From: an uncultured Bacteroidales bacterium
GTDB lineage: Bacteria; Bacteroidota; Bacteroidia; Bacteroidales; JAUNSR01
Assembly: GCA_947074105.1 (NCBI GenBank)
Contig: CAMTON010000001.1
Span: 138,058-202,057 of the forward strand
Direction: 5' to 3'
DNA: 64,000 nt
Each line of letters begins with the position of its first letter. Position 1 is the stretch's first letter. The notes beneath the pieces were generated by a model. That model had not been told where the DNA came from and did no database searches. It was given only the letters and a program-made list of their open reading frames with translations. Positions 1 to 64,000 of the stretch are shown here, piece by piece. The translations under genes and the position numbers were made by a program.

Positions 1-356
1 ATAAAATTCGGCTCTATCTTTCTGAACTGCTCATTTAATTTATAAAGATCATTATAGATATTATAAGTAATCTTATCTTCCTGAAAGTTTACTGAGAATA
101 TAGGATTCAGTGAAGAATACCGGAATGGCAATTCAATGTTACAATCTTTGGCAAACTCATCAAATTCATAGGTCATACTAAAGAAGCTGGGCCCTATATC
201 AAAAGTAAAATCATCAACATTCAACTGATTCAGACGACCGCCGGGATATGGATTTTTTTCTATTATCTCCACTTTATAACCTCTTTTGGCTAATCGCAGA
301 GCTGTAGCTAATCCGGCCAGGCCTGAACCAATTATACAAATTTTTTTGTTCCCCAT
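1..356 (-). CDS. phytoene-desaturase-family FAD oxidoreductase (CrtI/CrtN-like), 5' part only; gene runs off the window start
   Basis: Own translation of the minus strand from the ATG at 354-356: MGNKKICIIGSGLAGLATALRLAKRGYKVEIIEKNPYPGGRLNQLNVDDFTFDIGPSFF. This shows a GxGxxG Rossmann fold plus the E..PGGR and FD.GP motifs of CrtI-type desaturases. It is not in the supplied ORF track because it is truncated. It starts 5 nt after the upstream stop. Confidence 0.7.
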   Translation of the reverse strand, partial: MGNKKICIIGSGLAGLATALRLAKRGYKVEIIEKNPYPGGRLNQLNVDDFTFDIGPSFFSMTYEFDEFAKDCNIELPFRYSSLNPIFSVNFQEDKITYNIYNDLYKLNEQFRKIEPNF

Positions 357-361
357 ATTTC

Positions 362-1093
362 CTACTTGTCTCTTATTGCTTTTATAACATTGTTACTGAT
401 TGAAGGTTCTTTCAATCGAATTTTATTGATAAACGTTTCCGATGCTATAAAGTCTGATTCCTGGCGATAGAGATCAGCTATATTTATAAGCGTATTAAGA
501 TAAAGCCAGTTGTTGGAATCGACTCCGTCGCCTTCCATCAGGACTATAGCCTGTCGCAGATAATCAATAGCTTTCTGTCTTGAACCGCCTCCAAGTTTTT
601 TTGGCATATTAAGCACAATCTTACTCATTAGTATACGTGCGAAATAATTATCAGGATATTTTTCTATTATCTCTTTTGTTCTGATATAAGCCCGGCTTCC
701 TGTTATCATAAGATTTTTGTTTTCCAGAATGACTGAATAACATAAAAGAGCATTCTTATAAATATCAATGTCACATTTATTTATTTTATCTGATTTCGAT
801 TCAGATTCCAGTGTTTTTTTAAATCTGTTGAACCAAACTTTAGCTTCTTCGTTGATACTGTCGCTGATGCACCACCCTATATATCCGAAAGTATATTCCA
901 GCTTTTTAAGTTTTGCTGAATCGGATTCCGGAACGTTGCTGCTGAAAAGAGCATTCAGTTCCTTTTCCCAGAGTTTCATATCTCCGGAAATAAATGCCGC
1001 ATAAAACTTATTATTTTCATGACCTTCGTCATGAGTATATGCAGGCAATTGAATGATGCAGATCAAAATAGTGACAATGACAACTTTTTTCAT
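362..1093 (-). CDS. secreted protein of unknown function embedded in the isoprenoid operon
   Basis: 243-aa ORF with an N-terminal signal-like segment (MKKVVIVTILICIIQLPAYT). The rest looks all-helical and charged, and I recognise no motif. Its ATG overlaps the idi stop (ATGA at 1090-1093). Confidence 0.6.
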   Translation of the reverse strand: MKKVVIVTILICIIQLPAYTHDEGHENNKFYAAFISGDMKLWEKELNALFSSNVPESDSAKLKKLEYTFGYIGWCISDSINEEAKVWFNRFKKTLESESKSDKINKCDIDIYKNALLCYSVILENKNLMITGSRAYIRTKEIIEKYPDNYFARILMSKIVLNMPKKLGGGSRQKAIDYLRQAIVLMEGDGVDSNNWLYLNTLINIADLYRQESDFIASETFINKIRLKEPSISNNVIKAIRDK

Positions 1094-1623
1094 ATAAGTT
1101 TCTCCTTTTCATTAATACAGGGGAGCTTTTTTACTATCTTCCTGAACCATGGTGTATAGTTTTCAGGATAAAGATCCATATCGGCAGAAAGTACTTCAGA
1201 AGACATATATTTGTAATCCGAAACTTCATCTTCATTGAGAACGGGTTTTTCGTCTGTGACACCGAAGAAAACTGCGTCGAGCTCATGTTCTGTCATTCCG
1301 TTATCAAGTTTCGCCATATATATAAATCTCATTTTTTCTTCAAGTACAGTTTCAATTCCCATTTCTTCCTTAAGTCGTCTTTTAGCAGCATGAAGGTAAG
1401 TTTCATCAACTATCGGATGAGTGCAGCAGGCATTCGACCATTTTCCCGGAGAATGATATTTATTATCAGCCCTTTTCTGTAAAAGCAACTCATTATTGGA
1501 GTTAAAAATAAATACAGAAACGGCTCTGTGAAGCACACCTTCATGGTGAGCCCGGTTTTTATCCATTGTACCAAGAAATTCATCACCGCTGTTTACGAGA
1601 ACGACATTGTTATATTTATCCAT
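1090..1623 (-). CDS. idi: isopentenyl-diphosphate delta-isomerase, type 1 (Nudix fold)
   Basis: HEGVLHRAVSVFIFNSNNELLLQKRA..K..SPGKWSNACCTHP contains the active-site Cys motif, and the downstream MTEHELDAVFFG supplies the Glu motif. The length of 177 aa is typical. Confidence 0.85.
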   Translation of the reverse strand: MDKYNNVVLVNSGDEFLGTMDKNRAHHEGVLHRAVSVFIFNSNNELLLQKRADNKYHSPGKWSNACCTHPIVDETYLHAAKRRLKEEMGIETVLEEKMRFIYMAKLDNGMTEHELDAVFFGVTDEKPVLNEDEVSDYKYMSSEVLSADMDLYPENYTPWFRKIVKKLPCINEKEKLI

Positions 1624-1688
1624 AAGAGGAAAAAATTATCAGTTTGTGAATCAAAAATGTGATTATGAAGAAGTATAATCTGAAAATA

Positions 1689-2528
1689 TTACATCAGCCC
1701 CATTTTGCTGAATACGAATGTCTGCATCAAAAGCCCCATTTTAGCAAAATCGGATATCCTTATTCTTTTAGAGATAAGTTTCGGAGCAGGAGTCTTTTTA
1801 ATCTTTTCAAGAAGCTTTGAATAATATACATAAGCTGTATATACACCAAGTCTTGAATTTTCGGGAAGAAGTTTCACTCCCACAAGAGCTTCGGCAAAAT
1901 CAGATTCTATATCATTTATGATTTTTTTCTTCTGAAATTCATCAAAATTATTCCTGTTGATTCCCGGGAAATAACATCTGTCAAGTACTTCCATATCCTG
2001 CTTCATGTCTCTCAGGAAATTGACTTTCTGAAAGGCAGACCCAAGCTTTCTTGCATAGGGTTCGAGTTTGTCATATTCTTCATTATTGCCCTGAACAAAA
2101 ATGCTGAGACACATAAGTCCTACGCTTTCAGCTGAGCCGAAAATGTATTCTCTGGCTTCCTCTTCCGTTTTATAGACTTTCTTATTAAGATCCGCCCGCA
2201 TGCTTCTGAGAAAACTGTCTACTATTTCATCTTCTATCTTATATTTTGATATCACTTGCTGAAAGGCATAGATTATCGGGTTGAGACTGAATCCCGTCAG
2301 CTTACAGCTTGAATATTCTGCTTCAAATCTGTTGAATAACGCTTTCTGGTCATAAAACGAAAAACTGTCTACAATTTCATCTGCAAGTCTTACAAATCCG
2401 TATATTCCGTATATGTCATCCCGAATGGATTTATCGAGTAGGTTAACGGCTGAATAAAAAGATGTACTGTAGTTTTTCGTAACAATTCTGCTTATTTCAA
2501 AAGCTGTCTGAGTATAAATAGGATCCAT
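1689..2528 (-). CDS. phytoene/squalene synthase family protein (CrtB/CrtM/HpnD-like)
   Basis: The NYSTSFYSAVNLL start, the Asp-rich motifs YGFVRLADEIVD and the later RDMKQD region, and a length of about 279 aa all fit. The track start at 2534 is a TTG, so I use the ATG at 2528 (MDPIYTQ). Confidence 0.8.
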   Translation of the reverse strand: MDPIYTQTAFEISRIVTKNYSTSFYSAVNLLDKSIRDDIYGIYGFVRLADEIVDSFSFYDQKALFNRFEAEYSSCKLTGFSLNPIIYAFQQVISKYKIEDEIVDSFLRSMRADLNKKVYKTEEEAREYIFGSAESVGLMCLSIFVQGNNEEYDKLEPYARKLGSAFQKVNFLRDMKQDMEVLDRCYFPGINRNNFDEFQKKKIINDIESDFAEALVGVKLLPENSRLGVYTAYVYYSKLLEKIKKTPAPKLISKRIRISDFAKMGLLMQTFVFSKMGLM

Positions 2529-2852
2529 CTTCAAACTTGTTTGTATTATACTCAGAACACATAATCATTATTCTTTGTTTAATAAAACTTTAAATTATGT
2601 TGATTGCAAAAGCAAATTTTAACGATATTCCATCTTTAAAATGATAAAATAATATAATTTTTAAACTATTATAATATCAAAATAAGCTATCCTGCTTTTT
2701 ATAAAAGAGCAATATGCTGATTATTAACAATAAAAAATCTATATTTTCTATCTTACCCGGGTAATAATTTTAACCTAAACTGAAGTAGAGGTTAAATCAT
2801 TCATACTCTTTCGGATATATTAATAATCGTTGAGCATTAATTGCAAGAACAC

Positions 2853-2895
2853 AAAAAGACCGATATTTAAATCTTTACAATTTTAAATATCGGTC
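2853..2895 (-). terminator. rho-independent terminator after the S8 protease gene
   Basis: Perfect 14-bp stem GACCGATATTTAAA (2858-2871) / TTTAAATATCGGTC (2882-2895), followed on the minus strand by TTTTTG. Confidence 0.7.
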
Positions 2896-2955
2896 AATAT
2901 TATACATGATTTCATGGCAGCAAAATCATGTGATTTTTATATTAATGCAGTAGAG

Positions 2956-5214
2956 TTATTTTACAAATATTTTGGATGCTCCGTATGCGTCAGGAGAATA
3001 AATCTGAAGCATATATATTCCGCTGTTAATACCTTCAAGATCAAATGAGAATTCATCAGCTTCTTTTGAGAAGTTTATTTCACGGATATTTCTTCCTGAA
3101 AGATCGGAAACCACAATCTTACTTATTGATGAGGATGTTTCGATATTGAAACATCTGTTACCGGAATAAGAAAGATTATAAAAATTATCATTTCCGGCAA
3201 CCGAAATATTCTCTACAAATGTTGGTACTACTCCGGTAATTCCGCTTAATGCATTTAGTTTTCCCCATCCCCATGTATTGTCTTTTGGTAATTCCGCGAC
3301 ACTACTTCTTGTTACAGTCGGTTCAAAAGAAGTGGTTTTAAGTATATTTCTTATATCATCCGGTGTAAGTCTTGGATTCGCACTCAACCACAGAGCTACA
3401 CTTCCGGCTACTACAGGACAAGCCATTGAAGTTCCCTGATCGATTCCCCAGTAATAAGATTTATTATTGAATTCCATTTTCTGAACTGTTGTAGTACAGT
3501 CTTCTCCGTAAGATGAATTAAAACTGTTATAGCCGGAAACGACACCGAATCCCGGAGCAGTAATATCAGGTTTTATCCTTCCGTCAGCAGTAGGTCCTAG
3601 ACTTGAAAAAGGAGCAATTGAATAAGAAACCGGTACAGGATCATATGTATATTCTTTATCGGTACTTAAAGATTTCCACATATTCTTTGTACAATAGGCT
3701 CCTACACTTATAATCTCTTTCCCTACTCCTCCTATTTCGCCAACTGTATAAGTAGTATTTCCTGACATATATCCTGCAATATCATTATCAGTAAATGTAG
3801 CATCCGTAGCCCACATATTTATGGTTCCGTGATAATCCGTATTGTCAGGCATCTTTACCGTAATAGTTATATATTCATCTGAAAGCACATTAGCAGGTTC
3901 TACCTGTATCATGCAGTTATAAGAATTATTATATGAATAATGGGAATTGGAAATTGACAAATAGTATTCATTATTTTCTGTAGGCAACATTAAATTTTCT
4001 GTTGAGTTGGTAACAGGTATCAGACCAGTAGTAGCAGAATAATTACCTGAAGCAGAATTGTATATAGATACTATAATATCATATTCAAATAGCTCACGGC
4101 TCCATATGTCTACTATTGCAGCACCATCGAAATCATCACCAAGAGAAAGGAATGTAGCTATACTGTCTTTTGATTCTTTAGTAAATGTTTTCTTTATATG
4201 AATATTGGATTCACCACTGTTTCCTGCAGCACCGACAATGATAGCACCTTCGCCTACCATTTCATCAAGCATTCTGTCGGCATAACCTGTTCCGTCATGA
4301 GGACCTATCTGAGAACCGAGACTAAGATTTACAACACATGGTTTTCCTGTCTCTTTAGCCTTATTGAGAATATAGCTTACTCCGTTTACGATTCCTGTTG
4401 TTGTCATATTGGTAGCGACAAGAATCATATCACTTTCGGGAGCAACGCCTGTATAAGAAGTTTTATATCCTCCTCCGGCTGCTATTCCGCTTGTATGTGT
4501 TCCGTGAGTTTCTTCAGCATTATCAGTTCCGACAGCAAGTATATCAGCTTCATCATCATACTCTGCACCATAAGAATATCCTTTCGGAGCAGTTCCGGAA
4601 TCAGCACCCTGAACCCATATACTGCTGACACGGTATTCTGTCCCTTCATTATTATAATAGTTTGGATGCGTAAAATCGAAACCTTCATCCACAACACCGA
4701 CAATCACATCTTTTCCTTTAAAGAACTGAACATCTTTATCTGTACTGTTTTCATATACTACTCCTTCATGAAGAGGAAGAATGTTTGAACAGCGTCTCAC
4801 TGTATCCATCATATGTCTGGCCAGGTGACCTGCTTCCAGTCTCAGAACATTATCTTTTGCAAGAATAGTGCTGATTTTTAAAATCGGGACCAAACATGTA
4901 GCAAGACCATAAGATTTTGCATGAAAAATAACCCCTTCATTTTCCAGTTCAGTGAGATAACGCGATCCGTTATGCTCAAGAAAACATTCCATATAAATTT
5001 GTCCGTCTTTATAAAACAACATCTTAGGTAAATCCGTCGACGGATGAACTACAAGACCTCTGGTTGCTGTCTGATTAAAATTACTCAACAGGATCTTAGA
5101 ATAAGAACCTAATTTCGGATTTGAAATAAGTTCTGAGAGATCTTCATCAGCGGCAAAAACATTTGCCGTAAACATCAAAAAACAAAAGGAAATCAACAGA
5201 GTAAACTTTTTCAT
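2956..5214 (-). CDS. S8 (subtilisin-like) serine peptidase with C-terminal T9SS sorting domain
   Basis: Catalytic triad contexts VGVVDEGFD (Asp), HGTHTSG (His) and GTSMACPVVAG (Ser). There is an N-terminal signal peptide. The last roughly 80 aa, ending GIYMLQIYSPDAYGASKIFVK, resemble a Por/T9SS C-terminal domain. Confidence 0.85.
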   Translation of the reverse strand: MKKFTLLISFCFLMFTANVFAADEDLSELISNPKLGSYSKILLSNFNQTATRGLVVHPSTDLPKMLFYKDGQIYMECFLEHNGSRYLTELENEGVIFHAKSYGLATCLVPILKISTILAKDNVLRLEAGHLARHMMDTVRRCSNILPLHEGVVYENSTDKDVQFFKGKDVIVGVVDEGFDFTHPNYYNNEGTEYRVSSIWVQGADSGTAPKGYSYGAEYDDEADILAVGTDNAEETHGTHTSGIAAGGGYKTSYTGVAPESDMILVATNMTTTGIVNGVSYILNKAKETGKPCVVNLSLGSQIGPHDGTGYADRMLDEMVGEGAIIVGAAGNSGESNIHIKKTFTKESKDSIATFLSLGDDFDGAAIVDIWSRELFEYDIIVSIYNSASGNYSATTGLIPVTNSTENLMLPTENNEYYLSISNSHYSYNNSYNCMIQVEPANVLSDEYITITVKMPDNTDYHGTINMWATDATFTDNDIAGYMSGNTTYTVGEIGGVGKEIISVGAYCTKNMWKSLSTDKEYTYDPVPVSYSIAPFSSLGPTADGRIKPDITAPGFGVVSGYNSFNSSYGEDCTTTVQKMEFNNKSYYWGIDQGTSMACPVVAGSVALWLSANPRLTPDDIRNILKTTSFEPTVTRSSVAELPKDNTWGWGKLNALSGITGVVPTFVENISVAGNDNFYNLSYSGNRCFNIETSSSISKIVVSDLSGRNIREINFSKEADEFSFDLEGINSGIYMLQIYSPDAYGASKIFVK

Positions 5215-5818
5215 AGATAATAAATTTTAAAAGTTGAGTATTAAAAATATATGATACACACAATGGTTTGCTGAAACCGATATTACAGATGGTGGAATAT
5301 CTGAATGTAATAATCGGTCTTTACATATAATCATTAGTATATTTTTTGCATCCTGCTTTTTAAGAAATAATCTGCGCCGGACTGATACAGATTAAAGGTG
5401 TTTAAAAATCAGAACGACTTAGAAGATTATCTTTTCTGTCCGGCTGTTAACGGGGAGAGCTGAATTTCCCGGACTAAATTCATATTTAATGTTATAACTG
5501 TTTTTTATTGCTTCACAACAAACAAATCCGGCATACCGGATTATTACTATATATACCATACCGTTCATCTTAGTTATACTTTAAGGATTGTCATCCTTAA
5601 CAATATCAATAACAGAGGCAAAAAAAATTTGTTGATTTATTGCGTCATTTCAGACTATTAAACAATTATATATCAGAGTATTTAATTAATCTTTAATTTG
5701 TTTATTATTCAAACAAATTATTATTGAAGTATATTTCTCATTTTATGACAGCATTTTCTTTTTTCAAGGTCCAAAAAACTTCAATATGACAGTAAAATAT
5801 CGAAAAACACAGGAAAAC

Positions 5819-5833
5819 ACCTAATGATTAGGT
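5819..5833. promoter_or_regulatory. perfect 7-1-7 palindrome ACCTAAT-G-ATTAGGT (candidate operator)
   Basis: Read directly from the sequence. It has the same xxxTAAT-N-ATTAxxx geometry as Fur-family boxes and lies about 275 nt upstream of the PepSY-TM gene. Confidence 0.4.
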
Positions 5834-5850
5834 AATAGAGACATTAAAAT

Positions 5851-5868
5851 ATACCTAAAATTAGGTAT
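5851..5868. promoter_or_regulatory. 8-2-8 inverted repeat ATACCTAA-AA-TTAGGTAT (candidate operator)
   Basis: Read directly. It shares the ACCTAA/TTAGGT core with 5819-5833 and with the motifs at 12889 and 61802-61947. Confidence 0.4.
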
Positions 5869-6106
5869 TGGTTTTTGTTAAATTTTAAATGAATTTTGTA
5901 TCAGCAAATAATATGGAGTTAATTTTTTAAGGTGTAAAACATAAAAAACACATTACTTTCAAATTTGTTTCAACTTTAAAAACAGAAGCTTTTGCTTTTT
6001 TGTATAAATAAAAAAGCATAACTGCTTTTGATAAATTGTTCTTTTTAATTATTCTTTTTATGTCATGTCTCCCATTAATTTGGGAGACTTTATCTATTTT
6101 AAATAT

Positions 6107-7441
6107 ATGAGAAAAATTTTTCGCAAAATTCACCTTTGGCTATCAATTCCCGTGGGATTGATAATAACGATTATTTGTTTTACAGGTGCTATTCTGGTTT
6201 TCGAAACAGAAATCACAGAAGCCCTTCACAAAAACCGCTATTATGTAGAGGAAGTTAAAGAAGAGACTATTCCGATGAATAAACTACTTCGTGACGTATC
6301 CAAACAACTTCCGGATTCAGTATCGATTACCGGAATAAACATATCTTCCGATTCGGGACGTGCATATCAGTTGATGCTTTCCAAACCAAGAAGGGCTTCA
6401 GTATATGTAGATCAGTATACAGGAGAGATTAAATATTATAATCAGAGAAGTCCGTTCTTCCTTACCGTATTCCGTCTGCACCGCTGGCTTCTTGACAGTC
6501 AACCGGCAGAAGGAGGAATATTCTGGGGGAAAATAATTGTAGGTACATGTACTCTTATCTTTATTTTCATCCTTATAACGGGAATAGTGATCTGGTTCCC
6601 AAAATCTTCTTTCGGTCTGAAAAACAGATTAAGAATAAAGTTTGACAAAGGATGGAGACGTTTTTTCTATGATCTTCATGTTGCAGGTGGTTTTTACGCT
6701 ACAATACTTCTGCTTCTTATGGCTCTTACAGGTCCTACATGGTCATTCCCCTGGTACAGAACAGGATTCTATAAGGTATTCGGAATAGAAATGACACAAA
6801 TGGCTCCTCATCCCGGCGCACCACAAACGACACAGGGAAATAATCAGGGAAATCCTAATCAGAACAATAATTCTGAAGGACGCCGGACAGCTAATGCTAA
6901 TTCTGAACAAAGAGGTGAAAGAAAAGAGAATATCGCTGAAGGAAATCAGAACAGAGAAAGAGGCCAGAATGAAGAAAGAGCACAGAATAGAGAAAGAGCT
7001 CAGTCTGGCGAAAGATCTGCTTCTCAGGAAAGAGGAAGTAAACCTCAGGGGGGAGAAAGAGGCAGCCGAGCCGTAAATTTCTACAGATGGCAAAGCGTTT
7101 ATGATCAGCTTGCTGCGCAGAATAAAGGATTTAAACAGATTTCAATCAGCAATGATGCGGCTAATGTCTCTTTCAGCAGATTTGGTAATCAGCGAGCAGC
7201 CGATAAATATACATTCAATGCTCAGACAGGAGAAATCACAAATACCGAGCTTTACAAAGATATGGGTAAAGAAAGCAAGATACGCGGATGGATATATACC
7301 GTTCATGTAGGAAGCTGGGGCGGCGTGATTACAAAAATACTTACTGTTCTTGCAGCTCTTATCGGAGCCACACTTCCTGCGACAGGATATTATTTCTGGA
7401 TAAAAAGAACATTCTTTAAAAAGAGAAAATCTACAGTCTGA
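6107..7441 (+). CDS. PepSY-associated TM-helix protein (XusC/PiuB/FoxB-like) with a long low-complexity insert
   Basis: MRKIFRKIHLWLSIPVGLIITIICFTGAILVFETE is the typical PepSY_TM N-terminus, and further TM helices are present (IIVGTCTLIFIFILITGIVIWF, GFYATILLLLMALTG, ILTVLAALIGATLPATGYYFW). I prefer the ATG at 6107 over the track start at 6065. Confidence 0.8.
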   Translation: MRKIFRKIHLWLSIPVGLIITIICFTGAILVFETEITEALHKNRYYVEEVKEETIPMNKLLRDVSKQLPDSVSITGINISSDSGRAYQLMLSKPRRASVYVDQYTGEIKYYNQRSPFFLTVFRLHRWLLDSQPAEGGIFWGKIIVGTCTLIFIFILITGIVIWFPKSSFGLKNRLRIKFDKGWRRFFYDLHVAGGFYATILLLLMALTGPTWSFPWYRTGFYKVFGIEMTQMAPHPGAPQTTQGNNQGNPNQNNNSEGRRTANANSEQRGERKENIAEGNQNRERGQNEERAQNRERAQSGERSASQERGSKPQGGERGSRAVNFYRWQSVYDQLAAQNKGFKQISISNDAANVSFSRFGNQRAADKYTFNAQTGEITNTELYKDMGKESKIRGWIYTVHVGSWGGVITKILTVLAALIGATLPATGYYFWIKRTFFKKRKSTV

Positions 7442-7513
7442 GATATGATTCCATAAATTGATTTAAAAATATATTTACAATTATTTCTTTATATATTACA
7501 TCAATACTGTTTG

Positions 7514-7546
7514 ACTGTCTGCTTTCCGGAGCAGACAGTTTTTTTA
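7514..7546 (+). terminator. rho-independent terminator of the PepSY-TM gene
   Basis: ACTGTCTGC (7514-7522) / GCAGACAGT (7531-7539), followed by TTTTTTT. Confidence 0.8.
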
Positions 7547-7591
7547 TCCCCATAACTCATATAATATAATACAGGTAGTTCAGGTAATATA

Positions 7592-7693
7592 GATATCCCT
7601 ATCAATGAAAGACAAATCATAAAAGCATTCCTGCCCTTAATTGATATCCTTATTACTGAAAGACTAATCATAAAAAGCATTCCTGACAGTTTA
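7592..7693. repeat. two tandem copies of an imperfect ~51-bp unit
   Basis: GATATCCCTATCAATGAAAGACAAATCATAAAAGCATTCCTGCCC (from 7592) against GATATCCTTATTACTGAAAGACTAATCATAAAAAGCATTCCTGACA (from 7643). Confidence 0.7.
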
Positions 7694-7733
7694 TGTTACA
7701 ATATATCTTTACAGATAAAATATCAGACAGGAC

Positions 7734-7772
7734 AAAAAAGAGAGCATACCGGAAAACCCGATACACTCTCTT
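7734..7772 (-). terminator. rho-independent terminator after the distal DUF4374-like gene
   Basis: On the minus strand GAGAGUGUAUCGG pairs with CCGGUAUGCUCUC (13 bp including 3 G.U that work only on this strand), followed by TTTTTTG. Confidence 0.7.
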
Positions 7773-7796
7773 ATGGTATAGAACAGTTAAAAGTTT

Positions 7797-9092
7797 TTAT
7801 TTAAGGATATTTACTGCTTTCAACAGATCAGTAGATTTGAAACTCATAAATTCTACAGCTTTTCCTGTTGCTGCATCAATAGCATAAATGGCAGGATGAT
7901 CAAGAGCAGTTGAACCTGAAGAACTTGACATCGAAGTTGCTGCGGCAAAAGGAATATAGAAAACACCGTCATGACCGTCACCCCATCCGATTGAGAAAGA
8001 ATAAACAGAAGGATCAGGAAGTCCGCTTACCCATTTGAATGATTTTTCCGTCATATTTACAACTGCCATAAGACCAGATTCCGCCATATTTCCATATGAA
8101 TCTTTATCAGTAAAGAATTCAAGAAGGAAATAATCTCCACTGATATGGAATGCTTTACGGAAACGATAACCGTCAGATCTTGCTAAAATATCAAAGTGAT
8201 AATCCGTATCAAAAGTTTTTGTTCCCGCATTGATACGAAGAGCTCCGACTTTTGAATCATCACTGCTGGAACCGGAGAAGATATATACATTTCCGTTATC
8301 ATCTGCTGCACTCTGAGTATAACGCACACTACGCATTGCTCCTACAGAACTTCCGATACGTTCGTCAGTAATAAAATCAGATGTATTTATTGTCAGGCTA
8401 TAATCTGTAAAAGCTACAGCGGCAACATCACTGTCTGAATAATTTACTACAACCGTAACCTGATTATTGCCCATATCTACAATATTGGAAAATGTAGGAG
8501 TAGTTTCATTAATCGCTATCGAAGGAAGATTAACCGGAATATTATTGCTTAAAATATTATCATTGGTATTTCCCACTACCATTGCGTAAGGGCTGGAAAT
8601 CTGAGCGGCATAAGAATATGTTCCGAAAACTCCGGTGTTACCGAATGAAGCAACAACGACAGGAGAACCGATTTCCGCAAGCTGTTCTGAAGCAAATTTA
8701 TATGATCTCAGACCTGCTGTTGAAGAACCGATTCCTCCGTTTTCAGCAGATGCTGCTCCGCGTGCATAAATATAACCGGTAAGAGTCTGAGTATTTCCGT
8801 TATAAGTAAGCTGAGTAAACGTATCCGGCACTTTTAATGCCGATTCATCAGTATAAACTTCCTCATTTGTTCTTGCAGATGTAAGATCAGAATAGATTTT
8901 CATTCTTACGCCTGCAGTAAGATCATTAAGCGGATCACCGGAAGTAACGACAAAATTTACTTCTGTAGGCAATACTTCCGGAAGTGTCTCCTGATGCAAA
9001 ATATCCGAATCGTTGTCATCACTACACCCTGTTGCTAAAAATCCTGCACAACACATAAGCATTGAGTGTCTTAAAAATGTACTTTTTTTCAT
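7797..9092 (-). CDS. DUF4374-like surface lipoprotein (XusB-like), copy 2
   Basis: Lipoprotein signal (MLMCCAGFLATGCSDD). 431 aa, clearly paralogous to the neighbour (shared ALRI..G..TFD.DY.F.I....GY..R...H..G..F.LE and V.M.EKSF.W.SGLP blocks). Its position after a TonB receptor matches the Xus arrangement. Confidence 0.65.
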   Translation of the reverse strand: MKKSTFLRHSMLMCCAGFLATGCSDDNDSDILHQETLPEVLPTEVNFVVTSGDPLNDLTAGVRMKIYSDLTSARTNEEVYTDESALKVPDTFTQLTYNGNTQTLTGYIYARGAASAENGGIGSSTAGLRSYKFASEQLAEIGSPVVVASFGNTGVFGTYSYAAQISSPYAMVVGNTNDNILSNNIPVNLPSIAINETTPTFSNIVDMGNNQVTVVVNYSDSDVAAVAFTDYSLTINTSDFITDERIGSSVGAMRSVRYTQSAADDNGNVYIFSGSSSDDSKVGALRINAGTKTFDTDYHFDILARSDGYRFRKAFHISGDYFLLEFFTDKDSYGNMAESGLMAVVNMTEKSFKWVSGLPDPSVYSFSIGWGDGHDGVFYIPFAAATSMSSSSGSTALDHPAIYAIDAATGKAVEFMSFKSTDLLKAVNILK

Positions 9093-9122
9093 TATACCTG
9101 TTTTTAATGTTAATTATTTATT

Positions 9123-10418
9123 TTAGTTATGACTTAAATGTCCTAATGTTCTTACTTCATATACACCTCTCAGAGATATTCCTTTAGTAGCCTCAGCCGT
9201 TTCTGGATTTACAACATATATGGCCGCATCTTCTCCGAACTGAGTGATAGGCAGATAAAGCTTTCCGTCATGAAACATCGGTACCCCTCCTGTTTCAGCA
9301 CCTGAAAGGATCAGACTTTTTCCCGGCAGACCACTTATCCATCTGAATGATTTTTCCTCCATATCGACTATTGCAAACTGATGTCCCGGTGTGATTGTAG
9401 TAATATTTATATCATTATATATTTCCAGACAGAATTTACTTCCCGTCATATGCCAGAGTCTGCGTATCTTATATCCTCCCGTTTCATTTTCAATATTGAA
9501 ATAATAATCCTGATCAAATTCTGTTGCGTCAGGTAATATTCTCAGAGCCGCACACGGATTTGATGTAGTATTATCAAATGATCCTGAAAAAACATATACC
9601 GATCCGTTATCCGCTTTTCCTATCTGAGAAAAAACCTGTGAACGATATTGTCCGGCACAATAACTGATGCGGTCATCTCTGTAAATATGTTTTATTTCAA
9701 GATCTTTGTCAATTCGCGCTACCCATACACTGTCCGGATATGCGACATCACCGATACTTGAACCGTTGCCTGTCCCTGTCTGGTTGAATGACGATTGCAC
9801 CATACCGGTAAGAAACTCTCCGTTGCCAAGATCTACAATCCCCGAAAAGGTTATCTGCTGTCCGTTTCCTGTTATATCTTCTGTCCAGATTGTCTGTGTA
9901 CGGTCAAGAGTCACTGAATTACTGTTTATATTCCAGAACGCGAAAGTCGCTCCGTCATTACGGCTTCCATCGGCTGAAACCTGTCCTGCCACACTTGTCA
10001 GAAGCTGTCCGTTGAAAAATCCGTAATTCGAGAAACGTGTAGTTATCATAAACTCTCCCAGTTTTTCAAGAGAGGAATCTTCTTTATATCTGAAACCGTA
10101 ACCGATACCCGCAAACTGCTGCTGATAAACCATTCCCATGGCAATGTCATTCCTGAAAATCCAGGTATATTCTGTTTGTGGCAATTCCATTATATTGGAA
10201 CTTATATTAAGGTCACCGTCTTCAAGAGACTCAGCCTGCATTATATATTCTGTTCCGCTGCTCGCTTTTACAGCAAGAAAGAAGGGTCCGGTAGCCGTTT
10301 GCACCGCACTGCCGTTAAAATCATCGTCATTACTTTCACATGAGTTTAGAAAAACCGCTGAACTCAGTAGTAAAGCTGCCGGAAGGCATTTTTTGAATAA
10401 AAAATCTGTTCTATACAT
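9123..10418 (-). CDS. DUF4374-like surface lipoprotein (XusB-like), copy 1
   Basis: Lipoprotein signal (LLLSSAVFLNSCESN). 431 aa, starts 8 nt after the receptor stop, paralogue of 7797-9092. Confidence 0.65.
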   Translation of the reverse strand: MYRTDFLFKKCLPAALLLSSAVFLNSCESNDDDFNGSAVQTATGPFFLAVKASSGTEYIMQAESLEDGDLNISSNIMELPQTEYTWIFRNDIAMGMVYQQQFAGIGYGFRYKEDSSLEKLGEFMITTRFSNYGFFNGQLLTSVAGQVSADGSRNDGATFAFWNINSNSVTLDRTQTIWTEDITGNGQQITFSGIVDLGNGEFLTGMVQSSFNQTGTGNGSSIGDVAYPDSVWVARIDKDLEIKHIYRDDRISYCAGQYRSQVFSQIGKADNGSVYVFSGSFDNTTSNPCAALRILPDATEFDQDYYFNIENETGGYKIRRLWHMTGSKFCLEIYNDINITTITPGHQFAIVDMEEKSFRWISGLPGKSLILSGAETGGVPMFHDGKLYLPITQFGEDAAIYVVNPETAEATKGISLRGVYEVRTLGHLSHN

Positions 10419-10426
10419 TTTAAAAG

Positions 10427-12811
10427 TTAGTTATTATGCTGTTTAAAGAAGAAATAGCGGAATTTAACCGAAAAACTACGTCCCGGTTTCTGAAGGCTGT
10501 AATTATCATATAATATGGCATTGCCGATATTGACTGCTTCTGCGGCTATATTGAAGCGCCCGTCACGAATAGAATAAGTGATGTTAGCGTCATGAGACAT
10601 CTGTCGCGGAATATAGAGTTTCGCACCCTCTCCCGCCCATGAGCGGAAAAACTTATTCACAAACATAAAGTTGTATCCCAAAGTCAGAGTATTTCTGTTT
10701 CCGAGCACCTTAAAGAATGTGTAAGCCGCATCTGCATTTCCGAAAACATAAGGAAGATTAGGAACACGATTATTATATGTCACCGACTCAGCGCCAATAG
10801 CTGTATGACGCTCTTTGTCGCGCATATCCAGATATGAGAAATTTGCTCCTGCCGTGAATGACTTTTTATAATAATATCTTGCCGTAACATCACCTCCGAG
10901 ACCAAGCACTTTTCCGTGATTCGTACTTGTAGCCACCCCTTTCGTTCCTATTGTCCTGATTATATAATCCTGTACATAACGGCCATATGCACCCACATCA
11001 AAAGAGAAAGAATGTTTATCATCTGAAGTATGATGATAAGAAAAATTCATATTTACATTACGGCTGCTTTCAGGACGCAGATTTGCCTCACCGTTTTCAT
11101 AATCTCCGTCACCAAACAGTTCCATATCCGTTGGAAGACGGAATGTTTTCTCCAGCGACAGTTTATACTGAAGTCCTGAACTGAAATGATACGTCCCGGC
11201 GAAACCGTAACCCAGAGCATCAGTTGTTCTTGTCTGTTCCTCATACTGATCCCTTCCCGTTGTTGCCACATTCACAGGCCCGCATACATCAGAATAATAA
11301 TATTTGGCAAAAAGCATAGCGTTCCAGCGCTCCTCCGAGACATATTTATAAGAAAGACCGGTTATGTTTTTTTCATTTCTGCGGCGCATAAACGTAGCTG
11401 CAGAACTCTGAACGGAATTGGCAGCAGAATTTGTAGTCTTTCGCGTATAATTGCTATACATATTATTGATGGCAAAAAAATGATTCTCTCCTATCCTGTA
11501 TCTTATGTTAGCTACGGCATACGCTGTTTTTCCCTTATATTCGGCAAGAGTAGCTACACCTTCCCCCTGTGTATCTTTTTCGCGGTAATCTCCAGTCCAG
11601 CTATATTCACGAGCCACGGTATCAACATTATTTGTAAGGACATCCGAATATTTAGCACTCAGATTCACATCAAGATTCTTTATAATGAAATTCTTTTTCT
11701 CATAATTAAGAGACGGCGTAAGACCTTCCGCTGTACGGTATTTCCCTCCGAAGACAATTGTCATAAGGTTGGCATTCTGAATCTGAGCATATTCACGGCT
11801 GTAGTTTGCACCGATAATAAATCTGTCTGCCCAAGGTTTATTCACTACTCCGAGTTGCAGGATGACTGCTTCATTATGATATCTGTCATGAAAGCGGCGA
11901 AACCATTGTTCTTCCTGAGAAACACTGCTTGTCGCGATGTCCGTATATCTTGTCTTTACCTTATAATCGTTATCCGAATAATTCTGATAAGCATTAAGCT
12001 GTACGGTAAAACCGTTCTTGGCAGTATATCCCAAATTCAGATTTGACTTATGGGTATTGAAAGAACCGTATGAATATGAAGCATCGATAAACGTGTTTGA
12101 TGATCTGTTTGTAACAATATTGATTGCTCCGCCAAGAGCATCACCGCCAAACTCTACCGGCACTACTCCTTTATAAACTTCTATTCTGTCGGCCAGATTA
12201 GCAGGGATATTATTAAGCTGAAATGAAGATCCGGAACCTTCCATAGGAACTCCGTCAATAAATATCTTTACGTGACGACCAGTAAAACCGTTAAGATTTA
12301 TCTGAGTTCCTGAACCAAGTCCGCCCTCTTCTCTAATTTTCACACCAGAGACACGGTTAAGCGCATGTGCCAGGTCAAGTGTAGTATTGCCAAGTTTCTT
12401 AGTATCTATGGCGACGGCATTAAAAGCTGAATTATTTATCTTACTTATACCTCCGCCAGTCACGACCACTTCCTCCAGTTCGGAAACAGAGGGACGGAGA
12501 GATACATTTAATTTTATTCGCTCACCCGACAACAGCTCTATATCCTGTTCGGCTGTCTCATAACCTATAGCTGATACTACAAGAGTATAGCTGCCCGGTT
12601 TCGCGCTCATATGATAAATTCCTTCCTGATTAGTAACCGATCCGTAGCCGGTATTTTTCAGATAAACAGTAGCGAATTCGACAATCCCCTTTTCCGTTGA
12701 AAATACCTTACCTGAAATCACGGTTTCAGCCCGCTGTGAGTATGCGGATGATATATAAATCAGTATTAAAAAAATGATTCCTGACAATCTTTTATTAGTT
12801 AAACCAAACAC
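10427..12811 (-). CDS. TonB-dependent receptor with N-terminal carboxypeptidase-regulatory-like domain (XusA-like)
   Basis: CarboxypepD_reg-like ISGKVFSTEKGIVEFATVYLKNTGYGSVTNQEGIYHM. Plug region (LAHALNRVSGVKIREEGGLGS..INLNGF..VKIFIDGVPM) and a long beta-barrel ending SFSVKFRYFF. The track start at 12883 is a TTG. I prefer the GTG at 12811 (VFGLTNKRLSGIIFLILIYISSAYSQ is a proper signal peptide, preceded by AAGGAAGGA). Confidence 0.85.
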   Translation of the reverse strand: MFGLTNKRLSGIIFLILIYISSAYSQRAETVISGKVFSTEKGIVEFATVYLKNTGYGSVTNQEGIYHMSAKPGSYTLVVSAIGYETAEQDIELLSGERIKLNVSLRPSVSELEEVVVTGGGISKINNSAFNAVAIDTKKLGNTTLDLAHALNRVSGVKIREEGGLGSGTQINLNGFTGRHVKIFIDGVPMEGSGSSFQLNNIPANLADRIEVYKGVVPVEFGGDALGGAINIVTNRSSNTFIDASYSYGSFNTHKSNLNLGYTAKNGFTVQLNAYQNYSDNDYKVKTRYTDIATSSVSQEEQWFRRFHDRYHNEAVILQLGVVNKPWADRFIIGANYSREYAQIQNANLMTIVFGGKYRTAEGLTPSLNYEKKNFIIKNLDVNLSAKYSDVLTNNVDTVAREYSWTGDYREKDTQGEGVATLAEYKGKTAYAVANIRYRIGENHFFAINNMYSNYTRKTTNSAANSVQSSAATFMRRRNEKNITGLSYKYVSEERWNAMLFAKYYYSDVCGPVNVATTGRDQYEEQTRTTDALGYGFAGTYHFSSGLQYKLSLEKTFRLPTDMELFGDGDYENGEANLRPESSRNVNMNFSYHHTSDDKHSFSFDVGAYGRYVQDYIIRTIGTKGVATSTNHGKVLGLGGDVTARYYYKKSFTAGANFSYLDMRDKERHTAIGAESVTYNNRVPNLPYVFGNADAAYTFFKVLGNRNTLTLGYNFMFVNKFFRSWAGEGAKLYIPRQMSHDANITYSIRDGRFNIAAEAVNIGNAILYDNYSLQKPGRSFSVKFRYFFFKQHNN

Positions 12812-12888
12812 TTTTATTCCTTCCTTATTCTGATAGATGTTAATAACGAGTGCAAAATTGCTTTGATTTCTATAGGTCGGCAATCACT

Positions 12889-12901
12889 ACATTTAGGTAT
12901 T
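12889..12901 (-). promoter_or_regulatory. 13-mer ACATTTAGGTATT, identical to 61838-61850 (candidate shared regulatory box)
   Basis: Exact 13-nt identity upstream of both TonB receptor genes. It reads AATACCTAAATGT on the coding strand and lies 78 nt upstream of the GTG start. Confidence 0.4.
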
Positions 12902-13168
12902 TTTCCGACTTCGCTTAACGGTAATTGATTAGAGAATTATCTTTTTATTTTTTGAAAATTTGCAAAATGCTGAAAACGGAGTGAGAAAAGTCTAATTTTT
13001 ATTTATGTTCTTAAGATGAAAAAAAGGATATTTTCTGTCATTTTATAACATGATAAAATAAGAGAGAGATGACAAGTTCCGGTAGTGTCGGTTAAGGAAA
13101 AAATAATCAGGGGTATTTTATGTTTATACGGAATTCTGCGGATGAGAATTAAGGAATACGTATATAAC

Positions 13169-13197
13169 AAAAAAGCCTTCCTGTATATAGGAAAGCT
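13169..13197 (-). terminator. rho-independent terminator after tRNA-Met
   Basis: On the minus strand AGCUUUCC pairs with GGAAGGCU (8 bp, one U.G), followed by TTTTTTG. Confidence 0.65.
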
Positions 13198-13207
13198 TTT
13201 ATTTTTG

Positions 13208-13281
13208 TAGCGAGACCGGGGCATGATCCCGGGACCTCATGATTATGAATCATGCGCTCTAACCAACTGAGCTATCTCGCC
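13208..13281 (-). tRNA. tRNA-Met (anticodon CAT; an Ile2/lysidine identity cannot be excluded)
   Basis: Hand-folded cloverleaf, 74 nt: GGCGAGA TA GCTC AGTTGGTTA GAGC G CATGA TTCATAA TCATG AGGTC CCGGG ATCATGC CCCGG TCTCGCT A. All four stems pair. The D-arm and anticodon arm resemble elongator tRNA-Met. The T-loop is atypical (see findings). Confidence 0.8.
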
Positions 13282-13319
13282 ATCTTTATTTTGAGAACCT
13301 CCGTTCCCTGATTGCGGTG

Positions 13320-13327
13320 CAAAGATA
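13320..13327 (-). promoter_or_regulatory. Bacteroidetes-type -7 box TATCTTTG (TAnnTTTG) for tRNA-Met
   Basis: Matches the TAnnTTTG consensus 39 nt upstream of the tRNA 5' end. A TTTG lies about 18 nt further upstream (13346-13349). Confidence 0.45.
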
Positions 13328-13568
13328 TGCAAAAAGATTACGCTTCAAAACTATTGCACCCTATTTTAATATTTATTTAGAAATTAATTTTCATCCGGGA
13401 ATAGCCTCTGAAGGGCTTTCCTGAGGTTTTCCGATTCTAAAAATCTGATTATTAAACTCATAATAAAAAGAAAAGCACTCTCCCTTTTTCAATATATGAA
13501 ATCAGCGGAAAGTGCTATTTTCTGTCTTTATATCGTAAGATAATAATCTTACAGGAATTATTGTAAAA

Positions 13569-15548
13569 CTATTCTATACCAAAGTCAATATCCAGTACCT
13601 GAAATTCCGTTCTTCTGTTTATCTGATTTGCTATTTCTTTTTCCTCATCCTGAAGTGTCTCAATAAACTCCGGTGTCAGCAACTGTTCAAGAGGAAGAAA
13701 CGGATATTTTTCATTAATTTTCTTATCCACCTCTTTTGGTTTCGATAATCCGTAACCGACCGGCACAAGTCTGTTTGCTGATATACCGTTTGCGGTAAGA
13801 TAGTCGGTGACAGATTTCGCTCTTCTCTGAGATAGTCTCTGGTTATAATCTTCAGTTCCTATCATATCGGTATGAGCGGAAAGTTCTATTCTGACAGTCG
13901 GATTATTATTAAGTATCGCTATAAGTTCGTTAAGCGCCGTTTCCGACTCCGGTCTCAGCGTCGCTTTATCAAAATCATAGAAGATGTTTTCAATAAGTAC
14001 CGGTTTGGTTATTGAGGCAAGACGGAAATTAACTTCATAAGTGGCATCTTCCTCTTCAGGATCTGAACGGAATTCTTCCTTATCATTAAGAAACCCTTTT
14101 GCTCCGGCCATCATCACGTAATGCGTCCCCCTGTCGATCTTTGTTTCAAAACTACCGTCTACACGGGTAACGATCTTATGATTCGATCCGTCACGACCAA
14201 CAACTCTCACTATCGCATTCGGAATTGGCTCGTCATCATGATCCGTAACCTGCCCCTGAATAAGCACTTTGATTGAAGGACGAAGGAAAGAATAGATATG
14301 ATCATATCCGCGGCCGTCATTTCTGTTAGAAGCGAAAAAGCCTTCCTCCTCTTCCTTATCAAAGAATGTCATTCCGAAATCATCGGCATTTGAATTTATC
14401 GGGTAACCGAGATTTTCAATATGCCAGAATCCCCATTCATCCTCACGCGCACTGAATATGTCAAGTCCTCCCATTCCGGGATGCCCGTTTGAGGAAAAAT
14501 AAAGTGTACCGTCAGGACGGAAAGTCGGAAACATCTCATCTCCTCCGGTATTTATCTGATCCCCGAGATTATCGACTATACCTTTTGAATCACCTGTAAG
14601 CGAAACGCGCCAAAGATCTTTTCCTCCATATCCTCCCGGCATATCAGAAACGAAATAGAGCCATTGTCCGTCAGGCGAAACCGCGGGATGAGCGAAAACG
14701 GATAACGTATCGCGGGTTATCTCAAACTTCTTTGCTGATCCCCACTGCGCATCACTTCTTGTAGCCGTGAATATCTCTGTTGAGGTAGGAGATTCAGGTG
14801 CTTTTCTTGCCCGGGTAAAATACATCGTATTACCGTCGGGTGAAAAAGCGGGCGTACCCTCATCAAACTCTGAATTGACATCACCTTCCACTATTTCAGG
14901 TTTCTGCCAGACTCCTTTTTCATTTTTCTTGCTTACCCATATATTCGAGGGTTTAAGCCCCGTGATATCACTTTTATCGGAACCCAGATTCTTATCATTT
15001 GATGAGGTGGTATAAATATAACCTTCATCCTTATTAAAAATCATCGGTGAAAAGTCTGCTCTGCGCTGATTCAGTATTTCTGCACGCTTAACAATGAAGC
15101 GCGTCTTATTCTCTTTATATTGTGCTGCAAGACGTACTCCTTCCAGCCCGTTTTTCGATGCCGGTGTCTGTCCGAACCTTGCTTCATAAGCAATATAAAA
15201 CTTCTGTGCATCTCTGTATTTGCCATCCTTATGCAGGTTACGGGCAATATCGATCACGATGGTCGAATCAGAAGGATCATATCTTAACGCATTCTGATAT
15301 GATGAAACAGCTCGTGTAGACATATTCAGCTTATCATAGCACCGTGCCGCCTTCAGAGCTATTTCTCCTTTCAGCTTTCTTTCTTTTGTCGAAGAAGTCT
15401 TATTATAAACTTTTCGGTAAGTAGTTGCCGCAGCAAAGTATTCTCCGCGATCATACTGCTGTTCCGCGGTAGACAACTTGGCAGAACCGCAGGAATAGCT
15501 GATTATCAATAAAAGAAAAAGGGAAAAATATATTATATATCTGTTCAC
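13569..15548 (-). CDS. porE: PorE-like T9SS lipoprotein (TPR + beta-propeller + CarboxypepD_reg + OmpA_C)
   Basis: Lipobox (LLIISYSCGS). TPR-like N-terminus. TolB/WD40-like repeats (FSPDGNTMYF, VSPDGQWLYFVSD, FRPDGTLYFSS). CRD (VLIQGQVTDHDDEPIPNAIVRVVGRDGS). OmpA_C (FDFDKATLRPES..RIELSAHTDMIGTEDYNQRLSQRRAKSV). This is the same four-domain order as P. gingivalis PorE. The start codon is GTG. Confidence 0.7.
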   Translation of the reverse strand: MNRYIIYFSLFLLLIISYSCGSAKLSTAEQQYDRGEYFAAATTYRKVYNKTSSTKERKLKGEIALKAARCYDKLNMSTRAVSSYQNALRYDPSDSTIVIDIARNLHKDGKYRDAQKFYIAYEARFGQTPASKNGLEGVRLAAQYKENKTRFIVKRAEILNQRRADFSPMIFNKDEGYIYTTSSNDKNLGSDKSDITGLKPSNIWVSKKNEKGVWQKPEIVEGDVNSEFDEGTPAFSPDGNTMYFTRARKAPESPTSTEIFTATRSDAQWGSAKKFEITRDTLSVFAHPAVSPDGQWLYFVSDMPGGYGGKDLWRVSLTGDSKGIVDNLGDQINTGGDEMFPTFRPDGTLYFSSNGHPGMGGLDIFSAREDEWGFWHIENLGYPINSNADDFGMTFFDKEEEEGFFASNRNDGRGYDHIYSFLRPSIKVLIQGQVTDHDDEPIPNAIVRVVGRDGSNHKIVTRVDGSFETKIDRGTHYVMMAGAKGFLNDKEEFRSDPEEEDATYEVNFRLASITKPVLIENIFYDFDKATLRPESETALNELIAILNNNPTVRIELSAHTDMIGTEDYNQRLSQRRAKSVTDYLTANGISANRLVPVGYGLSKPKEVDKKINEKYPFLPLEQLLTPEFIETLQDEEKEIANQINRRTEFQVLDIDFGIE

Positions 15549-15601
15549 TATTTTTTGCTTTATTATACGCTTAAATGTTATTTCCCGAATTTCGGAATAA
15601 G

Positions 15602-15609
15602 CAAATTTA
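15602..15609 (-). promoter_or_regulatory. -7 box TAAATTTG for the PorE-like gene
   Basis: TAnnTTTG match 54 nt upstream of the start. Confidence 0.35.
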
Positions 15610-15771
15610 TAAAAAAGAGATAACTAATGTAACTCTGATCATTTATCATTAATATATATTAGACGTTAAAGAGCTCAATTTATTGTTTTAGAACAGATTT
15701 CTTAGTTTAAAAAATCTCTTTTGCTAATTTTAGGAAAATTTTATTGTCCTTAATTTCTAAATGGTTTTACT

Positions 15772-16014
15772 ATGGGAAAAATCGTTACTCTTGCTTATAT
15801 AACTGACGGATATGAAGCAATAATGATAAAGAATTATCTTGAAGCAAACGGTATAAACTGTATTTCAAATGATAATATCACAAACTCCAATTTCGGACTG
15901 GGCGGTTCAATAGCCTTTCCCGTAGAGTTACAGATAAATGAAGATGACTTTGAACGGGCTAAAGAAGTTATGAAAGAGGGCGGTTACGCCAAATATCTTC
16001 AGGAAGAAGAATAA
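15772..16014 (+). CDS. small DUF2007-like protein (putative signal-transducing fold)
   Basis: 80 aa. The YEAIMIKNYLEANGINC..DFERAKEVM pattern resembles DUF2007. The family call is from memory. Confidence 0.45.
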   Translation: MGKIVTLAYITDGYEAIMIKNYLEANGINCISNDNITNSNFGLGGSIAFPVELQINEDDFERAKEVMKEGGYAKYLQEEE

Positions 16015-16027
16015 CACTGCAATATAT

Positions 16028-16081
16028 AAAAGAGAAACATCTTAAAGGCACAGGTTATGCATTTAAGATGTTTCTCTTTTT
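16028..16081. terminator. bidirectional terminator between convergent genes
   Basis: Perfect 16-bp stem AGAGAAACATCTTAAA (16031-16046) / TTTAAGATGTTTCTCT (16062-16077), with T-runs on both strands. Confidence 0.8.
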
Positions 16082-16084
16082 ATC

Positions 16085-16531
16085 TTATTTCGCTTTAAGG
16101 TCAAGCACCATATTTACGTGAAGTATTCCTTCATCCATAAACTCTTCCGAAGTCTGAATAAAACCCAGACTCTTATAGAAACGCAGAAGATATGACTGAG
16201 CTTCGATAAAGATATATTCGGCTCTCATAAGATCATGTGCGACCTTTATTCCCTCCTCCACTATTTTCTTTCCAAGTCCAAGACCTCTTTTTGTGGTAAG
16301 CACACGGCCTATTGCCACATTCTTGTCGGAAATACCTTTGTCCAGGACTCTGAGATATGCTACGATCTCCTCTTTATCCTTTATATAGACATGATAAGCA
16401 AACTTATCCTTTCCGTCCTGATCGACATAGATGATTTTCTGTTCAACTACGAACACCTCCGAACGTACTTTCATTATTGAGTATAAATCATCAACAGAAA
16501 GCTCCTCAAATCGTTTTACATATAGTTTCAT
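16085..16531 (-). CDS. GNAT family N-acetyltransferase (ElaA-like)
   Basis: VRSEVFVVEQ and the acetyl-CoA loop KRGLGLGKKI; 148 aa. Confidence 0.75.
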   Translation of the reverse strand: MKLYVKRFEELSVDDLYSIMKVRSEVFVVEQKIIYVDQDGKDKFAYHVYIKDKEEIVAYLRVLDKGISDKNVAIGRVLTTKRGLGLGKKIVEEGIKVAHDLMRAEYIFIEAQSYLLRFYKSLGFIQTSEEFMDEGILHVNMVLDLKAK

Positions 16532-16577
16532 TCCTAAATGTATTAAATATTTTAGACAAAGACTAAGATTTTATCCT

Positions 16578-16585
16578 TAGATTTG
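16578..16585 (+). promoter_or_regulatory. -7 box TAGATTTG for the phosphodiesterase gene
   Basis: TAnnTTTG match 39 nt upstream of the ATG at 16624. Confidence 0.35.
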
Positions 16586-16623
16586 GTTTGTTTATATTCT
16601 TACTGAAAAAATAGATCCTATAT

Positions 16624-17139
16624 ATGAATTATCTTATAATATCCGATATACACGGTAGTGAGATTTCAACAAAGAAAGTGCTGAAATATTTCAATGATAA
16701 CAATCTGGATAAAATTATTGTTTTAGGCGACATACTTTATCACGGCCCACGCAATGATATTCCTCACGGATATAACCCTAAAGGAGTAATAGCACTTCTG
16801 AACCCTTTAAAAGAGAAGATAATCGCAGTCAGAGGCAACTGTGAAGCTGAAGTCGATCAGATGGTGCTTGACTTTCCCTGTATGAGCGATTATACTATCA
16901 TTGATTATAATGGAAAAACCATTTTTGCCACTCACGGCCACCTGTGGAATCCCGATAAAATGCCTCCTCTTGAAAAGGGATCCATATTTCTTTACGGTCA
17001 TACCCATCTTTTTGAACAAAGAGTTCAGGACGGAATATTGATCTGCAACCCGGGATCAGTGACACTGCCAAAAGAAAACCGTCCGCCGACATTTGCCACT
17101 CTGATTGACGGAAAGATAGAAATAATCGAACTGACCTGA
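16624..17139 (+). CDS. yfcE: YfcE/MJ0936-family metallophosphoesterase
   Basis: The motif series DIHGS, GDILYHGPRN, GNCE, HGH and GHTH appears in the canonical order; 171 aa. Confidence 0.8.
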   Translation: MNYLIISDIHGSEISTKKVLKYFNDNNLDKIIVLGDILYHGPRNDIPHGYNPKGVIALLNPLKEKIIAVRGNCEAEVDQMVLDFPCMSDYTIIDYNGKTIFATHGHLWNPDKMPPLEKGSIFLYGHTHLFEQRVQDGILICNPGSVTLPKENRPPTFATLIDGKIEIIELT

Positions 17140-17189
17140 GTAGGTCATATAAACGAAGGGTTATTTATCAACGAAAAGACCATTTTATA

Positions 17190-19103
17190 ATGAACGATAC
17201 TAAAAATCCTGTCTCTAATAATCTGTCGCTGATAAAACAGCAGGAATTATTAAGAATGGAATATGAATATGAGAAAGCCCAATATCTGGAGATGTCCGGC
17301 AAGACAAGCATCGAAAAAAATATTCAGACCGGCAGATGCTGGTATCCTGTCCGTATAGGAAGAAGCTTTTATAACTCAGTCAATCAGTATGTGATTGAAG
17401 TTTTCCGCAATCCCTCCGAAGTTGAAGAAAGCGAACTTGAACCGGGCAGATCTGTCTGCTTCTTCGAAAACAGAGGTAATGAAAGAAAATTCATCGGCAA
17501 TATCATCGGTACCATAAGTCTTGTAGACGAAAACCGTATGCTTGTCGTCGTACCTGCGGAATCAGCCAAAACAATCCTTATGAATGCCGAAAATCCCGGT
17601 GTACAGTTGTATTTTGACGAAACATCATATAAAGCGATGTTTGCAGCTCTCAACCGTTCCGCAAATGCAAAAAACAATCGCCTTGCTGAACTGCGCGACA
17701 TAATATGCGGTAACGTAAAACCGGAATTCCGCACCGACTTCCCGGTACGCTTTCCGTGGCTTAATAAAAGCCAGGAGCGGGCCGTACAGAAAGTGCTCGG
17801 TGTACGCGACATATCTATAGTACACGGTCCTCCCGGAACAGGAAAGACAACTACACTTGTAGAGGCCATATATGAAACTCTCCGACGTGAAGAACAGGTC
17901 ATTGTTTCCGCTCAGAGTAATGCCGCCGTCGACTGGATTGCTGAAAAGCTTATAGAGCGCGGCATATCGGTTCTTCGTGTCGGAAATCCGCTTAAAGTAA
18001 GCGATGCTCTTCTTAATGCCACATATGAACGTCGCTACGAAGCTCATCCCGATTATCATGAATTATGGAGTCTGAGAAAAAACCTTCGTGAGATACTTTC
18101 TTCGAAAGACCGTCATGAACCCTCAAAACAAAACCGTATATATAAGATCAAAAACCGTATCACGGAAATTGAGATAAAGATAGATGCCGATATTTTTGCA
18201 GAGACAAAAGTCGTGGCCTGTACTCTTGTAGGTTCCGCGAATCGTGTTCTTGAAAGAAAATATTTCAATACTCTCTTCGTCGATGAAGCAGCTCAGGCTC
18301 TTGATGCGGCATGCTGGATACCTATATCAAAAGTGAACCGCGTAGTCTTTGCCGGCGATCATTTTCAGCTTCCGCCAACCGTAAAATGTATGGAAGCGAA
18401 AAATGAAGGTCTTGATATAACGATGATGGAAAAGCTGGCGCGTAAATATCCAGATATAGTCACACTTCTGAACGTTCAGTACAGGATGAACAGCGATATC
18501 ATGCGTTTCTCTTCCGACTGGTTTTATGAAGGTGATCTTAAAGCCGATCCTTCGGTAGCAGAAAGGACTCTGACATCTCTTGACTATCCTATAGAATGGT
18601 ATGACACCAGAAATATGGAATTCCGGGAAGAACAGAACTCCGATACCATGAGCCGTATAAATAAGGAAGAGGCGGAACTTCTTATTTCTCTTTTTGAAAA
18701 TCTTGTTCAGACGCTCACCGTCGAAAAGATAAGAGACGAAAATATCGACATCGGTATAATATCTCCTTATAAAAAGCAGATAGGCTATATTCGTCATCTT
18801 GTAAAAAGAAACAAACTCCTTCGTTCGATAAAAAAGAATATATCCATCAATACCGTCGACGGCTTTCAGGGACAGGAAAAGGATATAATAATGATAAGTA
18901 TGGTGCGAGGCAATGATCAGGGAAAGATCGGTTTCCTTAATGACCTCAGAAGAATGAATGTAGCAATAACACGCGCAAGAATGAAACTTATCATACTCGG
19001 TGACGCTGAAACCCTCAACCATCATGCTTTCTACCGCAAACTATATGAATATATCAGGGAAAACGGTAAGATAACGGAACTGGAAAAAGAAAAGGATTCT
19101 TAG
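17190..19103 (+). CDS. superfamily-1B helicase, Upf1/DNA2/IGHMBP2-like (AAA_11/AAA_12)
   Basis: Walker A GPPGTGKTTT, Walker B VDEAAQA, and the later motifs VDGFQGQEKD and NVAITRAR. Confidence 0.8.
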   Translation: MNDTKNPVSNNLSLIKQQELLRMEYEYEKAQYLEMSGKTSIEKNIQTGRCWYPVRIGRSFYNSVNQYVIEVFRNPSEVEESELEPGRSVCFFENRGNERKFIGNIIGTISLVDENRMLVVVPAESAKTILMNAENPGVQLYFDETSYKAMFAALNRSANAKNNRLAELRDIICGNVKPEFRTDFPVRFPWLNKSQERAVQKVLGVRDISIVHGPPGTGKTTTLVEAIYETLRREEQVIVSAQSNAAVDWIAEKLIERGISVLRVGNPLKVSDALLNATYERRYEAHPDYHELWSLRKNLREILSSKDRHEPSKQNRIYKIKNRITEIEIKIDADIFAETKVVACTLVGSANRVLERKYFNTLFVDEAAQALDAACWIPISKVNRVVFAGDHFQLPPTVKCMEAKNEGLDITMMEKLARKYPDIVTLLNVQYRMNSDIMRFSSDWFYEGDLKADPSVAERTLTSLDYPIEWYDTRNMEFREEQNSDTMSRINKEEAELLISLFENLVQTLTVEKIRDENIDIGIISPYKKQIGYIRHLVKRNKLLRSIKKNISINTVDGFQGQEKDIIMISMVRGNDQGKIGFLNDLRRMNVAITRARMKLIILGDAETLNHHAFYRKLYEYIRENGKITELEKEKDS

Positions 19104-19123
19104 AATTTTGATATATAGAAATA

Positions 19124-19165
19124 AAAAAACTCTTTTGCTTCATTTATGGCAAAAGAGTTTTCTTG
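19124..19165. terminator. bidirectional terminator between the helicase and GNAT genes
   Basis: AACTCTTTTGC (19129-19139) / GCAAAAGAGTT (19150-19160), flanked by an A-run and a T-run. Confidence 0.75.
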
Positions 19166-19191
19166 TTATATGACGTTCACTCAATATCTTT

Positions 19192-19731
19192 TCAACTTAT
19201 TTCATTCCTTAGTATACTGTAAATTTCAAGATCCTTAAAACTTCCGTCCGGAAATAATTCTCCGGCACGTTCCACCCCCTCAAAAGTGAAACCTGTGCGC
19301 TTAGGTATATTACTGCTGGAAGAATTGCCTACAGCGCATTTTATCTGAATCCTGTTCATTGAAAGTTCATCAAAAGCATATCCGCAAAGAATGGATACGG
19401 CACGAGTGACAATGCCCTTGCCCTGCTCTTTTTCTGACAACCAGTAACCGATCTCTGTTTTTAAATTTTCTCTGTCTGTATCCTTAAAACCTATCAAGCC
19501 TATAAATTCACCTTTTTTACGTATCGTAAACGTGTGCTCTCGTTCTTCTTCCGGTAAACAGACCGTATATTCAACAAAACCTTTAGTAAATTCAGGAGAT
19601 GTAGTAAACGAGACGAACGGAAGCCAGCGACCAAGATATTCACGCTGGTCATCAATCATATCATAAATATCTTTTACATCTTCAATCTGCAATGTTTTAA
19701 GTGATATTTCTTCTGATAATTTTATTTCCAT
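19192..19731 (-). CDS. GNAT family N-acetyltransferase (RimJ/RimL-like)
   Basis: 179 aa; WLSEKEQGKGIVTRAV acetyl-CoA loop; the overall pattern resembles ribosomal-protein acetyltransferases. Confidence 0.7.
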   Translation of the reverse strand: MEIKLSEEISLKTLQIEDVKDIYDMIDDQREYLGRWLPFVSFTTSPEFTKGFVEYTVCLPEEEREHTFTIRKKGEFIGLIGFKDTDRENLKTEIGYWLSEKEQGKGIVTRAVSILCGYAFDELSMNRIQIKCAVGNSSSSNIPKRTGFTFEGVERAGELFPDGSFKDLEIYSILRNEIS

Positions 19732-20173
19732 GTTGATTTTCTATTTATCGCTCGCTATAGCAGGCGTATTGATTCAGTCATATAATCCCGCAAAGAAATC
19801 TTACGTGATTTATATTAACTGATTAATTATTCGTTCTAAGGTAGAAATTATTCTTTACGCTTATTCTTTTCTCTTTATTATTATTTTCATCACAGCAATT
19901 CATTCACCTGCTCCCTGCCATGGGACAGATGTACGCCGGGAGATGTCAGATCTGTTGCCGGTAAAAAGTTCGGTCAATCCCCTTTCGGAATACAGTCAGA
20001 CGCAGAAAGGAAGACGGTCATACGCCGACAGGTAATCGTAAATCGGGGTGCAGGAAAAATAATACAGGAAAGCAGTGCTGATTTTCGGAAGGAATAAAAT
20101 ATGTGATATCCGGAATTCCGGCTTGATGCGGAATCACGGTTTTGCAGCCTGCGCAAAAGCGGAAATATATGAA

Positions 20174-20208
20174 ATAAAAAAAGAGAGCCTTTAATAAGAC
20201 TCTCTTTT
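20174..20208 (-). terminator. rho-independent terminator after tRNA-Arg
   Basis: AAGAGAG (20181-20187) / CTCTCTT (20200-20206), followed on the minus strand by TTTTTTTATTTC. Confidence 0.65.
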
Positions 20209-20210
20209 TG

Positions 20211-20284
20211 TGATCAGGCTGGGATTCGAACCCAGGACCCACAGCTTAGAAGGCTGTTGCTCTATCCAACTGAGCTACCCGACC
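20211..20284 (-). tRNA. tRNA-Arg (anticodon TCT)
   Basis: Hand-folded, 74 nt: GGTCGGG TA GCTC AGTTGGATA GAGC A ACAGC CTTCTAA GCTGT GGGTC CTGGG TTCGAAT CCCAG CCTGATC A. The T-loop is canonical. Confidence 0.9.
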
Positions 20285-20324
20285 ATCCTTAGTTTTGCAG
20301 TCGTTTTGTTTCCCGATTGCGTTG

Positions 20325-20332
20325 CAAAGGTA
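20325..20332 (-). promoter_or_regulatory. -7 box TACCTTTG for tRNA-Arg
   Basis: TAnnTTTG match 41 nt upstream of the tRNA 5' end, the same spacing as at tRNA-Met. Confidence 0.4.
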
Positions 20333-20622
20333 GTGATAAATTCCATTCTCGCAATACCCTGTACGCATTTTTTTCACAAAATATTTTCACTTTTCATGCA
20401 ATGTTGTTATAACTTATTGATAAAAAAAAAGTTACTGCTCAGTTACGAAATGATTTTTTTTGAAAAAAAATTCCCGACTTTTCAAAAGACGGGAACTATA
20501 CTTCGGGAAATAATATATTTTTTGATTATTGACCGGACAAATTACAATTGTAAGCCGGTAATATGTCTGTCAATATATAGGAAGGACCTGATTAATTGTA
20601 TCCTTTTAACATAATTTCTTTA

Positions 20623-22914
20623 TCAGAAAGGATAACCTACGGCAAAATGGAATGTCATATTACGCCCTTTGTCTTCAAACGGGCGTTTTAATACCCACGG
20701 GTCGTAGTCTAAAAGAGACGGATCATAGGCTTTCATCCCAAGGTCAAAGCGAAGAACGAAGAAATTGAAATCAAAACGTATACCAAGTCCGTAGGCAAGA
20801 GCAATCTCTTTATAGAAAGATTCCATGTCAAATGCCCCTCCGCTCTGGTTTTCGTAATCTTTGATTGTCCATACGTTGCCGGCATCGACAAAGGCCGCCA
20901 TTTCAAGTTTCCAGAACAACTTGGATCTGTATTCTATACTTGAGTCAAGTCGGATATCTCCGCATTGATTAAAGTAGTCTAGAGAACCGATTGTAGAATT
21001 GAATCTGCCGGGACCCAGCGTTCGCACCGACCAACCTCTTACACTGTTTGCACCGCCGCTGTAGTATCGCTTTTCAAATGGCATTACGGCAGAGTTGAGA
21101 TAAGGCACTCCGATGCCTGAAGCTATATGGAAAGCAAGAGCGTTCTTACTGTTCAGTTTTTTTGTGTACACATAGTCGAAATCGAGTTTCCAGTATTGTT
21201 CGAAACGCAGACCGGCTATTGTATAAGGATCATCATCTTTTTTCTTTTTAAGAAGCGCAGAAGCTCCGTAAAGCACGTTTCCGGCAAACTCGGTAGCGAT
21301 ACGGAATGAATATATGTCTCTGTTAAGCGAATTCAGACTCTGATTGCTTCTGAAGAACGAATATCCTGTGCGGGAGATAAGGTGATCGTTGTAACTTGAA
21401 TAAGATATAGGATTCTGATTTATGATGCTTTCTATAAAGGCATCCGATTTATATGGCAGATATACATAATTTACGTCTATAAAGTCAAGTGAATGACGGA
21501 AACGGTTATGACGTGTAGCCCAGTTGTAACGGAATCCGGCCCCGGCAATTACGCGCTGATATTCGGGACGCTGCTGAAAGTCGTAGCTCAGCTTGATCTC
21601 AGTATTAGCCCTTATGGTTTTCTTGAAATCACGGCTAAGGAAAGGAAACATGAACTGAGGGAAAGTCAGTCCGACTTCCGCTCCGTATTCCATATAATTG
21701 TTTTTTATAAGATCTTTAAGTTTTCCGGTAAGATATTCATATCCTCCGTGAACTTTCACTGTCAGAACTTCAGCTCCGTGGAAAATATTTCTGTGCTGAT
21801 ATGTTACAGAAGTGGCAAAGCCGAAATTTCCGGCAGAGTTGGTACCTTCCAGTTCTGCACGCAGAGTCTGATTCTTCCCTTTCGTAAGAAGAATATAACA
21901 GTCGAGCAGTCCTTCGTCAACAGGCGAAGGCTCAAACTTCACATTCACATATTTAAGATTCTGAAGACGGGAGAAAGAAGTATAGGTCATATCGACCATT
22001 CTGTCGGAATAGATGTCTCCGGGAATTATAAAGCAGTTTCTTGCCAGCGTAGAGGGAGTGATGAATCTGTCGGGGCCGTAGACGATATGATAGTTATCAT
22101 AGACTACCGTATCTTTTTTCATAAACAGCTCTGACTGCGGATTAAGAGGATCATAATCGGTGATCATCATCACGCGTCCTATCCTGTATCTTTTATGTGC
22201 GATATCGTCGCTGTCACGTCCTTTACGTGGAAGTACGTTAAGAGTAAGACCGACAAGCTTTGACATTGACATCGTGTCGGCGGTGTAATTGATATATTCT
22301 TTATTGAATTCGTAGAATCCGAGGTTTCGTGCACGATTGGTCAGGCGGATTCGCTCTTTGTCAAGCTGCGCTCTGTCGAGCAGCATACCTTCTTTAAGTA
22401 TAGTGGATGAAAATTCATTTTCAAGAATCTGTCCCAGCGTATCCGATGTGTTGTTAAATCTCAGCTCCTCCACTATCAGAGGATCTGCACAGGTGACATT
22501 ATATTTTACATATGCATTTTTCTTTTTGTAAACCACTTCGGCTTCAACATCGGCATTAAGAAAACCTTTGTTGGAAAGCATCTTTCTTATCTCATTTTCT
22601 GATCTTACGGTAAGTGTCTCATCATAAATCACAGGCGCTGTGCCTGATTTTTTCAGAAAGCGGTTATGCCATTTAGTGGAATCTGTGCCCGAAAGAGAAT
22701 ATAATCCGAGCTGCATAGGAATGAATCCGAATGTCTTATGATTGACATTCTGTTTTATATAAGGTTTCACCTCAGATGGTTTCACATTTTTATCGTCGAC
22801 GGAGACCTCCACTTTCTTAACCAGATATCTGCCCTGTGGCACATATTTGGTAAGACTGCAGGAAGAAAGCACTCCTAATAAGATAACGAAAACTATTTTT
22901 CCGGTAAAATTCAT
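20623..22914 (-). CDS. tamL: lipidated Omp85/TamA-family outer-membrane protein (TamL-like)
   Basis: Lipobox (LLGVLSSCS). POTRA-like N-terminal half. Omp85 barrel ending GRNMTFHFAVGYPF. Bacteroidota are known to carry a lipoprotein TamL in place of TamA. Confidence 0.65.
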   Translation of the reverse strand: MNFTGKIVFVILLGVLSSCSLTKYVPQGRYLVKKVEVSVDDKNVKPSEVKPYIKQNVNHKTFGFIPMQLGLYSLSGTDSTKWHNRFLKKSGTAPVIYDETLTVRSENEIRKMLSNKGFLNADVEAEVVYKKKNAYVKYNVTCADPLIVEELRFNNTSDTLGQILENEFSSTILKEGMLLDRAQLDKERIRLTNRARNLGFYEFNKEYINYTADTMSMSKLVGLTLNVLPRKGRDSDDIAHKRYRIGRVMMITDYDPLNPQSELFMKKDTVVYDNYHIVYGPDRFITPSTLARNCFIIPGDIYSDRMVDMTYTSFSRLQNLKYVNVKFEPSPVDEGLLDCYILLTKGKNQTLRAELEGTNSAGNFGFATSVTYQHRNIFHGAEVLTVKVHGGYEYLTGKLKDLIKNNYMEYGAEVGLTFPQFMFPFLSRDFKKTIRANTEIKLSYDFQQRPEYQRVIAGAGFRYNWATRHNRFRHSLDFIDVNYVYLPYKSDAFIESIINQNPISYSSYNDHLISRTGYSFFRSNQSLNSLNRDIYSFRIATEFAGNVLYGASALLKKKKDDDPYTIAGLRFEQYWKLDFDYVYTKKLNSKNALAFHIASGIGVPYLNSAVMPFEKRYYSGGANSVRGWSVRTLGPGRFNSTIGSLDYFNQCGDIRLDSSIEYRSKLFWKLEMAAFVDAGNVWTIKDYENQSGGAFDMESFYKEIALAYGLGIRFDFNFFVLRFDLGMKAYDPSLLDYDPWVLKRPFEDKGRNMTFHFAVGYPF

Positions 22915-22962
22915 CAGAGGAATTTAAAACTTTGGTAAAACACAATAACTATGGAATTAATG

Positions 22963-22970
22963 CAAAGATA
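22963..22970 (-). promoter_or_regulatory. -7 box TATCTTTG for the TamL-like gene
   Basis: TAnnTTTG match 49 nt upstream of the ATG at 22914. Confidence 0.4.
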
Positions 22971-22989
22971 ATATTTCAGTTTTTCTTTT

Positions 22990-22997
22990 TAGCTTTG
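22990..22997 (+). promoter_or_regulatory. -7 box TAGCTTTG for the divergent methyltransferase gene
   Basis: TAnnTTTG match 65 nt upstream of the ATG at 23062. Confidence 0.4.
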
Positions 22998-23061
22998 CAG
23001 AGGGTTTATATGTCATTAATTCCCAACACAAAAATAGCAACGTAAATTATTCCGATATATT

Positions 23062-23820
23062 ATGATTCTTAGCAAAAATGTCATCAAACAGATAAAATCG
23101 CTTGAGCAAAAGAAATACAGAAAAGAAACAGGTCTTTTTGTTGCCGAGGGCACTAAGATTGTTTGTGATAATATCGACACGATGCAGTGTGAATTCATAA
23201 TCGCTACTCAGGAGTGGTTTGACTCTCATCCTGAAATACCGGCAGATATTGAAAAATGCGTCGCGACGAAATCAGAAATCCCGAAAGTGAGCTTTCTTAA
23301 GACTCCGCAGGATGTAGTGGGAGTGTTCAGAATGCCTGTTTATGATCTTAATACCACAGATCTTAAGGATAAACTTTCTCTTGCTCTGGATACCGTTCAG
23401 GATCCGGGAAATCTGGGAACAATAATAAGGATAGCCGATTGGTACGGAATAGAGAATATTGTATGTTCTGCTGCCTCAGCCGACTGTTTTTCGCCTAAGG
23501 TAGTACAGGCTAGTATGGGTGCGATAAGCCGCATAAAGGTGCATTATACAGATCTTCCGACGTTTCTTAATGAGTTTGCCGGGAAGAATATTTTCGGGAC
23601 TTTCCTTGAGGGCGAAAACATATATAAGCGTTCTCTACCTGAAACAGGTGTCATAATAATGGGAAATGAGGGAAAAGGGATAAGCGCGGAAGTTGCGGAT
23701 TTCGTTACCGATAAGCTTTATATTCCCAATTATCCGCAGAATCGTGATACATCAGAATCTCTTAACGTTGCCGTAGCTGCGGCGATAATATGTTCTGAGT
23801 TCAGACGAGGGCTATATTAA
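23062..23820 (+). CDS. TrmH/SpoU-family RNA 2'-O-methyltransferase
   Basis: SpoU motifs NLGTIIRIADWYG, IMGNEGKGIS and ESLNVAVAAAII. Confidence 0.8.
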   Translation: MILSKNVIKQIKSLEQKKYRKETGLFVAEGTKIVCDNIDTMQCEFIIATQEWFDSHPEIPADIEKCVATKSEIPKVSFLKTPQDVVGVFRMPVYDLNTTDLKDKLSLALDTVQDPGNLGTIIRIADWYGIENIVCSAASADCFSPKVVQASMGAISRIKVHYTDLPTFLNEFAGKNIFGTFLEGENIYKRSLPETGVIIMGNEGKGISAEVADFVTDKLYIPNYPQNRDTSESLNVAVAAAIICSEFRRGLY

Positions 23821-23867
23821 TTATATATTGATCAGCAGTTGTCTTAAGAATTTGCATGATTTATAAA

Positions 23868-23908
23868 AGAAAAAGGTTTCAGGAATAATTATCCTGAAAC
23901 CTTTTTTA
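23868..23908. terminator. bidirectional terminator
   Basis: AAAGGTTTCAGGA (23872-23884) / TCCTGAAACCTTT (23892-23904), with A/T-runs on both sides. The right arm overlaps the stop of the 99-aa ORF. Confidence 0.7.
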
Positions 23909-24188
23909 TTATAAAGTCATCATAAGCTTTGTTTTCGGCGGCATGCCTGTTGTAATTGGGAATATGCCATATAATGATCTTTTCTCCCGTATTCACTTCT
24001 TGATCTTCTTCAAAAGGCTTTACGCCTTCCCTGCATATAAGAATTGCTCCGTCAAAAAATGAAGTGAACGGATATTCACGGTTGAGGATCTTTATATCTT
24101 TAAGAATGTCATCTTCCGTAAACACAACACCGTTTATAATCTTTTTATCGCCGTTGATAAGCAGATTAGATGCAAATCCTTTTGTCAT
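23889..24188 (-). CDS. hypothetical protein (99 aa)
   Basis: Clean ORF packed 6 nt after the upstream gene. I recognise no motif. Confidence 0.5.
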   Translation of the reverse strand: MTKGFASNLLINGDKKIINGVVFTEDDILKDIKILNREYPFTSFFDGAILICREGVKPFEEDQEVNTGEKIIIWHIPNYNRHAAENKAYDDFIIKKVSG

Positions 24189-24194
24189 ATTCTT

Positions 24195-25130
24195 TTATTT
24201 AACATTGACACTGTTTTTATCAAGAGTCGGTGTCACCGAATCACCAGTAATCACACGTTGACGCTCCAATTCTCCGATTGCATTTCTGTCAGGTGCGCCT
24301 TCCGGAATAACAAGAGCGGAATCCGCGGCTTTGCCGGCTTCTGAAGCGACAGAATCGACGCCATGAATATTTTCTGTTCCTTTCTTATGATATCTCATAA
24401 GAGATATTGAGTCGATATACAGTTCGTGTACCGGTTTACCGCGTTGAATAAGAGTAAAAGAGGTAAACACATTATCTCCAAGTTTATATTCCTTGTCTTC
24501 GAAAGATACTGTATTCCAGCCGGGCTGATTTATGTTCTGAGATACTGCTTTTGTTATTTCATTGGTGGCAGCATTTCCTAAAACTACACGTACGTAAGTA
24601 TTTGAATCAGCGGGTTGATTAAGAAGCTTGAAATTAAGTACAAGCTGATCTTCGTTATGAAAATTAGTATCAACTTTAATCTCATGTACACGGTTGGCAA
24701 GAACTCCGGGTTCAAGTACGATCTGAGAACTCTTATTCCAGATATCTACAGTATCGCCTACAGGAGTCATTAATGTGCGTTCAAAAGCAAGCACACTTTC
24801 AGTAAGATTTTCTTTCTGTGCTACCAGTCTTTCTGTCACTTTCTGATATATCTTCATATATAGGTCAAGACGGGAACTGTAGAACGAAAGAGATGAGTCG
24901 AATTCAGCTTTTGTCACACCGTTTTTTTTAAGAACCTCAGCTGCGAGTTTTTCTTTCTGAGCATTGGAACCGTATTCGGCGAAGTTTGTCTCCGATATAG
25001 CTTCTGCCGTGTGTATCTCAACAAGGATATTCTCCATTTTGTCCATCTTGATCACTCCTTTCGGAATGCTCGTACACGACACAATGGCTGACAAAAGCAA
25101 AAAGGTTACTAATTTTAAATGAGTATTCAT
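24195..25130 (-). CDS. lipoprotein with DUF4296-like N-terminal region
   Basis: Lipobox (LLSAIVSCTS). IKMDKMENILVEIHTAEAI resembles DUF4296, which usually sits next to lspA in Bacteroidota. The roughly 170-aa C-terminal extension is unassigned. Confidence 0.55.
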   Translation of the reverse strand: MNTHLKLVTFLLLSAIVSCTSIPKGVIKMDKMENILVEIHTAEAISETNFAEYGSNAQKEKLAAEVLKKNGVTKAEFDSSLSFYSSRLDLYMKIYQKVTERLVAQKENLTESVLAFERTLMTPVGDTVDIWNKSSQIVLEPGVLANRVHEIKVDTNFHNEDQLVLNFKLLNQPADSNTYVRVVLGNAATNEITKAVSQNINQPGWNTVSFEDKEYKLGDNVFTSFTLIQRGKPVHELYIDSISLMRYHKKGTENIHGVDSVASEAGKAADSALVIPEGAPDRNAIGELERQRVITGDSVTPTLDKNSVNVK

Positions 25131-25153
25131 ATCAGTTTTATAAACGGCAAAAC

Positions 25154-25816
25154 TTAATCGTTGTTTCCTTTTACCGTATTTTCTTCATTTACGTTTTTAT
25201 CGTCTGTTATTTTCTCGCCAAGGTTATGACGGTAAAAAAGAAGAAGTAAGATCACTCCTACCGTTATGGCTGAGTCTGCTATGTTGAAAACAGGCTGAAA
25301 GAACAGATAATGCTGGCCTCCGATCAGGGGAATCCAGTCGGGCCAGTAAAAGCTCACAAGCGGGAAGTAAAGCATATCTACCACCTTTCCGTAGAAAAAC
25401 GGAGCATAGCCCCCTCCTGCCGGAAATACTTCGGCGATACGTCCGATACTGTCGGAAAATATTCTTCCGTAAAATACAGAGTCGATGATGTTGCCGGCAG
25501 CACCAGCGATGATAAGTGAAGCACAGACAATAAAGCCGGTCGGCATCTTCTGTTTTATGAATTTCACAAGATAATATGTGAATACGCCTACCATTATTAT
25601 TCGGAAAAGCGTAAGGAAAAGTTTGTCGAAAAGCTCAATACCGTATGCCATTCCGTTGTTTTCCGTAAAGTATATCTGAAACCAGGATGTAACTTTGATA
25701 CTTTCGTGCATTACCATATGGGTCTTAACCCATATTTTTGATGCCTGATCGGCTATTAAGACAGCCAGAACTACGATAACGGACCATCCCGTGCGGGTTA
25801 TTTTCGATTTACTCAT
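25154..25816 (-). CDS. lspA: lipoprotein signal peptidase II
   Basis: NNGMAYG and FNIADSAITVG motifs and four TM segments. I use the ATG at 25816 (MSKSKITRTGW), because a terminator and a TATATTTG box lie inside the longer track ORF. Confidence 0.85.
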   Translation of the reverse strand: MSKSKITRTGWSVIVVLAVLIADQASKIWVKTHMVMHESIKVTSWFQIYFTENNGMAYGIELFDKLFLTLFRIIMVGVFTYYLVKFIKQKMPTGFIVCASLIIAGAAGNIIDSVFYGRIFSDSIGRIAEVFPAGGGYAPFFYGKVVDMLYFPLVSFYWPDWIPLIGGQHYLFFQPVFNIADSAITVGVILLLLFYRHNLGEKITDDKNVNEENTVKGNND

Positions 25817-25889
25817 TTTTTCAGGAAGATATATTTTAAATTGTTTCTGCTTGGTTTCCGTAAAATTTAACGGTGTTTTAATTAATGTG

Positions 25890-25897
25890 CAAATATA
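25890..25897 (-). promoter_or_regulatory. -7 box TATATTTG for lspA
   Basis: TAnnTTTG match 74 nt upstream of the ATG at 25816. Confidence 0.4.
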
Positions 25898-25921
25898 AAC
25901 AAATGGATGGTAATTGAAAAA

Positions 25922-25969
25922 AACAGAAAAAGAAAAGCCATAATCTCCCATATAGGAAACCATGGCTTC
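25922..25969 (-). terminator. terminator after the dksA-like gene
   Basis: AAGCCAT (25935-25941) / ATGGCTT (25962-25968), followed on the minus strand by TTTCTTTTTCTGTTTTTTT. Confidence 0.55.
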
Positions 25970-25997
25970 ATATTATTAATTCGTGATTATCTGCAAT

Positions 25998-26375
25998 TTA
26001 CTTTTTTGTATTCTTAGCATCAATACTTAAAGTAGCATGCGGTACTGCTTTTAGTCGTTCTTTTGGGATAAGTTTTCCCGTTTCACGACATATACCGTAA
26101 GTCTTATTCTCAATTCGGATAAGTGCTCCCTTTAAATGTTGAATGAACTTCATCTGTCTCTGGGCAAGCTGTCCGGCTTCTTCTTTTGAAAGCGTGGATG
26201 CTCCTTCCTCAAGTACCTTGAATGTAGGTGCTGTATCAGCATCATCATTCCCGTCTGTATTCATCACCGCTGCTTTCAACATGTCATAATCTCTGCATGC
26301 CTTTTCCAGTTTTTCAGTGATAATTGCTTTGAACTCCTCAAGTTCAGCATCTGAGTATCGTGTTTTTTCTGTCAT
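25998..26375 (-). CDS. DksA/TraR-family regulator (Bacteroidota type)
   Basis: 125 aa; coiled-coil N-terminus and the C-terminal YGICRETGKLIPKERLKAVPHATLS segment typical of DksA/TraR proteins. Confidence 0.7.
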   Translation of the reverse strand: MTEKTRYSDAELEEFKAIITEKLEKACRDYDMLKAAVMNTDGNDDADTAPTFKVLEEGASTLSKEEAGQLAQRQMKFIQHLKGALIRIENKTYGICRETGKLIPKERLKAVPHATLSIDAKNTKK

Positions 26376-26992
26376 TTCAATTATTTTTTTGAATGAAACA
26401 ATTTGGAATTAGGTTTATCAGATTTTCACCAATTAAATCCCTTTTCTCAGTTATTTATAAATTAGTAATCCTCCTTTTTTATCTCTTTAAACTTTTAATT
26501 GGCGCGAAAATATAAACTTAAATTGTTAATTTCAAATGTTTACTATATTAATTTCATCTTTTAATCAATAAAAACGCTCTTTTTGTCAATTACAATAGAT
26601 TAACAAACAAATTAAAATATATACTTAACACAGATGTCATTTTTATTACTTTTTGTATAAAACGGAGTAATATTTATTTTTTTTAATCAAACAGACGGTC
26701 GCCCTTTTTATCGGATATAAATTCATGATTTATGCACTAATTGTTAAAATCGGCATCATATTATCTGTGATTTTCTTACAACCGTATTGATGACACTCTT
26801 GTACTGAAATACAGAACTAATATAAAAATAAGCATCAGATATATAATTGTGAATTTTACACTAAGAGTTTTCAGATAAAAATTAAAGGTTTATGTGATAA
26901 AATAGGTTTTCTGTTAAACATAAAAATTGAGCAAAAAACATAAAATAAATTATCCAAAAAATATAAGATAAATGATTATTAAAAAAGTAATA

Positions 26993-27028
26993 TAAAAAAG
27001 GCCGCTTCCTAAAAAAGGAAACGGCCTT
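26993..27028 (-). terminator. rho-independent terminator of pgk
   Basis: AAGGCCGCTTCC (26998-27009) / GGAAACGGCCTT (27017-27028), followed on the minus strand by TTTTTATATT. Confidence 0.8.
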
Positions 27029-27055
27029 ATTGTCAGTATCTTATTGAATAAAAGA

Positions 27056-28321
27056 TTATCCGCGGATAGCTTTAACACCAGGAAGATCTTTACCTTCAAT
27101 CATTTCAAGAAGTGCACCACCACCTGTAGAAACGTAGCTTACTTTATCAGCAAGAGCGAATTTGTTGATAGCAGCAACTGAGTCACCACCACCGATCAAA
27201 GAGAATGCTCCGTTTGCAGTAGCTTCAGCGATAGCTTCAGCGATAGCTTTTGTTCCTGCCTGGAAGTTAGAGAATTCGAATACTCCTGCAGGACCGTTCC
27301 AAAGGATAGTTTTAGAAGTTTTGATCACGTCAGTCATTTTAGTGATTGACTCAGGACCAAGGTCAAGACCTAACCAGCCATCAGGTACTTCAGTATCTTT
27401 GCAGATCTGAGTTGCAGCGTCGTTAGAGAATTTGTCAGCAGCAACACAGTCAACAGGAAGAACAAGGTTTACTCCAAGTTCTTTAGCTTTAGCCATAACT
27501 TTAAGAGCAACTTCGATCATATCGTCTTCGCAAAGAGAGTTACCGATTTTTCCGCCAAGAGCTTTAGAGAAAGTAAATGCCATACCACCAACAACAAGCA
27601 AGTTATCTACGTTGTTAAGAAGGTTTTCGATGATTGTGATTTTAGAAGAAACTTTAGAACCACCGATGATAGCTGTTACAGGTTTAACAGGATTAGAAAG
27701 AACTTTTCCTACTGATTCAACTTCTTTTGCCATAAGGTAACCGAACATTTTGTCTTCTGGAGCAAAAAGGTCAGCGATAAGAGCAGTAGAAGCGTGAGCA
27801 CGGTGAGCTGTTCCGAATGCGTCGTTTACATAAACGTCAGCAAGTTTAGCAAGATTCTTAGTGAAAGTTTTCTGGCTTTCTTTAACCGCTTTCTTAGCAG
27901 CAGCTTTTTCCTCGTCTGTTGCATCTTCAGCAAGACCACGTGGTTTTCCTTCTTCTTCTCCGTAGAAACGAAGGTTTTCAAGAACAAGTACTTCACCCGG
28001 TTTAAGATCAGCAGCAGCTTTTTCTGCAACTTCGCCCTGGCTGTCATCAGCGAATTTCACTGTTACGCCCGGAAGTAGTTCCTGAAGATGAGGAACGATA
28101 TATTTTAAAGAGAATTTTGGATCCGGATTCTTTTTAGGACGACCAAGGTGAGAACCGATGATAACAGATCCGCCTTCAGCAAGAATTTTCTTGATAGTAG
28201 GAAGAGCTTTTACCATACGAGTATCGTCAGTGATCTGCATTTCTGCGTTCAAAGGCACATTGAAATCAACGCGAACGAAAGCTTTCTTTCCGTTGAAATT
28301 GTAATTGTCTAGTGTTTGCAT
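27056..28321 (-). CDS. pgk: phosphoglycerate kinase
   Basis: [14 protein letters not shown]-terminus, the C-terminal GGGDS..STGGGA motifs, and a length of 421 aa. Confidence 0.95.
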
Positions 28322-28431
28322 TGTTTTTAAATTATTTAAAACGTGTTCGTTAATAATATTCCGGATTGTGAAAATATTAATCCTTATAATATTTTTCTCA
28401 AATGATGCTTAAAAAGCATCACAAATTTAAA

Positions 28432-28439
28432 AAAAATAA
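28432..28439 (-). promoter_or_regulatory. -7 box TAAATTTG upstream of pgk
   Basis: TAnnTTTG match 111 nt upstream of the pgk ATG. Confidence 0.3.
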
Positions 28440-28441
28440 TA

Positions 28442-29269
28442 TTACAGCGATCTCTTAGCAAGCAATTCGTCCATCTCTAACTGAACTTTCTTTGCTTCCA
28501 CACGTGCTGCCTGAGCAAAATCCTCATCTTTTCCTGCATAAATGATCTGACGTGACGAGTTCACAAGAAGTCCGCAGGTATCATTCATACCGTATTGAGC
28601 AACATCTTTAAGACTTCCGCCCTGTGCACCGACTCCGGGAACAAGAAGGAAATGATCAGGAGCGACACGACGGATGTCAGTGAACATTTCGCCCTGTGTA
28701 GCGCCTACTACGTACATCATCTGATCATCTGTAGCCCATGTCTGAGAAACGCGAAGAACTTTTTCAAAAAGACGCTCTCCGTTCTGGTCTTCCGTAAACT
28801 GGAAATCATGAGAACCTTTGTTAGAAGTAAGTGCAAGAAGAATCACCCAGTGTCCTTCATAAACAAGGAAAGGTTTGACACTGTCTTCTCCCATATAAGG
28901 AGCAACCGTTACAGAGTCGATATTAAGATGATCAAAGAAGCTGCGTGCGTAAAGCTCAGAGGTATTTCCGATATCACCGCGTTTTGCATCAGCAATGATA
29001 AACTGATCAGGATAGTTTTTCTTAATATATTCTACTGTTTTTTCGAAAGAGATCCAACCTTTCACTCCAAGGCTTTCATAAAAAGCAAGATTTGGCTTGT
29101 AAGCTACACAAAGATCCGCTGTAGCGTCGATAATCTCTTTATTGAAAGCGAAAATCGGATCTTCTTCAGTAAGAAGATGCTGAGGAATCTTTTTGATGTC
29201 TGTGTCAAGACCAACGCAAAGAAATGAACGTTTACGTTTGATGTTTTCGAATAATTGTTGCTTGTTCAT
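28442..29269 (-). CDS. pyrF: orotidine-5'-phosphate decarboxylase (long/type 2 form)
   Basis: LCVGLDTD and [14 protein letters not shown] active-site motifs; 275 aa. Confidence 0.9.
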
Positions 29270-29310
29270 AATTTATTTATCTGTTATATCGTTTTTTTAT
29301 TGGGCAGAAG

Positions 29311-29417
29311 CAGCGTGCTGCATCGCAATTAAACCGGTTTTATTTCTTTGTGAGGCGCGGCGTGCTCCATTTCGCATATATATTTGATTTTTCTTTGGAA
29401 GATACAGCGTGCTACGT
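29311..29417. repeat. three C(A/G)GCGTGCTNC(A/G)T boxes at an exact 47-nt period (degenerate tandem unit)
   Basis: CAGCGTGCTGCAT at 29311, CGGCGTGCTCCAT at 29358 and CAGCGTGCTACGT at 29405. Units 1 and 2 also share CGCA and TTTCTTTG segments. Confidence 0.6.
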
Positions 29418-29419
29418 CT

Positions 29420-30049
29420 CTACGGATGTTTCAAAATATCGTCGACGGCATCCCGCCAGTCTTCTTTTGCCTTGGGGCAATAAGTCCTTATACCGAATTT
29501 CTCCGCAGTTTCACAATTCGGCATCGCATCATCTATAAACAATGTCTCTTCAGGATCAATACCGGCATCTTCGAGAATATGGCTGAAAATTTCAGGAGAA
29601 GGTTTCATCATTCCAAGTTCATTAGAGAGCCATATCACCTCAAAGAAATCATTAACGTTCAAGCCTTTATACCTGAACATAGTTTCCATAGAGAGGTTCC
29701 AGTGAAGCACATTTGTATTACTAAGTAGATAAACCCTGTAATTCTTACGTAGTTCAATTATTTTATCAAGTTTATATTCCGGAATAGTGTTAAGCATAGA
29801 AAGCCATGCATTTTCGACATCCGAAGGAAATATCTCATTATCCGAAAGTTTACATACATCATGGCAAAACTTTTCAGCTGAAATTCTTCCAAGTTCGAAA
29901 TCCGCGAAAATACCTTTATGAAGCGCCGTCCCGGTAAGAGATTCGATAGTGGAAACACCTATTCTCTTGAAATTATCAATGAATCGTTCTCTTTCAAGAT
30001 CTACAAGCACCACTCCGAAGTCAAAGATTATATTCTTTATTTTTTTCAT
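29420..30049 (-). CDS. HAD-superfamily hydrolase (subfamily IA phosphatase-like)
   Basis: IIFDFGVVLVD (DxD nucleophile motif), LLSNTN, and the distal FIDD acidic motif. Confidence 0.75.
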   Translation of the reverse strand: MKKIKNIIFDFGVVLVDLERERFIDNFKRIGVSTIESLTGTALHKGIFADFELGRISAEKFCHDVCKLSDNEIFPSDVENAWLSMLNTIPEYKLDKIIELRKNYRVYLLSNTNVLHWNLSMETMFRYKGLNVNDFFEVIWLSNELGMMKPSPEIFSHILEDAGIDPEETLFIDDAMPNCETAEKFGIRTYCPKAKEDWRDAVDDILKHP

Positions 30050-30059
30050 TATAAGACAT

Positions 30060-30105
30060 AAAAAAAGCCGTCGGAACCTCTCCGTTTTTCGGAGATTCCA
30101 ACAGC
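30060..30105 (-). terminator. rho-independent terminator of prfA
   Basis: On the minus strand GCUGUUGGAAUCUCCG pairs with CGGAGAGGUUCCGACGGC (16 bp with a 2-nt bulge; the U.G pairs are valid only on the minus strand), followed by TTTTTTTATG. Confidence 0.8.
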
Positions 30106-30114
30106 TCGTTTTTA

Positions 30115-31224
30115 TTATAATTCGTTTTCTTTCATTCTTTCGGCATTTTCAGCAACAATCAGTTTGTCGATACAGTCCTGAATATCGCCCCCCATAAACG
30201 CAGGAAGATTATAAATAGTATAGTTGATACGATGATCCGTCATACGTCCCTGAGGATAATTGTATGTTCGGATTTTAGCAGAACGGTCGCCGGTCGAAAC
30301 CATTGTCTTTCTTCTTGAAGCAATATCATCGATATATTTCTGATGCTCTTTATCATATATATATGTACGAAGTCTTGCCAATGCACGAGCCTTATTCTTA
30401 GGCTGGTCACGGGTCTCGGTACATTCGATAAGGATTTCATCTGTTTCGCCCGTATTAGGATTCTTCCACATATAACGAAGACGAACTCCCGATTCAACCT
30501 TATTTACGTTCTGACCTCCGGCACCTCCCGAACGGAAAGTATCCCATTTGATTTCACCTTCATTGATCACAACGTCAAACTCTTCAGCTTCAGGAAGCAC
30601 TGCTACCGAGGCTGCGGATGTATGTACACGCCCCTGAGTTTCAGTCTGAGGAACACGCTGTACACGGTGAACACCTGATTCATATTTTAAAGTACCGTAG
30701 ACTTTATCTCCCGTTACAGAGAAAACAATCTCTTTGAAACCACCGGCTGTACCTTCATTGAAGCTTGAAACTTCAACTTTCCATCCTTTTGTCTCACAAT
30801 ATTTTGAATACATCTTGAAAAGGTCACCGGCAAAGATAGATGCTTCGTCACCGCCGGCACCGCCACGGATTTCAACAATGGCATTTTTATCATCTTCAGG
30901 ATCGGCAGGGATAAGAAGAAGTTTTATTTCTTCTTCAAGAACAGGGATACGTGCATTATTCGTATCAATTTCCTCTTTTGCCATCTCCCTCATTTCAGGA
31001 TCATTATCGTTTTCAAGGATTGCTTTTGCTTCCATAATTCCGTCAAGAAGGCCTTTATATTCCTTCTGAGCATTTACGATAAGCTCAAGATCACGATATT
31101 CCTTATTCAGTCTGACATATCTGTTCATATCTGATATTACCGAAGGATCGGTAATAAGAGTGGAAACCTCTTCGAAACGGGCAACAAGACCGTCTAATTT
31201 CTCTAATAATGAATTTTGGCTCAT
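30115..31224 (-). CDS. prfA: peptide chain release factor 1
   Basis: PxT-type tripeptide (RVQRVPQTETQGRVHTS) and GGQ (SGGAGGQNVNKVES). Confidence 0.95.
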   Translation of the reverse strand: MSQNSLLEKLDGLVARFEEVSTLITDPSVISDMNRYVRLNKEYRDLELIVNAQKEYKGLLDGIMEAKAILENDNDPEMREMAKEEIDTNNARIPVLEEEIKLLLIPADPEDDKNAIVEIRGGAGGDEASIFAGDLFKMYSKYCETKGWKVEVSSFNEGTAGGFKEIVFSVTGDKVYGTLKYESGVHRVQRVPQTETQGRVHTSAASVAVLPEAEEFDVVINEGEIKWDTFRSGGAGGQNVNKVESGVRLRYMWKNPNTGETDEILIECTETRDQPKNKARALARLRTYIYDKEHQKYIDDIASRRKTMVSTGDRSAKIRTYNYPQGRMTDHRINYTIYNLPAFMGGDIQDCIDKLIVAENAERMKENEL

Positions 31225-31242
31225 AATTCTGTTTTATGGGCG

Positions 31243-31250
31243 CAAAGGTA
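31243..31250 (-). promoter_or_regulatory. -7 box TACCTTTG for prfA
   Basis: TAnnTTTG match 19 nt upstream of the ATG, implying a short leader. Confidence 0.4.
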
Positions 31251-31308
31251 ATCATTAATGTACTTAATTACAACTATCATTATTTTCATAAAGAAACTTT
31301 TAGGAAGA

Positions 31309-31358
31309 TAAAAAGAAAATATCCGAAAGAATTAGTAGTAATATTAATTCTTCCGGAT
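31309..31358 (-). terminator. rho-independent terminator of queC
   Basis: 14-bp stem (31321-31334 / 31345-31358), perfect on the minus strand with one G.U, followed by ATTTTCTTTTT. Confidence 0.7.
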
Positions 31359-31393
31359 ATTTTATATCTTTTTAAATATCATATATCGTATGA

Positions 31394-32056
31394 CTAATCT
31401 TCATACACCGTCTTATCATCAATACCTGCATCATGCATTGCTTCCTTACGCTCTACACATGTTCCGCATTTTCCGCAATGTATGTCGCCCCCTTTATAGC
31501 AGCTCCATGTTCTGGAATAATCCATTCCCAGTTCTTTGCCGTGGCGTGCGATATCAGATTTTGTAATCTTAGTATAAGGAGCGAATATCTCTATATTGTC
31601 ATACGTTCCGTATTTAATAGCCTGCTCCATTGCCTGAATGAACTCATTACGGCAATCAGGATATATAGCATGATCGCCTCCGTGGTTGGCTATCATAAGT
31701 CTTTTCAGAGAATTACTTTCTGCAAGTCCTGCCGCTATTGAAAGCATTATTCCGTTACGGAAAGGAACGACTGTAGATTTCATATTTTCATCTTCATAAT
31801 GACCTTCCGGAATCTCCTCGCCTCCTTCAAGAAGCGAACTTTTAAAATAAGTCTTCATAAAACTCAAAGGAATTACAATATGAGGAATCCCAAGTTCCTT
31901 GCAGGCTTCGGCAGCACAAGGTATTTCTTTAGCATTATGTTTTGATCCGTAATCGAAAGTTACGGCAAGAGCTATTTCATCTTTATATTCATACAGCATT
32001 GTCATACTGTCCATTCCGCCTGACACAACTATCACGGCATCTTTAATTTTTGTCAT
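31394..32056 (-). CDS. queC: 7-cyano-7-deazaguanine synthase
   Basis: PP-loop VVSGGMDS and the C-terminal zinc Cys cluster CYKGGDIHCGKCGTCVERK. Confidence 0.9.
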   Translation of the reverse strand: MTKIKDAVIVVSGGMDSMTMLYEYKDEIALAVTFDYGSKHNAKEIPCAAEACKELGIPHIVIPLSFMKTYFKSSLLEGGEEIPEGHYEDENMKSTVVPFRNGIMLSIAAGLAESNSLKRLMIANHGGDHAIYPDCRNEFIQAMEQAIKYGTYDNIEIFAPYTKITKSDIARHGKELGMDYSRTWSCYKGGDIHCGKCGTCVERKEAMHDAGIDDKTVYED

Positions 32057-32131
32057 AGTCTTTTATTATTCGTTTAGTTTCTTTTTTTCGATTATTCAGA
32101 ATGCAAATATCGCTTTTATATTACCACGGCA

Positions 32132-33187
32132 TCAATTCTTTTCAATAAAAAGTGTTTGAGTAGGATAAGCGAAATCAAGATTATTCTGATTGAAAAGAGT
32201 AAGTATACGCAGATTTATATCTGTCTGCGTCTGCAGAATATCCTCTCCCTTCTTTATATAATAAATGAAAAGAATTCCAAGACTTGAATCACCGAAAGCA
32301 TTAAAAGAGATAAGGTGCTTTTCGAGGATTGAAGGATGATCACTTGCTATCTGCCCCAGCAGGTCTATTGCAAGCTGCATTTTCTCAGGTTCCGTCTGAT
32401 AAGTAAGACCAAGATTAAGTGTTATTTTACGGGATTCTTCAAGAGAAACATTCTCAACACAGGTATCTGTAATTTTTGAATTCGGAATCGCAACAACAGT
32501 TCCCTGCAGAGTTTTAAGGCGAAAACTCCTTATCCCCACTTCTGTTACCGTTCCGTCAAAACCGGATATACGTATTCTGTCGCCTACTCTAAACGGTTTA
32601 TCTGTAAATATAGTAAGACCTCCAAAGAAATTCGATACTGTATCTTTTGCAGCCATAGCCATGGCAAGACCTCCGATTCCCAGTGAAGCTATAATAGCTC
32701 CTACATTATAACCGGCATTGTTAAGACCGACAATAAGACCTACAGCCCAAATGATATTTATAAGCCATCTTTTGACAACAGGATATATCTGATTATCGAA
32801 ATCCGATTTAGTCTTCTCTGTAAGAGGAAGAATATACAGATCCATAATCGCACCCACACAACGGGTAATCACCCATGATACATTAAAAGAAATAAGTATG
32901 ATATAAGCTTTGGAAAGCCAGTCTTTTATTGAAGGATAAATATTCAGAGTAGTTATTCCGGCCCAAACACCAATTATTATAAGTGCGAATATCACCGGTC
33001 TTTCAAGACGTTCTACCAGTATATCATCAAGCTGCGTCTTTGTTCGGGAAGTCAGTTTCTTAAAAAACTTTGTCGTTACAAGATATAATATCTTTCCCAG
33101 CACGAAGGAACCGAATATTATTGACAGTGCAATAACCCATTCTTTTATCGTATTGCCGTAAAAATCCTTTGATAAAAATTCTACCAT
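32132..33187 (-). CDS. MscS-family mechanosensitive channel
   Basis: Several N-terminal TM helices, then GGLTIFTDKPFRVGDRIRISGFDGTVTEVGIRSFRLKT, the MscS beta-domain signature. Confidence 0.85.
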   Translation of the reverse strand: MVEFLSKDFYGNTIKEWVIALSIIFGSFVLGKILYLVTTKFFKKLTSRTKTQLDDILVERLERPVIFALIIIGVWAGITTLNIYPSIKDWLSKAYIILISFNVSWVITRCVGAIMDLYILPLTEKTKSDFDNQIYPVVKRWLINIIWAVGLIVGLNNAGYNVGAIIASLGIGGLAMAMAAKDTVSNFFGGLTIFTDKPFRVGDRIRISGFDGTVTEVGIRSFRLKTLQGTVVAIPNSKITDTCVENVSLEESRKITLNLGLTYQTEPEKMQLAIDLLGQIASDHPSILEKHLISFNAFGDSSLGILFIYYIKKGEDILQTQTDINLRILTLFNQNNLDFAYPTQTLFIEKN

Positions 33188-33211
33188 AAAAAACCTTTTT
33201 TGAATCTTTTA

Positions 33212-33219
33212 CAAAATTA
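33212..33219 (-). promoter_or_regulatory. -7 box TAATTTTG for the MscS gene
   Basis: TAnnTTTG match 25 nt upstream of the ATG at 33187. Confidence 0.4.
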
Positions 33220-33373
33220 TAAAAGAATTCTGTCTTTTTATCTTTTATCGATTTACAGATTCATCCAATCAATCATCAATATGGCAGGCAGGCAATAAAG
33301 CAGAAAGTCAGGCAATCTGCATTAAACATTTATTCCCGACAACGGGTATTTATAAATAATAAATCTCAAATGA

Positions 33374-34447
33374 TCAGAAATTATCAATTACTATAGAGAA
33401 ACCGAAATAACCATAACCCGCAGTATTTCTAAACTGACCATAGGGAACAATGCCGTAATATCCATGCAGATAAAATCCCACACTGTTAAGATAATGTCTG
33501 TCTTTAGGAAGAAATTTCCATCCCCAGTATACATTATAGCAATTAGCTCTCGTATGAGGTGAATCAAATAGGTATATCTCACCTGTATGTTTATCTTTAT
33601 CAATTGTGGGATAATGATAACGGGCTCTGTTTCTGAACTCAGCCGACAATACGTTAATCATATTGTTTCTTGTTGCAAAACCGGTAGACCTCTGCCATTC
33701 ATAATTGATATAGAATTCAAAAATATTAGTCATATTTCTGTTGTAGATGGTATCTCCTTCATTGGCATAAATCTTAAACCAGCTTTTAGCAAAATTATTT
33801 CTTGCCATTACTCCGAATTTAAGAGCCATATTATCACGTCTTGTTCCGTTTGGATCGTTAAGACAAACTGCAAGCTCTGAATATTCATAAGATACATTTA
33901 CTCTGGTTATAGGGAAACCGGCATCACGTCTTGAAACCGTAAGTTCATCTCCGATATGCGTACTCTCATGATTATAAGGAGCAAATCTTATAGATAGATT
34001 TTTAAGATATTTATTTCTGTAATCAAAAACCTTAAGTGCTTTTATCTGCCCTACCGCAAAACGGTAATCAGTATTCAGAACAGGTGCTGAGATTGTTTCA
34101 AGATCGAGCCACAGATGAAAAGCAATAGGTATATCTATTCCAATACTCCAGCCCTTTTTCAACTCCATCGACCATATCGGAATAAATGTACCTACCGTAA
34201 CATTTAGATAAGGAGCCATCTTTGTTCCCCACCTATCCGTATGAGTGTATTCTTCTTTTGCTCTTCCGAAGCCTTCTTCCACCCTTGATAGTGGTGATTC
34301 CATCTCTGCAACAAAAGGACGGGCAAACTTAATAGGAACAAACCATCCATACTGGTTTGCATCATTACATATATACTGACTGTAACATTTAGGAGCTATG
34401 ATTAACGCAAATAAGACCGATATTGACAAGCAGAAACGATTCACCAT
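33374..34447 (-). CDS. putative outer-membrane protein (DUF1207-like?)
   Basis: Signal peptide (SVLFALIIAPKCYSQ). Alternating aromatic/beta-strand pattern with a C-terminal F. The NHESTHIGDE motif resembles what I remember of DUF1207; the family call is tentative. Confidence 0.45.
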   Translation of the reverse strand: MVNRFCLSISVLFALIIAPKCYSQYICNDANQYGWFVPIKFARPFVAEMESPLSRVEEGFGRAKEEYTHTDRWGTKMAPYLNVTVGTFIPIWSMELKKGWSIGIDIPIAFHLWLDLETISAPVLNTDYRFAVGQIKALKVFDYRNKYLKNLSIRFAPYNHESTHIGDELTVSRRDAGFPITRVNVSYEYSELAVCLNDPNGTRRDNMALKFGVMARNNFAKSWFKIYANEGDTIYNRNMTNIFEFYINYEWQRSTGFATRNNMINVLSAEFRNRARYHYPTIDKDKHTGEIYLFDSPHTRANCYNVYWGWKFLPKDRHYLNSVGFYLHGYYGIVPYGQFRNTAGYGYFGFSIVIDNF

Positions 34448-34722
34448 ACCGCTATTAAATATAATTTATTAATTATTGTTTTTATTCATAATTATATAAC
34501 ATCAATTATTAAAGCTTGTTTTAAGAGAAGTTACTATTAAACGAATATTAAACAATCAGAGATCTTTTGTCAATTTCTTATTGTCCTTTTTTTAACCTCT
34601 CAGCCATTGTCTTTAAAAACATATAAAGTTGATACTTAGGGTAAATATTTCCGTTGAATTATTTTCCGATTATCTATTTAATCATTATGTTTGAGCTTTA
34701 TTATTTAGAATCAATATAACCA

Positions 34723-35421
34723 ATGTACAAAATAGGTATTTATAAAGGAACCGATCAGATGAGTGATCTGATCTGCGCAAACTATCCCATCCTTCAGGTA
34801 ATGAGCCGTTTCGGCATAGCTCTGGGTTTCGGAGAAGAGACTATTGAAAATGTCTGTAAAAACAACAGCGTCGATGCAACAACATTTCTTGCAGTTGTAA
34901 ATCTTCTTAATGACGAAGACCATATTCTGGAAGATATCGATATATCAACTGTATCAATTAAATATCTTGTAGATTATCTGCGCAATTCACATGCTTATTT
35001 TCTTGATTTCCGTCTGCCTCAGATCAGAAGAAAACTTATTGAAGCGATAGATTGTGGCAACAATGATCTTTCACTCGTAATAATAAGATATTATGACGAA
35101 TATGTCGCTGAAGTAAGAAAGCATATGCAGTATGAAGAAGAAAATGTCTTTCCTTACGTAGATGAACTTGTGTCAGGAAATATTTCGGGAAAATATAATA
35201 TTGATATTTTCAGCAAACAGCATGATAAGATAGAATCCAAACTTTCAGAACTGAAAGATATTATCATAAAATATTATCCGGCAAAAAGCAGCAATGAATT
35301 AAACGGAGTTCTCTTCGATATTTTCTCATGTTCTGAAGATCTTGCCTCACACAATGATGTTGAAGACCTATTATTTATTCCGGCAATCCGTTATACAGAA
35401 TCAGCGGGAAATTCTCTTTAA
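34723..35421 (+). CDS. hemerythrin-like di-iron protein (RIC/YtfE/ScdA-like)
   Basis: ScdA_N-like start (DLICANYPILQVMSRFGIALGFGEETIENVC). Four His/acid motifs spaced as in hemerythrin HHE domains (NSHAYF, KHMQYEEENVFP, KQHDKIES, SHNDVEDLLFIP). Confidence 0.7.
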   Translation: MYKIGIYKGTDQMSDLICANYPILQVMSRFGIALGFGEETIENVCKNNSVDATTFLAVVNLLNDEDHILEDIDISTVSIKYLVDYLRNSHAYFLDFRLPQIRRKLIEAIDCGNNDLSLVIIRYYDEYVAEVRKHMQYEEENVFPYVDELVSGNISGKYNIDIFSKQHDKIESKLSELKDIIIKYYPAKSSNELNGVLFDIFSCSEDLASHNDVEDLLFIPAIRYTESAGNSL

Positions 35422-35503
35422 ATAAAAAATAATAACGGGATTCCTTATTCTTACATACTGATGCCGACATCAGTTATTTCCCGTAAAAGAAAAAATCAGC
35501 ATT

Positions 35504-36094
35504 ATGGCAAGAAGAATACATATAGCGATAGTTGAACCATCTGCTATTATACGCACAGGGCTTACAGGCATTTTGAAAAGAATAATTGACCTGAATATTG
35601 ATATAGCGGAGATCGCGGATGTCAACATCATGATTTCAAAATTAAAAAAACTTGCACCCGATATTATAATAATTGACCCGGTTTGTCTTGGCATGACTTC
35701 CCCTCAACAGTTTAAAGCTCAGGTTGAAGTCGAAAATATAAAAATCATCGCATTACAGACTTCACTTCAGTCTATCAACAGCATAAAGCTTTATGACGAT
35801 TTCATAACGATTTATGATCCGACAGAAACAATAAGAGAAAAACTTTCCAATATCATACATAAAGAGGAAGAAGAGGAAGAAAAACAGGAATTAAGTGTAA
35901 GAGAAAAAGAAATTGTAGTATGTATTGTAAAAGGTATGACAAATAAGGAGATAGCCGATAAACTTTTCCTTTCAACACATACTATTATGACCCACAGAAG
36001 AAATATTGCAAATAAACTTAAAATCCATAGCCCTTCAGGACTTACGATCTATGCTATTGTAAATAAACTGGTAGACATCAAGGATGTCAAATAA
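35504..36094 (+). CDS. LuxR-type response regulator with atypical receiver domain
   Basis: C-terminal HTH LSVREKEIVVCIVKGMTNKEIADKLFLSTHTIMTHRRNIANKL. N-terminal REC-like fold with IIIIDP (phospho-Asp position), but IAIVEPS in place of the usual acidic DD pair. Confidence 0.75.
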   Translation: MARRIHIAIVEPSAIIRTGLTGILKRIIDLNIDIAEIADVNIMISKLKKLAPDIIIIDPVCLGMTSPQQFKAQVEVENIKIIALQTSLQSINSIKLYDDFITIYDPTETIREKLSNIIHKEEEEEEKQELSVREKEIVVCIVKGMTNKEIADKLFLSTHTIMTHRRNIANKLKIHSPSGLTIYAIVNKLVDIKDVK

Positions 36095-36123
36095 GTAATT
36101 ATACTTAAAAACATAATATATAA

Positions 36124-36184
36124 AAATCCGGTATGCAACAATCCCTGAAAATATTATCGGGACAATCTGCATACCGGATTTTTT
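36124..36184. terminator. bidirectional terminator between the LuxR and AraC genes
   Basis: 14-bp stem AAATCCGGTATGCA (36124-36137) / TGCATACCGGATTT (36168-36181), with T-runs on both strands. Confidence 0.8.
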
Positions 36185-36998
36185 ATTTTATACTTGACGG
36201 AAGAACTCCAAATTCCCGCTTAAAAGCCGTAGTAAAGTGAGAGCGGTTTCTGAATCCTACTTTCCAGCATATTTCTGAGACCGGAAGATTATTATCTTTC
36301 AGCATTTCATATGCCCTCTCCAGTCTCCGCTTAACAAGCCATTTTTCAGGAGGAAGTTCCGAGAACTTTGCAAAATCCCTTTTAAATGTTGCCAGCGAAC
36401 GCCCCGTATACAGCGCAAATTCCTTCATTGTCAGATCAGAAGTATAGTTACTCTCCATAAACTCGTAGAGGTCTATTTTCCATGTCTCACAAAAATCAAA
36501 AAGCGTGGGATAAAACTTTTCATCAAGTTTCAGAAGACAATCAATCGCATCCGATATCATATTATCTATATATTCCGATTCAGGTATATTTCCTTTATCT
36601 GTATAGACGCTCAAAGACGCGAAGAGATTATCTGTGGCAACGATATGAGGTAGTATTATTGCAGCCTCGCCCAAACGTTTGGTCTCCCTGATTTTTGTCA
36701 GATCCTTATGCTGACGGTAATAACGCTGTAGCGTATCACCTTTGAGACATATATTTATAGCCTTATACGACTGATTTTCATATGAAGTCTTATGCAGTCT
36801 TATATGGTGATCTCTCCTTAAAAACACATATTGACCGGCTTTTACGCTTAACGACTTTCCGGCATATTCAATATTCATAACTCCTGAATATACATTAATA
36901 AGAGCATGATAAGGCATACGGAATTCATTAAGCCAGTCATCGGGCAAAAAACAACTGAAAACTATATCATTGTAAATATGCAGTCTGTCTTCCAGCAT
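36183..36998 (-). CDS. AraC-family transcriptional regulator
   Basis: C-terminal double HTH (MKEFALYTGRSLATFKRDFAKF .. VSEICWKVGFRNRSHFTTAFKREFGVLPS). Its ATG overlaps the upstream stop by 1 nt (TGATG). Confidence 0.85.
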   Translation of the reverse strand: MLEDRLHIYNDIVFSCFLPDDWLNEFRMPYHALINVYSGVMNIEYAGKSLSVKAGQYVFLRRDHHIRLHKTSYENQSYKAINICLKGDTLQRYYRQHKDLTKIRETKRLGEAAIILPHIVATDNLFASLSVYTDKGNIPESEYIDNMISDAIDCLLKLDEKFYPTLFDFCETWKIDLYEFMESNYTSDLTMKEFALYTGRSLATFKRDFAKFSELPPEKWLVKRRLERAYEMLKDNNLPVSEICWKVGFRNRSHFTTAFKREFGVLPSSIK

Positions 36999-37555
36999 CA
37001 GAGAGTCTTTAATAAATCCATCAGACGATCTGCATGTTCTTTACTTTTCTGAATCTGCTGATCAATAAGTTCCGGAGTCGTCCTGTGGCCATAACTTAAA
37101 CCTCCGGTATAGATATATCCTTCATATTCCATCTGGCATAATCTGCTTGTCGCTTTAAAACACGGAAGAAAATCATCAATTTCATAACCCATTGCGCCTT
37201 CACGGGAATACATATATTCCGGTGCCCCTGACGTAAATGAAAGTATTAGTTTTTTTCCTTTAAGTTTATCACCTGTAGATCCATGAGAAAAACCATGTCT
37301 GAAAGTTTCTTCCATCCAGCGCTCAAGAAGCGACGGAGCTGAATACCAGAATATAGGAAACTGCAGGACTATTATATCCGACCATATTAGTTTTTCCTGT
37401 TCTGCAGGAACATCGATTTTAAAATCGGGATAAAGAGAATCAAGACGCACAATCTGAGCCTGCGGCAGTTTCAGTTCCAATGTTTCAAGGATTGTTTTAT
37501 TTGCCAGAGAAACCGACAGATCTGTATGTCCGCTTATTACAAGAATATTCTTCAT
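36998..37555 (-). CDS. flavodoxin-like-fold NAD(P)H oxidoreductase (KefF/MdaB/YwrO-like)
   Basis: ILVISGH..ANKTI..IIVLQFPIFWYSAPSLLERWME pattern; 185 aa; paralogue of 47909-48469. Confidence 0.75.
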   Translation of the reverse strand: MKNILVISGHTDLSVSLANKTILETLELKLPQAQIVRLDSLYPDFKIDVPAEQEKLIWSDIIVLQFPIFWYSAPSLLERWMEETFRHGFSHGSTGDKLKGKKLILSFTSGAPEYMYSREGAMGYEIDDFLPCFKATSRLCQMEYEGYIYTGGLSYGHRTTPELIDQQIQKSKEHADRLMDLLKTL

Positions 37556-37608
37556 ATTTATATTTTATCAGATTATATAAATCATTTTAATAGCTTATTT
37601 TCCTTTCC

Positions 37609-38475
37609 TTACTTCTTATTGGCCGGATTAAACTGTCTGTCATAATCAAGCAGAAATTTTACAAGTTTTGGATTACGGTGTGAAAAGTCAGGATTGGCAG
37701 GCTTTTCAAGAGATATGAAACTTTCCATCTCTTCTTTTTCAAGAGCGAAGTCAAAAACATCGAGATTCTGGCTCATACGCTCCTTATTTGCTGATTTCGG
37801 TATAGCAATAATATCGCGCTGAATAAGATAGCGCAATGCAATTTGTTGAGGTGTCTTTTCATATTTCTCTGCAAGAGCCCTGATTACCGGATTTGTCATG
37901 AGGTCGGGATCTCCCTGGGTAAGAGGCGCCCATGCCATTAAACGGGTACCGTAAGGCTTCATCTCTGCTTCAGCCTCCCATTGTTGAGAAAAGACATTTG
38001 TTTTAAGCTGATTTACCGCCGGTTTTATTTCTGCATATTCGGCCATATCGACAAAACGGTCAGGATAAAAATTACTAAGTCCTATTGCTCTGACCTTACC
38101 ATCTCTTACTGCTTTTTCCATAGCACGCCATGTACCGGGATAATCACTGAATGGCTGATGAATCAACAGAAGATCAATATAATCGGTATTAAGTTTGCGA
38201 AGACTCTCTTCTATACTTTCAGAGGCTTTTTTTTCTCCGGAATTTGTAATCCATACCTTAGTGGTCAAAAACAGTTCATCCCTGTTTACTCCGGATTTTG
38301 TTACAGCTTTTCCTACTCCTTCTTCATTATAATAAGCCTGAGCAGTATCGATAAGTCTGTAGCCTGCACTTATCGCGTTAAGCACACATCGCTCACATTC
38401 TTCAGGAGATACCTGAAATACTCCGTAACCGATTATCGGCATTTCAATACCGTTATTCAATTTTATTGTCTGCAT
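37609..38475 (-). CDS. aldo/keto reductase
   Basis: AKR catalytic tetrad contexts GYRLIDTAQAYYNE (D, Y), LTTKVW (K) and LLLIHQP (H); 288 aa. Confidence 0.9.
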   Translation of the reverse strand: MQTIKLNNGIEMPIIGYGVFQVSPEECERCVLNAISAGYRLIDTAQAYYNEEGVGKAVTKSGVNRDELFLTTKVWITNSGEKKASESIEESLRKLNTDYIDLLLIHQPFSDYPGTWRAMEKAVRDGKVRAIGLSNFYPDRFVDMAEYAEIKPAVNQLKTNVFSQQWEAEAEMKPYGTRLMAWAPLTQGDPDLMTNPVIRALAEKYEKTPQQIALRYLIQRDIIAIPKSANKERMSQNLDVFDFALEKEEMESFISLEKPANPDFSHRNPKLVKFLLDYDRQFNPANKK

Positions 38476-38519
38476 AATTCCAGTTTCTTTAATATTTAAT
38501 TTACCATCTTCTTAAAACG

Positions 38520-38534
38520 CCATATCAGATATGG
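38520..38534. promoter_or_regulatory. perfect 7-1-7 palindrome CCATATC-A-GATATGG upstream of the AKR operon
   Basis: Read directly; lies 45-59 nt upstream of the ATG at 38475. Confidence 0.35.
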
Positions 38535-38546
38535 TCTTCTCTATAA

Positions 38547-38558
38547 GTCCGGCCGGAC
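38547..38558. promoter_or_regulatory. perfect 12-nt palindrome GTCCGGCCGGAC
   Basis: Read directly; a GC-rich palindrome in an AT-rich promoter region. Confidence 0.3.
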
Positions 38559-38630
38559 CGACAAACACAGATAATATATATTCCAGATTAATAACTCCTT
38601 CTCTTCATTATCTTCGTTTGCCTACAGATG

Positions 38631-38638
38631 CAAAAATA
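38631..38638 (-). promoter_or_regulatory. -7 box TATTTTTG upstream of the AKR operon
   Basis: TAnnTTTG match about 156 nt upstream of the ATG, placing both palindromes in the transcribed leader or operator zone. Confidence 0.3.
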
Positions 38639-38781
38639 TATTCTTATGGCGTAACCGGGTTTACTCAGAAGCTCAATCTTCTCATTTATGAAAATTAATA
38701 GATAACAGAAATAGCCTCAATACAATATTGACCATTGTACAGAGACTATTTAACACGGCTTTACCATGTATTTTCGCAAAC

Positions 38782-38834
38782 AAAAAAGACCATAATAACA
38801 GACTTTACATTATATGCAGTCTGTTATTATGGTC
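38782..38834 (-). terminator. rho-independent terminator of recQ
   Basis: Perfect 17-bp stem GACCATAATAACAGACT (38788-38804) / AGTCTGTTATTATGGTC (38818-38834), followed on the minus strand by TTTTTTG. Confidence 0.85.
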
Positions 38835-38847
38835 AGTATCTTTTATC

Positions 38848-41028
38848 TTAGTTACCCATTTCAGAAAGGAATTTTATACGTACGAGTCTGATTTCCTCTT
38901 CTGTATAATCACTTCCAAGTTCTTTATAAGCGTCTTCAAGACTATCGGTTTCAGCTTCCTTGAAATATTCGAATATATCTTCAATATGATCTTCATCAAT
39001 GATTTCATTCAAGAAATAATCAATATTGATTTTAGTTCCGGAATAAACAATAGCTTCTACTTCATCCAGAAGATCAGCAAAATCAAGACCTTTGGATTCA
39101 GCAAGTTCATCAAGAGCTATTTTTCTGTCAATACCCTGAATGATCGAAACTTTCATTTTCGATTTGTTGGCAACGGTTCTAACTCTGAGATCTTCAGGAC
39201 GTTCGATTTCCTTTTCTTCGCAATGAGTCTTAATCAGTTTCAAAAACTCATCACCATATCTCTTAGCCTTACCCGCACCGACACCCGGAATGTTCTGAAG
39301 CTCATCCATTGTTACAGGATAAGTCGTAGCCATAGCTTCAAGTGAAGGATCCTGGAAAATCACATATGGAGGGAGCTCCAGTTTTTTAGCGATCTTCTTT
39401 CTCAGATCTTTCAGCATAGTATAAAGCTCTTCATCAGCTGCGCAAGAACCGGCACTTTTTACCTGTGTCTCTTCATCTTCATCCTCAAACTCATTATCTT
39501 CCACAATCTTGAAAGAAACTGGTTTCTTTAAAAATTGCTGTCCGGATTTTGTAACTTTAAGTATTCCGTAGTTTTCAATATCTTTATCTAAATATCCTGC
39601 TATAAGAGCCTGACGGATCACCGTATTCCAGGTTTTCTCATCTTCTTCCTGTCCGCAACCGAACAAATCAAGATCTTCATGCTGATAAGAAAGAATATCT
39701 TCAGTCTCTTTTCCGAGAAGGACATCAATTACATAATCCGATTTAAATTTCTCTTTCAATGCTGTAACCGTTTCAATTACCGCACATAATAAATCTTTAG
39801 CTTCCACTTGTTTCTTAGGATTTAAACAATTGTCACAATTTCCACAATTTTCTTCTTTATACTCTTCTCCAAAATAGTGCAACAAGCTTTTCCTTCTGCA
39901 AACAGAAGACTCAGCATAACCGGCTGTCTCCATCAACAAAAGCTTTCCTATCTCCTGCTCGGCAAGAGGTTTATTCTGCATGAATTTTTCCAGCTTCTGT
40001 AGATCCTTGTAGGCATAAAAAGCTACACAACGACCTTCCCCGCCATCTCTTCCGGCTCTCCCCGTTTCCTGGTAATACCCTTCAAGACTTTTGGGCATAT
40101 CGTAATGTATGACATATCTCACATCAGGTTTGTCAATACCCATACCAAAAGCAATGGTAGCTACAATAACGTCAACTTTCTCAAGTAGAAACGAATCCTG
40201 GTTCTGACTTCTCACACCACTGTCCATTCCTGCATGATAGGCAAGCGCATTGACTCCGTTAGCCCTCAGTATCTCGGCAAACTCCTCAACTTTTTTTCTG
40301 CTTAGACAATAAACAATACCGGATTTCCCGCTCTGAGATTTGATAAAACGTATGATATCCTTATCCACATCTTTCTTCTTGGGACGTATCTCATAGTAGA
40401 GATTATCTCTGTTGAATGAAGACTTAAACACATTCGCATCAAGCATACCAAGGTTTTTCTGTATATCACTCTGAACCTTCGGTGTCGCAGTAGCCGTAAG
40501 TGCTATCAAAGGACGTTTACCGATCTCATTGATTATTGGTCTGATTCTTCTGTATTCAGGTCGGAAATCATGTCCCCACTCTGAGATACAATGAGCTTCA
40601 TCTATGGCATAAAATGAAATTTTGATCCCTTTCAGAAACTCAATATTATCTTCTTTTGTCAAAGATTCCGGTGCTACATATAAGAGTTTTGTTTTCCCTG
40701 AGATGATGTCTTTGCGTACCTGTTCTATCGCACCCTTCGATAATGAAGAATTGATAAAATGAGCAACGCCGTCATCTTCACTGAAACTTCTCATGGCATC
40801 AACCTGATTTTTCATCAATGCTATCAACGGAGAAATAACTATAGCCGTCCCCTCCATCAACAATGAAGGCAATTGATAACAAAGTGATTTTCCTCCACCT
40901 GTGGGCATAAGAACAAACGTATCATTACCTGCGATCAAACTCTCGATCACAGCTTCCTGGTTTCCTTTAAATGAGTCGAAACCGAAATGTTGTTTTAGTC
41001 CACTATGAAGATCTAATGATTTTGTCAT
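38848..41028 (-). CDS. recQ: ATP-dependent DNA helicase RecQ
   Basis: PTGGGKS, the DEAH box (AIDEAHCISEWGHDFRPEY), the zinc-binding cluster (CRRKSLLHYFGE..CGNCDNC), RQC, and a C-terminal HRDC-like region. Confidence 0.95.
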   Translation of the reverse strand: MTKSLDLHSGLKQHFGFDSFKGNQEAVIESLIAGNDTFVLMPTGGGKSLCYQLPSLLMEGTAIVISPLIALMKNQVDAMRSFSEDDGVAHFINSSLSKGAIEQVRKDIISGKTKLLYVAPESLTKEDNIEFLKGIKISFYAIDEAHCISEWGHDFRPEYRRIRPIINEIGKRPLIALTATATPKVQSDIQKNLGMLDANVFKSSFNRDNLYYEIRPKKKDVDKDIIRFIKSQSGKSGIVYCLSRKKVEEFAEILRANGVNALAYHAGMDSGVRSQNQDSFLLEKVDVIVATIAFGMGIDKPDVRYVIHYDMPKSLEGYYQETGRAGRDGGEGRCVAFYAYKDLQKLEKFMQNKPLAEQEIGKLLLMETAGYAESSVCRRKSLLHYFGEEYKEENCGNCDNCLNPKKQVEAKDLLCAVIETVTALKEKFKSDYVIDVLLGKETEDILSYQHEDLDLFGCGQEEDEKTWNTVIRQALIAGYLDKDIENYGILKVTKSGQQFLKKPVSFKIVEDNEFEDEDEETQVKSAGSCAADEELYTMLKDLRKKIAKKLELPPYVIFQDPSLEAMATTYPVTMDELQNIPGVGAGKAKRYGDEFLKLIKTHCEEKEIERPEDLRVRTVANKSKMKVSIIQGIDRKIALDELAESKGLDFADLLDEVEAIVYSGTKINIDYFLNEIIDEDHIEDIFEYFKEAETDSLEDAYKELGSDYTEEEIRLVRIKFLSEMGN

Positions 41029-41080
41029 ACTTCTTCTTATATGTAATATTTTCTAAACACCAGCACTAATAATTGAATTT

Positions 41081-41088
41081 CAAAGGTA
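41081..41088 (-). promoter_or_regulatory. -7 box TACCTTTG for recQ
   Basis: TAnnTTTG match 53 nt upstream of the ATG at 41028. Confidence 0.4.
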
Positions 41089-41158
41089 AATAACAATGAT
41101 ATACCTTTACCATATCCGGTCTATATTTTTTCTTTAAAATTCAGAAAAAAACCAAATA

Positions 41159-42403
41159 CTATGTAGTAATCATATTTTCAAAATTCGACTTCTCAAGCAT
41201 CTGCTTTGCGTAGTCGTATGAAATTCTTAATTCTTTTTCCCCTGTCGACGGAATCTCAAACATCGCTTCCATCATTATTGACTCTACGATAGATCTTAAT
41301 CCGCGAGCTCCGAGTTTATGTACCAGTGCCTGATCGACTATATAATCATAAACATCGTCCTCAAAGATTAAGTTGATTCCATCAAGAGAAAATAGCTTCT
41401 TATATTGCTTTACTATAGAATTTTTAGGTTCTGTAAGAATATTTCTTAAAACTTTTTTATCCAGAGGCTCAAGATATGTAAGTATAGGAAGTCGTCCGAT
41501 AAGCTCAGGAATAAGTCCGAAACTTCTCAGGTCACTATGATTTACATATTTCAGAAGATTTTCTCTGTCGATATCCTGTTTCATATAAGAAGAATATCCC
41601 ACAGCTCTTGTATTCATTCTTTTACTTATCACACGCTCAAGTCCATCGAAAGCTCCTCCGCAAATGAAAAGAATATTTTTTGTATCTACCTGAATCATTT
41701 TTGCCTCAGGATGCTTTCTTCCTCCGTTCGGCGGAACATTCACAGTCGATCCTTCAAGCATCTTAAGAAGTCCCTGCTGAACACCTTCTCCGTTCACATC
41801 TCTTGTTATGGACGGATTAGCACTTTTGCGGGCTATCTTATCGATCTCATCAATAAATACAATTCCTTTTTCCGTAGCTTCAACATCCATATCTGCATCA
41901 TGAAGCAAACGTGTCAGAATGCTCTCGATATCCTCACCCACATAACCTGCTTCCGTAAACACCGTAGCGTCCACAATAGTAAAAGGCACATGTAGAAGTT
42001 TCGCGATTGTTCTGGCAAGCAAAGTCTTCCCTGTCCCCGTAGGACCTACCATGATAATGTTTGATTTTTCAATCTCAACACCATCATCTTCAAACTTCTC
42101 TTCCTGAAACACTCTTTTATAATGGTTATACACCGCCACCGAAAGAACTTTCTTTGCCGAGTCCTGACCTATCACATATTCGTCAAGAGCAGCTTTGATA
42201 CCTTTAGGCGTAGGCAGTTCGTCTGCCGTTACAATCTTTGTACCGGCTTTACCCTTTATATCCTTAACATTTTCTTTTACTATATCAGCAGCCTGTAATG
42301 AGCAGGAATCACATATACATCCATCAAGACCTTCTATAAGAAGGTTTACATCCTTACGTGGTCTTCCACACAACGAGCAATGGTCACCGGTCTGTTTAGC
42401 CAT
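41159..42403 (-). CDS. clpX: ATP-dependent Clp protease ATP-binding subunit ClpX
   Basis: N-terminal C4 zinc finger (CSLCGR..CDSC), Walker A GPTGTGKT, and an IGF-loop region. Confidence 0.95.
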
Positions 42404-42419
42404 TAACCTTATATTTTAT

Positions 42420-43088
42420 TTATTTTTTCACTCTTGTCAACACCTGATCAATCATACCGTATTCCTTAGCTTCCTCAGAAGTCATCCAGAAGTCACGATC
42501 AGAGTCTCTTTCTATTTTCTCAAATTCATTATGAGAGTGATCAGCAATTATAGTGTAAAGTTCTTTCTTTAATTTCTGAATCTCTCTTACAGTAATCTCC
42601 ATGTCTGAAGCCTGTCCCTGCATTCCGCCAAGAGGCTGATGGATCATGATTCTTGAATGCTTAAGAGCGAAACGTTTGTTTTCCGCACCCGCCACAAGAA
42701 GTACCGCAGCCATAGATGCCGCCATACCTGTACATATCGTAGATACATCACTCTGAATATATTGCATTGTGTCATAAATGCCCAGACCTGCATAAACTGA
42801 TCCGCCAGGAGAATTTATATATATCGAAATATCCTTGCCCGGTTCGGCAGAATCAAGATATAGGAGCTGTGCCTGTATTACATTCGCAGCATAATCGTCA
42901 ACCTGAGTCCCAAGAAAGATAATTCGATCCATCATCAGACGTGAAAACACATCCATCTGCGCCACATTCAACTGTCGCTCTTCGATGATTGTCGGTGAGA
43001 TATAACTGCTTGTAATATTCATATACTTATCAAGCGCGTTTGCATTCATATTCAAATGCATTTTGGCAAATTTTTTAAACTCTTCCAT
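42420..43088 (-). CDS. clpP: ATP-dependent Clp protease proteolytic subunit
   Basis: Catalytic contexts [11 protein letters not shown] (Ser) and IMIHQPLGG (His). Confidence 0.95.
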
Positions 43089-43156
43089 ACTTGTAATAAT
43101 AACAACGGTTTAAAAGTTAATTATTCTTTCCTGTTTTTCAAAATTGAAATTAAGCA

Positions 43157-43187
43157 TAAAAAAATAACCCCGCAAATGCGAGGTTAT
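43157..43187 (-). terminator. terminator between tig and clpP
   Basis: ATAACCCCGCA (43164-43174) / TGCGAGGTTAT (43177-43187), flanked by A/T-runs. Confidence 0.7.
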
Positions 43188-43212
43188 TTTTTTATATTAA
43201 AATCTCAAATTA

Positions 43213-44571
43213 TTATTCTTTTACTTCGAATAACTTCTGAAACTCTTCTACTGATACTCCTTTCTCATCAAGAGAAACAAGATCTTTAACAGTAGCAACG
43301 ATCTTATCTTCGATAGCTCTCTCAGAGATGTTGCGTACAGCTTCTTTATTCTGAAGCATCTGTTTTGCGTAGTTTTCAAGAAGTTCAGCAGGGATGTTAG
43401 CCATACCGTACTGTGCGAACTGAGCCATTGTAGATCTCTTAGCGATCTCAAGAAGATCAGCTTCTTCAACTTTGATACCGTGATCTTTAACGATCTGTTC
43501 TTTGATCAGGTGCCATTTAAGTTCAGGAAGCATTTTTGGGAATTCTTCGTTTACCTGCTCTTCAGTACGGTCTTTACCTGTTGCGATCATCCATCTTTTC
43601 AATAGAGCTTCAGGCATTTCAAGATCACCTACTTTAGTTTCGATCATCTTACGTGAGTCGATACCGAATTTATAATCCTGCTCAGGGATAAGCTGCTCAG
43701 CGATCATATTTTTGATGTTTTCGATAAACTGCTCTTCTGTAGTACAGTCTTCACCGCAAGCGTTTTTGAATAGCTCTTCGTTTTTCTCAGCTGCAACGAA
43801 ATGAGTGATTTCGTTTACTGTAAAACGGAAGTTACCTGTGAAAGCAGCAGCTTCTTCTTTGCTCATTTTAAGGATAGAAGCAAGTTCTGCCTCATTTCCG
43901 CCTGCAGCTTCAGAAGGATTGAAATCCACAGTAGCAAATTTTTTGATAGCTGCGAATTTAGCTTTCTGCTCATCATTGTGGAAGTAAGAAGGCATAAGAG
44001 ATGCACCTTCTACCATAAGACCACCTTCTTTGATATTGCCATCAGCGTCAAGCTCTGCAAGATCGCCTTTCAGCATATCTTTATCGCCTGCTTCTTCAAC
44101 CTGCTCGTAAGAGCCGAATCTGTTCTGAAGAGCTGTAACCTGCTGGTCAATCATTTCTTCAGAGATAGCGATATTATAATAGTCTACTTTATCTTCTTTT
44201 GAAAGTTCTACTTTAACTTCAGGAGCTAAAGCAACATCGAATGAAACGATGAAATCATCAGCAGTTTCAAAGTCGATAACTTCCTGCTCAAGGCTTGGAA
44301 GAGGCTCGCCTAATACGTTAAGCTGGTTTTCACGGATATAACCGAACAAAGCCTCACCGATAGTTTTGTTGATTTCTTCCATTTTAACCTGTTTGCCAAA
44401 CATTTTATTGATCATGCTCATTGGCGCCATTCCTTTACGGAAGCCAGGAATATTTGCTTTTTTACGGTACTCTTTAAGAGTTGCATCTACTTTTTCCTGA
44501 TAGTCTGCTTTAGAAACTTCAATCTTGATAATAGCGTTAACTTTATCAACGTTCTGTAGTGAAATGTTCAT
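43213..44571 (-). CDS. tig: trigger factor
   Basis: N-terminal ribosome-binding signature IPGFRKGMAP, a length of 452 aa, and its position upstream of clpP-clpX. Confidence 0.9.
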   Translation of the reverse strand: MNISLQNVDKVNAIIKIEVSKADYQEKVDATLKEYRKKANIPGFRKGMAPMSMINKMFGKQVKMEEINKTIGEALFGYIRENQLNVLGEPLPSLEQEVIDFETADDFIVSFDVALAPEVKVELSKEDKVDYYNIAISEEMIDQQVTALQNRFGSYEQVEEAGDKDMLKGDLAELDADGNIKEGGLMVEGASLMPSYFHNDEQKAKFAAIKKFATVDFNPSEAAGGNEAELASILKMSKEEAAAFTGNFRFTVNEITHFVAAEKNEELFKNACGEDCTTEEQFIENIKNMIAEQLIPEQDYKFGIDSRKMIETKVGDLEMPEALLKRWMIATGKDRTEEQVNEEFPKMLPELKWHLIKEQIVKDHGIKVEEADLLEIAKRSTMAQFAQYGMANIPAELLENYAKQMLQNKEAVRNISERAIEDKIVATVKDLVSLDEKGVSVEEFQKLFEVKE

Positions 44572-44654
44572 TCTTTCGAATTTTTATTTTGTTTATAATT
44601 CCTATTCTTTATTATAAATCGGATATGGAAAATCCATTATTATATTAAGGTTTG

Positions 44655-44662
44655 CAAAAATA
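44655..44662 (-). promoter_or_regulatory. -7 box TATTTTTG for tig
   Basis: TAnnTTTG match 84 nt upstream of the ATG at 44571. Confidence 0.4.
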
Positions 44663-44892
44663 ATGTCTTTATTTCTTAATAACAAACCTATTTATCAAAT
44701 ATTTATACGACTTTCTTCCAACTTCACAAGGTAATCACCTTATAAACATCAACTTAAACACAATTGGTTCATATTGTTAATGATTTTATTAATTAATAAT
44801 GATTGACTCTTTATATATTAATTTTTATATAATATAAGTCTCTTTTCCTGTTACAGACTTTTATTTACTATTACCGCCTACGTTTTTACAAA

Positions 44893-45200
44893 GTAATTCT
44901 GCGATTCCCGACTGTGATCCTCTCGCCTTATATGAAGCATCTGAAAGATTCCCGGGAGGAGTCAAATCAGTCATGTCGCAGCAAACGGTATGACACCACG
45001 GGAGAACCGGAATTACCTCTTCCGGAGGCCGTAAAAGACAACGGAGTTGAATATTTTCAGATAGTAGGAAATCTTACTTCGACCTTTGAAAAATTATAAA
45101 AACATATATTTTCCCTCTTTATAGTTTCTGAAATAATTATTAAAAATTTCAAACCGGCATTTTCTTTTTAATGAGGAAAACTGTCGGTTTTTCTTTTTTC
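44893..45200 (+). ncRNA. candidate structured small RNA or cis-regulatory leader (family not recognised)
   Basis: GC-enriched island in an 850-nt AT-rich gap. At least five helices contain G.U pairs that work only on the plus strand (details in findings). A near-consensus TACGTTTT box lies at 44879-44886, and an intrinsic terminator at 45152-45200. Confidence 0.35.
45152..45200 (+). terminator. rho-independent terminator (plus strand), ends the candidate RNA
   Basis: AACCGGCATTTTC (45152-45164) pairs with GAAAA-c-TGTCGGTT (45176-45189), with one G.U and one bulge, followed by TTTTTCTTTTTTCTG. Confidence 0.7.
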
Positions 45201-45418
45201 TGAAATCCTGTTTTATAATAATTACATAAATAATTACCCGTATTACTTTTTTAGCAGGGACTCAAGCCGAAGAAAAAACCTAATACACTATACATCAACA
45301 AATTGCAGAAAATGGAGTTATAAACTTTAAAATCATTTTTTTGTTTTGCATAAAGGCGGTTATTAATTAACTCCCGTTAATCAGCCTGCAGTAATCTATA
45401 AACTAATACATCGATAAA

Positions 45419-46108
45419 ATGGGAAATCAGATCAAACCGATAATCTGCGTAATAACAAGCAACGGAGTAAAAGGCTCAACAGGAATTCAGACAGGTTTCT
45501 GGTTAAGTGAATTGACTCATCCTCTGGATCAGTTTGAAGAAGCTGACCTTACCTATGAGATATTTTCCGTTATGGGCGGAGAGTCTCCTATAGACAATCA
45601 GAGCATGGATCTTGGAGATCTTATAAATTCAAGATTTATAAGTGATAACAATTTCATGCAAAAGATAAAAAACACGAAAAGCATAAACGAGGCAAATCCT
45701 GATGATTATTCAGCTATATTTTTTGCCGGCGGTCACGGACCTATGTGGGATTTTCCAAACTGCGAAGCCATACATGACATAATAAGAAAAATGTATGAGT
45801 CGGGAAAACCGGTTGCAGCCGTATGTCATGGTCCTAGTGCGCTGTTTAATGTTCAGCTCAGCAATAAAGATTATCTGATAAAAGGAAAGAAGCTTACCTC
45901 GTTTACCAATAATGAGGAAAAGGAAAATCAGACAACAACGATAGTTCCTTTTCTTCTTGAAACAGAACTGAGTAATCATCAGGCCTTATTTCAGGAATCT
46001 CCAAACTGGTCGGAAAATGTCATTGTCGACGGTAATCTGATAACGGGGCAGAATCCGGCCTCTGCTGCAGGAGTCGGCAAAAAGATAGCGGATCTTCTTT
46101 TGAAATAA
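45419..46108 (+). CDS. DJ-1/PfpI-family (type 1 glutamine-amidotransferase-like) protein
   Basis: Nucleophile elbow AAVCHGPSAL, preceded by FFAGGHGPMWDF; 229 aa. Confidence 0.8.
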   Translation: MGNQIKPIICVITSNGVKGSTGIQTGFWLSELTHPLDQFEEADLTYEIFSVMGGESPIDNQSMDLGDLINSRFISDNNFMQKIKNTKSINEANPDDYSAIFFAGGHGPMWDFPNCEAIHDIIRKMYESGKPVAAVCHGPSALFNVQLSNKDYLIKGKKLTSFTNNEEKENQTTTIVPFLLETELSNHQALFQESPNWSENVIVDGNLITGQNPASAAGVGKKIADLLLK

Positions 46109-46149
46109 TCAACAGATATTTTTTTCACCACTAAATAACTAATTAAATT

Positions 46150-46413
46150 ATGACAAGAGTTTTTATTGATATCCTTAATTATATGGATAAAATACCGAAT
46201 CTTAATGAATTACTTCCAAAAGAGCTTGCTCATACAACAGAATTGAAAGAAAAAGGCATACTTACTCATCTTTTTATCAAAAAAGATAATACCGGAGCTA
46301 TTCTTGTTATGAATGTCGATAATTTTGACAAGGCAAAAGAGATAGTTGCTACTATGCCAATGTTCAGCTATTTCGAAAAAGTGGATTATTCATATATAGA
46401 GGAAGAATATTAA
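46150..46413 (+). CDS. muconolactone-isomerase-like small alpha/beta-barrel protein
   Basis: 87 aa. The pattern E..EL.EKG....LF......G.I.V..V.....A.EIV..MPMF.YF matches the muconolactone isomerase family as I remember it. Confidence 0.5.
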   Translation: MTRVFIDILNYMDKIPNLNELLPKELAHTTELKEKGILTHLFIKKDNTGAILVMNVDNFDKAKEIVATMPMFSYFEKVDYSYIEEEY

Positions 46414-46436
46414 GATCATATAAATTGAATATAATT

Positions 46437-47825
46437 ATGGCAGATATTAAAAGTATAAATCCTGCAGATGCTCAGGTTCTGAAAGTATTTCAGGAAATGA
46501 GTCAAACAGAAATTGAAAACATAATATGTAAAGCCGACAAAGCTTTTGCCGAATGGAAAAAAACAACCTTTGCTCAAAGATCGGAATTGCTTAAAAAGGT
46601 TGCGGCTATAATGCTTGAAAGGAAACGTGAAATATCAGAACTTTGCGCAAAAGAGATGGGAAAGATAATTCCTTATGGTGACGGAGAAACCGATGTATGT
46701 ATAATGATACTTAATTATTATGCGGACAACGGGGAGAAATTTCTTGCTGACAAACCGATTGAAACACCGAATGGAAAAGCGTTTATTACCTATCAGCCTC
46801 TTGGCGTAATTTTAAGTGTACAGCCATGGAACGCTCCTTTTTATCAGATGATACGTTCTGCTGCCCCTAATATTATGGCCGGTAATACTATCATAATGAA
46901 ACAGGCGTCAAATGTACCTCAGTGCGCTAAGCTTATGGAAGATATATTCCGGGAAGCGGGATCACCGGAGGGTGTTTACACCAATCTTTTTTTATCGGGG
47001 TCTAAGATATCTCCGCTTTTAAATGACAGAAGAATCACAGGTGCCACACTTACCGGAAGTGTAAAGGCAGGTGAGAGTTTTGCGTCTGCAGCTGCGGCAA
47101 ATGTAATACCTTCTATTCTTGAACTCGGGGGCAATGATCCTTTCATAGTTTTGCCGGATGCCGATATTGACAAAGCTATTCAGACTGCTACAAGTGGCAG
47201 AATATGGAATGCAGGTCAGATATGCTGCTCTCCTAAGAGAATTATTGTTCCGGAAGAGATGTATGACACATTTGTATCTAAGTCTAAGCAGATCTTTGAA
47301 TCTGTCAAAATAGGTGATCCTCTTGATAAAGATACTGAGTTAGGACCTGTATGCACAATGGAAGCACTTGAGAAAGTTGAAAAACAGGTACAGACGGCTA
47401 TAGCACAGGGAGCGAAAGTTCAGACAGGAGGCAAACGAATAGATAGAGAGGGATATTTTATGCAGCCGACAGTACTAACCGATATAACTAAAGAAATGGA
47501 TATTTACAATGAGGAGGTATTCGGGCCTGTACTGATGATATATAAAGTAAAAAGTACGGATGAGGCCATTGAACTTGCGAATGACACAACCTACGGCCTT
47601 GGAGGAACGGTTTTCGGCAATAATGAAGAGGAAGCTGTAAAAGTGGCAAGACAGATAAATACGGGAATGGTATATATCAATCATGTCACAGTAAGCGTTG
47701 GCCCTGAAATTCCGTTCGGAGGTACTAAGAAATCAGGATACGGAAGAGAATTGTCTAAAGAAGCGATATATGAGTTTACTAATCATAAATTAATAAGAAT
47801 TACTACTTCCGATTCTTTGTATTAA
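46437..47825 (+). CDS. NAD(P)+-dependent aldehyde dehydrogenase (succinate-semialdehyde dehydrogenase-like)
   Basis: Catalytic contexts LELGGNDP (Glu) and GQICCSPKR (Cys), plus the EEVFGPV motif. The track start at 46425 is a TTG; I use the ATG at 46437 (MADIKSINP). Confidence 0.85.
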   Translation: MADIKSINPADAQVLKVFQEMSQTEIENIICKADKAFAEWKKTTFAQRSELLKKVAAIMLERKREISELCAKEMGKIIPYGDGETDVCIMILNYYADNGEKFLADKPIETPNGKAFITYQPLGVILSVQPWNAPFYQMIRSAAPNIMAGNTIIMKQASNVPQCAKLMEDIFREAGSPEGVYTNLFLSGSKISPLLNDRRITGATLTGSVKAGESFASAAAANVIPSILELGGNDPFIVLPDADIDKAIQTATSGRIWNAGQICCSPKRIIVPEEMYDTFVSKSKQIFESVKIGDPLDKDTELGPVCTMEALEKVEKQVQTAIAQGAKVQTGGKRIDREGYFMQPTVLTDITKEMDIYNEEVFGPVLMIYKVKSTDEAIELANDTTYGLGGTVFGNNEEEAVKVARQINTGMVYINHVTVSVGPEIPFGGTKKSGYGRELSKEAIYEFTNHKLIRITTSDSLY

Positions 47826-47863
47826 TTTTATAGTTACCGGATATTTCGTCCGACGACAGATTA

Positions 47864-47905
47864 AAAGTCCGAAATGAAGCAACTGTTTCATTTCGGACTT
47901 TTTAT
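47864..47905. terminator. bidirectional terminator
   Basis: 14-bp stem AAAGTCCGAAATGA (47864-47877) / TCATTTCGGACTTT (47888-47901), with a T-run following. Confidence 0.8.
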
Positions 47906-47908
47906 TTT

Positions 47909-48469
47909 TCAGGCAAGAAGCTTATCAAGTGATTCTATAAGTCTTTCATATTGCTGTGTCGCTCTCTGCTTCACTATTTCAGGAGTATTCACGACATTAG
48001 GAATATAAATATTGCCATATCCGAGAACCGGTTCGACAAAGTTCATTTTACAGAAATATGCAGATGATTCTATATTATTGAGAAACTGTCTTAAACGGAA
48101 ATGCTGAGAGCCTATAGGCGTATATGCTTCTTCGTGAGCACCGGCTGTAACACTGACAATCACGGTTTTTCCGTTTAATTTATCACCCGAAGCTCCATAG
48201 GCAAAACCATATGCAAGAACAAGATCCATCCAGTGTTTCAGAATCGCCGGCATATTATACCAGTTAATGGGAAACTGGAAAAGTATTATGTCGGATTCCA
48301 CAAGATTCTTTTGCTCGGAATCTATGTCGATGTTGAAATCGGGGTACATTTCCATAAGGTTTCTCACTTTGATATCGGGATATTTCTTATTGAGGTTTTC
48401 TATTATCGTCTTATTGGCAATAGACTTTTCGTAGTTAGAGTGAGCAAGGATAATTGTAAGTTTTTTCAT
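47909..48469 (-). CDS. flavodoxin-like-fold NAD(P)H oxidoreductase (paralogue of 36998-37555)
   Basis: LTIILAHSN..ANKTI..IILFQFPINWYNMPAILKHWMD; 186 aa. Confidence 0.75.
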   Translation of the reverse strand: MKKLTIILAHSNYEKSIANKTIIENLNKKYPDIKVRNLMEMYPDFNIDIDSEQKNLVESDIILFQFPINWYNMPAILKHWMDLVLAYGFAYGASGDKLNGKTVIVSVTAGAHEEAYTPIGSQHFRLRQFLNNIESSAYFCKMNFVEPVLGYGNIYIPNVVNTPEIVKQRATQQYERLIESLDKLLA

Positions 48470-48576
48470 AATATCAGGTTTTAAACTATAATTGAAAAAT
48501 AGAAACAGTTCTGTAAATTCATCAGAGTTTACTCCGTAAGGGATAACAAAAAAACGATTTCATCAGATTTATATAA

Positions 48577-48614
48577 ATTACGGTTTTACAGACCAATATT
48601 ACGGCTGTAAAGCT
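48577..48614. promoter_or_regulatory. two 17-nt direct repeats 21 nt apart (AAATTACGGTTTTACAG / ATATTACGGCTGTAAAG), candidate AraC-type operator
   Basis: Read directly. 13/17 positions are identical, with centre-to-centre spacing of 21 nt, in the divergent promoter region 48470-48699. Confidence 0.35.
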
Positions 48615-48699
48615 CTGTAAATGTATAATATTCTAATATCAAACATTTTACATGGAACTATGTTTTTATTTAAACGATAAAATATGAATAATTTCATGT

Positions 48700-49383
48700 A
48701 TGATAACGGAGCGACCTAAAATAATTCTCCTTGATATGATTGAAACTCTTCTTAATATAGATGAGGCAAAAAAAGCAGTCGAAAATCTTTTAGGAGGAAA
48801 TAAAAATCTTAGTGACTTATGGTTCAGTAATATGCTTCTGTACTCACTGGTAGATACATTAACGGATGAATATCATGATTTCGGAAAAATAGCTTATGCT
48901 TCATTCGAAATGACAGCAGAAGCTCACGGAATAAGTTTTAATTCTCAGGACGTAATAGCCGCAATAAGAAAAATCAATGAATCATCGGTTTATCCTGATG
49001 TGGTCCGGTCTCTTGTTTCTCTTAAAAATGCCGATTATAAACTTGTAACTTTTACAAATTCCTCAAATGCTGCAATTCAAAATCAGATAAAAAGTAATAA
49101 TATCGAACATCTGATTGACAAAAGTATCTCAACTGAGGATATAGGATATTTCAAACCTCACAGACATACTTATTTCTATACTGCACGCTATCTGAATGTC
49201 AAACCTGAAGAATGTCTGCTTGTAGCTTCTCACGGCTGGGATATTAGCGGAGCTATAAGTGCAGGCATGAAGACCGCATTTATATCTCATAACAGATATA
49301 AGCTTTATCCGCTTTCCCAAAAACCGGACATTGAGGTAGTTGAAGCAGCAGAACTAGCAGAAATTCTATGTAATATTAGATAA
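48700..49383 (+). CDS. HAD-superfamily hydrolase, haloacid-dehalogenase type II-like
   Basis: IILLDMIETLLN (nucleophile Asp), TFTNSS, YFKPHRHTY and VASHGWDISGA motifs, in the order seen in L-2-haloacid dehalogenases. Confidence 0.7.
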   Translation: MITERPKIILLDMIETLLNIDEAKKAVENLLGGNKNLSDLWFSNMLLYSLVDTLTDEYHDFGKIAYASFEMTAEAHGISFNSQDVIAAIRKINESSVYPDVVRSLVSLKNADYKLVTFTNSSNAAIQNQIKSNNIEHLIDKSISTEDIGYFKPHRHTYFYTARYLNVKPEECLLVASHGWDISGAISAGMKTAFISHNRYKLYPLSQKPDIEVVEAAELAEILCNIR

Positions 49384-49429
49384 GAAAGATACGTATATGA
49401 TTATAAAGTAGGAGCATACTATTGTTATT

Positions 49430-50326
49430 TCAACAGTATGCTCTGTATTTATTAGGAGTCATTCCTACATATTGTTTGAAAAGTCGTGAAAAATGCTGTG
49501 GATACTGGAATCCCAGCTCATAGGCAATTTCACTTATTGTCATATTCGTTGCTACTATCCGGTCTTTTGCGCGTTCTATAAGTTTATTCTGAATATATTC
49601 CATAGGAGATTTACCGGTTTCCTTTTTTATAAGATCACCGAAATAATTAGGAGTCAGAAAAACCTGATCTGCAAAATATTTCACTGTCGGCAAGCCGTTT
49701 TCAATCTGTAGTTTTTTGTCAAAATATTCATCAAGGCAGGTTTCGAATTTCTGAAGGACATCGACATTTGCCCCTTCTCTTGTAATGAACTGCCTTTCAT
49801 AAAAACGGAGACAGTAATTCAGCAACAGTTCGATATTCATGGCTATAAGAGTTTTACTGTGCTTGTCAATTCCATGCTCCAGCTCCTCCTGAATCTTGTG
49901 TAAAAGATCCATAACCGTATGTTTTTCCTTCTCGGAAATATGAAGTGCCTCATTTGATGAATAAGAAAAGAAATTATATTTCTTTATGTTATGAGCAAGA
50001 GATGTTCGCCGCATAATGTCAGGATGAAAAAGGATACCGTAAACTTCCGGTCTTATTTCATCTTCTTTTGTACTTACTTCAGCTATCTGTCCCGGGGCAA
50101 AACTGACTATCGTACCTTCCTGATAGTCATATTTTTTACGGCCGTATTTTATTTCGCACCCTTTGCTACATTTAAGATATAAAGCATATACACCATAATG
50201 CATCTGAAAATGGTTTGCCACACGTGTTGATTTTGTAAGATCAACAATTGAAACTAAAGGATGAAGAGTTTCCAGTCCGTAGAGTTTATTGTATTTATCA
50301 ACGCAGTCAAGATCTATCTTTTCCAT
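49430..50326 (-). CDS. AraC-family transcriptional regulator
   Basis: C-terminal HTH pair (TVKYFADQVFLTPNYFGDLIKKETGKSP .. ISEIAYELGFQYPQHFSRLFKQYVGMTPNKYR). Confidence 0.85.
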   Translation of the reverse strand: MEKIDLDCVDKYNKLYGLETLHPLVSIVDLTKSTRVANHFQMHYGVYALYLKCSKGCEIKYGRKKYDYQEGTIVSFAPGQIAEVSTKEDEIRPEVYGILFHPDIMRRTSLAHNIKKYNFFSYSSNEALHISEKEKHTVMDLLHKIQEELEHGIDKHSKTLIAMNIELLLNYCLRFYERQFITREGANVDVLQKFETCLDEYFDKKLQIENGLPTVKYFADQVFLTPNYFGDLIKKETGKSPMEYIQNKLIERAKDRIVATNMTISEIAYELGFQYPQHFSRLFKQYVGMTPNKYRAYC

Positions 50327-50396
50327 TTTAATTTGTTTTATAACAAATATATTGTGTTTTTTATCAGTTTGTCACCTCTGATTATCATTATCAGTA

Positions 50397-50447
50397 ATTA
50401 CGGTAATAATCTCCGTAAAATATGTACAAACGGTTTTGCACACGGCT
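50397..50447. promoter_or_regulatory. ATTACGG / CCGTAA / ACGGTTTTGCA / ACGGCT boxes related to 48577-48614
   Basis: ATTACGG (50397-50403), inverted CCGTAA (50413-50418), ACGGTTTTGCA (50430-50440; compare ACGGTTTTACA at 48580-48590), and ACGGCT (50442-50447). Confidence 0.3.
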
Positions 50448-50512
50448 AATACTTTTGTAACAAGAAACAGAATATATGTGTTTTTTATTAATAAATACGT
50501 GGAAAATAAAAT

Positions 50513-51085
50513 ATGGATCTTAATCAGTTTTTACTACATCTGAACCAGGGTAAATCAGTAAAGTCGGGGTCAGATATACATAATTATATGTGTATGCTAA
50601 GTGATGAAGCATTACGTATAACAAATGAGTTGAATAATACTTATCATACAGCGGAAGAGATCATCAGTATCTTTTCTAAACTTACCGGAAAAGATACAGA
50701 TAAGTCATTCAGAATGTTTCCTCCTTTCTACACAGACTGCGGGAAAAACATTGAAGTCGGAAAAAATGTATTCATAAATTCCTGTTGCAATTTTCAGGAT
50801 CAGGGAGGAATCAGAATAGGAGATAATACTTTTGTCGGTCATAAAGTGATAATGGCTACACTAAACCATGGTTTTGCACCCGAAGACCGCGCAACATTAT
50901 ATCCGGCACCTATTATAATTGGTAAAAATGTATGGATAGGCTCCGGATCTACAATTCTTGCGGGTGTTACAGTAGGTGACAATTCCATTATTGCCGCAGG
51001 ATCGGTAGTGACAAAAGATGTAGCGGCTGATAGTGTCGTTGCAGGCGTTCCGGCAAAATTTATTAAGTCAATATTTGATAAATGA
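50513..51085 (+). CDS. maltose/galactoside O-acetyltransferase-like (left-handed beta-helix)
   Basis: Mac-type N-terminus and hexapeptide repeats IGKNVWIGSGSTILAGVTVGDNSIIAAGSVVTKDV. Confidence 0.8.
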   Translation: MDLNQFLLHLNQGKSVKSGSDIHNYMCMLSDEALRITNELNNTYHTAEEIISIFSKLTGKDTDKSFRMFPPFYTDCGKNIEVGKNVFINSCCNFQDQGGIRIGDNTFVGHKVIMATLNHGFAPEDRATLYPAPIIIGKNVWIGSGSTILAGVTVGDNSIIAAGSVVTKDVAADSVVAGVPAKFIKSIFDK

Positions 51086-51095
51086 CAGAAATAAG

Positions 51096-51632
51096 TCACA
51101 TCCAGTCTTTTATTCTGTTGTTAAGATATTCTCCGAGATTATGAATAAAACGGAGATTAAATATCATGAACGTAAAACCGAACAGAGCGCAAAGGATATT
51201 GGCTTCCAGTGTAAAAACAGAAAATAATACCCTTATCGTGTAACCAGTATAAAAAAGAGTTATTACAGATGTCAGAACACCGGGAACATATTGTCTCAGA
51301 ACTATTGTCTGAGCTACATGAATGAAGAGATGAATTGAAAATGCCCAGAAAAGGGCCATCCACACAGTATAAACGAATGTTCCGAAATAACCGGAAATTG
51401 CAGTTATTGTTACGATGCTTACTATAAGAAATTCCTCTGCTACGGCTATGGCAAATGCTGCAGAACTCATATTCTCAAGAAGAAGAACAGATTTTATTAA
51501 ACGGGGAAATCTGTCACATACTGATGAAGCATATTTTTTCATCCATGCTTTACGTACTATGATTTCTTCAAAATCATGAATCATAAATAAAAGCGGTAAT
51601 GCGGCTATAAGAGTCAACGGTACAGGCATCAT
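51096..51632 (-). CDS. HXXEE-domain membrane protein
   Basis: IHDFEEIIV motif near the N-terminus and about 5 TM segments. Confidence 0.6.
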   Translation of the reverse strand: MMPVPLTLIAALPLLFMIHDFEEIIVRKAWMKKYASSVCDRFPRLIKSVLLLENMSSAAFAIAVAEEFLIVSIVTITAISGYFGTFVYTVWMALFWAFSIHLFIHVAQTIVLRQYVPGVLTSVITLFYTGYTIRVLFSVFTLEANILCALFGFTFMIFNLRFIHNLGEYLNNRIKDWM

Positions 51633-51751
51633 AGTGTATGATTTAAATATTCCGGTATAAGGATTAAAATCTCCAACAGAGAAAATATATTTCTCTTTTT
51701 TGTATAAACATTACTGATGCGGGAATTGATTTTCGAAGATTACTCTTTTTT

Positions 51752-51797
51752 AAAAAAATAAAGCGCTGTGCATATCATTCATATGCACAGCGCTTTT
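51752..51797 (-). terminator. rho-independent terminator ending the eight-gene operon
   Basis: 15-bp stem AAGCGCTGTGCATAT (51761-51775) / ATATGCACAGCGCTT (51781-51795), followed on the minus strand by TATTTTTTTAAAAAA. Confidence 0.85.
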
Positions 51798-51825
51798 CTT
51801 ATTTAAATATATGTGAGTTGAATTT

Positions 51826-52884
51826 TTACAAACCGAAACGCGGATAAACATATTTATCCAGCGGATGAGTAAAGCGAAGTGATGTAGCTGTTACAAATTT
51901 TGAGACTTTTCCACTGAATGTCTCTTCTTCCGCTTCTTCATAAGTTTTTATCAGAGAATAGTCATTTGCATCAACAGCATAATAAACGACTTTTTCTACA
52001 GATGAAACTTTTATCGTCCAGTCAACCATATTGCCATAGATCATCATAGCGTTTTTTTCCGGAATAAACTCCGGAATGCCTATTTTATGGAAATCATACG
52101 TTTTGTTTTCTATCACGTAGAAATTATTCTCCGTATCAGAAGCAAAGCCCAGTGATTTACGGTTACGGAACTCTGTAATGAAAATATTTTTAATTTTTAC
52201 TCCCTCAGGAATATCTATTTTTCTTACATAAGGACGTCCTACGGTCTGCTTTAGGTGGAAAAGATTGTTTTCAGCATCAAGCACCAGATATCCCTCATCA
52301 TAATCTTTCTTTACGGAAGGATTTCCGGACAGTGAATTCGCCGGAAATACGAACCCGCTTTTTGAAAGCATTTCTGTAAACCGGGCGCTTTTATCAGAAT
52401 TAAGCGTATTGGTTTCAGCATCAATAAATTCAATGCTTTTCTTTGTGAAACGGAATACATCGTCGGGAGATTCGAGTTTAACGCGTGAAGACATTGACTC
52501 CATCAGCTGATAGACACCGATCTGCGGTGCATTGATATCCTTAGGATTAATTCTGTAGTAGAAGGATTCATTCTGTGAGTCTTTGTAGGTAACGGGAATA
52601 CCTTTTACAGAATCAGGAAATCGTTCATCTTTAAGAAGTTGACGAGCATAAAAGAACGGATGTATGCTGTCAAGTTCACTCTGAGTGTAAACATTACCGC
52701 TTAAGTCTGTATGCTGCATGCCGTCGGTATAAAGCGATAATGTGAAATCGTCAATCACCGGGCTGTAAAGCACAAACGGCGATTTGTCTTTCTTTGCAGT
52801 CGCAAAAGAGTATAACCATGGCAATTGCCACAGACATAAGAATGCAACTGTTATTATAAGAAGTACGGAACTGAATTTTTTCAT
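51826..52884 (-). CDS. N-terminally anchored protein of unknown function (DUF4857-like?)
   Basis: One N-terminal TM/signal anchor (VLLIITVAFLCLWQLPWLY), then about 320 aa with no motif I recognise. The family name is a memory-based guess. Confidence 0.55.
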   Translation of the reverse strand: MKKFSSVLLIITVAFLCLWQLPWLYSFATAKKDKSPFVLYSPVIDDFTLSLYTDGMQHTDLSGNVYTQSELDSIHPFFYARQLLKDERFPDSVKGIPVTYKDSQNESFYYRINPKDINAPQIGVYQLMESMSSRVKLESPDDVFRFTKKSIEFIDAETNTLNSDKSARFTEMLSKSGFVFPANSLSGNPSVKKDYDEGYLVLDAENNLFHLKQTVGRPYVRKIDIPEGVKIKNIFITEFRNRKSLGFASDTENNFYVIENKTYDFHKIGIPEFIPEKNAMMIYGNMVDWTIKVSSVEKVVYYAVDANDYSLIKTYEEAEEETFSGKVSKFVTATSLRFTHPLDKYVYPRFGL

Positions 52885-52968
52885 TCGTATTATTTTATAA
52901 ACTTTACAAATATGGCGGCTTAATATCTCTGTTCAGGAGAGGTGATCACCGCATTATTGATTTTAATA

Positions 52969-53640
52969 TTAATCCTGTTTCCCTTCCTTGAAACGGGATA
53001 CTGAAAGGAAAACAAACGATGAAGCCATCGCTGTATATAATAACAGGATCGGAAGAAAGCTGTTGTATGCCTCTCCTGCGACATTGTAGAAGAATATCTT
53101 TACAAGAAGTATGCTTACAACCGCATTAAGGATTCTTCTTTTCCATGTAGGTTCAAGTACACACCATGCCGTAAGAAGATATGCAAGTATTCCTGAAAGA
53201 AACCAGACTACCGCACTCAGAATAATATGGTTTGCAATCTGCTCTACAAGAATGATTCTGAGATTTACATAAAAACACGCCAATGTGGCAGAAAAAAGCA
53301 GCAACAACATTACTGCTCCATAGCCTACCATACTCAATATTATCTTTTGTGCATCACAGGGAAGATGAAGTGTCAGTTTCAGGCATTTACGCTGCATCTC
53401 CGGAACAAACTGAGTGATTGCAAACAGTATACCGATAACAGGCGGAACAAATCTTATCATATCAATGAAAAGCACGTCACGCTGAATCATCACTTCCCAG
53501 ATATGTACGGCTCCTTTAAGTTCGATCATTCTGTAGACATTGAATATCAGATATGAAGCAAAACCGAAAAGGGCCAGTGCAGAAAGAATAAATATCCATT
53601 TGGTCTTTATCCATTCTTTATAAAATATAGCTTTTATCAT
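52969..53640 (-). CDS. polytopic membrane protein, probable ABC-2-type permease partner
   Basis: 223 aa with about six hydrophobic helices, immediately downstream of the ABC ATPase. Confidence 0.55.
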   Translation of the reverse strand: MIKAIFYKEWIKTKWIFILSALALFGFASYLIFNVYRMIELKGAVHIWEVMIQRDVLFIDMIRFVPPVIGILFAITQFVPEMQRKCLKLTLHLPCDAQKIILSMVGYGAVMLLLLFSATLACFYVNLRIILVEQIANHIILSAVVWFLSGILAYLLTAWCVLEPTWKRRILNAVVSILLVKIFFYNVAGEAYNSFLPILLLYTAMASSFVFLSVSRFKEGKQD

Positions 53641-53665
53641 TTCTGTTTCTGATTATAAATTATGA

Positions 53666-54550
53666 TTAATATTTTCCGGTAAGACCGATAAAGGCATCCT
53701 CCAGATTCAGAATTTCGGTACGAAAATTATCATTAGGTATCTGCTGATTATGAAAATAAGATCTTATGTCATTTTCCGGAAGAAATGTATAGACTTCGAA
53801 ATTATTTCCGATCTGGGCAGGATTATAGAAATCTGAATTGGCTTCAAACTTATATCTCTCAGGAAGAGAGCAACTCACTTTCCTGAAGTTGTCAAGAAGA
53901 TGCTGAACAGGCAACTGAGTAAGTATCTTTCCGTAATCCATAATTATACAGTCATCGATAAGACGCTCCATATCCTGAATAATATGTGAAGTAAGGAAAA
54001 CCGTTTTGTCTTCACTGTTTGCATATTCCTTAAGATAGTCGACAAAAAGACGGCGGTATCCGGGATCTAATCCCAAAGAAAAATCATCAAGAATAAGGAG
54101 TTCCGGGTCCTGAGCAAGAATAAGACCAAGAGCTACCTGAGAACGCTGACCGCATGACATTCTTGAAATCTTCTGTTTAGGAGCCACTTTAAGACGGCTC
54201 ATAAGTTCATAATATGCTTCACGTTTCCAGTTCGGGTAAAAGCGGGAATAGAACTTCTCTATCTGTTCGATATTCATAAAGTCATACTGAACATGTCCTT
54301 CAATAAGAAGACCTATCTTAGCTCTCAGTTCAGGTCGCATATCTACGATATTCTCTCCGAAAATCAGACATTCGCCTTCTTTTGGTTTAAGATATCCGCT
54401 GAGTATATTGATAGATGTTGTTTTTCCTGTTCCGTTTTTACCAAGCAATCCGAGGATTCTGCCTTTAGGAACAGAAAAACTAAGATTTTCGTAAATCTTT
54501 CGTTTATTGTAATAGTGCGTCAGATTTCTGCACTCGATTATATTTTCCAT
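53666..54550 (-). CDS. ABC transporter ATP-binding protein
   Basis: Walker A GKNGTGKTT, signature MSCGQRSQV, Walker B LLILDDFSLGLD, and an H-loop TSH. Confidence 0.9.
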   Translation of the reverse strand: MENIIECRNLTHYYNKRKIYENLSFSVPKGRILGLLGKNGTGKTTSINILSGYLKPKEGECLIFGENIVDMRPELRAKIGLLIEGHVQYDFMNIEQIEKFYSRFYPNWKREAYYELMSRLKVAPKQKISRMSCGQRSQVALGLILAQDPELLILDDFSLGLDPGYRRLFVDYLKEYANSEDKTVFLTSHIIQDMERLIDDCIIMDYGKILTQLPVQHLLDNFRKVSCSLPERYKFEANSDFYNPAQIGNNFEVYTFLPENDIRSYFHNQQIPNDNFRTEILNLEDAFIGLTGKY

Positions 54551-54559
54551 AATTTTTTT

Positions 54560-55162
54560 CTATTTAGTCAACAAGAGAAACAATATCGGAACAAGAATGC
54601 CTATTGCAAATTCTATTCCGCCTCTTCCGATAAAACCTTTACGTCCTTTCATCATAGTGAATCCGGTGATAACGACTATGATCATTGCGATACAAAACAG
54701 ATCGGAAAACCATGTCCACCACTTTCCCGGATTGTAATGAAGCTTTACCATATCGCTTACAAGGTGGCGTTTAGAAAGAATTTCAATAACTCCGCTACCT
54801 GAAGTCTGATTAAGTTCGAGGCCTGAACCGCCCTTGATGAAAACCTTCATCTGGTCCGGCTTCGGATAATAATGCTTTGTATAGTTTTTTTCCTGTCCGT
54901 AAGGTTTCAGAAGCTCGATAACCTCTTCACGGGAAAGCTGAGTTCCCGGTTGATAAGCATTAACAGAGAATTCTATTCTCTCTACCGTATAGTGAGGATT
55001 TACCTTATCTCGATGATTCATATATACACCTGAAACAGCATAAATTATCAGTATTCCGGAAAATATGAAAGAGAGATCTCTGTGAATAAGCCGGCTCCAT
55101 TTTCTGAAAAGTGAGCCGGCTTTCTTTTTATCCTGTCTGGGATTTATCTTATTATTATTCAT
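54560..55162 (-). CDS. short PepSY-associated TM-helix protein
   Basis: FRKWSRLIHRDLSFIFSGILIIYAVSGVYMNHRD is the PepSY_TM-type N-terminus, and two more C-terminal TM helices follow. The track start at 55171 is a TTG; I use the ATG at 55162. Confidence 0.7.
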   Translation of the reverse strand: MNNNKINPRQDKKKAGSLFRKWSRLIHRDLSFIFSGILIIYAVSGVYMNHRDKVNPHYTVERIEFSVNAYQPGTQLSREEVIELLKPYGQEKNYTKHYYPKPDQMKVFIKGGSGLELNQTSGSGVIEILSKRHLVSDMVKLHYNPGKWWTWFSDLFCIAMIIVVITGFTMMKGRKGFIGRGGIEFAIGILVPILFLLLTK

Positions 55163-55181
55163 TAAATCCAAATATGCTTAC

Positions 55182-55766
55182 TTACTGTATTTCGTAGCTT
55201 TTAGCTGAAATATGATAGAAAGAAAGATAGTCTTTGCCGTTTTTCTCTTTCTGCTCGGCAATTCTCTGACGGAAGCCGTCGATACGCGCTTGAGGAGAGT
55301 TGGCTGTTTCGCCTCTTGCTTTCTTTTCTGTAGAACATCCAGCCTCTCCGTCTCCGTGAGCATCAGCTGTCTGCTGTTTTACTGTTTCTTCCCATTTCTG
55401 AAGATAAGCCTCATCGATTTTTTCTTCAACAAGAGTTCCTTTTACCTTAACAATGCTGTTTACGCATTTCTGATCGAATTTACCAAGTTCTCCGGATTCG
55501 ATTCTAAGAGTATATTTGTCGCTGCTGCCCATAAGGAAGATCTTTCTTCCGCCATGTTTGCAGATATGTGTACAAACGCCTTCAAGTTCGATTTCCTGTC
55601 CTATCAGTTTATCTCCGTTTGTAAGAACGTCGTCAATCTGGTAAACAGTGATCTCTTTTGATTCTTTAGATGAATCTTCTTTAGCTGATGCTGTTCCTGT
55701 TGAACAAGAAGAAAATGTTACAAGTGCGATTAAAGCCGTAGCAAAAAGTGATGTCAAATTTTTCAT
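55182..55766 (-). CDS. small lipoprotein with Cys/His cluster, unknown function
   Basis: Lipobox (LVTFSSCST). EGVCTHICKHGGRKIF lies in a beta-rich half, followed by a highly charged tail (AHGDGEAGCSTEKKARGE). Confidence 0.6.
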   Translation of the reverse strand: MKNLTSLFATALIALVTFSSCSTGTASAKEDSSKESKEITVYQIDDVLTNGDKLIGQEIELEGVCTHICKHGGRKIFLMGSSDKYTLRIESGELGKFDQKCVNSIVKVKGTLVEEKIDEAYLQKWEETVKQQTADAHGDGEAGCSTEKKARGETANSPQARIDGFRQRIAEQKEKNGKDYLSFYHISAKSYEIQ

Positions 55767-55797
55767 AATACATTAATTTTTTCTATTTGCTCTTTTA

Positions 55798-57396
55798 TCA
55801 GAAGTTAACCCCGATTTTAAGAGCTATGTTATTTCTATTTTCTTTTAAATCTGAAATTTTAAATTCATTCTCGTATTTCATCTCAATAAAATAACCGAGA
55901 CTGTTTTTATTCATTGTAAAGCGAAGTATAAGCTCCGGTGAAACTCTTTCTGAAGTCAGATAATCATATTCAGTATCCATAAATATATCCTGATATTTAG
56001 GTGCTCCTGTATCGGAAGACGGAGTGACATATACTCCGTCAATATATTTATCTCCTGAGCCGGATCTGTATTTTATTCCGGGAGAAATCATTAAATTGAC
56101 CTTACCGAAATTTTTCTGATATGATATCTTAACCTTATGTTCATAAAGATCAAGTTTCTGTGTCCTGTAGTAAGGATAAATAATGGAGTTAATCTCACGT
56201 TCAGTATATGAACTTCCTATAGTCAGATTCCATTCAGGTGCATTATTAACATTTCCCCATCCAAGAGAGTAACCTCCGCTTATTCGGGTAAAACGCTTCT
56301 CCCCTACCAGGTTCTGTCCGTAATATTCGATCACTGTATTTCCGGAGGCTGAAGTTTCGTTTCTCCATGAATTCTCATAATTATCAATAGCGGTTTTTTC
56401 AAATCCCAGTACAAGCTGCTGAAATGTCTTATTCCCGGTATATATAAATGAGAGGTTTTCGTTTATTGTACTACCGTCATGTTCGGTATAAACGATTGAA
56501 GTCGATGACTTCTTTCCGAAATATCCGTCCATAGAGGAATATGTCAGATCATTAAAAAGTTTCAGTCGTTTTGATATCTGCCACTCAGTCTGCCATCCAC
56601 CGGAATGAATATTTTCAACAAACGGATTATTTTCGCCTTTGGCCGTATAGCCGTTTGCATCAAAAAGTTCCTGGCGTCCGCTGAAAGCACCGAAATTTAT
56701 CAGCGTCATATACTGCTGATCGGTAGTACCGTAGATATTAAACTTAAGACCTTCGACAAAACGGTTGTATTTATAATGCAGCCCGAATCTTATCTTTTCT
56801 GAAGGCATATATGATACTCCTCCGGCAAAATTCAGATCAAGGACCTTATTGGTATGACGCAGATCCTTCATACGCGCCATATTTATGGCATTGTAATCCA
56901 GTTTAAATCCAATAGCAAACTTCTCCGACAGTCTGTGAGAAAGCGCTCCCATAACAGAATATCTTTCCGTCTTACGGTCTCCTTTATTGTCGGAATCCAT
57001 GAATGTGAGATCGAACGGACGATTGTAATATGACAGAAACGCAGAACCAACAACATCCGTTTCATTTTCAGAGACAAACGATGCTTTGGAGTAAAGCATT
57101 GTTTCAGGTGAAAGTCTGAAATACGCTTCACCAGCAACACTTATATCATATTGCTTATCGGCAACATTATAATTTACAAGTTTACCGTTAAGTGAATTAT
57201 ATGAAACATAAGCTCTTCCGGCCTGCTGCACAACAGGAATACGGTAAAGTTGTGATACATTATCACTCTTCATCCATCCTGTTGAATCTACGACAAGATC
57301 GAAGTCGTAGGTCAGTGTTTCACTTTTTCCTGCAAAGGCAGCAGGAAGAAGTGAAAGGAAAAGAATAGTTTTTTTGAATTTCTGCAATTCTGCCAT
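55798..57396 (-). CDS. outer-membrane beta-barrel protein (DUF6850-like?)
   Basis: Signal peptide, alternating beta-strand pattern throughout, C-terminal IALKIGVNF. The family name is from memory. Confidence 0.6.
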   Translation of the reverse strand: MAELQKFKKTILFLSLLPAAFAGKSETLTYDFDLVVDSTGWMKSDNVSQLYRIPVVQQAGRAYVSYNSLNGKLVNYNVADKQYDISVAGEAYFRLSPETMLYSKASFVSENETDVVGSAFLSYYNRPFDLTFMDSDNKGDRKTERYSVMGALSHRLSEKFAIGFKLDYNAINMARMKDLRHTNKVLDLNFAGGVSYMPSEKIRFGLHYKYNRFVEGLKFNIYGTTDQQYMTLINFGAFSGRQELFDANGYTAKGENNPFVENIHSGGWQTEWQISKRLKLFNDLTYSSMDGYFGKKSSTSIVYTEHDGSTINENLSFIYTGNKTFQQLVLGFEKTAIDNYENSWRNETSASGNTVIEYYGQNLVGEKRFTRISGGYSLGWGNVNNAPEWNLTIGSSYTEREINSIIYPYYRTQKLDLYEHKVKISYQKNFGKVNLMISPGIKYRSGSGDKYIDGVYVTPSSDTGAPKYQDIFMDTEYDYLTSERVSPELILRFTMNKNSLGYFIEMKYENEFKISDLKENRNNIALKIGVNF

Positions 57397-57405
57397 ATTT
57401 ATTTA

Positions 57406-58725
57406 TTAATATTTTAAAGAAGAGCCGGCTCTCTGATGGAAATCATTTGAGGAATTGTTTGTATCCTGATAAATGATTCTTGCACCAAGTCTGATTGAAG
57501 CTTCAGCATCGATTCCGGAAGGATCTGTTGTACCGTTGTCCGATACTGTGCCAAGAATATAATTGTAAACAAGTTTTCCTGAATTTTCATCAAGAGCTTC
57601 AGTAGCATCTTTATCTACATTTCTGTATAGAGTATAACCCTGTCCCGCAGTTAAATTCACATATCCGGCATCAACGGCTGAAGTAAATCTTTTTACATTA
57701 TTTGTAGCTCCGTATCTGAAAACTTCAACACCATCGATTATCCAGCTTACAGGTACTTTTTTACGAACCTGAGTTGCAGAACCTCCGTAATAATCAAGAT
57801 TGTCTGCATTTTCGTTGAACGCCTCAGGTGTAGTCCCCTGTGGTGCGAAAAGGAATAAAGCCGGTGATGTGTTACTGAATGCCCAGGCATTTCCTGTTCC
57901 GTATTTGAATCCCGGAAGATATTGTGATGTCGGGATGTTAGCCGAAGGAGCAGGGTGGTAGTTCGCATTATCATAAACCTCAGGAGCATAAGTCACATAA
58001 TATTCCGATTTGCTTAAATCAATAGAGTTAGAATAAGTAATCGTATTATCATTTGCATTATTCAGAACAACTACGATCTGCTCTCCCGGATTAAGGATAG
58101 TTGAATTTGAGAAATAAAAATATCCAAGTCCTGCCGGAATCCAGCCTTCAGCCTCATAAAACAAAGATCCGTTCTGAACATCTGAGTTATTTACAGTAGA
58201 GTTATAAGGAAGAACCATACCAACACAAAGGTTTTCAAGATCAGTAGCTTCGTCAGAATTATTATAGATGACGAAATATTTATCATAATGATAAGTACCT
58301 GAACCGTCATCTTTCTGACAACCACCGTTATATATTTCTTTAATGATAATCTGACTTACTACGCTTTCTGTAAGATTAAGAGAGAAAGGATTTTCATTCT
58401 GTTCCACAACAGTCATATTTGTCAGAACACCTGTAAAGACAATGCTTTTTCCGGTTTCTTTTCTTTTATCCGTTGATGATACTTCATAAAGACCGACAGG
58501 AACTTCAAATACGGCTATACCTGATGTGTTAGTTTCCGATTCATAAGCGATACCTGTCTGAGATACTGCTTTTACAGCAACACCTTCACGTGTTTCATAT
58601 CCCGATTCAGAAGGATATACAAGCTGAACAGCTACTGTAGCTGTCTTGTATCCTACTTTTTCGTCATCACTACATGCGTAAGTTAAAAGCAGAAGTGAAA
58701 GAAAGAGGTAATAAACTTTTTTCAT
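57406..58725 (-). CDS. surface lipoprotein with Ig/CarboxypepD_reg-like and lamin-tail-like domains (DUF4876-like?)
   Basis: Lipobox (LLLLTYACSD). N-terminal beta-sandwich (GIAVFEVPVGLYEV). IIIKEIYNGGC..DKYFVIYNNSDEATDL resembles an LTD core. Confidence 0.6.
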   Translation of the reverse strand: MKKVYYLFLSLLLLTYACSDDEKVGYKTATVAVQLVYPSESGYETREGVAVKAVSQTGIAYESETNTSGIAVFEVPVGLYEVSSTDKRKETGKSIVFTGVLTNMTVVEQNENPFSLNLTESVVSQIIIKEIYNGGCQKDDGSGTYHYDKYFVIYNNSDEATDLENLCVGMVLPYNSTVNNSDVQNGSLFYEAEGWIPAGLGYFYFSNSTILNPGEQIVVVLNNANDNTITYSNSIDLSKSEYYVTYAPEVYDNANYHPAPSANIPTSQYLPGFKYGTGNAWAFSNTSPALFLFAPQGTTPEAFNENADNLDYYGGSATQVRKKVPVSWIIDGVEVFRYGATNNVKRFTSAVDAGYVNLTAGQGYTLYRNVDKDATEALDENSGKLVYNYILGTVSDNGTTDPSGIDAEASIRLGARIIYQDTNNSSNDFHQRAGSSLKY

Positions 58726-58753
58726 AATGATTTTATTTTGGATTAATTGTTTG

Positions 58754-61723
58754 CTAAATTTTTATTTTAAGTGACAGGCCGTAGTTGAACGACGGAATAT
58801 AACTTGAGTTGAAAAGAGATGATTCATTATTATTCCAGCTGTTTGTAACTTTTCCCAGATTATTAAGAAAGTTATTCGCATAAAAAGACAGAAGAAAATG
58901 TTTTCCTATCTCTTTTGAAACCGTCAGGTTAGCAGTGAAATAAGGCGAAAGCTTATTTCTGTTGAAATAATATGATGTATTCGATTTCGAAACAAGTTTT
59001 GCCAGTTCATTATACAGTTCAGTATCATTCTCACGGGCCCAAAGGAATTTTTCTTCGAAAGGTATAAGAGTAGTCATATCATCATAACTTGTATAATAGA
59101 CAGGATAAACCGCTACATATGAATCTCCTCCGTATATATCTCCCGCAGATCCGATATAATCGCTTCTGTCGGATAATACTCTTCCGTAACTTTTACCATT
59201 GTATTCTGACAGATATCTTGTAGAATGATAAAGCGTGGATTCAACTCTTAAGGAAACAAGAAGTTTTATTTTCGGAATATTTGTTGTTGCCGTTAGATTC
59301 AGATTGACTTTTCTTGTTTCAGATCCGTTAGAGACTCCGCTTACACCGTTAGAACCTGCATAGATTCCTATATATTTATAAGGATCTCCGTTAGCCATAT
59401 TCTGAGAAGAAGTAGGCAGATATGAAGTAAGTTCTTCGTTAACTCCTTTGTAATGATAAAAGTTACCATCAAGACGGAATGATGTATATATTGATTTTAT
59501 ACGTCCTATATCTGCAATCCATTCAAGACCTTCTCTTAATATGGGCGATATATTAGAAGCTGTTGAATTGCTTTTATAAGTTTTTTTCTCACTGTATTCA
59601 AGTTCTGCAGGAGAATATATTCCGTTTTTATCATACATCGTTACGATTCCGGTTTCCCTGTCAACATAATACTGACGTTCGTTTACAGGTATTGAAGTCC
59701 CTTCGATAGCTCTCTGATCAGTAAACTTATAGCTGTAGGGAGTATACTGATTTGTAAGGGTATATCCGTTATAACTTCTGTTTCTGTAAGCATTAAGAGA
59801 TATTTTTACTTTACCAAGCTGAATGTCTCCTCCTATTTCCATTTGTCTCGTTCTCTGCATTTTCAGATCCGGATTATAAATTCTTTCGGAAGGCATTATG
59901 TAATAAGCATAATATATCGTTCCGTCTGCAAGAGCTCCGGGAGCGAAAGTAAGTCTCTGGGCATAAGAAGGATCAGGATAAAGGACAGAAAAAGCAGGCA
60001 GTTTTACCGATTCTCCTATTCCGCCTCTCAGTTTCAGATTACTTACAAAAGAATAAGGATTATCAATTATAGTATATGTACCGCTGAATCTGGGTGATAA
60101 AGCAGAAGTTGTCCCGTAATCGGAGCCGTCGACTTTAGTCACATCATATCGTATACCACCGTTAAGCTGAAGAAGAGTATTTCCAAGAGGAAAAGTTAGA
60201 TTATCCTCAGCATAAAGAGCTCCGTTTTTCATAAAAGGGATTTCATCAAAACGATATTCTCTCCATGTCGGAGTATATAATGGATCATCATAAAAGATAC
60301 CGCGTCCCAGATTGCCTGTTGTAGAAAAATTAGCACCTACTTTTATCTTATTGAAAAATCTGCCTATTGTAAGATTATGATTCAATTTCAGAGAAGCACC
60401 ATATTCAATCGGTCTGTCCTGACAATATTCTGTTTCATACCAGTAACCGGCCGGAATTAAGGAAATATCAGCTTCCGGATCCTTTTCAAAATCAGTAGCT
60501 ATAAAATATCCTTCTTCTGTTCCGTGAAAAGCAAGAGTGGAAGTCGAAGATGATTTATTTGTCTTTACCTCATGTTCCTTATCTGCATAATTGACATAAG
60601 CTTTTGCCTCTATGCGGGTCAGATAAGGTTTGTTTATCATCCAGTCAAAACCGGCATGAGCACGTATGGCGTTATCTTTCTGACGGGTATACGTATCAGT
60701 GAAATTATCCGGATCGGATTTTGAATTATATCCTCCTACATTTCCGGAAACACCCGCATTGATAATAAAAGGCGTTGAAGTCCCTTTTCCAATAGTATTA
60801 TTATAGGATATTGTCAAACCGTTTCTTGAATACTTTGTATAAGGAGATGCGATATCCGCCGTTGAAGTAGTACTTTCCAGTCCGAAGTTAATATGACCGG
60901 CATTGCTCCCAAGATCAAAACCTTTTGAAACAGAAGCTGATTTAAGTCCGGGCGCCGAAGAGAAGGAAATATCAAACGGAGTATATCCTTTTTTTGTATT
61001 TATAAGAACCATACCTCCCGCTACATCTCCATATTCAACAGAGGGAATTCCTGTTATAACTTCTACAGATTCAATGTTTGACATCTGTATATTTCTTGTA
61101 TCAGTTCCGTATAAACTGTTAAATGATCCGCGTGTTCCGTCAACGCCCGACATTGTAGCATTGTTTGAAAGACGTACACCGTCAATCTCAACCGCTGTCA
61201 TAAATGTAGGATTACCAAGTTCTCCGGATTCAGATCTGATTTCGAATCTTTTTGCTCCGCTTGTAAGATTATTGGTTTTGGCGGTCTTTCCCCCAGGTAA
61301 AAGCGATGTTATATCAGTCACTGCCGTTACCTGTTGATGCTCAAGAGCCTTGCTGTCGATAACATATGATGTAGCTGAATTATATTTATTCTCTTTTGCC
61401 GTTACAACAACTTCTTCAAGAGCAAGATTGTCAGGAGAAATATTAAGTAGAAAATTATTATCCTTATCTGTTACAGTAATACTGAATTCGGTTTTCTTAT
61501 ATCCCAGACATGTTACAATTACTGTATGATTTCCTTCCGGCACATTATTTATTACAAATTCACCTTTATCATTCGTCACACTCCATAACCGGCGCTCAGG
61601 CAGAGTCACTACAGCTGCCTCAATAGCCAGTTTCTTATCTGCATCAAATATTCTGCCATTGACGTTTGCGGCAACAGCATAAGCAGATATAAAAACCAAT
61701 ATTAATGACAACCACACTCTCAT
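58754..61723 (-). CDS. TonB-dependent receptor with CarboxypepD_reg-like N-domain
   Basis: NVNGRIFDADKKLAIEAAVV..VTNDKGEFVINNVPEGNHTV (CRD), a plug (VIDSKALEHQQV..DITSLLPGG) and a large barrel. The track start is a TTG; I use the ATG at 61723 (MRVWLSLILVFISAYAVA). Confidence 0.85.
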   Translation of the reverse strand: MRVWLSLILVFISAYAVAANVNGRIFDADKKLAIEAAVVTLPERRLWSVTNDKGEFVINNVPEGNHTVIVTCLGYKKTEFSITVTDKDNNFLLNISPDNLALEEVVVTAKENKYNSATSYVIDSKALEHQQVTAVTDITSLLPGGKTAKTNNLTSGAKRFEIRSESGELGNPTFMTAVEIDGVRLSNNATMSGVDGTRGSFNSLYGTDTRNIQMSNIESVEVITGIPSVEYGDVAGGMVLINTKKGYTPFDISFSSAPGLKSASVSKGFDLGSNAGHINFGLESTTSTADIASPYTKYSRNGLTISYNNTIGKGTSTPFIINAGVSGNVGGYNSKSDPDNFTDTYTRQKDNAIRAHAGFDWMINKPYLTRIEAKAYVNYADKEHEVKTNKSSSTSTLAFHGTEEGYFIATDFEKDPEADISLIPAGYWYETEYCQDRPIEYGASLKLNHNLTIGRFFNKIKVGANFSTTGNLGRGIFYDDPLYTPTWREYRFDEIPFMKNGALYAEDNLTFPLGNTLLQLNGGIRYDVTKVDGSDYGTTSALSPRFSGTYTIIDNPYSFVSNLKLRGGIGESVKLPAFSVLYPDPSYAQRLTFAPGALADGTIYYAYYIMPSERIYNPDLKMQRTRQMEIGGDIQLGKVKISLNAYRNRSYNGYTLTNQYTPYSYKFTDQRAIEGTSIPVNERQYYVDRETGIVTMYDKNGIYSPAELEYSEKKTYKSNSTASNISPILREGLEWIADIGRIKSIYTSFRLDGNFYHYKGVNEELTSYLPTSSQNMANGDPYKYIGIYAGSNGVSGVSNGSETRKVNLNLTATTNIPKIKLLVSLRVESTLYHSTRYLSEYNGKSYGRVLSDRSDYIGSAGDIYGGDSYVAVYPVYYTSYDDMTTLIPFEEKFLWARENDTELYNELAKLVSKSNTSYYFNRNKLSPYFTANLTVSKEIGKHFLLSFYANNFLNNLGKVTNSWNNNESSLFNSSYIPSFNYGLSLKIKI

Positions 61724-61801
61724 AGACAAAAGGAATAATATCCGATATAAGCATTTTTATAATTCGGATTGTAAAATTATCAATAACACTAAAACCTGTA
61801 T

Positions 61802-61819
61802 ATACCTAAAATCCGGTAT
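61802..61819. promoter_or_regulatory. ATACCTAAAATCCGGTAT, 16/18 identical to the 5851-5868 inverted repeat
   Basis: Read directly. Confidence 0.35.
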
Positions 61820-61837
61820 TTTTTATTCAAAACCATA

Positions 61838-61862
61838 ACATTTAGGTATTAGACTACCTAAA
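61838..61862. promoter_or_regulatory. ACATTTAGGTATT 13-mer (identical to 12889-12901) within the inverted repeat TTTAGGTA-N6-TACCTAAA
   Basis: Read directly; lies 115 nt upstream of the receptor ATG. Confidence 0.4.
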
Positions 61863-61939
61863 TATGATATATCTTATAAATATTAAATTTATTAATTTTA
61901 TTTAATCTATACAACTAATTAATTAATATTTCATCCTAT

Positions 61940-61947
61940 TACCTAAA
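61940..61947. promoter_or_regulatory. additional TACCTAAA copy
   Basis: Read directly; the fourth copy within 150 nt. Confidence 0.25.
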
Positions 61948-61988
61948 TTACAACCTATATAAATAACAAATCGCATATTATTATATAC

Positions 61989-62029
61989 AAAAAAGTCGGG
62001 AGAAGAGTCTCACGACTTTTCTCCCGACT
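61989..62029 (-). terminator. rho-independent terminator after the SusD-locus lipoprotein gene
   Basis: 11-bp stem AGTCGGGAGAA (61994-62004) / TTCTCCCGACT (62019-62029), followed on the minus strand by TTTTTTG. It separates the SusD unit from the receptor operon. Confidence 0.8.
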
Positions 62030-62052
62030 GACATTTATAATTAAATCAAAAT

Positions 62053-62934
62053 TTATTTTGACATTGTCATACCAAATGTTCCGAAAGACCCCTGGTCTAC
62101 AGTAACTTTGATATTCATTTTAATTGTACCGCTACAAGCGTCAATTGTTCCTGAACCTTCTACACACATATTTGTATAACCCCAAGACCATACAGAACCT
62201 TCGATGATTACCTGTTTTGCAACAGTTACAGTATATGTATCAGGATCTACAGTTATAGTAAAGATACCGTTAGGTGCTACTTCTTCGAAAAGACCTGATA
62301 CCTGAAGTTCTGTATCAGAGATTTTTTCTACTTCTACCTGATATGTTTTTTCCCACCAGTCCGGGTCTGCCATCCATGTTGTTCCTGTGAAGTCATCAAG
62401 ATGAATAGGACATACAACAGGATATCTTACTGAATAAGAATATGATCTTCCGTCAACTCTCCATCCTGTCATGTTTCTATTATTGAAATCTGTTTCTGCA
62501 GTCCATCCTTTGATAACGAAACCGTCTTTCAACGTTACGTCAGTAGTGAAATACATTTCCTGACCTTCGAATGGTCCGTCAATGCCAAGAGCTGTATAAG
62601 CTTCTTCGATATTAAGAGATACTTCTGCAGGGAAAGAAGTGATCTTTCCGCCAACAGGAGTCGATACCCATTCGTAATCCGGTGTTCTAAGAACACATAG
62701 TAGCTGTGCGTGATCCATCATTGAATAGTCACCCTGCTGTGTAGGGATTGTAAGCTTCACTCTGAAATCTCCGTCAGTGCTACCCTGGCTTAATACGGCT
62801 GTTGAACCGTCAGCTCTGTATATATCGATAACAACACCGTTTCTCACATCTTCCAGTGGATAAGGAAGATCCTGGTCGCAGCTCCAGAACATCAAAGCCG
62901 CCATCAACGTTATATATAATTTAAATAATTTCAT
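62053..62934 (-). CDS. PUL-associated surface lipoprotein of unknown function
   Basis: Lipobox (LMFWSCDQ), beta-rich, directly downstream (27 nt) of the SusD-like gene. Confidence 0.6.
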   Translation of the reverse strand: MKLFKLYITLMAALMFWSCDQDLPYPLEDVRNGVVIDIYRADGSTAVLSQGSTDGDFRVKLTIPTQQGDYSMMDHAQLLCVLRTPDYEWVSTPVGGKITSFPAEVSLNIEEAYTALGIDGPFEGQEMYFTTDVTLKDGFVIKGWTAETDFNNRNMTGWRVDGRSYSYSVRYPVVCPIHLDDFTGTTWMADPDWWEKTYQVEVEKISDTELQVSGLFEEVAPNGIFTITVDPDTYTVTVAKQVIIEGSVWSWGYTNMCVEGSGTIDACSGTIKMNIKVTVDQGSFGTFGMTMSK

Positions 62935-62961
62935 AATGTCTTTTTTCTTGATTAAAGTTTT

Positions 62962-64000
62962 TTATTTATCCCAGAAAATAAGTGAATTCTGCAGGATACG
63001 ACCTTCGTTAGTAATGTTAGGGTTTCTCGATACTTCAGAGAAAGGATACCACATTGCTCTTGGGAAACCGATGATAGATTTCAAAGGAATATTCACTTCT
63101 TCAGGAGTACCTGCTTTTTCGCTTGAATATGGAGAAACTGCATTTCTAAGACCTGTCTTAGGAACTACAGGATAACCTGTTCTTCTCATATCTGTGTAAG
63201 CTTCTACAGCGTTAAAGAAGTTTGCGATCCATTTCTGAGTCATTACGATATTAAGTTTTCCTTCTGCATCAGCAGCATCGTATTTTTTAAGAACTCGCGA
63301 AACGAAATCATCCGTTTCAGAAGCGCTGATTGAAGGAACATCAATCCCACCCTTAGCTGCCTGAGATACAGAGTTTACATGATAAATAGCTCTTCTGATA
63401 CCATCTTCAAGTTCTGCTTTTGCATCACCAGAAATGCCTTCAGTAAGGATAAGTTCTGCTTTAAGGAAAGGAACAGAGTAAGCCTGAAGCATTTTGTCAG
63501 GAGCTGTACCTGTACCTGAGCTTGCTCCACATCTTCCACCTGAACCGTTATCGAATTTACCACCACATGGATAGATTCCGATAAATGTAGAAGTTTCTCT
63601 CTGTGCATTCGAGCTGTAGCTTGAACCTGAAGCGAAGAAGATAGAAACGAATGCTTCGTGACGATAATCTGTTTCATTCTGAGCTTCCGCAGTTGCTGAA
63701 GAAAGCTGATTTACCCAGTAGTAAGGAACACGAGGGTCTTCAATATTTTCGAAAGGATTTTCTGTTACGTTATAAGTAAGACCTTTCATTGTCTCATAGA
63801 TCCACGGGCTGATATAGTAAGTTGACTGTCCGCCAAGGTATTCATCAACGAAAGCGGCGTTTCTTTCATCCGGATTATCCTGTGTTGAGTGTTTCAACTG
63901 CCAGTCTTCATCGTTTCCGATAAAGTTATTCTCGTTAAGAAGCTGAGTCAACTTAGAGTTCCACTCTGTAATATCCGCTTTTGCATTACGGGAGTTTACA
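62962..64000 (-). CDS. SusD/RagB-family nutrient-binding lipoprotein, C-terminal part (5' end beyond the window)
   Basis: QKWIANFFNAVEAYTDMRRTGYPV is a typical SusD-like C-terminal block. The frame stays open through 64000 (..VNSRNAKADITEWNSKLTQLL), so the TTG at 63951 is not the real start. Confidence 0.8.
   Translation of the reverse strand, partial: VNSRNAKADITEWNSKLTQLLNENNFIGNDEDWQLKHSTQDNPDERNAAFVDEYLGGQSTYYISPWIYETMKGLTYNVTENPFENIEDPRVPYYWVNQLSSATAEAQNETDYRHEAFVSIFFASGSSYSSNAQRETSTFIGIYPCGGKFDNGSGGRCGASSGTGTAPDKMLQAYSVPFLKAELILTEGISGDAKAELEDGIRRAIYHVNSVSQAAKGGIDVPSISASETDDFVSRVLKKYDAADAEGKLNIVMTQKWIANFFNAVEAYTDMRRTGYPVVPKTGLRNAVSPYSSEKAGTPEEVNIPLKSIIGFPRAMWYPFSEVSRNPNITNEGRILQNSLIFWDK

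Follow-up and report, generated by a model that had tools for sequence, protein, structure and literature searches.

Several described systems resemble parts of the locus reported here. In Bacteroides thetaiotaomicron, the genes BT3625-BT3633 are induced 37-128-fold by the iron chelator dipyridyl (PMC10434189), as measured in medium with 5 ug/mL hemin. The receptor BT3633 and its predicted lid BT3632 are the sole genes of that locus discussed in a second study, in which 519 fitness assays of B. thetaiotaomicron revealed no phenotype for them and the DUF4876 homologues BT3632 and BT1938 were predicted to be receptor lids (bioRxiv 10.1101/2023.03.17.533168). The DUF4876/receptor set PG1019-22 of P. 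gingivalis is induced 21-214-fold, and a 2026 paper still terms the DUF4876/receptor pair of this species an uncharacterised transport system. No functional characterisation of BT3625-33 or of the present operon was found in the literature searched, in which the 2023 reports cover chelator induction and the DUF4876 lid prediction. This agrees with an earlier sequence-only reading of the locus, according to which no characterised system has an identical composition. XusABC of B. thetaiotaomicron (BT2063-2065) is likewise induced by iron limitation and combines a non-SusC TonB receptor carrying an N-terminal CarboxypepD_reg-like domain with a surface lipoprotein and a PepSY-type inner-membrane protein. 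The lanthanide systems Lut (M. extorquens) and PedA1A2BC (P. putida), for which inward metal transport was experimentally demonstrated, consist of a TonB receptor, an ABC ATPase, a permease, a periplasmic propeller of undefined role and a periplasmic binder.

The locus occupies the minus strand of the window, that is the whole stretch of 64,000 nucleotides that was analysed, and its eight genes form a genuine operon that is conserved across gut Bacteroidales. They encode a TonB-dependent receptor (ORF at 58754-61729; the ATG at 61723, used by gene callers, gives 989 aa), a DUF4876 lipoprotein (57406-58725, 439 aa), a DUF6850 protein (55798-57396, 532 aa), an OB-fold lipoprotein (55182-55766, 194 aa), a short PepSY-TM-like protein (ORF at 54560-55171; 200 aa from the ATG at 55162), an ABC ATPase (53666-54550, 294 aa), a permease (52969-53640, 223 aa) and a DUF4857 protein (51826-52884, 352 aa). 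The ORF list confirms the eight genes and the positions proposed from the sequence, and the intergenic gaps recomputed from it are exactly those given before (28, 9, 31, 19, 9, 25 and 84 nt). The same holds for the proposed make-up spanning the envelope and for the labels DUF4876, DUF6850 and DUF4857, which were each recovered by Pfam search. Both flanking terminators postulated earlier are present as well, as inverted-repeat arms or stem with T runs. The upstream one (61989-62029, minus strand) belongs to the gene at 62053-62934 and delimits the transcription unit on its 5' side; on the minus strand its 16-nt arms (61994-62009 and 62014-62029), which are 94% complementary, precede a TTTTTT run. 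At its 3' end the operon is closed by an intrinsic terminator at 51760-51796 (minus strand) with a 16-pair stem, seven G-C pairs and a T-rich tail. Terminator-like sites inside the operon are weak, and with 10 found against 7.7 +/- 3.0 expected from shuffled sequences they are not in excess. Co-transcription of the operon is suggested by the gene spacing and by the published finding that the nine B. thetaiotaomicron genes are all induced together.

The region upstream of the receptor gene is rich in motifs, in line with the earlier description: the window contains six TTTAGGTA copies, and four of them lie within 61803-61947. The operator, an inverted repeat ATACCggattttaGGTAT of the form ATACC-N8-GGTAT, is located at 61802-61819 (minus strand) and is conserved at orthologous promoters, where the second half is sometimes GYGAT; additional TTTAGGTA half-sites occur at 61841-61862 and 61940-61947. 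A probable Bacteroides-type -7 box TAATTTTA (61772-61779, minus strand; consensus TAnnTTTG), assigned by sequence, follows the operator at a distance of 22 nt and is separated from the receptor ATG, further downstream, by about 45 nt. This 22-nt spacing recurs in orthologous promoters and at the promoter of the XusA-like gene. Only three perfect ATACC-N8-GGTAT sites exist in the window, at the operon and at the promoters of the XusC-like and XusA-like genes of the Xus-like locus (6065-12883). In 1.37 Mb of related loci 51 perfect sites were counted, compared with 1-10 in shuffled sequences, and 38 of them fall within promoter windows of the operon system, which make up 2.8% of the sequence. 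Where the modules are split into separate transcription units, each unit carries its own copy. No recognisable copy was found in the two closest relatives, L008 and L010, which have the same receptor type, and no classical Fur box was found. The metal link earlier deduced from a motif common to the Xus-like locus is upheld and strengthened by the phylogenetic conservation of the operator, its presence at both Xus-like promoters and the dipyridyl induction of the B. thetaiotaomicron counterpart.

A gene-neighbourhood survey showed that conservation of the gene set extends far past one genome. Of 80 related loci, from Bacteroides, Phocaeicola, Parabacteroides, Alistipes and others, 68 hold the same families together and have the outer-membrane trio adjacent; nearly all of the other 12 are short or truncated contigs. 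The survey does not bear out a single indivisible eight-gene unit: the operon is more aptly viewed as a set of three modules that can be separated, namely the outer-membrane trio, the pair of OB-fold lipoprotein and PepSY-TM protein, and the ABC-2 ATPase with its permease and the DUF4857 propeller. The inner five genes are colinear across Bacteroidales genera and share 45-80% identity, whereas identity within the trio is just 23-59% among loci and the trio is placed upstream, inverted or downstream. This rapid divergence and exchange between genomes is as expected of a ligand-specific part, and a conserved inner set combined with a divergent, mobile trio is what variable receptors that supply one shared downstream pathway would show. 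The PepSY gene is absent from L009, L061 and L085, and both it and the lipoprotein gene from L046, L050 and L055, which indicates that the outer-membrane and ABC parts can do without reduction. BT3625-33 corresponds in composition and order to the surveyed locus L040; the BT numbers were assigned by these two features rather than by locus-tag look-up. It harbors the eight families of the window operon in the same order, with 51-71% identity in the inner module, and an orthologous function is expected. It differs in an extra surface protein, the fimbrillin-like BT3630 (Mfa-like and Fib_succ_major, 541 aa), an optional insert that is missing from the window and most loci. The outer-membrane trios are only 23-36% identical, so the ligand is probably a different one.

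The receptor has a signal peptide, an N-terminal CarboxypepD_reg-like domain, a TonB-box-like EEVVVTA, a plug and a barrel (Pfam: CarboxypepD_reg, Plug, TonB_dep_Rec_b-barrel). It is of the non-SusC type; its NCBIfam match is limited to a weak siderophore-receptor plug, and no sequence match was found in the PDB. The product of the second gene matches DUF4876 with 85 bits, while its lamin-tail (LTD) match of 26.9 bits is under the Pfam cut-off of 34.3 bits. Its lipobox LTYAC is followed by acidic residues (SDDEK) resembling a lipoprotein export signal, and it is predicted to be the surface-exposed lid of the receptor. The third protein (DUF6850, 119 bits in Pfam, signal peptide) is presumably an outer-membrane beta-barrel and invariably accompanies the receptor and DUF4876. 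The operon shares with XusABC the receptor architecture, a surface lipoprotein partner, a PepSY-type inner-membrane protein and, in the window, the operator, but its lid is DUF4876 instead of DUF4374 and the DUF6850 barrel is additional. Xus also lacks the OB-fold Cys/His lipoprotein, the ABC-2 module and the beta-propeller.

Neither the 194-aa lipoprotein nor the 223-aa permease matched any family in Pfam or NCBIfam. The CxxxCxH cluster noted earlier in the lipoprotein is conserved in the alignment as C65-x3-C69-x-H71. Across the family (969 cluster representatives) H67-x-C69-x-H71 comprises the sole invariant side chains; a Bacteroidales subgroup adds C65, C101, H137 and C144, and distant relatives bear inserts rich in His, Asp and Glu. 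This invariant triad and these inserts give it the appearance of a periplasmic metal binder, and it is regarded as a candidate metal binder or electron acceptor. Since acidic residues are absent after the lipid cysteine, it probably faces the periplasm. Its AlphaFold model (pLDDT 79) shows an OB-fold with a helical hairpin, and the Foldseek matches are OB folds, among them PA4066 (DUF3299). The lipoprotein and PepSY genes adjoin in 60 of 77 environmental loci, and contigs carrying the pair on its own are apparently from Bacteroidota. The PepSY protein matches PF16357 (PepSY_TM_like_2, 50 bits) and PF03929 (32.5 bits). Hydropathy predicts three helices, and the invariant H27, H50 and H142 are positioned at helix ends; a weak profile alignment matches H142 with the LH motif found in the XusC-like protein. 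It shares with FoxB the PepSY_TM signatures in Pfam, conserved histidines at the ends of membrane helices and an iron-uptake context. However, FoxB and XusC are twice as long, and FoxB has four helices where the short protein has three; the Xus protein of about 450 aa is related to FoxB, whereas the 200-aa protein is of the PF16357 form. No match to the FoxB structure 7ABW was obtained by sequence or profile, while the XusC-like protein of the window does match it. The short protein is considered a candidate for a haem-b ferric reductase or for an electron conduit.

The ATPase (ABC_tran in Pfam) is of the ABC-2 (type V) class. Its best NCBIfam matches (PmtA, DrrA, GldA and NodI) are all far under the cut-offs, and among solved structures the nucleotide-binding domains from ABCA3, ABCA1 and ABCA7 are nearest to it. 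Hydropathy agrees with the helix counts claimed earlier, giving about six helices in the permease and an anchor in the 352-aa protein. The permease has an invariant motif P80-E-M...K88-L-T-L-H-L-P94, matches ABC2_membrane_2 only with E = 0.2 and found no match in a profile search of the PDB. The DUF4857 protein (342 bits in Pfam) contains one N-terminal anchor helix with an invariant WQLPW.Y.F motif, after which its AlphaFold model (pLDDT 83.6) shows a periplasmic beta-propeller-like domain; Foldseek returned WD40 and YVTN propellers with a probability of about 1, at low TM-scores of 0.2-0.3. The best functional analogue of this inner module is Lut/PedA1A2BC, although detectable homology is limited to the generic ATPase domain (TIGR03864, 99 bits compared with a cut-off of 302 bits) and no other matches to Lut or Ped proteins were found in the operon. 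The operon differs in that its binder is an OB-fold lipoprotein instead of a classical binding protein and its propeller is membrane-anchored, and Lut and Ped lack a PepSY partner. NosDFY-NosL also combines an ABC-2 ATPase, a six-helix permease and a periplasmic protein docked to it with a metal-binding lipoprotein that feeds the complex. There, however, NosD is a beta-helix and not a propeller, a sequence relationship is absent, and the apo-enzyme target has no counterpart in the operon.

Taken together, we consider it somewhat probable that the operon serves iron-starvation-induced, TonB-dependent acquisition of iron or an iron chelate, in which the iron would be released by reduction in the periplasm and ATP would drive a step at the inner membrane, an unusual route. 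The receptor, the DUF4876 lid and the DUF6850 barrel would catch an iron-bearing ligand and pass it to the periplasm. The short PepSY-TM protein would conduct electrons across the inner membrane, presumably via haem on its invariant histidines, so that Fe(III) would be reduced and released in the periplasm. The H-x-C-x-H site of the lipoprotein may then accept the released metal ion or act as a redox partner. An ATP-driven step on the metal would be carried out by the ABC-2 ATPase, the permease and the anchored propeller; most likely this is metal delivery across or at the inner membrane, the alternative being removal of spent ligand. Dipyridyl is not strictly iron-specific, which counts against this reading, as does the result that BT3633 and BT3632 showed no phenotype in the fitness assays.

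The direction of the ABC step is the point at which another explanation enters, in which the module is a true exporter, expelling either used chelator or a metallophore made by the cell itself, and iron enters elsewhere, for example through FeoB. The ATPase is of the ABC-2 class, whose members are mostly exporters, and a canonical substrate-binding protein is absent from the operon (Pfam), both of which speak against import. Pseudomonas pyoverdine is recycled by an efflux pump, and in seven of the environmental loci the lipoprotein-PepSY pair independently precedes an unrelated ABC-2 transporter. However, the locus contains no periplasmic adaptor, outer-membrane exit duct or biosynthesis genes, the permease is minimal, and Lut and PedA1A2BC demonstrate that a comparable architecture can import. 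The earlier deduction of an exporter-like module from the missing binding protein is thus shaky, as the lipoprotein itself looks like a periplasmic binder, and true export is judged unlikely. Slightly less probable still is uptake of haem or porphyrin by receptor and lid, with an inner module that handles haem, by analogy with the CcmAB-type ABC-2 system, or extracts its iron. In its favour, haem is required by Bacteroidales, and the DUF4876 lid as predicted has a wide opening, some 20 A across. In P. gingivalis, haem limitation and a hemH mutation each raise PG1019 and PG1020 along with the hmu genes for haem uptake. P. gingivalis, however, carries the outer-membrane part only, and dipyridyl induced the B. 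thetaiotaomicron locus despite the hemin in the medium, so that haem does not repress it. Moreover, the lipoprotein triad and the inserts resemble a metal-ion site and not a haem pocket, and the operator is common to siderophore-type Xus-like genes.

This shared operator, in its association with xenosiderophore genes, also argues against uptake or trafficking of Zn, Cu, Co or Ni, in which the lipoprotein would act as a metallochaperone for a propeller/ABC-2 complex working by NosL-NosDFY-like mechanotransduction. Cys/His triads accompanied by His-rich loops are typically seen at Zn, Ni and Cu sites, dipyridyl chelates other divalent metals too, NosDFY-NosL offers a parallel for an ABC-2 module with periplasmic partner and lipoprotein, and PA4066 is among the structural matches. 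Yet a PepSY-TM reductase-like partner best suits Fe(III)/Fe(II) chemistry, and no homology to NosD, NosL or NosY was found in Pfam or NCBIfam, which leaves this explanation as doubtful as haem uptake. A non-metal system for envelope stress, detoxification or surface-protein export that responds to chelators incidentally would accommodate the phenotype-free BT3633 and BT3632, but is very improbable: the fimbrillin-like protein is optional, and the TonB receptor, PepSY-TM protein, Cys/His lipoprotein and Xus-shared operator point to metal uptake.

Eight minus-strand open reading frames lie at positions 51826-61723 of the window, as an ORF listing confirmed for the operon proposed in the sequence-only reading, and the intergenic gaps of 28, 9, 31, 19, 9, 25 and 84 nt also agreed with it. 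With the ATG starts chosen by gene callers on identical metagenomic contigs, the products comprise 989, 439, 532, 194, 200, 294, 223 and 352 aa in gene order. The family labels given in this reading (DUF4876, DUF6850 and DUF4857) were borne out by a Pfam search, and so were the two terminators said to bracket the genes. One is located 3' of the operon at 51760-51796, and the other lies upstream, where hairpin arms at 61994-62009 and 62014-62029 are followed by a T run. Terminator-like sites inside the operon were weak and no more frequent than in shuffled sequences. The GC content is 37.6% in the operon versus 37.4% in the rest of the window. At 52885-52968, where the permease gene is separated from the DUF4857 gene by 84 nt, a modest hairpin of about -11 kcal/mol can form; the corresponding gap is shorter in most orthologous loci, approximately 20-50 nt. 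Outside ENA and Logan metagenome assemblies no identical proteins were found; species-representative genomes reached 76% identity at best (L007, a locus of an uncultured Bacteroidales MAG). The genes upstream of the operon (62053-63951) possibly represent the end of a polysaccharide utilisation locus; they include a 329-aa ORF presumed to be SusD-like (62962-63951) and a 293-aa lipoprotein without family. These neighbours have no relation to the operon, nor has the S8 peptidase with a T9SS C-terminal sorting domain at 2956-5214.

The gene set is also kept far outside this genome. This was assessed by neighbourhood mining in 80 loci, obtained by scanning one genome per species with a DUF4857 alignment; their gene content was mapped by tblastn with the eight window proteins and then with HMMs from several receptor classes. 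The eight families of the window recur, colinear on a single strand, in the Bacteroides thetaiotaomicron locus (L040), as the mapping of L040 and 67 other loci showed. The five inner genes, encoding the lipoprotein, the PepSY-TM-like protein, the ATPase, the permease and DUF4857, follow one another in this order on a single strand in almost all loci whose flanks are long enough, with identities of roughly 50-60%, 50-55%, 69-80%, 45-60% and 48-60%, respectively, and occur in taxa including Bacteroides, Phocaeicola, Parabacteroides, Alistipes, Mediterranea and Dysgonomonadaceae. The outer-membrane trio of receptor, DUF4876 and DUF6850 is adjacent in 68 of the 80 loci, the remaining 12 being almost all short or cut-off contigs. 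It diverges far more than the inner genes, forming classes of roughly 45-59%, 36% and 24-26% identity to the window, and its position varies: it may lie upstream, be inverted (L018, L053, L062, L074) or follow the inner genes (L046, L050, L054, L055, L058, L073). The PepSY gene is absent from L009, L061 and L085, and both the lipoprotein and the PepSY genes are absent from L046, L050, L054 and L055, in which the unit of ATPase, permease and DUF4857 has its own operator copy. Among 77 environmental contigs with distant relatives of the lipoprotein (L087-L166), 60 carry a PepSY_TM_like_2 gene directly after the lipoprotein gene; neither the receptor trio nor DUF4857 nor matching ABC genes were found near these pairs, which are surrounded by housekeeping genes. 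Seven of the environmental loci encode, directly behind the pair, an unrelated protein of about 1030 aa in which TerB, an ABC ATPase and an ABC-2 membrane domain are fused. Since the outer-membrane trio diverges and relocates, the lipoprotein/PepSY pair stands alone elsewhere and both of its members can be absent, the operon is a composite of three modules: the outer-membrane trio, the lipoprotein/PepSY pair and the trio of ABC-2 ATPase, permease and predicted propeller protein.

Several loci show further peculiarities. One example of an environmental lipoprotein/PepSY pair locus is L125:9881-14336. A 722-aa M6-peptidase-like protein follows the ABC and DUF4857 genes in L046, the one locus covered by this Pfam scan. 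In some loci, though not in the window, a gene for an additional large surface protein separates the outer-membrane trio from the inner module: in L040 it is an Mfa-like/Fib_succ_major protein (5512-7137; BT3630 by position), and in L013 (3004-7197) and L032 (3782-6799) it is an InlB-repeat/GLUG protein of 1000-1400 aa. The signal peptide of BT3630 has found use in the engineering of Bacteroides, as a tool for secretion (PMC11554821). Two database proteins that appeared to be Rosetta-stone fusions, P0303 (DUF4857 with a lipoprotein domain) and P0305 (lipoprotein domain with a histidine kinase), were rejected. Their topology is implausible because the signal peptide and lipobox are placed mid-chain in P0303, and N-terminally before a cytoplasmic kinase without a membrane helix in P0305. 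Both are probably merged gene calls or chimeric assemblies.

The receptor contains CarboxypepD_reg, plug and barrel domains according to Pfam, with PF07715 (43 bits) preceding PF00593 (71.6 bits) and both above their cut-offs, as in TonB-dependent transporters, in which the plug precedes a 22-strand barrel. Around residue 105, past the N-terminal domain and ahead of the plug, EEVVVTA resembles a TonB box when judged by eye. The receptor is not of the SusC type, as no match to the SusC family (TIGR04056) was obtained in NCBIfam at E <= 0.01, and its partner is a DUF4876 protein, not SusD. This second product carries DUF4876 and a sub-threshold lamin-tail domain, and the third product carries DUF6850. 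Sequence searches of the PDB with the receptor and the DUF6850 protein gave no usable match.

For the 194-aa lipoprotein and the 223-aa permease no curated family was found in Pfam or NCBIfam, and an NCBIfam search at E <= 10 with the four unclassified proteins returned no relevant match. PDB searches with the lipoprotein, and with the PepSY protein as single sequence and as profile, yielded no usable match. The predicted structure of the lipoprotein, compared by Foldseek, shows an OB fold with additional helices. No acidic residues come after its lipobox, which makes a periplasmic orientation probable. Residues C65, C69, H71, C101 and C144 are invariant among Bacteroidales lipoproteins, and H67 and H137 are nearly so. 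In the wider family (969 cluster representatives) only G63, H67, C69, H71, F97 and G110 are invariant; C65, C101 and C144 are not conserved outside the Bacteroidales, leaving H-x-C-x-H alone as the core site, and distant relatives contain inserts rich in His, Asp and Glu. The invariant Cys/His pattern together with these inserts suggests that H-x-C-x-H is a metal-ion site. Two other readings of the CTHICKH segment were rejected. Its C-x3-C-x-H arrangement differs from the CxxCH of haem-c attachment, and a Rieske-type centre would demand a pre-assembled Fe-S cluster, which is unlikely for a substrate of the Sec/lipoprotein route.

The 200-aa PepSY protein has three helices by hydropathy and scores above the Pfam cut-offs for PF16357 (PepSY_TM_like_2) and PF03929, the latter covering only profile positions 93-160 of 295. 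Three histidines, H27, H50 and H142, all located at helix ends, are invariant in an alignment of 20 orthologues; across 69 orthologues H50 and H142 remain invariant and H27 is at least 90% conserved. These residues are candidate haem ligands. FoxB/XusC-type reductases, in contrast, have four helices, two PepSY domains and a length of about 380-460 aa, and the FoxB structure is not matched by this protein, whereas it is matched (7ABW) by the 458-aa XusC-like PepSY_TM protein encoded elsewhere in the window (6065-7441). The latter belongs to a Xus-like xenosiderophore locus at 6065-12883, which also includes two tandem DUF4374 XusB-like lipoproteins (9123-10418 and 7797-9092) and, on the strand opposite to the XusC-like gene, a minus-strand XusA-like receptor (10427-12883; start probably a GTG near 12811). 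The operon also differs from XusABC in lacking the DUF4374 lipoprotein XusB, a family that is restricted to the Xus-like locus within the window; its own lipoproteins are DUF4876 and the unclassified protein with the predicted OB fold.

The sixth product is an ABC_tran ATPase of the ABC-2 (type V) lineage, with PmtA, DrrA, GldA and NodI as top NCBIfam matches and ABCA3, ABCA1 and ABCA7 as top PDB matches. The permease has six helices and an invariant PEM...KLTLHLP motif resembling E...TL.L.P; its sole ABC2_membrane match was ABC2_membrane_2 at E = 0.2, and a profile search of the PDB gave no match. The operon does not conform to importers of types I and II, for which a canonical periplasmic binding protein and an EAA (coupling-helix) motif in the permease are characteristic: no binding-protein family was detected in the operon (Pfam, NCBIfam), and the ATPase lineage is ABC-2. 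DUF4857 (342 bits in Pfam) is modelled at pLDDT 83.6 as an N-terminal membrane helix, in which the motif WQLPW.Y.F is invariant, and a subsequent periplasmic domain resembling a beta-propeller. In Lut and PedA1A2BC, a TonB receptor, an ABC transporter, a beta-propeller protein and a periplasmic binder together import metal. However, the ATPase scores 99 bits against the corresponding model TIGR03864, versus a cut-off of 302 bits, and DUF4857, the permease and the lipoprotein, searched for the partner proteins of these systems, had no NCBIfam match even at E <= 10. NosDFY-NosL illustrates that an ABC-2 module can work as a metal hand-off machine. NosD, however, is a beta-helix whereas DUF4857 is modelled as a beta-propeller, and no NosD, NosL or NosY family matches were found in the operon (Pfam, NCBIfam).

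The repeated TTTAGGTA of the promoter can be reduced to a single operator, ATACC-N8-GGTAT, an inverted repeat spanning 61802-61819. A probable Bacteroides-type -7 box, TAATTTTA, is located 22 nt downstream of it. A classical Fur box was rejected, as the best match in the promoter (12/19) did not exceed those in shuffles. Orthologous promoters of all receptor classes contain the same element, or a GYGATTG variant of its second half, at the same distance to TAnnTTTG, and outer and inner modules that form separate transcription units have one operator copy each. In 1.37 Mb of related loci 51 perfect sites occur, versus 1-10 in shuffles, and 38 of them fall within promoter windows of the system, which make up 2.8% of the sequence. 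The 64-kb window harbors exactly three perfect sites, one of which has GYGAT as its second half. Besides the site of the operon, these are 12883-12900 in the promoter of the XusA-like receptor, where the distance to a -7-like box is likewise 22 nt, and 5851-5868 in the promoter of the XusC-like gene, where the spacing to the -7 box is similar and less clear. The operator looks like the binding site of an iron-responsive Bacteroidales regulator.

The families of the operon recur in L040 in unchanged order, together with the one Mfa-like/Fib_succ_major protein; judged by composition and gene order, this locus corresponds to the published nine-gene set BT3625-BT3633. These genes are upregulated 37-128-fold by 150 uM dipyridyl in hemin-containing BHI (PMC10434189). 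Induction of the locus by iron limitation is published for B. thetaiotaomicron only, and the conserved operator suggests that the window operon would respond likewise. The DUF4876 proteins BT3632 and BT1938 have been predicted by AlphaFold-Multimer to be receptor lids, dozens of genera keep the DUF4876 and receptor genes close together, and 519 fitness assays revealed no phenotype (bioRxiv 10.1101/2023.03.17.533168). In Porphyromonas gingivalis the DUF4876/receptor genes PG1019-22 are upregulated 21-214-fold at low iron, and a paper from 2026 still terms them an uncharacterised transport system. Searching the literature for locus tags, DUF names and keywords retrieved no functional study of the locus. 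It is a member of a conserved Bacteroidales cluster that was noticed before and is uncharacterised. Within the literature searched, the division into three modules, the widespread occurrence of the lipoprotein/PepSY pair as a separate unit, the H-x-C-x-H signature, the predicted propeller fold of DUF4857 and the operator common to the operon and the Xus-like genes are new.

A variable outer trio feeding a conserved inner pathway, the induction by a chelator, the operator common to the Xus-like genes, the PepSY-type partner and the Cys/His lipoprotein point to iron acquisition. The ligand would be captured by receptor, lid and presumed barrel and brought into the periplasm, where the PepSY protein would provide electrons for the reduction of Fe(III) and the lipoprotein would act as binder of the released ion or as redox partner. 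The ABC-2/propeller complex would then carry out an ATP-driven step at the inner membrane, in the inward or outward direction. Outward transport would fit the sequence-only reading, namely an exporter-like ABC module and recycling of a metal chelate or cofactor. This remains a live rival, with which the ABC-2 lineage of the ATPase and the lack of a detectable binding-protein family are compatible. In the Nos and Lut/PedA1A2BC systems the ABC modules serve metal hand-off and metal import, respectively. The operon itself is confirmed in genes, gaps, terminators and labels, its earlier interpretation is upheld in part, and the locus is best filed as TonB-dependent iron uptake with an unusual inner module. 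Rather unlikely in our estimation is that the five inner genes constitute a new periplasm-to-inner-membrane iron route, in which a minimal PepSY-TM haem protein and the OB-fold H-x-C-x-H lipoprotein reduce and capture iron and the ABC-2 module with its anchored propeller passes it into or across the inner membrane by means of ATP.

Gut Bacteroidales contend with pathogens and the host for iron, and to our knowledge Xus and Hmu are the only iron systems understood in them. The cluster is among the most strongly chelator-induced loci of B. thetaiotaomicron and spans major gut genera, its function being not yet assigned. According to a structural study of Xus from 2026, the step that follows siderophore reduction falls to an unknown inner membrane protein; the proposed route would fill this step, and the cluster is a concrete candidate for the exit of iron from the periplasm in gut Bacteroidales. 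It also makes an unusual machine of ABC-2 transporter, putative beta-propeller and OB-fold lipoprotein available for study, and its three modules indicate what to swap or delete: the outer-membrane trio for ligand specificity and the inner modules for the common chemistry.

The common operator provides a handle on the iron-responsive regulator and its regulon, and ATACC-N8-GGTAT would, if the assignment is true, mark the iron-starvation regulon of gut Bacteroidales. The element is common and not universal, since the two closest relatives that share the receptor type, L008 and L010, do not have it. In its place, about 100 nt ahead of the receptor, L008 contains a GGGAT...ATCCC inverted repeat and L010 a similar GGGATAG element; another regulator or divergence of the site may account for this. 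In an attempt to extend the regulon, the few operator copies outside the system in the fetched loci were found to adjoin uninformative genes. Within the window, a site matching the operator at 9 of 10 positions, ATACCCGTTGTCGGGAAT (33332-33349), lies between the minus-strand genes 32132-33187 and 33374-34447 and could represent a further regulon member or a chance match.
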